NCBI RefSeq assembly: GCF_001194135.2
Contig: NC_068984.1
Span: 107,893,729-107,957,728, forward strand
Length of the DNA: 64,000 bases
Origin: Octopus bimaculoides
Taxonomy: Eukaryota
Reading direction: 5' to 3'
Both the position numbers and the translations under genes were made by a program. Positions 1-64,000 of the stretch are shown in pieces. A model generated the notes under the pieces. The model saw nothing but the letters and a program-made list of their open reading frames with translations. It did no database searches and was not told the DNA's origin. Position 1 is the stretch's first letter, and the number at the start of each line of letters is the position of its first letter.

Positions 1-588
1 ATATATATATATATATAAACGTCTGTGTTTGTGTTTTTGCTTCCATCCCCACCGCTTAACAAACTGTGTTCGTCTGCTTGCATCCTCATAGCTTCGCGGC
101 TTCGGAAAAAGAAAGCGAGAGAATAAGTACCAGACTTTAAAATAAGTTTTGGGGTTGATTTCTTCGACTAAACACCTCAAGTTAATGCCCTGGCTTGGCC
201 GCAGTCCCATACTGAAACAAATAAAAGACAAAAGATTGTATAAACAGATCGGCTGGTTTTTCTTTCAATTTTTAAATTAGATCTATTAATATGATATATA
301 GTAAAGGGATAAACGCTAGCGTTATATTTTGACTTGTTATTGCACATGAAATAATATACTTGATTTTACGGTAAAAATGGCTCCTAACACTAAATATATA
401 CGTTCGCTATATACGTACATGTGATAGATAGATAGATAGATAGATAGATAGACAGACAGAGATATACATATATGTATTATGTTTATATATAAATATGTAC
501 ACATATATAGGCATTTGTATTATATATATACAGACACACACACACTCTTCGACAAACATTCTCCCACACATGCACATTTATATATAGT

Positions 589-651
<63 letters not shown>

Positions 652-669
652 ATATATCTGTATAGTTTA

Positions 670-718
<49 letters not shown>

Positions 719-1069
719 TGCGTGTATGTATGTATATATATATATATATATATATATTGACACACATATGTATAGAAACATACATATACATAATTTAAAC
801 TTTGGGAAATTGAAATTAGAATACTTTATTTAATTTCATTTAAATCCTAATTTCTTTTTTTTTCTACGTAGTAAGCTTGTTGTTTGGTTTATTAATTTAT
901 ATTCTTTTCGTATATATTCTTTTAGCGTCTGTTAGATTTCTATGATTTTAATGCAATTTCATCCTTATCTAATCTTTTCTGTTAACAAATAAAAATACAA
1001 GAGATTAATTCTTGTTTGGAATCAAATATTTCATACAAATCTAATTCTGACATATCTCAATTATTTCAG

Positions 1070-1093
1070 CAACTCCTTCAGTTCCACAGAATG
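1070..1093 (+). CDS. 24-nt linker micro-exon (xTPSVPQN-G), phase 1-1
   Basis: Acceptor ttatttcag| and donor |gtgcgt; open in phase 1; joins exon 2107 to give ...PQNGACLVG. Confidence 0.5.
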
Positions 1094-3277
1094 GTGCGTA
1101 TCCTGCTTTCTTTGGAATTGAAATTTCTTCCGTTTTTTCTTTTTGTTTTCTTTTTTGTTTTTTTTCTTCTTTGCTTTGGTTTTTAAAAGAATGGTCTGGA
1201 TTTGAATATGTTAAAGAAGCAGATTAGAATAACATATGACAGCGAAATATTTCTAAAAATGATAAAATACATGTTTACTAACATCTACAGAAATGAAAGC
1301 TAAAGAAATTAATCTGATAGCTAAAAGCAAACAATAACTTTGAATTAAACTGGTGGTCATGTATTTATTAAACAGTTAAAGCTGATCTTCTGCATGAAAG
1401 TTAGTACTTAGGATCAAACGCTATAGCAAGTACTAGAATGTGTTATCAGTCAAAATACATTACTTCCTTTCTGATTTTATATAGCGTTGATGTATAAACA
1501 TCAAAAGTTATATTCACGATAATTAAGAGCTCAATTAATTACACGTTAAATTCTAATGCTTCATTAAAATGCTATAGAATATGGTGGAGCAAACTTATAT
1601 GTATATACAGAATTGACAGATAAAGATCGTTGTGAGCAACATATTTAAAATAAAGGGCTGAAAAAGTATAAATTTCAAATATGACTGATAATTTAATTGT
1701 ACTCAACTGCTGTTTCAATGGCTTCATCATTTATATAATTACGTAATTAAAACGTATTAATAGTTCGTTTGAAAGTGGTATGCAACTCATATTGTCGGAG
1801 AAAGAAAAATAGATCATATCACTTTTAAATAAATTAATTATGTATTTTAATTATGCAGCTGCATAAATAATGCTAAAAGTAAGTAACATTTTCTTTCGTG
1901 CTTGAATGTTTGTGTTCAAAAGACACTTGTAGTACTAAACTTTTAAAGGTTCAAGTAAAGATGAATCTTCATAAAACTAGCTCGTCCATATTCTATTCAC
2001 AAAACCAACTTGTCCATATGCTATTCCGTTATAAATAGCGTCTACAAATTGATTTCATATTATGCCAATCTCTTCTAACTGTTTTATTTCCTTATAACAT
2101 TTCCAGGAGCTTGCCTGGTTGGCTCAAAAATATATAAACCCGGAGAAACGTGGCAGGAATCTTGCTCAATGACGTGCGTCTGCGAAGATGGTTTGAGAGG
2201 AATTGCTAGATGTTATGACAAGTAAGATTATTTTCTTTTCATTACATATTATATACACTGCAGATAACAACAATAATTAGTGATTTATCTCTATTCCTTC
2301 ATGTGCCATATCTACAGGCATTGTTGATCATAGACATCGATGTCCTCCTGTCTCCTCACACGATATTGGGTCGGACCTTTTGAAACCAGCTGGTAAGGCT
2401 ATCGGCAAGCTTCATTCTCTGTTTTCCTTGATTTCTTCTTCCTTTAAGTTTCTCGGTAGTCATCCTGTTCAAGGCTTTTTCCTTTCATTTGGTGTCCCAG
2501 AAACTCATAGAATGCAGGGTTCGTTAGAAGCCTTGCCCCTTCACATAAATATTCTGCAACTAAAACTTGTTTTAGTCATGTCATACGAAATTGTTTCTTC
2601 GTCAACCAACTGATCTCGTGAACAAGGGACCATCCGGAATTTAAGTTTGCGAGATTAAATATTCATTCTTTGATTTGAATTATTGACATCTTAAATAAAC
2701 TAAACACCAGTTATTCAAAAAGGGTAACAAAATATCGGCTAGCCGGTATTTTGCTACAATATAAGTGAAGTTTCTAAACATTTCAAAACTATCTTAATAA
2801 TTCCACGAACAATGAACCTGCCTAGAACGGCACGCGACAATGTAAACGACTTTTCGTATTATAATCATAATAACCTTCTAATTTACTTATACAGTTTCTT
2901 CTCGATATGTTACTGGTATAATATCTTTAGTTATTTATCTTTCATCTTTTACTTCTTCCAGTCATTGTACTGTGGCCATGCTAGGATACCACTTTAAAGA
3001 GTTTTCGTCAGACAAATCAATCCCAGTATTTATTATATTCAAGTCTTGTACTTATTCTACCGGTCTTTTTGATGAACCGCTAATGTTACCTGGATATAAA
3101 TAAACCAACACCTGTTGTCAAGCGATGAGAAGATGACAACGCGCGCGCACACACATACATGCATACATATATACATACATACATACATACACATACATAC
3201 ATACATACATACATACATACATACACACACACATACATACATACATACATACATACATACGTACATACATACATACA

Positions 3278-3309
<32 letters not shown>

Positions 3310-6300
3310 CACGACGGGCTTCCACTCAAAATGCATTGGTTGAGCAGGGTCTATATTAGAAGACACTTGCCCAAGATTATGTGCTATGGGACTAAACACG
3401 CAACCACGTGATTATAAGGCGAGCTTCTTAACCTCTCAGCTATACTTACATCTTTGACAATTCTTCATGTATTTAAATGTATGATTGCTCAAAAAAAAAA
3501 AATCAAAAACGTGATTGGTGGAGATTTTTTTGTACTTATTTCGACAGAAGAAACCTTTCTAGATTATATATTATCTTTTTTTACCTTTTATTACAGGTGT
3601 GCCCAATTTGCCAATTTGCCTCCTAACTGTCAAAAGGTGAAGTTAGCAGGGGAATGTTGTCCTAAAATAAAATGCGATCAAGGGACAATTATTGATTCTG
3701 GTGGTTCGTCTAACAAGTCAACCGGTCACTCAATCCGTATGTATTTTAAAATCTGTTTACTATTTATTTCTCAGGGATTTTAAGAGTATTTGATTATACA
3801 AAAATTGTAAAACTGAGACAAAACTTGTTCAATGACGTACATCTGTGAAGACGGTTTAAGAGGCCACAAAAATAATCCTTTCTATTATTGGCTCAAGGTC
3901 TGAAATTTCAGGGAAAGTGGTTAGTCTATTTATTACGTCAACCCTAGTGTTTGATTGGTGCCTACATCGACCTCGGCGGCATTTGAACTGAGTACGTAAA
4001 GCCGGAAGAAATACCGCTACGTATTTTTTCCGGTGCGATAACGATACTTCTCGCTCACAGCCATTACGCTATGCCCTTTAAAATATTGACACAACGACTG
4101 AAATTCGTAGTGGGAGCAAATCGATTACATCGAGGCTGGTGCTCAACCGGTAAATATTTTATTGACCTCGAAAGGATGAAAGGCAAGGTTGAACTCGGCG
4201 AAATTTGAACTCAGAAGACCACACAAATAATAAGATTCGATCCGTCTTGCAAGTTCCATTTAATATCATTTAAAATGATAGATGAAGTTTGTTTCTTTCT
4301 CTATCATAATTAAGAAATATGCATTAACGAATGAGATTCCTATAATGAGATTAACGGTAATTGTGGAGTTTATGGGACCTCCAAGAGCATTAATAGAATA
4401 AGTGACATAGCTAAAATTGTAAATTGAAAAGTCAGACACAGTCTTGTTTGGTTGGGAAATTACTACCATAACACTCACCTATTCCATTTAAAGATAATGT
4501 ATTTTCTTTTTATAGTTCAGGATCACTTTATAATAGTAACATTACTATTCCACATCTGTTGTCACACTAATTCATTTAAAATCTTTTTATGTTTTTTGCT
4601 TATTTTGTTTTATAAATTAATAAGTTTAGCATCTATAGATATGAATTCGGAGTTTCTAGACACATCACTGCTATTCAGAACTCAATGGAAACTGTATTTT
4701 GAATCTATTTGAATTCTAATGGTTCTCGACGTGTCTCTGTCTAATTTTGCTGTCATTTATCGAAACAGTGATGTATTTTCCATTACAAAATGACCCGGAT
4801 TGAATACAACAGTAAAGCACTTTATTAATGTGGAGACTTAGTGGTTAGGATGTTGGACTCATGATGTGTAAGATTTCGATTCCTGGACCGGTTGATGCGT
4901 TGTGTTCTTAAGCAGAACACTTCATTTCTCATTGCTCCAGTTCACTCAGCTGGCAAAAATGAGTAATCTTGCGACGAACAGGCGTCCCGTCCAGGTGGGG
5001 AATATATACGCCATGAAACCGGGAAACTGGCCCTTGTTGGTCAATTTGACTCGCTGAGGTAAATTTACCTCTATCTTTACTTTATTAATGATTGGTATAT
5101 TAACCACATCGCGGATATGTTGACTGGTCTCTCGTTACGTCACGTGGCTCCTCCTTTCTTTCACACTCTCTCACTCTCACTCTCACTTTTTATTTCCCTC
5201 TCTCCCAGTCTTCAACCTCTTCCCAGTCTATAGCCTCTTCCTGGTAAATAACCTCTTCCAGAGGCATTAGCCTGATACATGGCCGCTACCTTGTAACATT
5301 GTAAAGAGCATACAATGATCGAAAACAAGATTCCCTTGTAATGAGATTAGCTTCCAGCTTTAATAAATGGTGTTTTGTATACACCAGTTGTGCTCATTTC
5401 ATTCTCTTCTTGAAACAATAAAATGTACAGTGGCGCAGACCTTACGGCCGTCTCTGTTATATTTTCTTTTCTATTTTCAGAGGGTTGCATGTACAAAGGA
5501 CGTTATTATCCCAAAGACCAAGTGTGGACGGATGGATGTGATTACTCATGCAAATGTATTAACGCCACTCAAGGAATATACGAATGCACCGAAAGGTAAT
5601 AAATAGTGGTGTTACTCAAGGATCATGAGCTCAAATACACTTATCATTTCTTTGTGTTCAAGCCAGAACTGTAAAGGGTTCTAAAAACAAAAGGGATTTA
5701 GGTATCTTTTGCTTTTCTCTTTTACCTGTTTCAGTCATTTGACTGCGGTCATGTTGGGGCACTGCCTTGACGGGGATTGTTTAGTTGAACAAATCGAGCT
5801 CAGGAATTATGTTTTTTATCCTGGTTCTTATTCTATCGAATTTTTCTGCCGAACCGCTAAGTTACGGTGGCGTAAACACACCAAAACCGGTTGTCAAGCA
5901 GCGTGTTTGTCAAGAGGACAAACACAGACACAAAGAAACAAAGATACACACACACATATATATATGGTGGGCTCCTTTCAGTTTCCGTCTACCAAATCCA
6001 CTCACAAGGCATTGGTCGGCCTGAGGCTGTAGTAGAAGACACCCAAGATGCTACGAAAAGAGACTGAACCCAGAACTATGTGGTTGGGAAGTAAGCTTCT
6101 TACCACACAACCACGCATGCGCTAGTGATTTTTTTTTTATTAAATTACAACAATAATATTAAAAAAAAACAACCGTCACAAATTTAAAAGAAAAATGTTT
6201 TTTTCTAAAATTCATGATTTTGANNNNNNNNNNNNNNNNNNNNNNNNNNNNNNNNNNNNNNNNNNNNNNNNNNNNNNNNNNNNNNNNNNNNNNNNNNNNN

Positions 6301-9300
6301 NNNNNNNNNNNNNNNNNNNNNNNNNNNNNNNNNNNNNNNNNNNNNNNNNNNNNNNNNNNNNNNNNNNNNNNNNNNNNNNNNNNNNNNNNNNNNNNNNNNN
6401 NNNNNNNNNNNNNNNNNNNNNNNNNNNNNNNNNNNNNNNNNNNNNNNNNNNNNNNNNNNNNNNNNNNNNNNNNNNNNNNNNNNNNNNNNNNNNNNNNNNN
6501 NNNNNNNNNNNNNNNNNNNNNNNNNNNNNNNNNNNNNNNNNNNNNNNNNNNNNNNNNNNNNNNNNNNNNNNNNNNNNNNNNNNNNNNNNNNNNNNNNNNN
6601 NNNNNNNNNNNNNNNNNNNNNNNNNNNNNNNNNNNNNNNNNNNNNNNNNNNNNNNNNNNNNNNNNNNNNNNNNNNNNNNNNNNNNNNNNNNNNNNNNNNN
6701 NNNNNNNNNNNNNNNNNNNNNNNNNNNNNNNNNNNNNNNNNNNNNNNNNNNNNNNNNNNNNNNNNNNNNNNNNNNNNNNNNNNNNNNNNNNNNNNNNNNN
6801 NNNNNNNNNNNNNNNNNNNNNNNNNNNNNNNNNNNNNNNNNNNNNNNNNNNNNNNNNNNNNNNNNNNNNNNNNNNNNNNNNNNNNNNNNNNNNNNNNNNN
6901 NNNNNNNNNNNNNNNNNNNNNNNNNNNNNNNNNNNNNNNNNATATATATATATATATATATATATATATACGACTGGCTTCTTTCAGTTTCTATCAACCA
7001 AATCCACTCACAAGGCTTTGGTCAGACCGAGGCTATAGTAGAAGACACTTGCCCAAAGTGCCACGCAGTGGGACTGAACCCCAAACTATGTGAAGCAACT
7101 CTGAGTTAAGACATATGTTTGTACATTTAAAGACTCCTTAGTAAAGACTCCTTATACTCCCAGTCGTGAAGAAACTAAACAAAAGACACGGTTGATTTTC
7201 TGTTTCACTATATGGAAATTATGGTAACTGGGTTGTATTTCGTCATTTACTTCTATTTCATGTTTTCGTGTGCCACTGATCATGCAACTTTTCCATCTAC
7301 AATCTCTTCATAACTTGTGTGTGTGTGTGCGCATGCGTGCGTGCATGCATGTGTATATATGTGTAAATAAAAGGGGTGGAAGAGGTAGTCGACTGTTACA
7401 GCTGTTTCAAAGGCAAACCGGGTGCATGATATTTAACACTACGAAGGTCTTGTAAACGTCCGATGTACTTCTTCATCTCAAGTACATATGACTGCTTAGT
7501 TTAATGAAAAATAGGGTGTATTTGATGCATTGATTAATAAATTTTATTGATCTATTGTCGTGTCATCTATATTTTCAATACAAACCGTGTTTATCGTGGT
7601 TTTTAGTACGATCATTTGACTACCCGACATCATCATCATCATCATCATCATCACCATCATCCTTATAAATGCATATATATATACATATACATGTATAGGA
7701 ATAAATAGATGGCATCAGGAAAAACAATGGTTATGTAATGAGCTTCATTAGCTCATAACTGTTTCCGCTATAAGATACGGTGGACTCTTAGTTGAGTCTC
7801 TGGGTAACATCCCAAAGCTTCATCAGAGCCTTGAATATGAAATGCACTTTATTTGGGAAAATTACATCTTCAGATCATAGAGGAGTTAGGAGTGAGAAAG
7901 TTAATGTTGGTGCCTATAGAATGATCTGACACCAAAAAACTAAGATTCCAACACATCCTATAGCAGAAACAGCTGTAAGCTAATGAAGTTCATTATATAA
8001 CCATTGTTTTTTTTCCGGTGCCATCTCCTTTTTCCTATAACCACTCTATACTCATCTAACATTGTGTTCTAGACTATATGTATGTTGAGTTCTACACGAG
8101 GTTATAAGTCTCGCTACGCCTAATCGAAATATATATATATATACATGCTAGTCTATCACTTGAGATATCCCTGAAACAGCTGTGTGACTTCAAATTCACC
8201 CTAATTAGATATTCTAAATGATTTGAGATACTCATCCTGCCTTATTTTTTATTGTCCTTCTTCTTCTAATATAATACATACTTGCTAATTCAGAAGCCTA
8301 ACGCGGATCCCTAGGTCCAGCCTCAGCTGTGAACTTGGAACTTAACGCATGACCAATTATAGCACTTACTCAACGAGCCTATTCAGTTAGAAACTCCTCA
8401 TTTTCATCTATATATATATATANNNNNNNNNNNNNNNNNNNNNNNNNNNNNNNNNNNNNNNNNNNNNNNNNNNNNNNNNNNNNNNNNNNNNNNNNNNNNN
8501 NNNNNNNNNNNNNNNNNNNNNNNNNNNNNNNNNNNNNNNNNNNNNNNNNNNNNNNNNNNNNNNNNNNNNNNNNNNNNNNNNNNNNNNNNNNNNNNNNNNN
8601 NNNNNNNNNNNNNNNNNNNNNNNNNNNNNNNNNNNNNNNNNNNNNNNNNNNNNNNNNNNNNNNNNNNNNNNNNNNNNNNNNNNNNNNNNNNNNNNNNNNN
8701 NNNNNNNNNNNNNNNNNNNNNNNNNNNNNNNNNNNNNNNNNNNNNNNNNNNNNNNNNNNNNNNNNNNNNNNNNNNNNNNNNNNNNNNNNNNNNNNNNNNN
8801 NNNNNNNNNNNNNNNNNNNNNNNNNNNNNNNNNNNNNNNNNNNNNNNNNNNNNNNNNNNNNNNNNNNNNNNNNNNNNNNNNNNNNNNNNNNNNNNNNNNN
8901 NNNNNNNNNNNNNNNNNNNNNNNNNNNNNNNNNNNNNNNNNNNNNNNNNNNNNNNNNNNNNNNNNNNNNNNNNNNNNNNNNNNNNNNNNNNNNNNNNNNN
9001 NNNNNNNNNNNNNNNNNNNNNNNNNNNNNNNNNNNNNNNNNNNNNNNNNNNNNNNNNNNNNNNNNNNNNNNNNNNNNNNNNNNNNNNNNNNNNNNNNNNN
9101 NNNNNNNNNNNNNNNNNNNNNNNNNNNNNNNNNNNNNNNNNNNNNNNNNNNNNNNNNNNNNNNNNNNNNNNNNNNNNNNNNNNNNNNNNNNNNNNNNNNN
9201 NNNNNNNNNNNNNNNNNATATATATATATATATATATATAAAATTTCCCGGATCACTACCAAAATTTCATCATCTGTTCCTTGTGTTATTTCCAACTTTT

Positions 9301-11720
9301 CCTGCAAGTTTCATCAAATACCGTTCACAACTTTTTGAGTTATTTTGCACACAGACAGACAGACGGACAAACCAACGCCGATGAAAACATAACTTCCTTC
9401 CTTGGCGGAGGTAATAACTAACGAAAGATATATCAAATATGGTTATATTACTTTTATACTTTTTGACAAGAAAAACAACTCCGCTTTTATAAAGTTTACA
9501 TATATTTGATGTTAACCTATGAATAGTAGCATGCGATATTTCACACCTTAAATGAATTCAAGGACAATAGCGTGCAATAGCTAAACAGCTTAGCATATAG
9601 GTATCAATTCAATTGTTGTAGACACTAGCAAATGCAAACGACAAAAGTTGTAACGATAGTAAAAGGTAACAAGAAAGGACAGTATTCTAATTGCAGTTGA
9701 CTTATTGTTTACAGGGGAGCGGTAGAGGATAAGATATTATAATGGTTTATATCGAGAAGAATCAACAACACGAACATGATTAACCAGTAACTCTGGATTG
9801 GCGTGCTTTCTTCTATTTAAAATTTAATGGATATATTTCTGCTAACGATAGGATTGGATATATACGATCTCACATATATGAAACCTTGTGACATGAAAGA
9901 GATATAATCTTCCTCGTGGAGACTGAATTCAAATCTGATCGTAACAATCTAAATATTGTATTAAATTCAGTCGAATATTACACTCACTCTGCATATTAAC
10001 CGTCCAAAACTAATAGCAGCTATTTTCTTACCAAATTATAACATTCGATTTTCAGTACTTCTCTGTATATATTTTCTATGTATAAACTTCCCTTTTCCAA
10101 ACTACTTTCGGCCGTTTACGGTCGCTGTCAATATTTATGTATAAAATTATGTACGTTAACTCCAGCATCTGAGCACTTTAGCTCTTATTTCTAGCATTGT
10201 AGTTGTTCTGACACGTTCTGTCATATTTAATGACAATTGTAGTTTTCCTTTTTGGTGGTACATTGCTAAACAGCTGATTAATTTAATTGTGTGTGTGTGT
10301 GTGTGTNNNNNNNNNNNNNNNNNNNNNNNNNNNNNNNNNNNNNNNNNNNNNNNNNNNNNNNNNNNNNNNNNNNNNNNNNNNNNNNNNNNNNNNNNNNNNN
10401 NNNNNNNNNNNNNNNNNNNNNNNNNNNNNNNNNNNNNNNNNNNNNNNNNNNNNNNNNNNNNNNNNNNNNNNNNNNNNNNNNNNNNNNNNNNNNNNNNNNN
10501 NNNNNNNNNNNNNNNNNNNNNNNNNNNNNNNNNNNNNNNNNNNNNNNNNNNNNNNNNNNNNNNNNNNNNNNNNNNNNNNNNNNNNNNNNNNNNNNNNNNN
10601 NNNNNNNNNNNNNNNNNNNNNNNNNNNNNNNNNNNNNNNNNNNNNNNNNNNNNNNNNNNNNNNNNNNNNNNNNNNNNNNNNNNNNNNNNNNNNNNNNNNN
10701 NNNNNNNNNNNNNNNNNNNNNNNNNNNNNNNNNNNNNNNNNNNNNNNNNNNNNNNNNNNNNNNNNNNNNNNNNNNNNNNNNNNNNNNNNNNNNNNNNNNN
10801 NNNNNNNNNNNNNNNNNNNNNNNNNNNNNNNNNNNNNNNNNNNNNNNNNNNNNNNNNNNNNNNNNNNNNNNNNNNNNNNNNNNNNNNNNNNNNNNNNNNN
10901 NNNNNNNNNNNNNNNNNNNNNNNNNNNNNNNNNNNNNNNNNNNNNNNNNNNNNNNNNNNNNNNNNNNNNNNNNNNNNNNNNNNNNNNNNNNNNNNNNNNN
11001 NNNNNNNNNNNNNNNNNNNNNNGAAAGGGCGCGCGCCGGGGAAGCGGCCGTACGTGGCGGGAACAGCTCGCCTTTCGTTCTCGCTTCTGCTTCTGCTTCC
11101 GGCCCGACTAGCGAGCGCGCGCCGCTCGATCCTCCGTCTCCCGCAATGCCAGACCGTCATCGCTGCGACACGCCACGGAGCAGCCGACAGCTGCAGCAGC
11201 AGGGAACGCACCGTCCGCCGTTCGTGCGCACTCTTCTGCCTGCCGCCCTCGCCGTCGTTGCCTCCTCTTCCTCCTCCGTGGCGGCCGCCGCCGCCGCCGT
11301 CTACTTCTTCGGTCGGCGTTCGCTCTGTGGATCTCGTTTTCACAAAGGTGTCATTAATATCACATTTGAAAATCGAAACGAAAAGGGTTTGACATTTCGG
11401 ACATAGTACTCTTCATCCAAAAACGAAAAGAAAGGAAGATAAAGAAGGAAGTTAGGAGCCGGGTGGGAGGCATAGGGAAATCAAGAAAGAAAAAAATCGG
11501 AGGAGGGAAAATGTGACGAAGGAAGGAAAGGGAACTGAGAAAGATGACCACCAGAACTCGGGTTCAAGTACAAAGCAGTCACGAAATTGCATTTGACCGA
11601 TAACTGATGAGGATTTGGTGACCTGTGTTTGTTTTCCGTATATTTGTGCATCTATTGTGTTTTTTAACTGTTTACTATTATTATATATATATATATACAT
11701 ATGTATGCAAGTATGTATGG

Positions 11721-11751
<31 letters not shown>

Positions 11752-12932
11752 TGTATGTATGTATGTATGTACGTATGTATGTATGTATGCATGTATGTAT
11801 GTATGTATGCATGTATTTACGTACATCAATTCGTAGTGGTATCAGTATGTGCGTTAGTGTTATATTCCAAACGCTATTTTTCTTTTCTTTTTTTTTTTTT
11901 TNNNNNNNNNNTTTTTTTTTTTTTTTTTTTGTTAATCTTTGAACAAAGGTACGAATTATAAAGATCGAACAACTTTTTTTCCCTGAGTTTACTAGAAGGA
12001 TACGTTTATCATTCATATATTGATCTAAATACTTTATTATCAATTCTAAAAAATTATTTAAAATATAAAAGAAAATCTTTTGGGTAAAGAATCGGCTTTT
12101 CTGTCGCTATTTTTAGCGCAGATATTAACGAAGTTGCATTAGTAGATGATAGCAAATCGGTTGGTTGAACACAAACCATAATTATTACTGATTAAATATA
12201 CTATTGATCAGAATGAATAATAAAATAGTATTGATATATATGTTTATTAATATCATTATTCAGATGGTTGCATATAAGTATACATATATATATACGCAAA
12301 GATACATACGCGTACATACACATATAAATACATACATATGCTTGTATGTGTTTGTACATGTATGTATATCAGTGTATATATATAGATATTATATACGTGT
12401 GTATTTATATATATGTGTGTGTGTGTGTGTGCATGTATGTACCTATGTATGTGCGTATACGTAAATGTATTTTTATGTGTATTACGTGCATGAATATATG
12501 TGGATGTACATAAATACATATGTGTGTGCATATATGTGTGTGCGTGTGTGTGTATGTAAACATATATACATGTATATTTTTTTCGTATTAATATCTTTAT
12601 ACAGATGGTTGCGTCTTCGCTGGAAAGCATTACAATGAGGGTGAGAAATGGAGAGATGGATGCAAATATTTCTGTGAGTGTTCCGATGGAAAGAGAGGAA
12701 TATATATTTGTAAAGAAAGGTAAATTATACACATAAGAATCGTTATCCTTCCAATTATTTCCTTTTCCTTCTCGAGCTTGTTCGACTTTTTATTAACTTA
12801 AAATGATATTGACTACTAGACTATTCTAGTACACAGTTGAAACTTTTTTAACGTTAAATAACAAACTCTATTCCTACCATTTCACTGATTTATGCGCAAC
12901 TAACAACACAGTCCTCATATATTAAATGCTTT

Positions 12933-12974
<42 letters not shown>

Positions 12975-14457
12975 GGAACTTGAGCAGGAACAAACCTATA
13001 AATGCCTAGGAATAAATGAAGGCTCTGGTATCCAGCATGCAAGCATGAAAGAGAAGGTTAGGAAGGAATGTTATAGAAGAGTTCGAGCAGTTCTGAAGTC
13101 TGAGTTGAATGCTTATAATAAGGTGTTAGCCATAAATTCCTTAGCAGTCCCAGTTGTTCTTTATAGCTTCAATGTGCTTAACTGGAATACCAGTGAAATA
13201 GTCAAAATTGATAGAAAAATCCGCAAGCTACTGACTTGTAATAATATGCACCATCCAAAGGCAGACGTGGATCGTCTTTACCTTCCCAGAGCTCAGGGAG
13301 GTCGAGGCTTGATCCAGCTTGAACTTACGTACAAAACCACCACAATCGAACTGGCCAAATACCTTGAAACAACCAACGATTGGATGCNNNNNNNNNNNNN
13401 NNNNNNNNNNNNNNNNNNNNNNNNNNNNNNNNNNNNNNNNNNNNNNNNNNNNNNNNNNNNNNNNNNNNNNNNNNNNNNNNNNNNNNNNNNNNNNNNNNNN
13501 NNNNNNNNNNNNNNNNNNNNNNNNNNNNNNNNNNNNNNNNNNNNNNNNNNNNNNNNNNNNNNNNNNNNNNNNNNNNNNNNNNNNNNNNNNNNNNNNNNNN
13601 NNNNNNNNNNNNNNNNNNNNNNNNNNNNNNNNNNNNNNNNNNNNNNNNNNNNNNNNNNNNNNNNNNNNNNNNNNNNNNNNNNNNNNNNNNNNNNNNNNNN
13701 NNNNNNNNNNNNNNNNNNNNNNNNNNNNNNNNNNNNNNNNNNNNNNNNNNNNNNNNNNNNNNNNNNNNNNNNNNNNNNNNNNNNNNNNNNNNNNNNNNNN
13801 NNNNNNNNNNNNNNNNNNNNNNNNNNNNNNNNNNNNNNNNNNNNNNNNNNNNNNNNNNNNNNNNNNNNNNNNNNNNNNNNNNNNNNNNNNNNNNNNNNNN
13901 NNNNNNNNNNNNNNNNNNNNNNNNNNNNNNNNNNNNNNNNNNNNNNNNNNNNNNNNNNNNNNNNNNNNNNNNNNNNNNNNNNNNNNNNNNNNNNNNNNCA
14001 GACAAAGAAGACGTGTTTATTAATTGACATGAGTATTCCCTCTGATCATAATATAGCGGCGAAAGAATTTGACAAGATCAGTAAATATAAAGACTTGCTA
14101 ATAGAAATTGAAAAAATGTGGCACCTCAAGGCGACTACCATACCAGTGATTGTAGGATCTCTAGGAATGATAAAAAAAGGTACTGAAACCTATTTGAAAA
14201 TGATACCAGGCTTACCATCCCTACAGGAAGTGCAAAAATTCGTGCTAACTGGAACGACTTATGTACTGAGAAGAGCATTATCGCTGTGAAAACAACATCC
14301 ATTCATGAATTTTTTTTTTTTCTTAAATACATGTTTTACCTGTGAATTTGCCTGTGTAAATTGGGAATGCATACAACGAGTTTCTCTGCCCTATGTGTAC
14401 GGAAAACACTCTGCGAGAAATGTGAGAAAATTTGAAGAAAGAAGAAAAAAAAACAAC

Positions 14458-14529
<72 letters not shown>

Positions 14530-17500
14530 GTAATAATAGGCACAAAGCCTGAAATTTGGGGCAGGATGGTGGCTAATGAAGGTAATTCAACCAGTGAAAA
14601 TGATGAAGGCACTTCAGCTGGTGGAATGTGAAGGCAATCCAACGTCAATCCAGCTATAAATACCTAGGAATACTGGTGAAATGATGAAGGCAATTCAACC
14701 TCAATCCAGCTATAACTAGCTGGGAATACTCGAGGCAGATGGAATCAAACACCATGACATGAAGGAAAAAACAAAAAGAGAATACCTGCGGCGAGTGAGA
14801 AAAATATTGGCTTCAAAGCTGAATGCTAGAAGCATAAATTTCGTTAATAAACTCGCGCACAGTCGCAGTAGTTCAGTATGGCGCTGGAATCCTAAAGTGG
14901 ACAGAAGAGGAGCTAAAGGAGATGGACAGGAAGTCAAGAAAGCTCCTAACGTTGAATGGAGCCCATCATCTACGTGAGATACTGATATAGGCGTACATGA
15001 GGAGAGCAAATGGAGTAAGGGGACTGGTAAGTGTGGAAAACTGCATGCGTATCGAACTCGAGAGCTTAAGGAGATACCTAGCCCAAAGTAAGAAAACTTT
15101 ACTAGTGACAGATAGGAACAAGAAAGTTTTGAGATCAGAGAATAAAAGGAAAAACAAAGGAAGAAGTATAAAAAGGACATGAAGAAGAAATACGCAAGAA
15201 GGGACTACACAATTAATTCCATGCAGCCACAACAGAAGTTGCTGGAAAATAGGTGGGATTGGCTGATGAAAGAAACCTTAGAAAAAAAAAGAGGCCGAGA
15301 GATCTATACTGGCAGCGCAGGACCAAGCATCCAACCTGGGGATTGTGAAAATGTTTCCGCTGTGCAGCATCTGCAATAGAGTGGATGAAACCATTACCCA
15401 TATCCCGAATGAATGAGGAGGAGGAAGGGAGGAGGGGGAGTCGTGAGGAGGGGGAGTCGTGAGGAGAGGGAGTCGTGAGGAGGGGAGTCGTGAGGAGGGG
15501 GAGTCGTGAGGAGGAAGGAGGATTTGTACACTGTCAAGACTCCATTTTAAAGTTAGATTTCAGTACTGCATTGTACAAGAACGCAACACATTTCCAATAA
15601 AAACACAATTTGTATTTTGGCTTCTTAATAACAATGGTTTCTTAATTAATATGAATACCTTACTTTAATATGGGATGCAATCAGATTATATGACATTCGT
15701 ACGAGAATACTAGTAGCAGAAGTATAGGGAAATTACTCAAACTATATTTCAAGGTTTGGCAGGGTTCTGCAGCAAAATTCGGTCTGTTTCTCGATACGAA
15801 GAAGACTGGATTTATGACTATCATTGAAGATGAAAGCTGCCAGCCAAATTGTTTCATCAATGACAGGCAACTGAAGGACATCAATGAGTTCAAACACTGA
15901 GTTGTTGACAGTATGTTGACAGTATGAAAGACTCCCTTTCACACAACGGATATGCTAGGGCTGCCAGTAACAAGTTTTAAAGCGTCTGACAATCGAGAAT
16001 TTCAGAATCAACAAGGCTTGTTTTATTCAGTGAGTCTATAGTGAACATTCTTGTTTATGGAGCAGAAAACTGAACTATGCAGAAGAAACTGCTTTGGTGC
16101 TATGTACACTAACCTTATTATCAGCGCTCAAAACATCTCATGGCATGAGCATCAGACCAAAGAGATTTGTAGACACATATAACTCATTATTATTGCTCAA
16201 TGCAGGGTAGGCTTTATTGGCCACTACTATCATACTGAACAACGGAACATATCAGATGTTATATTTTGTGGGCTTCCGCACTGTAACAGAGATACACAGC
16301 AAGAGATTGAGTGTCTACTATAGCTAATGGAAGACAGAGACGCCTGGCACAATGTTGTGAGACGTATCTCAAGTGCGGCTGTTTGGAACAAAAGCTTAAA
16401 AAAGGTGTCCATGTTTGGTTTCTTTGCTTTAGTTACTTAGTAAGTTAAAATAGCTTCAACTAGAAATGAAAATATGTAAATTGCGTTAGAGAATTTTTGT
16501 GCTTCATGCTCAAAAAGTAATTTAGATTACTTTTAACTTGGTGCAAATTAAAATTTTGCTCAAGAAGAAGTGGAAGTTACTAAATCTATTCCAGGTATTT
16601 GCATGGCTGCTTACCGGTTCTAGAAGGATAAAAGGCAAAGTTTGATGAACCACACAACAAAATTTTAATGCAGATTTCAGAGCGACGTGGCTAAATATTG
16701 TAAAATACTTAACTCGGTCATTTATACTGATTATAAAAAGATATTTTTAAGGCAGTATCTGGTTTAAAATCCCAACCAGGTTCTTAGATGTGACGGTAGA
16801 TTAGCAGAATTGTTAGCGCTCCGGAAAAAAGTGCCTTGCGTTGTTTCGTTACGGCTTTTTACTGTTTGTGTTCAAATTCAAATCGGGGACGACTTTGCTT
16901 TCGTCCCCCTGGCACCGTTAAAATATAAAAAATACCTACCATTAGCTTTGGTAGATATGTTTCATGTTGTGTCTCTGCTCAAAACATCAATGTAACTGAG
17001 TGATCCTCATCGTTAGCTATGTCCAGCAAAGCTAACCGAGCGCTGAACAACAACAGTAAAAACCGATAGAATGAGTCGATAAATCTCCTCGCTGCTCTTG
17101 TGCTCATGCCACGATGTGTCTTGAGCCCTCATGAGAAACCACTTGAGTACATTTAATCGACTAAGACACATCCCCAAAATTTCAATTCGTGTGTTTAATT
17201 TAGAAATAGTGGCGGTCAGGAGGCAGAACCGTTCGAGCATCAGAAAAAATCTATTTCGCTATTTGTTCTGGAATCTTACGTACTTAGTAAAAAATATTAC
17301 GGAAGTCGATTTTACCTTTCATCTTTTCAAAGTTGTATAAAATTAAGTATACATACAAAATATACAATCGTTCTTAAAACTGGAAAAATTTCCGAAATCC
17401 TAAATACTTTCGACCTCAAACATTTTGAATAAATGACTATGAAATGAAAATGTGACGTCATGTTATGATGACTTACGCAGTATTTTCTCTTCTGCATACA

Positions 17501-19584
17501 GGTGTACAAATTTGGGAGTGATACCAAGTCACTGTGGTGTAATAAATGATCCTCATGATGACTGTTGCCGACAAATGGTCTGCACAAACATCACAGAGAT
17601 AATTTCACGTACAACACCAGCGGCTCTAGGTAAGTTTTCGTATTATAAAGCATATTTTGCTCTCGCATTACCATTTATATATAATAATCTAAAGAAATCA
17701 TTGCCATTCATCTGGAAAGTTACTATCAAGCACAAAATATAACCTGTGTATTATTTCATTTGCTGGCATATTGATAGAACAGCAAGGTTGAGTTTAATCA
17801 GAAGGAAAAGAAACTGTGTAAAACTATTTTTATAAAGCTATTTTTGTAAGGTTTTTATATAGAAATTTCTACAGAGGTTCCTATTATAAAAAGTCACTCT
17901 TCTGTTATCATTACACACAACACCAGTAATTGTCGTTTGCTTCATACTATTTGCTTGTTTCAGATATTATTAAGCAAACAGTATCACTTATATGGAAAAC
18001 TACAAAAGATATTACGAAAGATATAGATTATCTACATTTCATTTAATGACAACGTGTAGAGAAGCTTAAAATTTACAGACATTTGAGCAATCATATCTTT
18101 ATGAAGATCCTATTTATAAAAGATATATTTATGAAAGATACTTTTATAAAAAATAGTTTTATAGAAGCTAGTTTTATAGAAGATAACTCTACAGAAGATA
18201 ACTTTATGAAAAAAAGATCTGTACAAAATACCTTTATAAAAAATGCCTTTAAAGAAGATAACTTTATTTTAAAAAAGTGCCTTTATAAAAAATAACTTTC
18301 TAAAATATAGTTTTATGAAAAAAATACCTTTGTAAAAAAAATACCTTCATAGAAGATAATTTTATAAAAATAGCTTCATAAAAGCTGACTTCACAAATTC
18401 TCTTTTATTTCTAAAGTAATACTTTTTGATGTTTTTAATAATCAGGAGGTACAGATTGGAAGAGTCGCTAGAGCGTTGAATAGAATTATAAAAGTATTTG
18501 TTTGGCTTTCTGCGCTCAGAGTTCACATCCTGCCGAGGTTGCCCTTATCTTTCATTCTTTCGGATTCGATAAAAATAGGTGGTACCTGTTCTTGTCCTTT
18601 GCGTTCTCGCAGAGACTCCTGCAACGTCATCGTTGCTGAAGTGTATCGGTTTTAAGGTGACGGCCTTTCATTTTGTGTCGTAGGAAAGGAGACACTTTCA
18701 CGCAGGGGTAACTGCCAATCGCTCGCATACAAATAGGTAAATAGGCCTGCGCAATGTGTGCAGATACATAGCCTCAATAATCATGAAACACGTTAAAAGG
18801 ATTCTGAAATCAACACTTAGTCTATACATATGTATACTTGTAGAAAGAGGGATCTTAAGGGATTAAAAAAAATAAAACCGTCTAAGTACAAACTATAAAT
18901 ATAAAAACATAATCATTAGAACGTCGGACAAAATACCTGAAGCGTATTGGTTTCGGCTCTTTATGCTCTGAGTAGTTGAAATTCTGCCGAGGCCGACTTT
19001 GCCTTTCGTCCCTTTCAGGGACGATAGAATAAGTACATGTGAAGCACTGGAGTCGATATAGTCGACAAGTTACCTCTCCCTAAAATTCTGATCTTGTGCC
19101 TATAATAAAAAGTATGAACATTATTATTACTATTCAGTGAGTGATTAGTGAATGCCATCACTCACGCTGGGGTGCAAATATATCAAGCCAATACATACAT
19201 CATGACTACCCGTCTGGTAAGGGTATACTAGGCACATACATCACAACCATATGTATATGACATGGTGATCTCATATCAAGATACACAGTGCATGACTTTG
19301 CAGGTGGAGCTCATTTAGAATTTTCTTCAGGTCGTGTAGCCCATTCCTGAATAAGTTTTGTTTAAGGATGTTAAACGAAACACCTATGTTTCCAGGACTG
19401 AATGGCTCACACCCCAAAGAATTCCTTTCAACACATGGTTATGATGGTCCCCCACTACTTCTACATGTGATCAGAGATGCACATATCGTCAACCACCAAA
19501 AGACATTCTCAATTGGTTAAAGTCAAGTAACTGGGCAGAATATTTGCTGTACATCCTTATTATTATTATTATTATTATTATTAT

Positions 19585-19639
<55 letters not shown>

Positions 19640-21625
19640 CTTTCTTTGAATTTTGTTTCCATTTCTTGCCGAGTGCCTCCCCGACGCCAAGGGCAAAGAA
19701 ACTCACTGTATACATTGGTAGGCCATTGAGATGAACACACAAGATTGTTCATGTGATAGAAGAAAAGGAAAAAAGAAAAAGAAAAGGGAAAGAAAGAAAG
19801 AAGGAGAAAAGTAAAAAAGATGAAAAAGATAAAAAGGAAACACCAGAAGAAAAAAAGGGAAAGATATCACAGCAACAAAGCTCTTCTCAGTACGGGTAAC
19901 AAGTTAAAACGATGTTTTGTAATTCTTGCAGGGATGGTAAACCAGGGATAATTCTCAGATAGTTTTCATTTCCTTTTTTGATTATTCCAATCACTAGTAT
20001 GTTATCACTAGGCTGCCATATATTTGATTTTGCAAAGAACATTGTTCTAAGTACAAACTATAAATATAAAAACATAATCATTAGAACGTCGGACAAAATA
20101 CCTGAAGCGTATTGGTTTCGGCTCTTTATGCTCTGAGTAGTTGAAATTCTGCCGAGGCCGACTTTGCCTTTCGTCCGTTTCAGGGACGATAAAATAAGTA
20201 CATGTGAAGCACTGGAGTCGATATAGTCGACAAGTTACCTCTCCCTAAAATTCTGACCTTGTGCCTATAATAAATCACAAGTTTTAAAAGTAATTTAATA
20301 GTAATTTGATGATAGTATGATGTTAAGATGACAGTAAAAGGTGTTTGCTATTATAGACATTTAAAAGTATTTTAACACTTTACAGATTAAAATGTTTTGG
20401 GGATTATATAGACAATATTTTACGTAGTAGGATACTATAATTATTATATGTTTGACTTTTGCTTTGTATTTGTACAAGTTGGCTCCAAGCCTCACCCAGA
20501 GACCTCAAGAGACAAGTTAGAAGTTCATGTTGGTGTTATGCCTAGGGTGTCATATATTTGGTTTTGTACATAGTATTGTTCTAGAAAATGTTTAAGAAAA
20601 CAAGAAAATTATGAGTTTGTGTTCAAATTTGAGATAACACAGACAATATTTTACGTAGGCTATAGGCAGTTCCCATGAGCACTATCTTTTGAATTTCTGT
20701 CATTTTGGGGTTTTCTGGTATCTTAGCTAGCTCCTTTTGCTATCATTCCTAGGGCACCTCTGACAATAGGTATTGTTTTAGTCTTGAGGTTCCACATTTT
20801 ACTAATTTCTATTTCAAGTTCTTTATACCTGCTCAGTTTTTTGGTAGGTCTTGACAGACACATTTATATCGATTAGGACAGTCATATCAATGAGAAGGCA
20901 TGATTTTTGTCTGAAGCCTTTCAATATAATGTCTGGCTTATTCACATCTATCTTTCTGTCAGATTGAATGATGAAGTTCCAGAGTGAGATGTGATCATTT
21001 TCAAGCACTGCAGCTGGTTTGTGTTCCCACCAGTTTTTTATCATGAGGCAGGTCCAGATTGTCGCAAATTACCCAGTGAATATATTGTGCTGCTCTATCA
21101 TACCTGTTGAGATACTTTCTAGGCGCAAGAATACCGCACATGGAGACAACATAATCAATTTTTCCTTTTGTTGTTGACATACACGACATGTTGGGCAGCT
21201 GCCGTTCTTTAATATGTTGGCCTAGTCGTTTCATGTAGGTAGGCATAGATCTTGGGCTACTATTATAAACCCTTCTGTTTCTGATTTTAAGCCAGAAGCC
21301 ACTAACCATTGATGAGTAAGGGCTTTGTCAACATCGGCACTATTAGCTCTCTCTTTGGGTATTTGCCATTGAAAGGTTTCTCTTGCCATCTATCAGTAAG
21401 AATATTTAAGGCAGCGGTTTTAGCACGGGCTTTCATACGCTTAGCTTTTTCTGTGCTTGTTTCCAGTACGTCTAATTCTGGAATTTGTTGTATTTGGAAT
21501 TCACTTAGATATTCCTTTGCCTGTTTTGTTACTGAGTATGATGTTTTCTTGTTTTCATGTTTTGAAAGAAGTTTTAACATACAGTCATGTTCTTATTCAG
21601 CGCGGAGCTCCTGTTGTTGTTATTG

Positions 21626-21668
<43 letters not shown>

Positions 21669-24063
21669 GGTGTTGTTTTTGTTGTTGAAGATGTGCTGAT
21701 GATGCTCTTATTCCTGTTCTTGTTTTTCTTGATGATGTTGTTCTTGTTCTTATTTAAAGGGAATTATATTAATTATTATTTTCAACCTGATCATCATTAT
21801 CATCCTAATAAATCTAAGTACGGTGGATTGTAGAGTCGATAGAGCATCGAAGAAAACGTTTTTAATGCACTTGTATATGCAAGATAGCATCTATAAGAAC
21901 ATAACATTTCTGTAGTTGAAGTACAAGAAAATACACTTGGCACACGTGCAAAAAAAATTTTAAAGTGAGCTTTTAAATTCTACAGGGAAAATATTATCAT
22001 TCTTGTTATTAGTTTTGTCCTGGCAGCTTTGATGTCGTAAAATTTATATACACTCTTTTGTCTTTGAATTCTCTTTTGTTCCTATACAAACTTATATTAA
22101 TCTAGTATCTATAATTTAGAGAAGTGAATTTGGGAATAGGGATGCGACAATAATTACACAACCCTCCTGTGAATGACATTATAATGTGTTGTAATACATG
22201 TATCTGTGAGTGCACGCGTCTCTGTACGTGTGTGTGAATATATACACACATATATATGTGTGCGTGTGTGCATAAGTTCACCATGTATGCTAAAAACTGT
22301 TCATATATATGGGGAACAGCTTTCCTTTAATGCATGTTCCATTAGATACAACGATTATGTTCAAGTTTTATTATATTTTATATTTTTTATATTTCCTTAT
22401 TAGATTCTTACAGTTGGTTTGGAATTGTAGAGTTCCCAAATCTATGCATGACGTTTCTAGACCTTGAGAATCTCATAATTAAGAATTCAGTTGAATATGT
22501 TAAGCTTTTGTGTTGTTCCTTATTTGCTAATTGAATTCATGCACACTCTTCAACGGCCAGTCGTACACTAAAGGTCTTTGACCGTTACTATCATGTTTCA
22601 GCACTCGCATATTGATTTGTTAATCGCTGTCAAATTTTGTCCGTTAGGTTTATATGTGTTTATATGTCCGCATGTATTTTAATAATTTTTATGTTAGAAG
22701 TCACATGTTTATATTTTGATGCAAACACACACACTTCAGAACACGAAGCTATTGACATAACAAAATAACAAATCTAACGGTTAAAATTTGACCATGACAA
22801 AAACAAATCAACACTTTAGTTAGTTATTAGGCACATGGCCTAGTCGTCAAGGTGTTGCATTCACGATCGAAACATCATACTTCGATTCCCGGACTGAGCG
22901 GCACACTGTGTTCCTGAGAAAAACACTTCGTTTCAGGTAATGTCAATTTGATGGAGAGAATGAACTTCTGTGGAGCACACATGATTAATGAATATAAAAC
23001 ATATCACCTGGACAACATTTCCTATCGTAAACGGCAAGAGATACGCCATATATATGTTCATATATATATATATATATATATANNNNNNNNNNNNNNNNNN
23101 NNNNNNNNNNNNNNNNNNNNNNNNNNNNNNNNNNNNNNNNNNNNNNNNNNNNNNNNNNNNNNNNNNNNNNNNNNNNNNNNNNNNNNNNNNNNNNNNNNNN
23201 NNNNNNNNNNNNNNNNNNNNNNNNNNNNNNNNNNNNNNNNNNNNNNNNNNNNNNNNNNNNNNNNNNNNNNNNNNNNNNNNNNNNNNNNNNNNNNNNNNNN
23301 NNNNNNNNNNNNNNNNNNNNNNNNNNNNNNNNNNNNNNNNNNNNNNNNNNNNNNNNNNNNNNNNNNNNNNNNNNNNNNNNNNNNNNNNNNNNNNNNNNNN
23401 NNNNNNNNNNNNNNNNNNNNNNNNNNNNNNNNNNNNNNNNNNNNNNNNNNNNNNNNNNNNNNNNNNNNNNNNNNNNNNNNNNNNNNNNNNNNNNNNNNNN
23501 NNNNNNNNNNNNNNNNNNNNNNNNNNNNNNNNNNNNNNNNNNNNNNNNNNNNNNNNNNNNNNNNNNNNNNNNNNNNNNNNNNNNNNNNNNNNNNNNNNNN
23601 NNNNNNNNNNNNNNNNNNNNNNNNNNNNNNNNNNNNNNNNNNNNNNNNNNNNNNNNNNNNNNNNNNNNNNNNNNNNNNNNNNNNNNNNNNNNNNNNNNNN
23701 NNNNNNNNNNNNNNNNNNNNNNNNNNNNNNNNNNNNNNNNNNNNNNNNNNNNNNNNNNNNNNNNNNNNNNNNNNNNNNNNNNNNNNNNNNNNNNNNNNNN
23801 NNNNNNNNNNNNNNNNNNNNNNNNNNNNNNNNNNNNNNNNNNNNNNNNNNNNNNNNNNNNNNNNNNNNNNNNNNNNNNNNNNNNNNNNNNNNNNNNNNNN
23901 NNNNNNNNNNNNNNNNNNNNNNNNNNNNNNNNNNNNNNNNNNNNNNNNNNNNNNNTCTCACTTCGAGCCATTGGTTCGTCTGGTATCGTGGAGAGGAAAG
24001 CGTCGAGTTTTGTCTTGAAGACCTCCACATCCGTATCTTGCAGGTCTCTCAAATATATGTATA

Positions 24064-24104
<41 letters not shown>

Positions 24105-26411
24105 GTGAGGACGCATGACCTAGTGGTTAGGGTCCTGTACACACAATCGTGAGGTCGTGGTTTTAATTCTTAGACCGGACTTGAGCAAAGCACTTCAACT
24201 TACGGTGCGTGCTCGGTGATCACTTCGACACCTGACGTGTGGACGCGTCCACCTGTTCAGGTGTTCAAGCAAATGTCGATTTGGTGGAGGGTATGAGTTA
24301 ATGTAAGTCACATATATTTGATCTCTATAAACAAATCCTTAGTGCAGCATGTCGTTCGACAAAAACTGAACGCTCATACGTCATATTCGACGGGACAGTC
24401 CATCGTATATATACATTTATACACATACACATACATACATACATACATACATACATACATACATACATACATGCATTCATATTCATTCAGTAACTATATC
24501 GTATGTTTTTGACGTTAAAATACCTTCTGCTCATGGCAATCAATGTTTCTCTGGACAGGGAAGTGTTATTACAAAGGCCAGTCGTACACTAAAGGTCAGA
24601 GTTGGGAAGATGGCTGCAGTTTGAGATGTACATGTGAAGATGACACTACCGGTTATTACAGCTGTATCGACAGGTGAGTATTCACTGCGTATTCACTGCT
24701 TATGTCTCTGGACACTACGTAGACTCATATATAAGTGTCTCTACATCACGATCAACCATACGAGATCAACCATACGAAAGGTATTCAGTAGAATAAGACA
24801 CTGTGGAACTAATGGTATTATATGTATATATATATATATATATAGAAGAGACAAACACACTCACATATATATAAGTAATATTTATCGCCACATCAATATG
24901 GCTGATCCGATGTCACTTCCATTTTTAAGCCCAGGAAGACCCTCTGCTAAGAACGTGGTAGTAACGTGGAACAGCTATATTGATGTGGCGACAAACATTA
25001 CTTTTCAGCATAGTTACCACTTTCACCTCTTATAGAGGCTCTCTAACTAGCTACCTTGTTTGTCATATATACAGGGTGTCGATTGGTAAGTATCGCCATT
25101 TTATATTTAATATTTTTTATTTTGTGAATGCGCATTGTTTGCTTTTGATTTTGATTTCATTGACTATACAGTATAGTAGGGGCAGTTAGGCACCCTCTGT
25201 GAGTGAAAAAGTACCATGACGCTTTTCACTCTGTCAGAAATATAGAAACGACATGCTGTACACAGAGGCCTACATCAAGTGCCTAGGGGAGGTAGTGCTG
25301 CTCTGGGTGAAGAGGGTATCTCCTGGTAGACCCTATGTCTGGCAACAGGACTCTGCACCATGTCACACAGGCAGGAAAACCCAGTAAGATAATTTCTGCG
25401 ACCACATCACCCCTAACGTCTAGCCACCTAATTCCCCAGAATGCAACCCCCATTGATTATTATGTGTAGGACGCAGCTGATCGAGAGACCAAGGAAATTC
25501 CTTATAACACCAAAGATGAACAAAGATAACACCAAAGGCAAGGATTATGCCAGCATTTACCGACTTAAAAAGGAGAGACCGTCGAGAAGAGTTGCAGGAG
25601 ATTCCCAAGTCGTCTGAAGGCCATGGTTTAAGCCAATGGCGATTTTATTGAATGACTTTACTCTTTAGTATTTCAAGATAGTTTTACGTAATTTTGGTAA
25701 ATATATCTGTTAAAATAAGTTGACAGTTTTATTTTCGATTTGTGTAATTTAGACGACAGATTATTCACCGCACGCTGTATATATATATATATATATATAN
25801 NNNNNNNNNNNNNNNNNNNNNNNNNNNNNNNNNNNNNNNNNNNNNNNNNNNNNNNNNNNNNNNNNNNNNNNNNNNNNNNNNNNNNNNNNNNNNNNNNNNN
25901 NNNNNNNNNNNNNNNNNNNNNNNNNNNNNNNNNNNNNNNNNNNNNNNNNNNNNNNNNNNNNNNNNNNNNNNNNNNNNNNNNNNNNNNNNNNNNNNNNNNN
26001 NNNNNNNNNNNNNNNNNNNNNNNNNNNNNNNNNNNNNNNNNNNNNNNNNNNNNNNNNNNNNNNNNNNNNNNNNNNNNNNNNNNNNNNNNNNNNNNNNNNN
26101 NNNNNNNNNNNNNNNNNNNNNNNNNNNNNNNNNNNNNNNNNNNNNNNNNNNNNNNNNNNNNNNNNNNNNNNNNNNNNNNNNNNNNNNNNNNNNNNNNNNN
26201 NNNNNNNNNNNNNNNNNNNNNNNNNNNNNNNNNNNNNNNNNNNNNNNNNNNNNNNNNNNNNNNNNNNNNNNNNNNNNNNNNNNNNNNNNNNNNNNNNNNN
26301 NNNNNNNNNNNNNNNNNNNNNNNNNNNNNNNNNNNNNNNNNNNNNNNNNNNNNNNNNNNNNNNNNNNNNNNNNNNNNNNNNNNNNNNNNNNNNNNNNNNN
26401 NNNNNNNNNAT

Positions 26412-26442
<31 letters not shown>

Positions 26443-29433
26443 AAGGAACTCGGAATGTTGCCCCACCCCACCCCACCTCATCCAGGCCTTTCACGATACT
26501 CTTGAAATCGGGAACCTTTCAGCACCTCCTCGTATCTTCTTACGTTTTAAGTTTTATTCCTCCTTTATACCCCATATATATATATATATATATATCGTGT
26601 TACGCTATGAAGCGATAGACGATACCAGAATCCTTAAAGTAACCGCATAAGAGCATAAGTGGAGTCTAAACTGGCTTGTTTGTACTGTAATAATAATATT
26701 TTGAAATCATTTAATACGTACGTTTCAGGTGTGCGTAATATATAAGCGGAAATGCTTCCACTACGAAAACCTTCCTCAGTTAAAAATATTTCAAAATATT
26801 TTGAAGTGTATATGTATGTCTACAGTATGTATGCATATGTGCGCGCGCGCGCGTGTGTATGTGTATGTGTGTGTAATCTGACTAAATTAAACAATTATAG
26901 ATAAACTAGTAGGTGGGATACCACTTTTAACTCAATGGTTTATTGACGTAAAAGCAAGGGGCATGGTGCGGAGCATATGAAAGAAAATCACCGGGAATGT
27001 ATCTCTACAGAAATGTCCTAAGGGTCATTTGAGGAGAACAAAACTCAAAGAAACAACGTCGCCGCCTACTTAGCTGCCTCGGAAAGGTTAAAGCGAAATC
27101 ACATTTTACTAGCAAAGGTGAATAGGAAAATAGATGTAGCACCGATAATTAACTAACCTGGAGAAGAAGAAGAAGAAGAAGAAGAAGAAGAAGAAGAAGA
27201 AGAAGAAGAAGAAGAAGAAGAAGAAGAAGAAGAAGAAGATTTGTTGTACTGTAGGTTGAAGAACTCCCACAAGGTGTTCTATCTGACGATTGTGCCAACT
27301 CACTGCCATGAACTGGTAATATATACAGTCCCTTTATGTTCTTAATATTAAAGGTATCCATCAATGTGTTATCATCCTTACTTGAAAGCAGAGAACAATC
27401 GATCGTATCGGGATATTCATTTTAACGATGCCAGAATAGTATAAATCAATCGTCCTCGGTGGCATTTGAATTCAGAAGATGAAGAATTAATCTCTGTAAA
27501 GCAGTTTTTCTGATATTCTAACGTGGATTCTGAACGATATTTTACTTTACATGCATGTATACCATTCGTGTATCTATTATATAATATATAAAATTCGTAT
27601 ATATCTGGTATAATATATATATATATATATATATATAATATAAATATTTATACCTGTCACATGATAAACAATATTTGTGCGGATTTGCGTAGAGTGCCGA
27701 ATCTAAATAATTTCATGTCTTTGCCATGTCCGCTGCACAACTGCTAATATTTACTTAATTTAGAAGATACTGTACAGATTTGTTCAGTTAAATGGAAAGT
27801 TTCACCGGAATCTGAACAAGACGCCAATCAATATCCTATCGAAGTCTAAAATGTAAGGAATTATTAGGAAATAATTCATCGAACCTTTTACTATTTAGTC
27901 TGATATGCTTCACATTCTCAACCATCTTTGATCACGACTTATAATTGATCAGTAGTGATTAAGTATAATTTCGTTTTATTATTTTTATTGATTATTAATT
28001 ATTAATTATCAATGAACCATGTAAGCGATAAGAAATCTTTTAGGTGAATAAATTGTAATAAACATTAATTAATGCATTGACAGTCGGATTTGGATAGGAA
28101 TTTAGTAGGATAGAAAAAGGATAGATTCATACGCGGTAGTGTCAAAAGGTTATGGGACTAGTTATGTTTAATAAAAAAAAAATAACTTATTTACCTGAGT
28201 TTTAACATCATCTCCTTCGAAAAAGTCACGTGGTGCAGCAATGCACTGGTCCCAGCGTTCCTGAACTTTTGGAATCTGGCCTGGAAGTCGTTTTCTGTTA
28301 AAACGGCGAACTTTGGGCTGCATTTTCATCTTGGGAGAGATGGAAGTCTGCTGGTACTAAGTCTGGCGAATAGGGCGAGTGCGAAAACGAAACCATGTTG
28401 TTTTTGCCGAGAAACTCACGAGTGCGGAGAACTCGGTGACAGGATCTACTGTCGTCGTGAAGAATCCAATTCTTCGCACTCCACAAATCTGGTCGCTTTC
28501 GCAGAATGTCCTCCCTCAAAATGTCGCTGTAGAACTCTCGATTGACGTTCTGAGCCTGAGGGATGAACTCTCGATGCACAGGAACACATTTCATAGGGTG
28601 ATGCTCGTGGCAGGTCTTTCAGGTCGCCCATCGTCTTCCAGAGATGTTCTTCCACCTTTGAAGCGCCCGAGCGACTCGAAACATTACGTACGACCCATTA
28701 CCTCGTCGCCGTAAGCTTGACAAAGCATGCTCAACGTCTCTGTAGCAGACTTCCCAAATTTAATGCCAAATTTCACGTTGACTCTTGGTTCCTGTCCATG
28801 ACAAAATTGCAGACTACAGAATACACGTGATCACAAAAACACAAATTGCACAACTTGCGAAGTAATGTCACTCGGCACAATGCCTCATGAAGGTCACTGC
28901 TAGCTCTCACTGCGCATGCAACAATGTGCTGCTATCTGTTGGCACGCTACAGAACAGTCCAATAACTTTTTGATGCCACTTCCTTTTATTCGAGATGCTC
29001 AAGCCTACAAGTTTCTCAGTATAAATACAGACAGACAGACAAACAGATAAAGATATAGATATATACACATACGTATATATATATATATATACATAATATA
29101 AGAATATATATATATACATGCATGTATATACGTACAGAGATATACATATATATACATGCATGTATGTGTATACACACACACCATCGTATGTGTAATGTTT
29201 AATAGACGCGCACATACACGCATATAAACAGATAGAGAGTGTGAGAGAGAGACAGAGAGAGATAGAGAGATCAAGTATTGAAAGGTGGGTTAATCGGTTC
29301 TTAACGACCTTTAAGAAATATGGAACTAAGCGGACTGCACTCGTTCTCATGTGTCTCTGGTTTATTCACAGGATATATTTTAGCGGAGAGATAACATATT
29401 TCTATTAGACATACGATATATGATTTCTGTAAA

Positions 29434-29476
<43 letters not shown>

Positions 29477-29895
29477 TCCATTGGTAGCATCGTGTTATAA
29501 GATTTCCTGAGACACATTTATTCAAAATAGCTTTGTGTTGGCACCTACGATGGTATCATTATGTACAGACTTATGCTAGTAACAGCTCATTCACATTTTC
29601 TGTTTGTCGATATATCTTTCAGAACTTCGGTAACTGATTGGTGAAGTTAGCGACACTTCGACCGTTTGCTCACAACTTATATTTTTACAACGTAACTACA
29701 TAGACATCATTCGATATATATTATACGAGCAAAATGGCTAGTTTTAAAATCTCTAAATGAGATATGAGTAGTAACGGTAAAGTTTATTTCCCAACATGAG
29801 GTGATTGTTCTATCCAGAACAGGTAGTAACATAGTTCTGGATAGAACAGCGACCTTATGTTGACACACTTTACCGATATATTTTATATTATTTCC

Positions 29896-29957
<62 letters not shown>

Positions 29958-30261
29958 GTAGGTAGTTAGGTAGGTAACTTTCTTTATTGGCCACACAGGG
30001 CTGAACACAGAGGGGACAAATACAAATGTAGAGCTTTTCTTTTCGAAAATGAAAAAGAAAAAGGGGGAAAAAAAGAAAAAAAAAAGTAAAATTCCAATCA
30101 AAAGGGTCGAGAAAAAAAAGCGATCAAAAGTGGTCGTATATCACAGAAGAAATTTTTAAAATGTAAGAAGCAAGATTAGGTTTATCCGTGGAAAGAAAAA
30201 ACTACAGAAAAGACCACGATAACCTCAAGCAGGGAGGGAATAAACACATGAGAGCAAAGTG

Positions 30262-30315
<54 letters not shown>

Positions 30316-33068
30316 NNNNNNNNNNNNNNNNNNNNNNNNNNNNNNNNNNNNNNNNNNNNNNNNNNNNNNNNNNNNNNNNNNNNNNNNNNNNNNNNNNNNN
30401 NNNNNNNNNNNNNNNNNNNNNNNNNNNNNNNNNNNNNNNNNNNNNNNNNNNNNNNNNNNNNNNNNNNNNNNNNNNNNNNNNNNNNNNNNNNNNNNNNNNN
30501 NNNNNNNNNNNNNNNNNNNNNNNNNNNNNNNNNNNNNNNNNNNNNNNNNNNNNNNNNNNNNNNNNNNTTTTGAAACTTTCACGAGACAAAAACTGCCTCT
30601 CCATTCTCACCTTCCTTTTCAAGTGATACTTGAAAAGGTTGATGAGCGATTGGCCACCACACACATTCTTTCACCATGGCCACCAGTACGATGAAAACTG
30701 CCTTGCTTTCCCAGTTGAGGGAAGGTGGCGGAGCAATCGACAGGACAGAGTCGGCCGACAGGCGGACTCGTCCCACACGTGACAGCAGACGTTCGGCATA
30801 AGCCCACAGGTCCGAAATGGTTGGACACTGCACGAGTGTGTGCAGAACGGGTTCGTCGCTCTGACTGCATCTCGGGCAAGTCGGTCCGATGTGTCTTGAG
30901 CCGTGCCTGTAGAGCTTATCCCGAACAGGTAATGCTTTTCGATAGCACTGCCAGGCCAGGGATCTTTGGTGATTNNNNNNNNNNNNNNNNNNNNNNNNNN
31001 NNNNNNNNNNNNNNNNNNNNNNNNNNNNNNNNNNNNNNNNNNNNNNNNNNNNNNNNNNNNNNNNNNNNNNNNNNNNNNNNNNNNNNNNNNNNNNNNNNNN
31101 NNNNNNNNNNNNNNNNNNNNNNNNNNNNNNNNNNNNNNNNNNNNNNNNNNNNNNNNNNNNNNNNNNNNNNNNNNNNNNNNNNNNNNNNNNNNNNNNNNNN
31201 NNNNNNNNNNNNNNNNNNNNNNNNNNNNNNNNNNNNNNNNNNNNNNNNNNNNNNNNNNNNNNNNNNNNNNNNNNNNNNNNNNNNNNNNNNNNNNNNNNNN
31301 NNNNNNNNNNNNNNNNNNNNNNNTGTTTGATCCACAACCGCAGTTCGGCCAAGGAGACGAGCTACGGGAAAGCGTGCTGCACAAACGGCGACCACACCTG
31401 TTCACAATCGTCTATGAAGCACCGGAGATGTCGCAGTCTCAGCACATGTCTGCGCATCATCAACCACGGCATGCCTACCCCTCCATTTAGCGGGTGTTGA
31501 CAGCAAATCGATCGCCTAACCATCGGAACGCTTCCCTTTCACAAGATAGATAGGTATGGCCGGTTCATAGGGTAGTCCAAGGTTTCACGTCTATAAAGCG
31601 CTTGGTTTTAAATACGTCTCATTGGACCTTAATGACCTGGTTGGCAAGATTCTTGAAGTGAATTCGTATGTTGAAACAAATTTTGCATCCAAATCCATTT
31701 GGAACATCCGAAGCAGCGGTTTTTTAAAATTCTTACGTACGTAAGAAGAAATTATATAAACATGTGTTTAATATAATTTCTTCTACATTTGCTCTGCATA
31801 GCGTAACCAGTAACACTACAAAGTATAGTAGTAACTAAACTACTATACTGGAACCAAACTGGATGATGATAATCTACAGGCGCAGAGCTCTAAACTCACT
31901 AGTAGTAGTCATACAACTCATTTACGCACAAAGTATATTAGTTTACATGCATATAAGTTGCGCTCAGCCGATATATATATATATATATGCAAATGAATGA
32001 ATACGGAATATATACGTGAGCTCCTTCAAGTTTCATGTTCAGATTGTGTCATAAATTGGATGGGCCTGTATAACGTACCCGCGACGATCCAACAACTGTT
32101 CAGGCTCAAATAATAGATTAGACTATCCGAGCATAAAACTTGAAGTAGCTCATCATTAAATGCTATTTGTCTCTCGCTGAATTGAGGGCATTTTTGTCTA
32201 TCTATCTATCAATGTATATTTCAGGTGTCCCGGTTATTCAAGTATCCCTACAACTTGCAAACTAAAACCTGATCCGAAAGATCCAAAATGCTGCAAAATG
32301 CCTGATTGTCAATCTTCGAATAAACTTGTTCCATTACGAAGTCTCAGAAACGGGTTCGGCAGATCTCCTCGTCCAATAAATTCTCAACAAAGTAAGTATT
32401 TATTTTCATCTAGCATAGTATTATATTACAATCCCATACATAAAATCTCTATTAATTTTTCCAAATTGTTCTGTTCCTTCTGATTGAGCTGAATTCTGGT
32501 ACCTTATTTTGATGAACCCGCAAGACTGAAAGTCAAACATCATTCATAAAAATACACCATTGAACTCTGAATAATGCCATCAGACCGTTGACCGCATGCA
32601 TTTCTTCGTTGTTATGCATCTTCAGCTACGGCTACTTTTTGTCGCACTCATTGTTTTCAATCTAACATAATGATACTGAAAGTTAGCACTTTGGCTTCAT
32701 TATTCTAATTCACCTAATCATGTTCTTTTGAAGCGGTCACTCCAGAACTGTATAAATATATATTCGTTTATTCTTTCAGCTAGTTTCAGGCATTCGATTG
32801 CAGCAAAGTCAGGACATTTCGCACAATACATTTTAATCCATTTTAGTAACTTAATGGAGTGAATAAGCTAACGTGCGGCACGAACATTTGTTCACTATAA
32901 ACAAAACATTTGTGTAGGTTGCTCGGCAAAAGCTGGCTGCTCATGAGCCGTCTTCGACAGGAGAATCCATCGGGTGTGTGTGTGTGTGTGTACAGTATAT
33001 CCTTTGTCCTTTACCTGTTTCAGTAACCAAACTATGGCCATACTGGGACACCGCCCCGAATACATTTA

Positions 33069-33143
<75 letters not shown>

Positions 33144-35092
33144 ATGTATGTATGTATATGTATGTATGTATATGTATGTATATGTATGTATGTATATACA
33201 TGTATATGTATGTATGTATATACATGTATATGTATGTATGTATGTATATATATATGTATATATATATATATATGTATACACATATATATAGATATGCATA
33301 TATCTATATGTATGTGTGTAGTCTCACGAGATAACTTCTGCAGTGAAGCTATTTTGTGCCTTAGTGTACACGAACATGTTAAATACGATTTTAAAAGCCT
33401 GTTTCCTTCAACGCCACTTAGTGCACCTCTAATTAATTCCAGCTTGACAAAGCTTTGTGTACATCACTAAAGAACTATTTGCTGCCTGATATAAGAACAA
33501 TCTCTTCTTAGTTGCTATGAAAGGCTAGCTACTCGGTAACCGTAGCTGAAGTCCCAGTTAAATATTGGGTCGATGTAATTAGCTGTGCTCTTCTTCACAA
33601 ACAGTTGTTGCCTTCACTTTACTCATAAATCATTATTTCATTTGTTATATTTCAGGGTGGTCATTTTTTGCCAAATAAACACATACTATATACTCGTTCT
33701 TCACTTCAGCTTTATTATTATCCTTATTTTAGTATCCTATGTCAAAAATCTTTCGTCACAAATTCTGTGACCTCTTCAGCGACTCTCCATCCCGCATGTC
33801 TCCTCCTCTCCTGAAGCTGAAGTGAAAAATGTCTATATAGTGCGTGTGTTTATTTGGGAAAAAAAAATGACCATCTCGAAATATAACGATATTTGTTTCG
33901 ACGCATGATTGAACATCAGAACTCTTACAAAACAAATACAGAAACGTAATTATTTCATTTGATTTTCTTTTCTTTTCCTTTCAGATGTTTGTTTGTTCAA
34001 TCACACAACCTACCATCAAGGTGACAGTTGGAACGTTGGTTGTGAAATGGAATGCGACTGTACAAATGCTAAAAAGCAACAATTCAAATGTCAATCGAGG
34101 TGAGTAAATTTAGTTAAAATGAGAGCGGATAATGAAAAAACGAGATGGGATTTTGCTGCCTGATATATAAAACTGTCAATTTTTCTTTCAGATGTAACCA
34201 ATATTTCTCCATTCCTTCCAACTGTCAAAAGGTATATGTCAACAACAGCTGTTGTCCACAAGTGCAGTGTACATCGAATCCAGTTTGCAAGGATCTTGGA
34301 AGTGTATGCCAAAGTGCAGGAACCCAGATATGTCAAGGAAAATTCAAAGACTTTGCACTGATCAATTGCCGGAAGACTTGTGGATACTGTAAGTATTTTT
34401 ATTAGCCCGCCGGACAAAATGCTGAGCGGCATTTCTTCTGTCTTTACGTTCTAAGTTCAGTTTCCACCGAAGTCGACTTCGCCTTTTATCCATTTGGATC
34501 GATAAAACAAGTATCAGCTGAGCCCTTAGATCGATGTAATTGACTAGACCCCTCCCTAAAAATTTCAGGCCATGTGCCTATAGTAGAAATGATGTCTTTA
34601 TGAAAACTCTTAGTTTATTTTTTGGGGTATGATGGGAATTGTCAGGTGCCCACAGCCAGCAGACTAGGGTGACTCTTGTTTGCTGATCATGCCTCAAGAA
34701 TCCTGCAGAGAACTCTTGTAAGTGTTTTGTCTTCACATTCGTACCAATTTCTTTGAGCCACGTTGGTAGTAGAATGCTGATGCTTCCAAGCGCACCAATC
34801 ACTATTGGTATCACGTCGACTTTCTTCATTGTTCACAACCTGCATATTTCCCACATCAATTCATCATAGTTGTTCACTTTTTTCTTCTTTCTCTTCGATC
34901 TTGTTGTCACCAGGACATGTTATGTCGATTATCGGGCATGTTATTTTCTTCTTTTCTGCTCACTTCAACAACGTCAGGTTTCCAATGTCTAATCTGATGG
35001 CCACACTGAATCATTACATCCCACAAGATTTTGCAATCTTCATTCTCAGTAACTCCCCCTGAGATTTTACCATACCACATCTTTGATCTTCC

Positions 35093-35158
<66 letters not shown>

Positions 35159-35202
35159 CATTATTATTATTATCATTATTGTTGTTATTATTATTATTAT
35201 TA

Positions 35203-35259
<57 letters not shown>

Positions 35260-37581
35260 CATCATTATCAAATTTCAATCCATCTTTGATCTGGCTTCAT
35301 GGATAGAGTATAACGTATCAAACATCTTGAAAGATTCAAAATCAATAAACGATACTTTGTGTTTGAATAAACTGTCAATCTCTATTTCCTATAAAGTATA
35401 ATTTCAAGATAATCTTAAATTTGTACATATTTTATCAATTAAAAACAAATTTTAAAAGTTCCGTGGCAAATATCCGTTTTTGATTATTAGCTTCTCCAAA
35501 ACAAAACATTTTTAATGGCTTAAAGGAGGGCGGAAAGGCAGTAATCATGTTCTCCGATTACCAGTAATGACATCTTGATTGCTTTTAACCCCTACTTAGA
35601 TCCCTGTAAATAGCCCATTGAGCTTGTAGGAGGGAGACTAAAAAGAGAGACCAAAATGAGAAGCCAGAAAAGAAGACTAAAAGGGGAGGTTAAAGAAGGA
35701 GGAACGAAGAGGAAGTTTAAAAAACGGTACTATAGAGGGTGGCCAAAAATGGTGACCAAAGAAGGGGGCCAGACAAAGAGACCATAAATAGAAGTCGAAA
35801 AGAGTGACCAAAGAGGGATACCAAAAGAAGGAAACCAAAGAGGTCTGAAAGAAAGGCATCTAAGAAGTCAGTTGACCTCCTAGAAATATCCTCCAAGTCT
35901 TCCTGAAAGCGCATCCTACAGTCTTATATAAGGAAAGGACTCATTTGATATCAAAGGTGGAATAACCCTAAACCAACCAGTAAATCTTTGATTGACAATC
36001 TCTTTGAACAGTGTTATTCAGCAACTGCAATTATTTCTGCCACCCTTCATCTAATATATGGTTTGTTCAGAAAGTGCATTCATTTTGCCCCTAATTACTT
36101 TCATTTCGCTCTTTGATATGTTTTATCGGACAACTAAATATTCAGTAGATGACGGTGGTTTGAATAAAGTAAAACCTTAGCCTTAGCTCCCATATCAATT
36201 TGGTCACTAAATATATTATGTTTATATCATACCTCATTTGTGTATTGATCATTATTTCTACCATATAGTGGAGGCGCAATGACCCAGTAGTTAGGGTAGC
36301 GGACTCGCGGTCATAGGATCGCGGTTTCGATTCCCAGATCGGGCGTTGTGAGTGTTTATTGAGCGAAAACACCTACAGCTCCACGAGGCTCCGGCAGGGG
36401 TTGGTGGTGAACCCTGCAGTACTCTTCCACCACAACTTTCTCTCACTTTTACTTCCTGTTTCTGTTGTACTTGTAATTCAAAGGGTCAGCCTTGTCACAC
36501 TGTGTCACGCTGAATTTCCCCGAGAACTACGTTAAGGGTACACGTGTCTGTGGAGTGCTCAGCCACTTGCACGTTAATTTCACGAGCAGGCTGTTCCGTT
36601 GATCGGATCAACAGGAACCCTCGACGTCGTAAGCGACGGAGTGCCAACAACAATCTATCATATAAGGTGACGAGCTAGCAGAATCGTTACCACACTGAGC
36701 AAAATGCTTAGCGACATTTCATTCGTCTTAACAATCTGAGTTCAAATTCTGCCGCGGCTGACTTCGCCTTTCATCCTTTCAGGATCCATAAAATAAGTAC
36801 CTATTGAGCACTGGGGTCGATGTAATCGATTTACTCACTCCTCCTAAGTTGCAGGCATTGTGCCAAAATTTGAATCTAATAATTACTTTCGTCCTACATC
36901 TAAACATCGATAAAATTGTCTAAGTGAAGCAGCTTTGGCCCTTAAATATATTTGTCTTCATAGTACCTCCCATTTCTCTAATTATAACAAATATGTTCAC
37001 ATAAAAGGTTATGTTGTGTACAGTTAAGAAGTTTACTTCACACTCTCTGCGTAGATTTGAAATCCATCTGACAGTCCGTTTAAAGAAGGGTTTTCTGACA
37101 GCTTTCTTTCGACGCAATACTTGTCCTTGTGTGTCGAAGAAAACTGTAAGAAAGCACGTCGAAATTACAGTATCTTTTGTTTGGTGATATAATTAATGCA
37201 TCGCCTAGATTGACGCCACTACATGTCCCTTGGCTGTCCTTGATGGAGTCCAATTTTTTGTTAGCTTAGTATTTAGTTCGGGTTGGAGAATAAGCTTTTC
37301 TGTCTATCACTGAGAAACTGACAATGGTTTCTCATCGTTTCTGACAATGGCTGCTCATCCTCCTAAATGTTAAAGATAATTTTTTTTATATAATTTTGTC
37401 TAAGATATATGTTTTGCTTTGAACCCAAAACACAAACAACTAATATTTCGTTCTATTTTTGTCTTTCCCTTTAGGTGGTGGTGGTGGACCAGTGTCAACA
37501 ACACGTGAGTAGTTTTTCTTTTCCTTCAGCTATATCATATATGTATCTGTGTATTCATATGTGTACGTTTACATATCTATG

Positions 37582-37624
<43 letters not shown>

Positions 37625-38480
37625 NNNNNNNNNNNNNNNNNNNNNNNNNNNNNNNNNNNNNNNNNNNNNNNNNNNNNNNNNNNNNNNNNNNNNNNNNNNN
37701 NNNNNNNNNNNNNNNNNNNNNNNNNNNNNNNNNNNNNNNNNNNNNNNNNNNNNNNNNNNNNNNNNNNNNNNNNNNNNNNNNNNNNNNNNNNNNNNNNNNN
37801 NNNNNNNNNNNNNNNNNNNNNNNNNNNNNNNNNNNNNNNNNNNNNNNNNNNNNNNNNNNNNNNNNNNNNNNNNNNNNNNNNNNNNNNNNNNNNNNNNNNN
37901 NNNNNNNNNNNNNNNNNNNNNNNNNNNNNNNNNNNNNNNNNNNNNNNNNNNNNNNNNNNNNNNNNNNNNNNNNNNNNNNNNNNNNNNNNNNNNNNNNNNN
38001 NNNNNNNNNNNNNNNNNNNNNNNNNNNNNNNNNNNNNNNNNNNNNNNNNNNNNNNNNNNNNNNNNNNNNNNNNNNNNNNNNNNNNNNNNNNNNNNNNNNN
38101 NNNNNNNNNNNNNNNNNNNNNNNNNNNNNNNNNNNNNNNNNNNNNNNNNNNNNNNNNNNNNNNNNNNNNNNNNNNNNNNNNNNNNNNNNNNNNNNNNNNN
38201 NNNNNNNNNNNNNNNNNNNNNNNNNNNNNNNNNNNNNNNNNNNNNNNNNNNNNNNNNNNNNNNNNNNNNNNNNNNNNNNNNNNNNNNNNNNNNNNNNNNN
38301 NNNNNNNNNNNNNNNNNNNNNNNNNNNNNNNNNNNNNNNNNNNNNNNNNNNNNNNNNNNNNNNNNNNNNNNNNNNNNNNNNNNNNNNNNNNNNNNNNNNN
38401 NNNNNNNNNNNNNNNNNNNNNNNNNNNNNNNNNNNNNNNNNNNNNNNNNNNNNNNNNNNNNNNNNNNNNNNNNNNNNNNN

Positions 38481-38556
<76 letters not shown>

Positions 38557-39365
38557 ATAAAGATATTCCTTTTTTATATCAGAAATGCTAAACCTTGTAA
38601 ACGTGCTTACAAAATGTAACATTGTATTCCACGATATGCAATATAACTAAAAGTGTCTGTGCAACAAAATAATGCAATATATAAAGCTGAAGAAAATATT
38701 TAGGAAAGAACTATGTCATATTACTTTACAGATTCTCGTGCTATTCTACAACTTACCAAAGTTTATACTTATTTGTAATTTATTAATGTCTATAAAGATC
38801 CGTCTATCTATCAGTCTGTTCCTACCAATTATCAATGGGATGGTGAATATTCTTATTACATGCTTTACTGATTCGAAATAATAAGCTAAATCAATACAAG
38901 TTACGTGTGATTCAATAGCCACATGGTAATACTACATGAATTATTAAGTTACTTTGCTTGTATTTTTTAAAGTCACAATTGCGTCAGGTATGTTGTGTAT
39001 AAATTGCTTATCATTTTCTCTATTTAAACTTTCGCAGAGTCTATACATCACTATTTTCCTCATTCCATTGTTGACTAACCTATGTAACACAATAATTATA
39101 TCGCCTTGGACAATTTGAACTAGGCTGTTGTATGCGTATATTCTTGAGTGTATGTATGTATTTATGTATGTATGTGTGTATGTATGTAGTTATGTATGTA
39201 TTTATATATGTATGTATCTATATATGTATGTATTTATAAATGTATGTGTGTATGTATGTGAAGATAGATAGATACATACATACATACAAAGATGCAAACA
39301 TACAAACATACATACGTAGTACGTGCATGTTTACATATATACATATAAACATTCATATGTACATT

Positions 39366-39406
<41 letters not shown>

Positions 39407-41171
39407 GTTGTTGTTTTGTTATTATTATTTAAAAAGGTGATGAGCTGGAAGAGAGTATACGGTAGAGTATACGTGTATCTGTATTGTTGTAGTGCATGTA
39501 TATGTATAGATATACGCAAGTGTGAAAAAATTTTCCTGACGAACACAGAAAGTAAACAGAACCTAACAGGCAGTAATTTTTAGCAATTCTGAGTGAGAAG
39601 GAGAGATAATTTCAAGAAATTAAAATAAATTCACGGTTGAATAAACAAACTCAGTAATAAGGGACAAACTGATCTTCGTCCAAACCTGTCACCCGCCACC
39701 AAAACAAAGACTAGATTATCATTTCTGCTTCAGCATGTTCGTTCGACCATGAAGTTATTCTTAAATTCTAGAAGTTATCTTCTCTTCAAATGCACAGATG
39801 CTAATAGCTACAACAAAGTTGCGATTAGCTCATCTAACTGCCAAGGAAATTTTCTTAAATTAAAAGTTATGTAGCACTCTCACTAGGAACCTGTTTGTTC
39901 CCCTCTTAGCTGGTTTTTAGATTTAATTATGCTTAGATCAATAAGTATCGGAGTGTTGCCATAGTGACGAAGCTAAAGCATGCAGAGTAAAGCTGCTTGG
40001 CACAGATTGATCTTGAAATTTATTGGGCATGCGCGTTAAGTTTTAACGTTCTAGCTCACTTCTACTTACAGCAGTGCTTGGAAGGAATGTGTGTAGCGTG
40101 TGATCGTCTCATTGACCATGACAGAGAACGTTGAGCAGAGAGTCTGCATCAAATTTTGCCAAAAAATTGGCGATACCTGCTCAGAGACCTGCTTAATATT
40201 TTTTTTTTTTAAGTTTTCATCGTACTCGACCACAGTGCAACTCAAAACCTAGTGTCTTTTTGGTCAGCTGAAAGCATTTTTGGCACAAACTTAGCAGACA
40301 CGCGTCTCATCCCAAATCTTCAGTGATAATGGATTGAACTGAACCGTAACTAATCTGCACATCCTCTGATAACTCACGGATGGTGATTCGACGATTTCCC
40401 CTCACAGCTGCATGCACATCTGCGATGTTCTTCTCAGTTCTGCCGGTTGTAGACCTCCTAGAACGTTCGTCACTATCGACATTTTTTCGGCCATCTTGGG
40501 AACGTCTGAACCACTCGTACACTTGTGTGTGACTCATACAATCCACTTCATACACTTTCTGCAACTTTGCGTTGGCCTCTGAACAACTATCGCCATGACA
40601 AGGTCAATGCGAATGTCAATGCCAAGGTCAGTGCGAAGATCACACGCTACATACCTTCCTTCCAAACACTGCTGTAAACAGCGGAAGTGAGATAAAACCA
40701 AGAGCGCATGCGCAGCAGACTTTGAGTGGCTTCACTCTGCATGCTTTAACTTCGTTACTATAGCAACAGTCCGGATACTTATTGACCAGACCTCGTAGAT
40801 AGATAGATAGATAGATAGACAGATAGGCAGGTAGGCAGACAGACAGACAAGCAGACAGACAGACAGATAGATAGATGCACACCTGTATATATGTATATAT
40901 TATGCATACACACACATACACACACATATATATGTGTGTATACTCACAAATACACACACGTGCGCACGCACTGGCACACAGACACACATGTGCTCATACA
41001 CTCACACACACACGCGCGCACAAACACACACACACACGCACACACACACACACACACANNNNNNNNNNNNNNNNNNNNNNNNNNNNNNNNNNNNNNNNNN
41101 NNNNNNNNNNNNNNNNNNNNNNNNNNNNNNNNNNNNNNNNNNNNNNNNNNNNNNNNNNNNNNNNNNNNNNN

Positions 41172-41214
<43 letters not shown>

Positions 41215-44200
41215 CGGTGGTTGTTGAGTTATTTATTGCTCGACTATTGATCAATTGTCTCTTTAAAATATAATAAAAATGGAAATCAGAAATCAATGTC
41301 TAGACAATTACGTATTTAACTAAACCATTATTCATAATATATGATCACAATTGCATAAGCAATTACATATATCTCTGTGTGTTCAATCAAATAAACATAT
41401 ATGCACCATTGCATTTATACACGCTTATGCACGCACATATACATACACACTTACACTCATCTTTTATCTTTTGCATGTTTCTGTCAATGGACTGCGACCA
41501 TACTGGGGCACCGCCTTGAAGGGTTTTAACTCTAATAAACTGATTCAAGTGCTTTCTTCTCAATCTGGTACTTATTCTATCGGTCTGTTTTTTGGCCGAA
41601 ACACTAAATAACAGAACTTAAACAAACCGACTTCGGTTCTGTAAAGTGGTAGTGGAGAAAAATATAATGTAAACACAAGGACACGTACACATAGATATAT
41701 GCATTGCATACATGCATACATACATACATACATACATACATACATACATACATACATACATACATACATACATACATACATACGTAGCCCTCTCAACATT
41801 ACTCAGTTGGGAAGACATGGTGAGGCTGGCACAAAACGATTTCAGCCTGTTCGCTTTCTAGCTAATTATCTCAATGGGTGTTTCACTGATTCTTACAAAA
41901 ACTGGCATTAGTCCGGCTAGACGTCTTTGCGAGAAAACATGGAAAATTTCAAATCAATTAGTTTATTGGTTCGATGAAATTTTAAGAATTTGTAAGCGTG
42001 ACGGTACAGTTTTGCTGGTACAGTTTTGCTGGTACACCTAGTACTCCCAGTTATATTAAAACATATATCAATAAAACTTGTTAATTAAACATTTCGAACT
42101 CATGAACCTTGCAGAAACTCCAAGACTGGTGAAGGTAAGATGCCGTTATTGCTTCCTTTCGACTGTTGCAAGTCAATAGTTGCAGGAAAGACGTGAACTG
42201 AGAGGAGATTCCAGAAAGACCTATATTCTGGGGATGAAGTTTGCGTGTTGTCATTAGTGCGAAGACAATATGGACGTACCATGGGGCACGGAGAAGGAGA
42301 AAGACTAGTAGGTTGGCGTGCTTGGGTAGTAGAAGTGTGAAGTATGAGACTAGCTTGCAGTGAGGAATAAAATGCATTATAGTAGTGATAGAAAAGACAG
42401 AGGAGAGACAGCACGCTTGAAGCCAAGAGGCTGATGTGAGTCCATTAGTGATTCAATGCGAATCAGCTGCGAGAATCTTCTCTGGGTGTGTAATAGCATC
42501 ATCGTTCCAGAAGTTGAAATAGTGCTCTACTGTGGTTCTTCCTCGGACCTCGTAGTACATCAACAAGTATTGCAGGCTGAAATATTTTCTGATTCTGAAG
42601 AGAAAGAGTGTTTGGGGAGATGAGTTTTAACTGAGTGTCGCTCATGTTTAGGAATGAGGGAGTGTTCTTATTACAAGTAGTAACTCAGTCTTTTGCTGTT
42701 AAAGAATAAGACGGGCATGACCTTATTAAAGGATACTCTTAAGTTCTCCGTTTGACGAATCACTGCATGTTACGTGTGTGGTGTGGAGCGTGTATATGGA
42801 AGATGCATGGTCGAGAAAAGTTAAGGAAAAATTAAAGGCCGTGTCATCTGCATAAAAGTGGTGGTAGTTGGAAGTAGAGGAAGTGGGGGAAAATATGATT
42901 GATGCATAGAAGGAAGAGAATAGGAAACAAAACTCAACCTTTTGGGGCTATTGGGGAAGAACGAGTAGGATATGGAAGGAAGTGATCGAGGATGTTTAAT
43001 GTGAAAGAGAGTACTCAGCACTAAACGTAGTGTATTATATTTTATAGGGGACTGAAATTTCACGAATCGTTACCCAGAATTTCTCTCTTCCGATTTTCGA
43101 AAGATTTTTTTTTTTTAATGAAACATAAGAGAGATATTTTTAAAAACTAAATGTAATAGTCTTAATAGACCGTATTTCTAGATTTAATAAAAATTTGTCT
43201 AGTTATACAGATATAATTATATTTGTCTACCTAGATAAGTTTTTAGTAAATATTGACCGAATAGGCGTAGATGTGGCTGTGTGATAAGAAGCTTGCTTCT
43301 CAACCACATTGTTCCGAGTCTATCCCCACTGCGTGACACCTTGAGCAAGTGTCTTCTACTATAGCTATGGCCCGACCAAAACTTTATGAGTAGATTTGGT
43401 AGACGGAAACTGAAGGAAGTCCGTCGTATATACATACGTGTGTGTGTGCGTATGTGTGTGTATGTGTATGTGTGTTCCCTCGCCTTGGCTTGACAACTGA
43501 TGTTGATGTGTTTACATCCCGTAACTTAGCGGTTCGGCAAAAATCCCGAAAGAATAAGTTCCAGGCTTACAATGAATGAGTCCTGAGGTCGATTTCTTCG
43601 ATTAAAGGCGGTGATCCAGCATGGCCGCAGTCAGATAGCTGAAACGAGTAAAAGAATAAAAGAAAAAAATAAAAGAATATAACATTGTAAGCAAAATAAA
43701 TATTCTGGTGTGTATGAATATTTGCTAACTTGAAAAAAGAAATAAAGAAAAGACGAAATATAAAAAGATGAACAAAACAGGCAAAATGAGCTGTAAATGT
43801 ATGTACAGACAGACGGACGGACGGACGGACAGACAGACGGACAGACAGGCGGACAGACAGACAGGTAGACAGATAGATAGATGACAAACTAGGTGTAACT
43901 TTTCTTGAGATTTTATCTTCCAATATGACTTGATATACGCATCTATTTTCATGATTGAATACATCTTCACACTTAAACGCTTGCATACGTCTATCACTAC
44001 TTTTTCCGATGAACACTGCATGCAGTAGTATAAATCTAAGCTGAATACAGGACACTGTCTATTATATTTTTCCGTCAAATAAATCTCCATGACATATCAA
44101 CTACATTACCTGGCTTTTATTCTCGACAGATTAGAAGACATCAGAAGAATGAAATGATGTTTTTGTATTTTTCGACAAAGGGACACTTGGGAATTGTACA

Positions 44201-46575
44201 GACAAAACCTTTGGAGTTAAATCAATAGATATAAAACAGCAAATAAGTCGAGCTATTACAAACATATCTTTGTAATTTGATAAATAAAAAGAAGTATTTA
44301 AGGAAGTCTACAACAGCTTTAAAAACTTTTTAGATAAGAATTGAACATGTTTACATAATTCTAGGTTAAATTTCCATTTCTAATCGAGTAAGAACAAAAA
44401 CGTTTATAGCACTGACAAAATCGCATACGATAAACTATAAATTAGTAACATAATCAATATTCCCAAAAATCTGGTACCAACAGCACACTGTTAAACTAGA
44501 AGTTAACTATATAACTATGGCCCATAACATAAACAACAGAATAGAATATTTAACCCTAAGAACATCATAAATTATTCTTAAAGATCACAAATGTAAGTTA
44601 AACCTTTAAATATATGGTAGTCAACGCTCGTACAACCATATGTAGGATTAATAAGCAACTATATACTAGATTCAAATATATTTAAAGGGAATCTTATACT
44701 TCATAAACCCCTTTCTGTATGAAAAAATTGTATGTCAGTAATAGATGGCGTAGCAATAAACAATTAGTGACAAACAATACTGTAAATCTGCCCACTTCTA
44801 AGTGTTCATCGGAGAAGGTAGTGATAGGCGTATGCAAGCGCTTAGGTGTGAAGAAGATGTAGAAAAGAGAGTATTCAACCATGAAAGTAGACTCGTATAT
44901 CAAATCATATTACATGATAAAACATCAGGAATAGTTACACCGGGTTTGTCATTTATCTATCTATTTATCTATCTATTGTTCATTTTTATCCCTTTCCAAC
45001 TAAACACCTGTTCCTCAAAACTCTAGTCTTCACCAACACCGTTGTGCTCATCAGTGAATCTGTTATTAATATATTCGTGAATTCAAAACTATTTTGTGCC
45101 CTGAAAATTTGTCTTCACTTAAAAGGAAACAGACGAATTAGTACTAAATTCCATTATGAGAGTCTACGATGCATCGGAATTATTCACAACGATCAGAATT
45201 TTATTTTAGAACTTTTGAGGAAATACTCAGGTTTGGGAGAAGTTTTTCATAGACCATGGACACTTAGTCGTGCGCAGTATGAATGGACAAGAATTACATA
45301 GAGTCAGGAAATATATAATATAAATATTTAGCGAAAATGTTGACAATTATTTTACTATAATAAATTTTTGGTAATAAAATATTGCCTATATCTTGTTTAG
45401 ATATATCACTTACATAATCTAGCACTTTAAACTTAGATGAAATTAAATTCTTTAAAGTCAATGAAAAGTTATTTTTATTAATAACACTTCCTTTCAACGG
45501 CCTCAAATTGTACGAAAACAAACTCTTTATTGTTAATAGAAGTAAATTTTTCATTATTCTCTGATAAAGCCTTGTTTTATTAATTCTACCATGCAAATAC
45601 TTCAGTATAGAGAAGAGTGTATTCCATACTGAAAGTAGAAGACCAAAATACTTTTATAAGTTGGATCTTTTAGCTATGTGACTCTGGGTCTTACATCTCC
45701 GATTCGCAAACAAAATCTGAGCAATGAAACAAAAAACCGTTAAGAAGATTATTTAGAAAACGAAAGCAAGAAGAAGCGTTTGAAGGATGCATATGTAAAA
45801 ATATTAAATGAATAATATTTGATTGGGTATACTTAAAAAGAAAGTTTTAGGTAAATGTTAACAATACCGACTAAATGCCAAATGCAATAATTTAATCAGT
45901 AAACAATACTAATAAATACATAAAACTAATGATACATTTCCTTAATATGGGTGAATCGTATTTCAGTTCAATCACAAAACGTCATTCATATTCAAATACT
46001 ACAATTTTTTTTTTAAAGAGAAAGAGAGGGGCAGTTTGAGTCAATGGAAAAATGAGCTAGTGAAACACAAAGTGAGGGGAAACTATTGATTTTCAGAAAA
46101 TGTTCTGAAGTTGTTTTATTCATTGAGCCATGTATGATAATAACTAGCAGTCAGGAAAGAGACAAAGGAAAAAATGGGTTAACGAAAAAGAAAATGAAAT
46201 TGAAGATGAAAATGTCGGAAAATTCTTGTGAATTCAAATTTGCCAGTTTGTTGTTTACTGGAAATTTCTCATTAAGCGGTGATGCAATGGCAGTGTTTAC
46301 ATGAATTCACCAAAAGATTGCTCTCAAATATTATATTTTGCTGATGGATTTTAATCGCAACTCCTAAAACATTGAACGTAAGTTAAAAGATATATTTTAA
46401 TAGCCAAATAAGGTGGCGAGTTGGCAGAATCGTTAGCATGCCGAGTAAAATGCTTAGTAGCATTTCGTCCGTCTTTACATTCCGAGTTCAATTTCCGCCT
46501 TACGTTCTTTCAGGATCTATGTAATCGACTTACCCTCTACTTCAAAATTTCTGGCCTTGTGCCATAATTTGAAAT

Positions 46576-46625
<50 letters not shown>

Positions 46626-46914
46626 CACTTTTGCTATGAATTAAATTAATGAATTCAACGGGATACACCTCCACTTTTACCCGCTCCCACTGATTGTACC
46701 TAGTATAGCACTAGTGTAGCAATAATTGGGTACCCTCCCAGCAGTATACTGGATAGATACTATCCCTTAGTGGGTTGAACACCCAACCCCTAACTCTCTC
46801 ACATTATATATATATATATACATATATTCGTATGTTTGTTATTTATCTGACTGTTTGTGCGTGTTAATATAATAGTGTATTTATTATACATGTATGCCAT
46901 TATAACTGTGTGTG

Positions 46915-46954
<40 letters not shown>

Positions 46955-46964
46955 NNNNNNNNNN

Positions 46965-47008
<44 letters not shown>

Positions 47009-47498
47009 CATTCTATATGGATCTGCTGCAGAAAGCCAGAAAACTGCGGCACTCGTCTAAGAAAGCATCTCAAATAGAGGTATAGCGCAAAATTAAAACA
47101 GAAGTATATCAGTAGCAAACGTCGGCTTCCAGCAGCAGCGGTGGAATTACTATATCTAGATTTCTTCTTCCATGAACGTCATCTGTAGCAAATATTCATT
47201 AGCAACTGCATGCTGGAGCAAATTTAACCTCTTCTGATAAAAGAGGAATTAAGAAGTCACTGTGGTCACAAGTAGTCGCCAGGCAGGGTAAAAATTCGTT
47301 ATAAGCAACGGAAGCCGTATTAGGTCAGAGTAGAATTCTATATCTCTTACTTAACGTGGATATGACATGCAAAACCATTAAACTTCGGTACTCTTCTCAG
47401 GAAAGTATTTCGTATATATAAGTACATGAGTGGGGGGTTTGGGGGTTTAGGTGAGTATTATGTGTGTGTATATGTGTGTGTGTATATATATATATATG

Positions 47499-47557
<59 letters not shown>

Positions 47558-48977
47558 TGTGAAGCAATATGAAAGCTTGGTCGTTTTCCTTGTTTAAACT
47601 TCGTTGAAATAATCACAGGTCTATACCTACACATAAAAACTAAGGTTAATAATACATCATTAGCTAAATTTGTACATTCTGTCATTGATAGTAACACTGG
47701 ATGTTAAAATTGTTTGATCCATCGTATTTAATACACATCCATATAAATGTAGTGGTGGTACTTAGTGCGAACTGTGTATCTGGTATGTTCCGTACTACTT
47801 GACTACAATCAACGTGATAAATTAATCGTTAGATACAGATATCTTAAGAACAAATCGTTCCTGTATGCTAACTATACCTAACCTTGAAATAACTTACCAG
47901 ACCAACATCAATAAGCTTGATTAATGCGATTGACTACTTTCCTATCCCAAAAAAGACCATAGGTCGATTTCCTTTTCTGTAATAGATAATGAGTGGAGGC
48001 GCAATGGCCCATTGGTTAAGGCAGCGGATTCGCGGTCATAGGATCGCGGTTTCGATTCCCAGACCGGGCGTTGTGAGTGTTTATTGAGCGAAAACACCTA
48101 AAAGCTCCACGAGGCTCCGACAGGGGATAGTGGCGAACCCTGCTGTACTCTTTCACCGCAACTTTCTCTCACTCTTACTTCCTGTTTCTGTTGTGCCTGT
48201 AATTCAAAGGGTCAGCCTTGTCACACTGTGTCACGCTGAATATCCCCGAGAACTACGTTTAGGGTACACGTGTCTGTGGAGTGCTCAGCCACTTGCACGT
48301 TAATTTCACGAGCAGGCTGTTCCGTTGATCGGATCAACTGGAACCCTCGACATCGTAAGCGACGGAGTGCCAACAACAACAATAGATAATGTAATAGACC
48401 ATATTCTGAAATTGTATGCCCTAATGATTCGTTTTAAGTTTTTCTAAAGTTGTTACTCTAATTACCGCCTTCGTTCTGTAATTTTCCTAAAACGTCTTCC
48501 TGATTGTTTTATTCTTAGATATATTTATTATTGATGATTTATTCAAATTAATTTTCATTATATACAAGGGAAAAGGTATATAGTGTCTTAGAGGATAAGC
48601 AGTACCTGATGATGGCTAACTAAGCCGAAACTTCAAAGTCACTGTCGACATTTTCTTTGTAAAAATTTATAAATATGTAAAAAGGTAATGAGTGACCTTT
48701 CAGTTTGATGTTAAAATGTTTTTATATATAGCCTCATATAAACCATTTATTTATGTGTATGCATATATATATATCTATATACATATATATATATGCATGT
48801 ATGTATATATATATATATATGTGTGTCTGTATTTATGTATATATGTATGCATGTTTTATGCATATGTGTATGTATGTGTATATATGATTATATATATGTA
48901 TGTGTGACCTTTCACTTTGATGTTAAAATCTTGTTTTTATATATAGCCTCATATAAACCATTTATGTATGTGTATGC

Positions 48978-49008
<31 letters not shown>

Positions 49009-49109
49009 TATGTGTGTGTGTGTGTGTGTGTGTCTGTATTTATGTATATATGTATGCATGTTTTATGTGTATGTATGTGTATATATGATTATATATATGT
49101 ATGTGTGCC

Positions 49110-49205
<96 letters not shown>

Positions 49206-50714
49206 TATGTATGTGTGTGTGTGTTAGTGTGAATGTATGTAGCGAGGAAGAGTATGTGACGGAGTGAGCACATTGGATGTATTTTATATATTAATGTTAA
49301 TTTTTCTTTTTTTTTTTTTCTCCTGTCTCGGTTCTACATTAGTACCCGCTGACTGCCTAGATATAGATCCGCGATGTGCCGATTATACAGGATTTGATGT
49401 ATGCAGCGCTGTCTTGTTTAAATTTGCAGTGGTCAACTGTCGAAGATACTGTCAGTATTGTGGTAAGTAGTTTTAGATTTTCTTGTTGTTGTTTAGTCCC
49501 CTGCCATCCTTGATCAACAGCGTCTCAACTATGTCCATCTCGTCGTATTGTAGACTTCATTACTCAATGCATCCTTCCATTCGTTAAAACGGTTGGATAT
49601 ATGACTGGAAAACGATTAGACTACTTTTTCGAGTAAATTGTAGAGTCGCCCCTTTGTTCGTTCGGCCTTTTGCTGTTGTTGCTGGACGGGGCGCTGGTCC
49701 GTCGCAGGATTACTTATTTTTACCAATTGAGTGAACTGGAGCAACGTGAGGTATTTTACTCAAGGACACAACGCGTCACCTGGTCCAGAAATCGAAACTA
49801 CAATCTTACAATCATGAGTTCAAAACTCTAAACACTAAACCACGCGCCTCCACACCAAAATAAGTATTTCAAGACCGTTACAAAAACTAACGAAAATCCT
49901 ATGAATCAATTTCCTATTGCCTCTTTACAACTGAGTGAGTACTTACAGCTTGCTAGACTGGGGTTATTGAAAGTTAAGTGAATACAGCAATAAGTGCGTC
50001 ACAGCAGTAATTGGGTTAACTCCCTCCACTGTTTCATTGATCTGTGGAACTGTCCATTCTTATAATCAAAATTACGATTCAATATCTGAAACATATTTTG
50101 TCAGTGAGTTTCTACAACGCTTAGAATATAGAGACATCCAAGAGCGTGCATTAGAGGAAATTGTATATAAGTTCTGTATTCTTTTATACGAAATGAGATT
50201 TATTCTTGTTGCTGGGGTATACCAATAACAGGTAGTTCGACACATATATNNNNNNNNNNNNNNNNNNNNNNNNNNNNNNNNNNNNNNNNNNNNNNNNNNN
50301 NNNNNNNNNNNNNNNNNNNNNNNNNNNNNNNNNNNNNNNNNNNNNNNNNNNNNNNNNNNNNNNNNNNNNNNNNNNNNNNNNNNNNNNNNNNNNNNNNNNN
50401 NNNNNNNNNNNNNNNNNNNNNNNNNNNNNNNNNNNNNNNNNNNNNNNNNNNNNNNNNNNNNNNNNNNNNNNNNNNNNNNNNNNNNNNNNNNNNNNNNNNN
50501 NNNNNNNNNNNNNNNNNNNNNNNNNNNNNNNNNNNNNNNNNNNNNNNNNNNNNNNNNNNNNNNNNNNNNNNNNNNNNNNNNNNNNNNNNNNNNNNNNNNN
50601 NNNNNNNNNNNNNNNNNNNNNNNNNNNNAAAAAAATACCTAGAAGACGGAAAAAAGTTGCTAGCAGGCGACTACAGAGTTTCGAACCCTGTACATCTCAG
50701 ATAAAAAAAATTTT

Positions 50715-50756
<42 letters not shown>

Positions 50757-51410
50757 CACAACTAAAATAATATTCAAGGAATCAAACAGAACTCGCAGCA
50801 AGTACTTTGCAGAAAAAAATCCTTTGTTGATTAGTTCTGTCCGATCCTTCATTATGTTACCAGACAAATATGGGTGAATATATGTTTGTGAGGCGTCTGT
50901 AAAGTGTATACAATTCGTATGCAACTTATAACTGGCGTCGATGATGCGAATGAACATGAATAATGAAACAGCTGTCAATTCATATATACGTAAATATATA
51001 TGTATATGTCTATATGTCTGTGTATATACATAGACACACACACACACACACACACACAATAGCACTACTATATTCTACACTTTGATCTCAACTACTGGGC
51101 AGGAACCTGAAAGGCCCAACTCGTTAAGGATGAAAAAAAAATTGAAATCATGTTCATGAATTCAGATCAACTGTATTTTGCCACCTCTTTCCAGATTTTG
51201 CAAATCAATTAGCCAAATAACCATACAAATCTCATCTGTACACTACACTCGTCAAATCCAGTAGCCTTCCTACTGAAAAAGAATCTTTATTTAGTGGTCT
51301 GACACCCTCTGATAATATGTTATCAGTTTGTTTTTTTAATTATTTTAAATGTTATTCGGTTTCCTAAAATTATGTTGTTTTTGTTTTCTCTAGACCAACC
51401 AATACCGTAA
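1070..51410 (+). CDS. 5'-partial multi-exon gene: tandem VWC-like repeats plus two C-terminal ShKT domains, probably secreted
   Basis: 13 GT-AG exons join in consistent phase: 1070-1093, 2107-2221, 3597-3736, 5481-5595, [exon missing or alternative], 12605-12719, 17502-17629, 24559-24673, 32225-32391, 33985-34099, 34192-34388, 37475-37504, 49343-49462, 51394-51410. Repeat pattern C-x(12)-W-x3-C-x3-C-x-C-x9-C-x3-C...CC...C. Several N-x-S/T sequons (NKS, NAT, NIT, NHT, NNS). No transmembrane segment before the stop. Confidence 0.9.
2107..2221 (+). CDS. VWC repeat 1, first half ([39 protein letters not shown])
   Basis: ttccag| ... |gtaaga, 115 nt, phase 1-2; not in the ORF track. Confidence 0.9.
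2285..2560 (-). mobile_element. RTE-clade LINE 3' fragment
   Basis: Minus strand reads [10 protein letters not shown]...[10 protein letters not shown]-stop, resembling RTE ORF ends. Confidence 0.6.
2945..3437 (-). mobile_element. SINE family A (tRNA-like head, central microsatellite); other copies 17-235(+), 5705-6121(-), 6942-7095(-), 32997-33065(-), 41455-41640(-), 43262-43665(+)
   Basis: Shared blocks agaagacacttgcccaag, ttagcggttcggcaaaa, ccagcatggccgcagtc across copies. Confidence 0.8.
3597..3736 (+). CDS. VWC repeat 1, second half plus linker ([46 protein letters not shown])
   Basis: ttacag| ... |gtatgt, 140 nt, phase 2-1; CCPxxxC motif; inside ORF 3454..3783. Confidence 0.92.
4830..5060 (+). 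mobile_element. SINE family D (tRNA head plus CORE/V-like body); related pieces 22830-22935, 24103-24360, 49725-49855(-), 57985-58140
   Basis: tagtggttag...ttcgattcctggaccgg head, then gcgttgtgttcttaagcagaacacttcatttc and ggcgtcccgtccagg. Confidence 0.6.
5481..5595 (+). CDS. VWC repeat 2, first half ([38 protein letters not shown])
   Basis: ttttcag| ... |gtaata, 115 nt, phase 1-2. Confidence 0.92.
9241..9418 (+). mobile_element. Non-autonomous Helentron-associated (DINE-1/pearl-like) element, 3' part
   Basis: aagtttcatcaaa motif, ACAG/ACGG microsatellite, and terminal hairpin ccttcc-ttggc-ggagg followed by taataa. Confidence 0.55.
11023..11335. other. Isolated GC/CpG-rich segment
   Basis: Dense CpG, GCC triplets and GCGCGC motifs in an otherwise AT-rich intron; starts right after an N gap. 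Confidence 0.7.
12605..12719 (+). CDS. VWC repeat 3 (or alternative to repeat 2), first half ([38 protein letters not shown])
   Basis: atacag| ... |gtaaat, 115 nt, phase 1-2. Confidence 0.92.
12974..14458 (+). mobile_element. R4/Dong-clade non-LTR retrotransposon, 5'-truncated, (TAA)n on both sides
   Basis: ORF 13045..14289: [24 protein letters not shown] thumb region and [25 protein letters not shown] restriction-like endonuclease; arrays at ~12935-12973 and 14459-14535. Confidence 0.85.
14630..15410 (+). mobile_element. Degenerate R4/Dong fragment (different subfamily)
   Basis: [39 protein letters not shown], and [14 protein letters not shown] zinc knuckle across frameshifts. Confidence 0.8.
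15431..15509 (+). repeat. G-rich minisatellite, 5 x 16 bp (GGAGGGGGAGTCGTGA)
   Basis: Units start at 15431, 15447, 15463, 15479 (15 bp) and 15494. Confidence 0.9.
15690..16385 (+). mobile_element. Decayed RTE-clade LINE RT C-terminus; a second fragment at ~17005-17150 (-)
   Basis: [29 protein letters not shown]; the minus copy reads [18 protein letters not shown]...FAGH. Confidence 0.65.
17502..17629 (+). CDS. VWC second half plus Thr-rich linker ([42 protein letters not shown])
   Basis: catacag| ... |gtaagt, 128 nt, phase 2-1; inside ORF 17452..17742. Confidence 0.9.
18080..18400 (+). repeat. Degenerate ~15-bp tandem repeat (tttatagaagataac-like)
   Basis: Periodicity appears as a 5-aa repeat ([10 protein letters not shown]) in ORF 18083..18295. 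Confidence 0.6.
19136..19555 (-). mobile_element. (TAA)n-embedded interspersed repeat; second copy 53005-53545
   Basis: Colinear shared blocks (actacccgtc, caaccatatgt, tttaaggatgtt, aaagaattcct, gatcagagatgcacatatcgtca); both copies have ATT arrays on both sides. Confidence 0.75.
20443..21612 (-). mobile_element. R4/Dong fragment with 3' UTR
   Basis: [58 protein letters not shown]; ATT array at ~21620-21668; same 3' UTR recurs alone at 51620-51716. Confidence 0.85.
24559..24673 (+). CDS. VWC first half ([39 protein letters not shown])
   Basis: ggacag| ... |gtgagt, 115 nt, phase 1-2. Confidence 0.9.
25070..25779 (+). mobile_element. Internally deleted Tc1/mariner-superfamily (maT/DD37D-like) transposon
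   Basis: [42 protein letters not shown]-stop; ends TA-CAGGGTG and CACGCTG-TA. Confidence 0.75.
28130..28985 (-). mobile_element. Internally deleted mariner (DD34D-like) transposon
   Basis: N-terminal [20 protein letters not shown] and catalytic [19 protein letters not shown]; degenerate TIRs gtgtcaaaaggttatgggact / agtccaataactttttgatgc. Confidence 0.85.
29961..31543 (-). mobile_element. L1/Tx1-clade LINE, 5'-truncated, in a GATA array
   Basis: [15 protein letters not shown] thumb region, [18 protein letters not shown] zinc finger, [17 protein letters not shown]; 3' UTR with AATAAA at 29983-29988 (-). Confidence 0.8.
32225..32391 (+). CDS. VWC second half plus basic linker ([55 protein letters not shown])
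   Basis: tttcag| ... |gtaagt, 167 nt, phase 2-1. Confidence 0.9.
33653..33878. mobile_element. MITE with ~35-bp terminal inverted repeats
   Basis: cagggtggtcattttttgccaaataaacac...tata versus tatag...gtgtttatttgggaaaaaaaaatgaccatct. Confidence 0.55.
33985..34099 (+). CDS. Last VWC first half ([38 protein letters not shown])
   Basis: cctttcag| ... |gtgagt, 115 nt, phase 1-2. Confidence 0.92.
34192..34388 (+). CDS. Last VWC second half plus ShKT domain 1 ([65 protein letters not shown])
   Basis: ctttcag| ... |gtaagt, 197 nt, phase 2-1; CRKTCGYC closely matches the ShK C-terminus CRKTCGTC. Confidence 0.93.
34597..35093 (-). mobile_element. R4/Dong endonuclease fragment
   Basis: [28 protein letters not shown] and [12 protein letters not shown]; ATT array 35094-35258. 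Confidence 0.85.
36268..36653 (+). mobile_element. SINE family C (tRNA-Arg-like head, ~390 bp, CAA tail)
   Basis: A-box and B-box (ggtttcgattcc) head; flanking tctaccatata / tctatcatata (10/11) look like a TSD; near-identical to 47992-48380. Confidence 0.85.
37475..37504 (+). CDS. 30-nt micro-exon ([10 protein letters not shown]) completing ShKT1 Cys6 and forming a linker
   Basis: Strong pyrimidine tract tttttgtctttccctttag| and donor |gtgagt; T from the previous exon plus GT gives TGT (Cys). Confidence 0.75.
39938..40797. mobile_element. Two mariner 5' ends in inverted orientation
   Basis: + strand 39938-40195 gives [16 protein letters not shown]; - strand 40200-40797 gives [21 protein letters not shown]; shared left-end sequence tcaataagtatc..gaagctaaagcatgcagagt. 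Confidence 0.8.
43870..45900. mobile_element. Penelope-like element fragments with ~150-bp inverted repeats
   Basis: + strand [18 protein letters not shown] at ~44535-44591; RT-like minus piece 45294-45596; inverted arms 43870-44017 and 44801-44965. Confidence 0.5.
47992..48380 (+). mobile_element. SINE family C copy with an 11-bp TSD
   Basis: AATAGATAATG at 47981-47991 and 48381-48391. Confidence 0.9.
48692..49106 (+). repeat. Tandem duplication, ~212-bp unit
   Basis: gtgacctttca.tttgatgttaaaat...gcctcatataaaccattta starts at 48692 and at 48904. Confidence 0.85.
49343..49462 (+). CDS. ShKT domain 2 ([39 protein letters not shown])
   Basis: long T tract then cattag| ... |gtaagt, 120 nt, phase 1-1; six-Cys ShKT spacing ending CxxxCxxC. 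Confidence 0.9.
51394..51410 (+). CDS. Terminal coding exon (DQPIP-stop)
   Basis: tttttgttttctctag|ac caa cca ata ccg TAA; phase 1 fits the preceding exon; AATAAA signals follow. Confidence 0.65.
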
Positions 51411-51453
51411 ATGACCAAAGGAAACACAGCACCAAAACACCAGAAGCAACCCA

Positions 51454-51498
51454 AATAAAAAAAACTAATTGATGATTTAGAATCTTAATAATAATAAA
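51454..51498 (+). terminator. Candidate polyadenylation signals
   Basis: AATAAA at 51454-51459 and 51493-51498, shortly after the stop codon; AT-rich context makes chance matches common. Confidence 0.4.
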
Positions 51499-51572
51499 AT
51501 TTAATTTGATGCAAATATGTCTCGTGACTATAAGAGTTTATTTTATCATCATCATCTTCATCATCATCATTA

Positions 51573-51619
<47 letters not shown>

Positions 51620-51715
51620 TTATGTTTGACTTTTGTTTTGCATTTGTACAAGTTGGATCCAAGTCTCACCCAGAGACCTCAAGAGACAACAAGTTAGAAG
51701 TTCATGTAGGTGTTG

Positions 51716-51749
<34 letters not shown>

Positions 51750-52123
51750 GTCTATTATGAGAGACTCTCGGATAGTTCTTAAGTACCGGTTATTCTTTAC
51801 TTGAAGGCAGGCAATAACAAATCACCAAAGGTTTCAAGCGGTGCTTTCTCCTGTGACTCAAAGAGACAATACTCTCTTTAGAATGCGAGCTGTACCCAGT
51901 AATGCTGTCTTCTGGATCACCTCGAGCCGGACAGCAGCACCAATATTCTTAATATGTTTTTCAAAGCCCTTGGAAACTGCTCTTAATGCTCCAATTACCA
52001 CCGGTATCACCATTATTTTCCTCATGCCCCATAACTTCCCTATCTCGTCCTGCAGTGGCTGGTATTTCTCAATCTTTTCTATTTCCTCACATTTCAACTT
52101 CGAATCGACTGGTAATGCAACAC
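51750..52123 (-). mobile_element. R4/Dong 3' fragment
   Basis: EKIEKYQPLQDEIGKLW..VIPVVIGALRAV..IQKTALLGTARILKRVLSL-stop; ATT arrays on both sides. Confidence 0.9.
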
Positions 52124-52207
52124 TTATTATTATTATTATTATCATTATTATTATTATCATTATTATTATTATTATTATTATTATTAATAATAATAATAAT
52201 AATAATA

Positions 52208-52247
<40 letters not shown>

Positions 52248-52249
<2 letters not shown>

Positions 52250-52398
52250 CACTACTGGGTACTGCACGCATTCTACGCAAACCACTTTCAATACAGTAAA
52301 CATAAGAGCACCACAGCAAACCACAGCACATACCCAAGGCGCACAGAGCTGCGCTCGGTAGTGAAGTGAAAGTACGTTATAAAAATAAAACTACTGAA
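52248..52398 (+). mobile_element. Minimal R4/Dong 3' tip
   Basis: ALLGTARILRKPLSIQ-stop plus short UTR, between two (AAT)n arrays. Confidence 0.8.
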
Positions 52399-52399
52399 C

Positions 52400-52470
<71 letters not shown>

Positions 52471-52905
52471 GGTGGGCGAGCTTGCAGAATCGTTAGCACA
52501 CCGAACAAAATGCTTAGCGACATTTCGTCTGTCATTACGTTCTGAGTTCAAATTCTGCCGAGGTTGACTTTGCCTATTATCGTTCGGGGTCGATGAATTA
52601 AGTACTAGTGAAACACCAGGGATGATATAATCGACTAGTCTACTCCCCCAACCCAAATTTCAGTCCTTGTGCCTATAGTAGAAAGGATTATTATTATTAT
52701 TAAGGCGACGAGCTGCCAGAATCGTTGGCACGCCAGGCCAAATGCTTTGCGGCATTACGTCCGGCTTTACGTTCTGGGTTCAAATTCCGCCGAGATTGAC
52801 AATGCCTTTCATCCATTCGGCGATCGATGAAATAAGTACCAGTTACGCACTGAAGTCGATGTAAAGCGACTAGCCCCCTTCCCCAAAAATTTCAGGCTTT
52901 GAGCT
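52471..52905 (+). mobile_element. SINE family B, two tandem copies; others 3870-4055(-), 4085-4215(-), 14536-14561(-), 18455-18575, 18915-19110, 20080-20274, 34403-34595, 36666-36880, 46410-46580, 56684-56872
   Basis: Head ggcgagctggcagaatcgttagc, B-box gagttcaaattc, 3' end aatttcaggccttgtgcctatagtagaaagg followed by an (ATT)n tail. Confidence 0.85.
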
Positions 52906-52955
52906 TATTCTTCTTCTTCTGATTATTATTATTATTATTATCATTATTATTATTA

Positions 52956-53005
<50 letters not shown>

Positions 53006-53544
53006 GAGTGAAAGAGTAACACTAGGTTAATATATACGAAGCCCAGTATACCCATCATAACTACCCGTCAGATAAGGGCACACCAGACACATGCATCTCA
53101 ACCATATGTGCGCGACATGGTGTTCTCAGATCAAGATAAACAGCGCATGACCTCGCAGGTGGGGCCCAGTTAGATGGGTTTTTTTCAGGTTGAGTAGCCC
53201 ATACTGCTCAAAAGGTCCCTGAATAAGGGTTGTTTAAGGATGTTGAACGAAACACCCATGTTTCGAAAGGTGAATTATCTAAACCTCAAAGAATTCCTCT
53301 CAACACATGGTTGTGATGCTCCCCCACTACTTCTGCTCATGATCAGAGATGCACATATCGTCAGCCACCAAGGGACATGCTCAACTGGTTAAAGTCAAAC
53401 AAATAACAAGCAAATCTGTGGTATCAAGCAAAATATTTGCTGCAACCCACCTTTTATACCAAGACAAAACAATGTACATGATAACACTTCCAATCAGTTA
53501 AGGTCAAAAACCATGGGAGCCAATGTCTGGCACTGCATTAGGGC

Positions 53545-53586
<42 letters not shown>

Positions 53587-56004
53587 CAGAGACGTGTCAC
53601 AGTATACAATATTGTGAGGTTGTTGACTGAAGATATTGTGCCTACCGGGGGTTTGTATTATTTGTCAAGTCACAACAAGGACCTTAGACAGTAGTTTACG
53701 CAATATGCGTACAGTTCCAAGTAATGCCGACCTTTGCAATACATCTAGATTGTAGGTATTTCTAAGGTTTTCAGATGTTTTTTTTTTTCAGATTGGGTGG
53801 TATTAAACCTGTAGCGTACTTATCTCTCTGTCTGTCATATATGCATGAGTGCGGACGTAGTGGTTAACAGCTAGCAGTCGGCCTCACTTTTGGACCCTGT
53901 TGTGTTCACCACTCTGATTGGTTGGTATTGGCGCATTTTTGTCTCCTGTTTTATTTCGCGCCAGGGTACAACCCAACCAATCGCCGCCTTCAGATAAGGT
54001 CGCGTGGGACAGACTTTCTGAACCTCTCTTTGAGCCGATAGTATCTTATAAATAGCTAGCTTTTCACTGTCACGTTTGTCAGTCGGCTTTAGACCTTCTG
54101 AGGTCTAGCCGCTGACCACAGAGTACACAGCCAGTTCCAGTGACGACACGACACAGCACATGGAGACTCGTCAACACCTCGTTCAACACCCTACTGCAAA
54201 CTCCATCTTCGTCGCCACCGTCATCTTCTTGACTACATCAACTGTTCTACGTACACACTAACCAGCAGCACCCGCACAGGTTCTCTCAACTCTGTTTGTG
54301 AATTGCTTCACCATGGTTAACAGCGAGTACAACCTGCGAGACCTCCTGTACCAAGTAACCGTTGCAAAATCGAAGCCTCAACTTCTCGTGCGACAGTATC
54401 TTTTCTCGGCTCTGCCTTGCCGCCACAACTTCTTGATCCAGCACTTCAACTACTGTGCACCTTGAATACGAACTGGTACTTACCATCCCTGTGTCTGGAC
54501 TTTCTTCTAACGTCCTTATAGACTCTTTTCTGTGCTCTGTATTTCACGCACACACATATATCTTTGTATACACATACATTTTGTTTACATGACGGCCTGT
54601 CTATTATTGTGTTTATTATGTCGCACTCCCACATACAGACATACATGTTGACATATCAATAAAATCTTCTCTTAAACCTTCTACCGGTTGTGTCTCTCTT
54701 TCCTTCTTGGCACTCATATTCATTTATCCTCTTTTCGTGTTTTTATTTGTACCGACCGTGCGATGTTCTAAGGAGCCATTTCCTCGTCACCATCGCCTGG
54801 TCGCACGGTCGTTACAAACCCAATGTTCCGATAACAATAGAGATAACGTTTATGTTTGACTCTCGTAGCTGCTACATCTTAGCGATCTCAATTCTCAGGT
54901 CTCCATTTTTATCAATCTTTTCTCTTTCTTTCATGATAATACGTTGATCTCCTGGCACTACTACGTTGATTATTAGGCACTCTTGATTGTCCCTCCTAAA
55001 AGTTATTATATCCGGCCTTCGGTGCTTTAAAACCTTGTCTGAGTGGAAATCAAAGTCCCAGAGTATTTTTGCCTTTCCCTTTTCGTCCATTAACTTTTCC
55101 GGTGTATGTTGGTACCCAGGACCCATAACCTCATATCCATATTTATGGCATAGTAGCTAGTGGAGGTTTTGCGCTACCTTGTCGTGTCTACGCTTGTACT
55201 CTTTCTGCGCAAGACTTTCAGAAGCATTAACAATGTGAGTCACGCTTTCTACCCTCTTCCCACACATTCTGCAGAGATCTGATGCACTCGTGTAGTATAT
55301 ATTCTTTTTCACTGAGTTGGTATTCAGTACCTGATCCTGGGCGGCGATGATTAGGCTTTCAGTCTTCTTTTTTAGGTCACTCTTGTTGACCCACCTCTAT
55401 GATGCTTCCTGGTCTTTTAATTTGTTGGTTTCACGGTGGAACTGACCATGTAATTCTATACGGAGTAGGGTTTCTTCTCTCTCGTTGGCTGTTCTTGATC
55501 GGAATTCATGAGCACTCTTAAGTTCATATTTCTCAGCTCCTTCTGCACTAGCAGCATACTGTAGCATGTCTTGTTTGCTGTTTACCAAATATTCTGCCAT
55601 ATTTCTTCTTTCACTGTTGATGAACTCCCGTATGCTAATCAGCCCACGTCCATATTTACCTCTCTTTATGCAGACCCTTAGGATCGAGCTCACCATGCAT
55701 TGTCATTGTCTTTCAGGTAGTACGATCGAGTTGGTCAATCTCCGCTTGTGTCCATCTCAGGATGGGTGCACTATAGCGGACTACAGCAACTGCCCATGTG
55801 TTGATGACAGTCACAAGGCTCCTTGAGTTGAGTTTTGATTTTAAGAGAAGTTTGAGGCGCTTGAAATATGCAGTGATGACCTTGTCTTTCATTTCTTTGT
55901 GCAAGATATTGTCCAGCTCCAGGATCCCGAGGTACTTGTACCATCATCATCTGGGTCTTCCATTCTCACTCCGTTTGGCAATTCTATGCCCCTACAATTT
56001 ACTC

Positions 56005-56005
<1 letters not shown>
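53587..56005 (-). mobile_element. R4/Dong element (thumb, CCHC, RLE) split by a solo LTR
   Basis: YLGIL, LKSKLNSR, GRGLISI, IIAAQDQ, CRMCGKRVESVTHI, KILWDF..HRRPDII; reading resumes IGTLG|LIPPNL once the LTR is removed; ATT arrays at 53547-53586 and 56007-56103. Confidence 0.88.
53810..54816 (+). mobile_element. Solo LTR (1007 bp) with 4-bp TSD AACC
   Basis: Termini TGTAGCG...CGTTACA; AACC at 53806-53809 and 54817-54820; TATAAAT at 54047 and AATAAA at 54658. Confidence 0.8.
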
Positions 56006-56081
<76 letters not shown>

Positions 56082-56103
56082 CATTATTATCATTATTATT
56101 ATT

Positions 56104-56330
56104 AGTGAATACATCGCACAGTATCGGACATTGTGATGTTGTAGATTAAAGATTCTGTGTTGACCGGGGATTTGTGCCGTCTTTCAAGTCCCAACATGGA
56201 TCTCAGACAAACAACGCTTTATGCAGTATGTGTGCAGTTCCAAGTATAGCCGATTTTTGCAATGCAACAACATTGTAGTTTATTTCTAAAGTGTCCAGAT
56301 GTTTCTTCACGTTGGGTTGTCTTCTGTAAA
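56104..56330 (-). mobile_element. R4/Dong 3' tip
   Basis: LQKSAILGTAHILHKALFV-stop, abutting the ATT array. Confidence 0.75.
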
Positions 56331-59300
56331 AAGTATTACTGTGGGTATCTCCGTTTCTTAGAATATAAAGAGAGCTTTTCCAAAGCCGCAGAGTAAAACC
56401 GTTTTCTCTGCTTAACGGTAATACATTTTTCAGTGGGTGTATTTGTTTTCCACGTTCAAAGCGTTAACCGTCGAAGCGGTATCTTAGTGCGTCGTAGATT
56501 TTTAAAGAATTTTGAAAAACATATTTTGAAAAACATTAGTGTCTTGAAAAACATTAGTGTCTTGAAAAACGAGTTACAGGAAAAGCAATAATTTTGCGTA
56601 TATTTTTTTACTAAATTTTCGACTTAACATGTAGTTTGCTTTTAACTTTTTTTCTAAATGCATCGACATATTTATATTTTTATAATGCTTAGCGGTATTT
56701 CGTCCGTCTTTTTGTTCTGAGTTCAAATTCCACTGAGGTCGACTTTGCCTTTCATCCTTTCGAGGTCGAAAATTAAGTATCAGTTAAACACTAGGCTCCA
56801 TGTAATTGACTAGTCCCCTCCCCAAAAATTTCAGGCCTCGTGCCTATAGTAGAAAGGATTATTATTATTATTAGTTGATCTTCAGTTCACCACAGTCAAA
56901 TTGATTGAGAAGTACTGTTCTAGACATTGAGGAATAATTTGGCATTTTCATGTCTTTTACAAGTGAATAAACTGAAGTTAATAGAATTCATTCATGCATT
57001 TAATATCAGAGTGAGGTCTTTGTGAATCAAGGCTTCTACAGTAATCTTTCACGCCATGTATGTTGTCTCACGTACTGTCATGTTTTATTAACTGTTAAAT
57101 GGCAAACAAAAAAAAGACATCTTCAGGGGAAATAACTTTCATTGGAAAAAAATAAAGGTCTAATGATAGTTATTTCCCTTATAAAGCTATCTGCAGCTTC
57201 GATTACTAATAAATTTTAATTTGAAATATGCAAGTGACAGAGCAGATAAGTTATCTACCTTCCGAAAAGAGACCTATTATTTGTTAACCCTTGGTTAATA
57301 CTGAGAGATGACATTAACGTAACGACTAGTCCATCCATTAATCGTATAAAAAATAATCGCTATAGCTAGATAATGGTAAAAGTTCAAAGACAGAGATAAC
57401 TTAGAGCGACAATATACAAGAGAAAAAGACGAAATAAGCGGGTGAAACTTACGTAACAATTCATTTTGCTATTAATTAATAAATGTTCTAACTAACCAAA
57501 ATATAGTAATTCGCCCAATATTGTTCCAAATTGTATTAATGCAATATTATAGGACATTTAGTTTCGTTCTTTCTCTTGTGAGTTCAAATCATGAAGAAAA
57601 GATGGGTTTATTTTTCATCTTCACAAACACGATAAAATAAGCGTGCTACTTAAATCATAATGATTAGATTGACTATGTCCTTTCCTACATACTAGTGTTG
57701 TTTTCTTTGTGTGACTCTGGAGAAGACGATTGGGGGAGAAAAACTTCCCCACAACTCGACCTCCTACGAAACAATTCCACCCAATCGGCTCAACTAGATG
57801 TACTATTTACTTCAGTTTGGCTCCTAGTTCTGTCAAAAATTGCATGAAATAGTTTGTGTCTATAATCCATCGAACGTTCAGCTCTATCACATCCTGGTGG
57901 ATATCTTGCTTTGTTTGAGGATTTCCACTATAGATAGCATTAAAGGCAGGAAATGAGAGTTCCCAATGCTTAATTGATTCCGGACTTGACTATAGGTTAT
58001 GTCTTAAGCAAACCACTTCATTTCACGTCATTCAGCTATAACTGCGTAACCCTGCAACAGACTGGCGTCCCGTTTAGAGAGATTGTCATGGTCCCGATCA
58101 AATATAAAGCGAGTAACTGGTCCCATGGGTCCAAGGAATCGAGACAGTAGTGCCCAGGTGGTTTACTTATCATTCGTTTGAATGAGTCATACAACACTGT
58201 AGAAAAAAAATGCCATTCAAATTTTCAAGAACTAAAAGTAAACATTTTACAGATCCACACTAAGGAGAGATTTCTATAGATGCGAAACTACTCCTATCGG
58301 CGAGTAGCTGTCCTTTCTTAGATATGCTTTCTGGGGCAGAAGATATATTCTTCCTTGAAAACATCCTTTCTCAAATAGATATCTTTTCAATGATAGCTGT
58401 ATTTTCTGAGACTTTTTTTTAAATATTCATTGAAAAATATTCTTTCTCGGATAGATGCCTTTTTCATGATAAATGTATTTTCTTAAATCTCTCTTAGATG
58501 TGCATTCTCATATGTCCTTTCTTGTACTGAAAATATGTCCTTCTTTGAAACATTGTCAGTTCTTAGATAAACGTTCTTTCTTTGAAATATGTCCTTTCTT
58601 ACACATCATTTCTTAAATTAATGTCCTTCCTTACGTAGATCTCCCTTCTCAAATATATATCCTTGCGTGGACAGATATCTATTCGCGGGTGAATGTTCTT
58701 TAGATAATCCTTCCTCAGATGGATATCTTTTCGTTCATAGATAGCTTTTCAATGATAGGTAATCTACTATAATCCAAAAGTTAATCTACTAAATATCTCT
58801 TATCTTCCAGTCGTTAAGCAGAAAAGGCGCAACCCTCCTCTTAATGAGAGGGACTGAAATCAGTTTTGCAAGCAAAAGAAATACTTGTCCATTTTACTGA
58901 TATACCACTGTTTATTATGGCAAATAGTACTTATCACTTGATGTATATTTATAGCTAAGTATTGTGAGGCATTTGTGAAATAGAAGTCAAACATACGGCC
59001 ACGAGCTACAGAATACAAACCGACCTCCTACTGACTCAGACAACTCTATGCACGAGAACTTTTAAAGATTTGTGCTACGAATATTGCAGTGTATCCTTGA
59101 CTATTTAATGCTCGTGCCACATAGTTGTGAATAAGATATTATAATACTGAATGTTATTATGTTGCAGTGTTGACTTCAACTCTGCTTGTTTGGCATGAAG
59201 AACGTAACTGTGAAGAGAAAATGATCCGGCACTCGGTTCAAATCCAGATTTTTAACCATGTTGGCTACTGCATCGTCCATGCACCTGCCAGAAATAGCAG

Positions 59301-59528
59301 CTAATTCTTCCTGAAATTGCACCCAACCGTCTTAAATTATATCTGGGGAAAATCTGGAGCTAAGCAAAAAGATATGATGGTCACAACTGGAAGGTCTTTA
59401 ATCAAAAGTCTGCCCAGTCAAAACAAAACAATACGGCTACTGGTCCCTCGCAATGTCCTTTCCATTACTCTCTCTCTCTCTCACTCTCTCTCTCTCTCAC
59501 TCTCTCTCTCTCACTCTCTCTCTCTCTT

Positions 59529-59566
<38 letters not shown>

Positions 59567-59969
59567 CCCTCTCTCTCTCTCTCTTTAAAAACACGCTACA
59601 ATTCATCCCATTAAGTGCATTCCTTCTTCGATCTCTATACATTCACAAGAATCCAACAATCTCTCTCACTTCCAAACATTTTAAGCTGGTTGATTCAACA
59701 ATGGTGTTGATAGACTTTGTGCCGCCCTGAAAAGCCCACGATTATGCTATGCGTCTATCCACCCCAACAGAAAAAAAACACATAACATAATATACGTATA
59801 AGTCTGCATTTAAAAAAAAGCAGCCTATGTGAATTGCCGCCTTGACCCATTATGGTCTATGCTAGTGGAACTCAGTCATTAACAACCACCTGCAATAATT
59901 TTAATCTTTGGTCCTTAATAACCGTTAGTATGACTTGTTACTGACCAGTGAACCCTCTTGTGCAAGATT

Positions 59970-61460
59970 CAGTAGGAACAATGTTATTGCCCCTAATGTC
60001 AGCAAAGTACCTTCCACTGTGTTTGTCACACCAATCTCCTAGTAAAACTGTCTCTGCATGGTCCTCTTTCATCTCCTTTTTCGTATTGAAGGCTCCCTGT
60101 CAGATCGTGCCATTGCGATATGAGCTGATTAGACTAACTCTGACTCACATTCTATCAGCTATGGTGTGCATCAAAGTTCCGTCTTGTTCCACACACACTT
60201 CCTCCTGTACATCAATGGCGCATAACATGCTCGTCAATAACATCACACTTCTTTTATCCCTAAACTTCCATATCTAAGCATCATCCACATGAAACTTAAA
60301 CACCTCACTCCAAACTCGATGCTTTTCTTTAATTTTTGTGCAACCCTTTTAATATGTATAATGTCACATTTTTCATGGAGGGATCGTGGGAAACTCGTGA
60401 AATGTCCCGGGAAGTACAATGTCTAGAAACGCCATTTCTTTGTCAAGACCATTTCTTGTAAACATCTTCCAATGAGGACTGCTCATTGCGTCCATCAGTC
60501 ACAATTACCCAAGACTCTGCAATAATCACAAAGCCCTGTCCTTCCTTCCTAAGATGTTGGTTCACTGGAAACCCCTGCGTGCACATATTTTTCTTGCAGC
60601 CACAAACTTGTGCTATCCATTTCATTGTCAACGCCATTTCTTGTAAACATCTTCCAATGAGGACCGCTACTATCGTCTAATTCAGTAGCGTAAAGACACG
60701 ACCACTAAACAGTCTAGAAGTGCAATCCTCCACCTTAAACAGCCATAACAGAAGGCAACTAAAATCGTTCTACAAATGTTCTGTTTCATCATCACCGCAG
60801 ATCTCCCCTAGTGATCACACATCCTCCTCATAGTAAAGACTGTTTCAAAGAGTGTCCCACATCTTGAGAGTCAGAAAACTTTTCAGCACCGATAAACTAA
60901 TAACTTTCTACAAAGTTTGTATGGGACCCACGATGAGCTGCTCTCACAACTGAGACGGTATTCGTCGTATATGTACCGACATCCTACAATGCACTCAAAA
61001 TAAAAGCCATTTGACTAACATGAAGTCACTCGACTATTACACTCCAATCTCTGGTCCTTAGACGCACTGTGTCCCCTCAGTGACTTTCCTACGGTCACTG
61101 CAGCGGCCTCTGTACTTTGAAGTTTACTAGTCTTGTCTCACTTCCACTCAGGCATTTTCCACTCACTCATCTCTCTCCATTTGCCTTCTCCCATCCTCCG
61201 CTCACTGTGTCCATCAACTACAATCACCCAAGACTCTGCAATAATCACTCTATCCAGTCCTTCCTCCCCACTGAAAAATCCCTCCGAGCACACAAGTTTT
61301 TTCCTGAAACCACAAGCTTACACCTATCCACCACTAACATTAACCGCGCTGTTCTCTGAAGTCTCAGGAGAAAACTGCGAACGTAATAGGCCTGACCTGG
61401 TCCCTTCTCACAGACCAGGCAAATTTATCTAAAAGAGACATCCCAACAGTGACCACACCA
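59970..61460 (+). mobile_element. Decayed CR1/L2-type LINE RT with internal duplications
   Basis: SISYGVHQSSVLFHTHFLLYING (GVPQGSVL..LFLLYIND-like) at ~60150-60220; YKVCMGPTM..LQSLVLRR at ~60900-61070; duplicated blocks 60445/60630 and 60492/61208. Confidence 0.6.
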
Positions 61461-61723
61461 TCTGTATAGCTGTATCCAATAATTAACGTAATTTAATGTG
61501 AAATGGACTTGACTGCTATTTCTACAACGCCGACACACCTCGTAGATCATTTCCGTTTGGCCTAGTCATTTAATTGTTTCGAGAAGGAACACAAACAAAA
61601 CCTACCACCCCTCTTACTGAAAATGAAGAAATCCACCCAGACGAGGTGAGTTTCTAAACTAGAACTCTCTTCCCATTACGTCTGCATGACATTGTATTTT
61701 TTTTTTTTACTATCATCATCATT

Positions 61724-61754
<31 letters not shown>

Positions 61755-61755
61755 A

Positions 61756-61815
<60 letters not shown>

Positions 61816-62030
61816 TAGAAGGGTGGAGACGGAGTAGGTTGTATAATTATTATTTTTTTCTTGTTTGTTTTCTTACTATTTTCTTTTTTTATTTCTCTGT
61901 TCTTTACAAACCTTGATAGACGGCAGCTTTTGTGTGTGAATTTGTAGTGGTGTATGTATATGTATTCATGCTAATAAGTATGTGCATACGCATGCGTGTC
62001 TCTGTGAATAGGTGCATGTGTGTGTGTGTG

Positions 62031-62082
<52 letters not shown>

Positions 62083-62703
62083 TTTATATACATGTGTGTA
62101 TCTGTGTATCTCTGCTGCATTGGGTAGTGTTTGTTTACAAAACAGTTCGACCCTGACCTACAACCGACCAGTAAGACATCAGTTACCAGCCATTGGAACC
62201 ATTGAAAACACCGGTGTGCGCGCGCGTATGTGTGAGTATGTGTGTGCGTGTGCGTGTCCATGTATGTGTGTGTGTGTGTGTGTGCGTGCACGCGCGCGCG
62301 CATGCGTGTGTGCAGTTGTCGAGAGTAAAGCATTCAAAATAAAGTAAAAAAAAAACAAATGCCTCGCTGGGGGTCAACACAATTTAGTGTTTACTCTGTC
62401 TCAGTGTCTGTCTGGGTGGTGGGCTGGGTAGGTGGTACTCTGGATTCGGTGGCTGAGTGTATGGGTGGATAGTGCGCTTGATACATGGGTAGTTGGATCA
62501 CGTGTGTGTGTATATATACAAATGTATGTACGTATGTATGTATGTATGTATGTATGTATGTATGTATGTATGTATGCATGTATAGACAGATAGTTTGAAC
62601 AAAAAATGAGCTAAGAGAAATAACTCGGTAGCCAGTGGCATATGTGTGTGTCTACATGCATATATGTGTGCATGTGTGTGTGCTTGTGTGTGTGTGTGTG
62701 TGT

Positions 62704-62781
<78 letters not shown>

Positions 62782-63634
62782 TAAACACAAATGGCGTTTA
62801 AAATTTACGACAGCTGTCTCGGTAGAATTTTATTTATTTAATGCAGTCATAAAAGACATCATAATATACTATCCACGATCATCAGGTAAAATTTTAAACA
62901 AGTAAAATGTCAAGGTTCATATTTATATGCGTATGTATGTCCTTATCTGTATACATTTATATGTATGGAAATGTGTATGTATTTATATTTTTTTTTATGC
63001 CTGTGAATATATGTTTATATGCAGGTATATCAATACAGGTATATTAAATACCTTACAATATAATATTGTGTTTTGTTAAAATTATCTCCGCTTCTAGAGG
63101 ATGTGTCATAATTACTAAATGGCAAGTAGAATCCTCCAAATTTGGCATGCCATTAAGGATAACGACTGGCTTATTGTCTAGGGACAATAACAGCATTTGT
63201 GGACACGTGTGTCGGCTTCATATCGACAGAAAGTTTTAAAAGTAACCCAAGGGCCAAGAGGGTCAAGGGTGACCCGAAAAAAATTGAACTGTTCTAAAAT
63301 TGCAAGTTCGATAGCGTGAAGTAGAATTCTTTCTAGAATGTTCGATTAGAATTTAATATTGAGAAGTCACGCAACAATTAGAAATTTCGAATTGTTTTAC
63401 CATTAAACAGACGGTAGACTTAAGAGATGAAAAGTAAATAAATACATAGATATGTGTGTATATATTTTCTTGTATGTGTATATGTGTATGTATGTATGTA
63501 TGTATGTATGTATGTATGTATGTATGTATGAGTGCATGTATATATGAGTGCATATGTATATGAATATGTGTATAAACTGAGGGAGAGAAAGATGGAAAGA
63601 GAGAGAAAGATGGAAAGAGAGAGAAAGAAAGAGA

Positions 63635-63692
<58 letters not shown>

Positions 63693-64000
63693 CCGAGAGT
63701 TACGACATTCTCTTCAGAAGATGAATGATAGGCGATTGTCATAAAAGTTAAACCAAAATAGATGTTCCCCCAAAAGTATGTTAAAAATGCTAATGTTTTC
63801 AACGAGATATCGATGTTGGAAACATTTCTTCCAGATCTATAAACATTAGATGATACAGAAATTATTTGTCTTTTCAAGCATCTCACACCAGGTAAATGAG
63901 AGTTGTGACCACAGACGTTGTTGAAGGGCAAACTCTTTAGCTCTTTTTGAAATTTCAAGGTCACTGTAAATAAACACTATAAGGTTTTTTATGATGTTCT

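Follow-up and report, generated by a model that had tools for sequence, protein, structure and literature searches.

A terminal ShKT domain with a lysine–aromatic pair is probably a structural or protein-interaction module of a large secreted Octopus protein

We analyzed a 64,000-nucleotide stretch of Octopus bimaculoides DNA (the window) that carries the 3′ part of a gene ending in a small ShK-type domain, designated ShKT2. Our results indicate that this domain is probably a structural or protein-interaction module that ends a large secreted Octopus matrix-type protein, and not a pore-blocking toxin; the matrix or interaction role would follow from the domain architecture of the protein. The first-pass annotation had pointed to a lysine and an aromatic residue of ShKT2 placed as in the K22–Y23 channel-blocking dyad of ShK toxin, and had proposed a secreted multi-VWC scaffold with one dyad-competent and one dyad-less ShK module as a candidate modulator of K+ channels.

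ShKT2 is encoded on the plus strand by an exon at positions 49343–49462 of phase 1-1, with a long polypyrimidine tract and AG (49341–2) on its 5′ side and GTAAGT (49463) on its 3′ side. Its reading frame (49345–49461, plus strand) gives 39 residues flanked by split codons, (L) before and (D) after, and is identical to residues 371–409 of the O. bimaculoides protein XP_052823622.1. The codons of the pair are AAA for Lys (49420–49422) and TTT for Phe (49423–49425). Translation confirms that these residues stand at −6 and −5 from the Cys that opens the CxxxCxxC motif (C4), and that Asp occupies C1+2 and Arg the position of ShK Lys30 (C4+2). The preceding domain, ShKT1, spans 34286–34388 plus GT from the next exon, and lies in one exon with the C-terminal half of the fifth VWC domain (34192–34388, plus strand); as first described, it keeps Phe at −5 and has Asp, with no Lys, at −6 from the fourth Cys.

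The junction between the two ShKT domains is formed by a 30-nt linker mini-exon at 37475–37504 (plus strand; GT GGT GGT GGT GGA CCA GTG TCA ACA ACA C). The donor of the ShKT1 exon, T|GTAAGT, divides the codon of the sixth Cys, of which this exon supplies only T; the mini-exon finishes the codon with GT, then encodes GGGGPVSTT, and its last base opens the Leu codon that is finished in the ShKT2 exon. Two candidate readings, that a direct join of ShKT1 to ShKT2 costs the sixth Cys (T|GTAAGT spliced to TA... gives Leu) and that ShKT1 might itself end the protein (CKYFY*), were dropped because splicing via 37475–37504 yields the RefSeq protein. The terminal coding exon (51394–51410, plus strand), (G)AC CAA CCA ATA CCG TAA, encodes DQPIP and a stop and matches the C-terminus of P0154; the corresponding tail is DRPIP in O. 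sinensis and O. vulgaris.

Upstream of ShKT1, also on the plus strand, we placed the N-half exon of VWC5 (33985–34099), the N-half exon of VWC4 (24559–24673) and its C-half exon with a linker (32225–32391), both halves of VWC3 (12605–12719 and 17502–17629) and of VWC1 (2107–2221 and 3597–3736), and the N-half exon of VWC2 (5481–5595), which is outside the O. bimaculoides RefSeq model and is orthologous to O. sinensis residues ~1620–1658. The C-half exon of VWC2 is outside the resolved sequence of the window, which is AT-rich and contains many microsatellites and 13 N gaps. All 12 exons placed have AG/GT boundaries, and the nine from 12605 to 51410, when spliced, reproduce residues 82–414 of XP_052823622.1 exactly. 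The genomic locus of this protein (GCA_001194135.2, CM046604.1) matches the window without a difference over 46,265 bases. A regular-expression scan of all six frames found the full six-Cys ShKT pattern only twice in the 64 kb, both times on the plus strand and in this gene, which argues that ShKT2 is not a chance open reading frame.

The gene that encodes ShKT2 is an already annotated Octopus gene, and its orthology to VWA–VWC–ShKT matrix proteins holds. The 414-aa XP_052823622.1, which bears the name 'cysteine-rich motor neuron 1 protein', models the gene incompletely and starts with an exon (11146–11385) whose counterpart is absent from O. sinensis. The O. sinensis orthologues, XP_029635428.1 (2043 aa) and XP_036358134.1 (2041 aa), are named 'collagen alpha-4(VI) chain-like', and their gene spans 163 kb; the spliced product of the window is 90% identical to XP_029635428.1 over 336 aa. 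The O. vulgaris orthologue, CAI9721272.1, has a 34-aa segment in place of most of ShKT1. ShKT2 with its K–F pair is present in all four Octopus models (two of O. sinensis, one each of O. vulgaris and O. bimaculoides), and the exon, on whose presence in transcripts the first-pass proposal depended, is part of the annotated proteins of the three species.

In O. sinensis the protein begins with a signal-peptide-like segment followed by six VWA domains; then come two ShKT and two VWC, a single ShKT, a run of five VWC, ShKT1 and its linker to ShKT2, and, after ShKT2, five final residues. The window covers the last third of the protein from the third VWC onward. The Pfam VWA profile scores 874 bits on this protein in six stretches, and each of the six VWA domains has a DxSxS motif; the VWC and ShK matches are weak. 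A search of the 2043-aa orthologue for four or more consecutive G-x-x repeats found none, so that, its name notwithstanding, the protein is not a collagen. True collagen VI has a triple-helical Gly-X-Y region, which the Octopus protein lacks, and the 'collagen alpha-4(VI) chain-like' label derives from VWA similarity only. Inspection of the linker between ShKT1 and ShKT2 revealed no dibasic site. From its architecture, we infer that the host is a large secreted protein of the extracellular-matrix type. The description of a secreted multi-VWC scaffold with an ShKT exon is upheld in this respect; the protein is not small, however, and the region described is the C-terminal third of a six-VWA protein of ~2040 aa. 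A search of the literature returned nothing on these Octopus accessions or on expression of the gene in octopus tissues.

An exhaustive HMMER search with the VWC5–ShKT1–ShKT2 peptide retrieved 183 proteins at E ≤ 0.001, from molluscs and one brachiopod, with the same VWA–VWC–ShKT make-up. This make-up is found in Haliotis, Elysia, Batillaria, Aplysia, Gigantopelta, bivalves, and the brachiopod Lingula, and the order of VWA, ShKT, and VWC domains is common to the Haliotis, Elysia, Batillaria, and Lingula proteins. The composition shared by molluscs and Lingula therefore marks these large secreted VWA/VWC/ShKT proteins as an old family within lophotrochozoans.

The assignment of ShKT2 to the ShKT family is supported by its Cys framework, its signature residues, and its homology to hundreds of domains. 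The spacing is C-6-C-8-C-11-C-3-C-2-C, a class (6,8,11,3,2) that accounts for 27 of 405 family domains, and the signature residues D (C1+2), F (C4−5), A (C4−4), and N (C4−1) all conform. The Pfam ShK profile (PF01549) covers both domains at positions 2–37 of 37 and gives 17.7 bits for ShKT2 and 20.8 bits for ShKT1, neither of which passes the cut-off of 20.9; with whole proteins, the O. sinensis orthologue scores 19.9 bits and the product of a tandem paralogue 26.8 bits, which passes. ShKT2 is without the consensus Trp, Pro–Asn, and Tyr residues of the family. A sequence search of the PDB with ShKT2 alone returned chance matches to unrelated zinc-binding FYVE domains and did not retrieve ShK.

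To place the pair relative to ShK, we built an HMM from 90 family domains and aligned the ShK entries PDB 2k9e/1roo to it. Tyr23 of ShK falls on the conserved Trp column (C4−5) and Lys22 on the preceding one, although the match is weak (E 0.37–1.1); the aligned strings are L-K-Y-R-L-S-F-C for ShK and k-k-W-a-k-e-n-C for the family consensus. The Brugia domain BmK1 takes the same register (P-K-Y-M-G-H-Y-C). Thus, the equivalence of the K–F pair with K22/Y23 that had been proposed for ShKT2 is borne out by the profile alignment. Counted from the fourth Cys, the offsets of ShK and ShKT2 agree, whereas counted from the third Cys they disagree, the loop being of 11 residues in one and 10 in the other. 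A three-sequence MAFFT alignment, in which ShK Lys22 was placed ambiguously one column off, was superseded by the 90-sequence profile.

The register by itself says little until the frequency of each residue in the family is considered. Among 405 unique ShKT domains taken from 176 lophotrochozoan family proteins, Asp at C1+2 is found in 96.8%, an aromatic residue at C4−5 in 97.3% (Trp 79.8, Phe 13.1, Tyr 4.4), and Lys or Arg at C4+2 in 54.6%. These three features, which had been offered as ShK-like marks, are generic to the family and tell nothing of toxin function, so that the Lys alone is informative: with an aromatic residue at C4−5 in nearly every domain, the 'pair' reduces to one Lys. Lys at C4−6 occurs in 17/405 domains (4.2%), or 12/400 (3.0%) when the Octopus copies are left out, and the site ranks with the most variable ones, being occupied by Ala, Pro, Asp, Ser, Thr, Gly, Gln, and others. 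From this base rate we calculate that a protein with five ShKT domains has a chance of ~14–19% of carrying at least one Lys at C4−6. Also uncommon is the basic residue at C2−1, the position of ShK Arg11, which is Arg/Lys in ShKT2 and basic in only 5.9% of family domains.

The conservation pattern also bears on the orientation of the two residues. Ala is found at C4−4 in 69.6% of the 405 domains, Asn at C4−1 in 71.9% (84.5% for Asn and His together), and Tyr or Phe at C4−8 in 84%. Conserved positions −8, −5, −4, and −1 fit the spacing i, i+3, i+4, i+7 and hence one buried face of a helix; we infer that the Phe is buried on this face and that the Lys is exposed. The ShK fold is defined by disulfides C1–C6, C2–C4, and C3–C5. 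An AlphaFold2 model computed with a 90-sequence alignment (pLDDT 93.7), used in preference to a single-sequence model (pLDDT 66.6) that was set aside, predicts a helix at residues 22–31 that covers K26 and F27 and precedes C4. A Foldseek search of the PDB with the alignment-based 40-residue model gave no match.

The surroundings of the Lys in ShKT2 are hydrophobic (V-L-F-K-F-A-V-V). Helix positions −9, −7, −3, and −2, which are normally polar, are V, F, V, and V, and ShKT2 is unique among the 405 domains in having all four strongly hydrophobic; its hydrophobic fraction is 0.36 vs. 0.236 ± 0.046 for the family, in the top 1.5%. Its net charge is 0 (+1 in O. sinensis), compared with +7 for ShK and a family mean of −0.5. 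The hydrophobic residues of the helix are identical in the three Octopus species. Such a helix surface may be a docking or self-association face rather than a toxin surface.

Lys at −6 is kept in O. bimaculoides, O. sinensis, and O. vulgaris, and the K–F pair and the entire helix are invariant across them. Identity between O. bimaculoides and O. sinensis is 31/36 in ShKT2 and 90% in the whole region, so the domain is neither more nor less constrained than its neighborhood. The five substitutions that distinguish O. bimaculoides from O. sinensis/O. vulgaris are all conservative (L/V, R/K, A/T, Y/F, Q/R), and at position 7 the O. sinensis domain has K where that of O. vulgaris has R. The tandem paralogue (XP_052823619.1 in O. 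bimaculoides, XP_036358133.1 in O. sinensis, CAI9721274.1 in O. vulgaris) has a terminal ShKT, CHDKDPNCAGYKIDVCHGSLYKWGLSHCQRFCHYC-DRKAP, with Lys at −6 and an aromatic residue at −5 (L-Y-K-W), which indicates that the Lys is older than the tandem duplication. In the paralogue, the counterpart of ShKT1 is the first ShKT after the VWC modules, and like ShKT1 it has Asp at −6. The equivalent domains that follow the VWC modules in Haliotis and Elysia carry no Lys at −6; the residue there is Ala, Ser, Gly, Pro, or Asp. Conservation of the pair among orthologues, which the first-pass annotation had proposed to check, therefore holds in the three Octopus species, the cephalopods covered, and does not extend to the gastropod equivalents. 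P0118, a public-run transcript contig with a terminal K–W ShKT, was considered as a distant cephalopod orthologue and rejected as uninformative, its identity being ~30% to all family members.

With ShK of Stichodactyla helianthus (PDB 1ROO) ShKT2 has in common the six-Cys framework with a CxxxCxxC end, Asp at C1+2, a basic residue at C4+2, Lys and an aromatic residue in the same profile columns at C4−6/−5, and a basic residue before C2. However, ShK is a venom peptide of 35 residues, free and with net charge +7, whereas ShKT2 closes a ~2040-aa protein and has net charge 0 and a hydrophobic helix; the loops are 6/8/11 in ShKT2 and 8/4/10 in ShK. Of the features of sea-anemone type 1 K+ toxins, ShKT2 has the Lys and aromatic columns, but it is not a free secreted peptide of ~35–37 aa cut from a short precursor, and its surface is not strongly basic. 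ShKT2 thus falls outside the ShK toxin class on precursor type and charge.

BmK1 of a Brugia malayi metalloprotease (PDB 2MCR) is also a C-terminal ShKT of a large secreted multidomain protein, with a Lys–Tyr pair (...YSPKYMGHYC). The native BmK1 domain has been shown to block Kv1.3, though at low micromolar concentration only (PMC5401880); the host protein and phylum of ShKT2 are different. ShKT domains also occur within large secreted structural, mucus, or adhesive proteins, such as Toxocara Tc-MUC-1 to -4 and P-vulgata_14 of Patella vulgata (PMC7333891), where these ShKT (SXC) modules are regarded as non-toxin, disulfide-stabilized units (PMC7333891); they have no Lys at the dyad position, whereas ShKT2 does. 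The tandem Octopus paralogue shares the VWA–ShKT–VWC–ShKT plan and a similar tail (DRKAP), but differs in its extra TSP1 repeats and in one additional ShKT ahead of the terminal one, which itself has Asn at C2−1, four His, and a helix less hydrophobic than that of ShKT2.

Several other readings of the same data were weighed. We consider it very unlikely that ShKT2 is dyad-competent and blocks or modulates K+ channels, tethered to its protein or released from it, with the Lys at −6 entering the pore and the Phe in support. The register, the rarity of the Lys together with its retention in the Octopus orthologues and paralogue, the basic residue at the Arg11-equivalent position, and the location of the Lys at a variable, presumably exposed site of a confidently predicted helix are all in its favor, as is the precedent of ShKT domains of large proteins that act on Kv1.3, namely BmK1 (PMC5401880) and MMP23 (PMC6409789). 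Against it stand the zero net charge, the hydrophobic neighbors of the Lys (V, L, F, F, A, V, V) where those of ShK are polar and basic, an aromatic residue that belongs to the family-wide core and may not be free for channel contact, a linker without a dibasic processing site for release, and gastropod homologues without the Lys. Published work shows that Kv block neither requires a dyad nor follows from one (PMC5793123, PMC6409789): peptides that have it can be inactive, as are an Oulactis peptide and AsK132958, in which the dyad Lys is inaccessible (PMC5793123), or weak, as is Acan1 at 829 nM (PMC8239465), while the ShKT domain of MMP23 is a modulator of Kv1 channels although it lacks a canonical dyad (PMC6409789). 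A K+-channel role for ShKT2 is an unsupported, low-probability hypothesis and not a refuted one. We think it still less probable, reasoning by analogy, that the terminal ShKT domains of both tandem Octopus genes form a distinct subtype of tethered or proteolytically released 'matrikines' active on K+ channels or membranes. Collagen VI alpha-3, for comparison, releases a bioactive C-terminal Kunitz fragment. The marks proposed for such a subtype are the motif L-[FY]-K-[FW], the uniquely hydrophobic helix surface, and, in ShKT2, the basic residue at the ShK Arg11 position.

The uncommon helix surface could also mean that ShKT2 is a specialized C-terminal docking or oligomerization module, whose hydrophobic face would bind a different protein, a second ShKT2 copy, or a lipid or membrane surface, and so would anchor or cross-link the VWA/VWC matrix protein; this specific version is rather unlikely in our view. 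The combination of four hydrophobic helix positions found in Octopus ShKT2 only, the high hydrophobic fraction, the helix residues shared by three species, the same L-[FY]-K-[FW]-x-[VL] pattern in the terminal domain of the paralogue, and the place of ShKT2 at the extreme C-terminus all agree with it, and multimerization modules of matrix proteins and mucins are often C-terminal. The argument is drawn from sequence only, however, and the hydrophobic residues could instead fit a slightly different core packing. Finally, chance may account for the Lys–Phe pair if the terminal domain is drifting and functionally dispensable, as no helix site in the family varies more than −6 and ShKT2 scores below the Pfam cut-off and has lost the consensus Trp, Pro–Asn, and Tyr; the six Cys and the splice sites are nevertheless all intact, the interspecies substitutions are all conservative, and the domain is retained in the tandem paralogue, and we regard drift as extremely improbable.

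On our preferred reading, ShKT2 is a matrix-protein module. The host, a putative secreted glycoprotein, has a signal peptide, six VWA domains whose DxSxS metal-binding motifs are intact, and alternating modules, seven VWC and five ShKT, of which ShKT2, a small ShK-type unit with probably three disulfides, is the last. One face of its helix (−8, −5, −4, −1; L, F, A, N) may pack against the disulfide core, the supposed dyad Phe being the near-invariant core aromatic of the family, while the Lys would sit on the variable, solvent-facing side as a lineage-specific surface residue inherited from before the tandem gene duplication. ShKT domains of mucins and adhesive proteins are likewise regarded as non-toxin modules (PMC7333891). 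Points against the matrix-module reading are that a Lys as rare as this (3–4%) is kept in three Octopus species and the paralogue, that the basic C2−1 residue is infrequent in the family, and that BmK1, which ends a large secreted metalloprotease, has K–Y in this register, and blocks Kv1.3, sets a precedent. A purely structural role also leaves the hydrophobic helix surface of ShKT2 unexplained.

Taken together, our results correct the exon map of a gene whose annotation in O. bimaculoides is in fragments, and call for caution in the spotting of ShKT 'dyads': in this family it amounts to one Lys at a variable position with a base rate of ~4%, since the scaffold of nearly every member already supplies the dyad 'Tyr', the Asp5-equivalent, and in many cases the Lys30-equivalent. 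K+ channel block by ShKT2, if real, would make it the first ShK-type channel ligand from a cephalopod, and its host a matrix protein with a channel-active module.

The O. bimaculoides annotation splits the gene into fragments, with the VWA part carried by the separate annotations XP_014779039.1 and XP_014779025.1. The RefSeq model XP_052823622.1 opens with an exon of 80 amino acids at positions 11146–11385, directly after an N gap (positions 10307–11022), and the O. sinensis orthologue lacks any counterpart of this exon. Figuring nowhere in this model, the three upstream VWC exons at positions 2107–2221, 3597–3736, and 5481–5595 show clear orthology to residues ~1534–1660 of the O. sinensis protein. 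The C-terminal half exon of VWC2 (O. sinensis CPTFVNLPSDCQMVDVPGDTCCQMPVC...) was not found in the resolved sequence of the window and presumably lies in one of the three N gaps in this region, at positions 6224–6941, 8423–9217, or the already mentioned 10307–11022.

Just 3' of the exon for the C-terminal half of VWC1, within the intron, positions 3820–3864 hold a degenerate, partial copy (15 residues compared) of the exon for the N-terminal half of the same domain; it looks like the leftover of a duplicated exon.

In the O. vulgaris protein CAI9721272.1, 34 residues stand in place of most of ShKT1, the domain preceding the terminal one, and window positions 35961–36062, which are intronic in the models of both O. 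bimaculoides and O. sinensis, match these residues at 88% identity. Either gene prediction produced an artefact here or the segment is a cryptic alternative exon. The two O. sinensis RefSeq isoforms, X1 and X2 (P0151 and P0153), are identical except where the mini-exon linking ShKT1 to ShKT2 begins (CGGSGDGPM versus CNGDGPM; equivalent to window positions 37475–37504), which suggests that acceptors are used alternatively at a GGT-repeat.

The introns on either side of the ShKT2 exon contain interspersed repeat copies. One pair, at positions 36267–36653 and 47992–48379, is in direct orientation and 94% identical; a second, SINE-like pair, at positions 49682–49838 and 4838–4994, is inverted and 77% identical. 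Immediately 5' of the exon, at about 48800–49220, are long microsatellites of the (TG)n and (TA)n types.

A basic residue six positions before the fourth cysteine (C4-6) is also present in two of the four ShKT domains (FRRW and FLKW), the terminal one among them, of P0118, an 861-residue VWA-ShKT protein encoded by the transcript L001 (contig 4079 of the public sequencing run SRR22411499) that shares only ~30% identity with all family members.

The ten-residue helix of ShKT2 (positions 49408–49437) is hydrophobic at all four of the usually polar positions (C4-9, -7, -3, and -2), a pattern found in this domain only (1 of 405 family ShKT domains), and the hydrophobic fraction of ShKT2 is 0.36 versus a family mean of 0.24. 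This hydrophobic helix is kept in three Octopus species.
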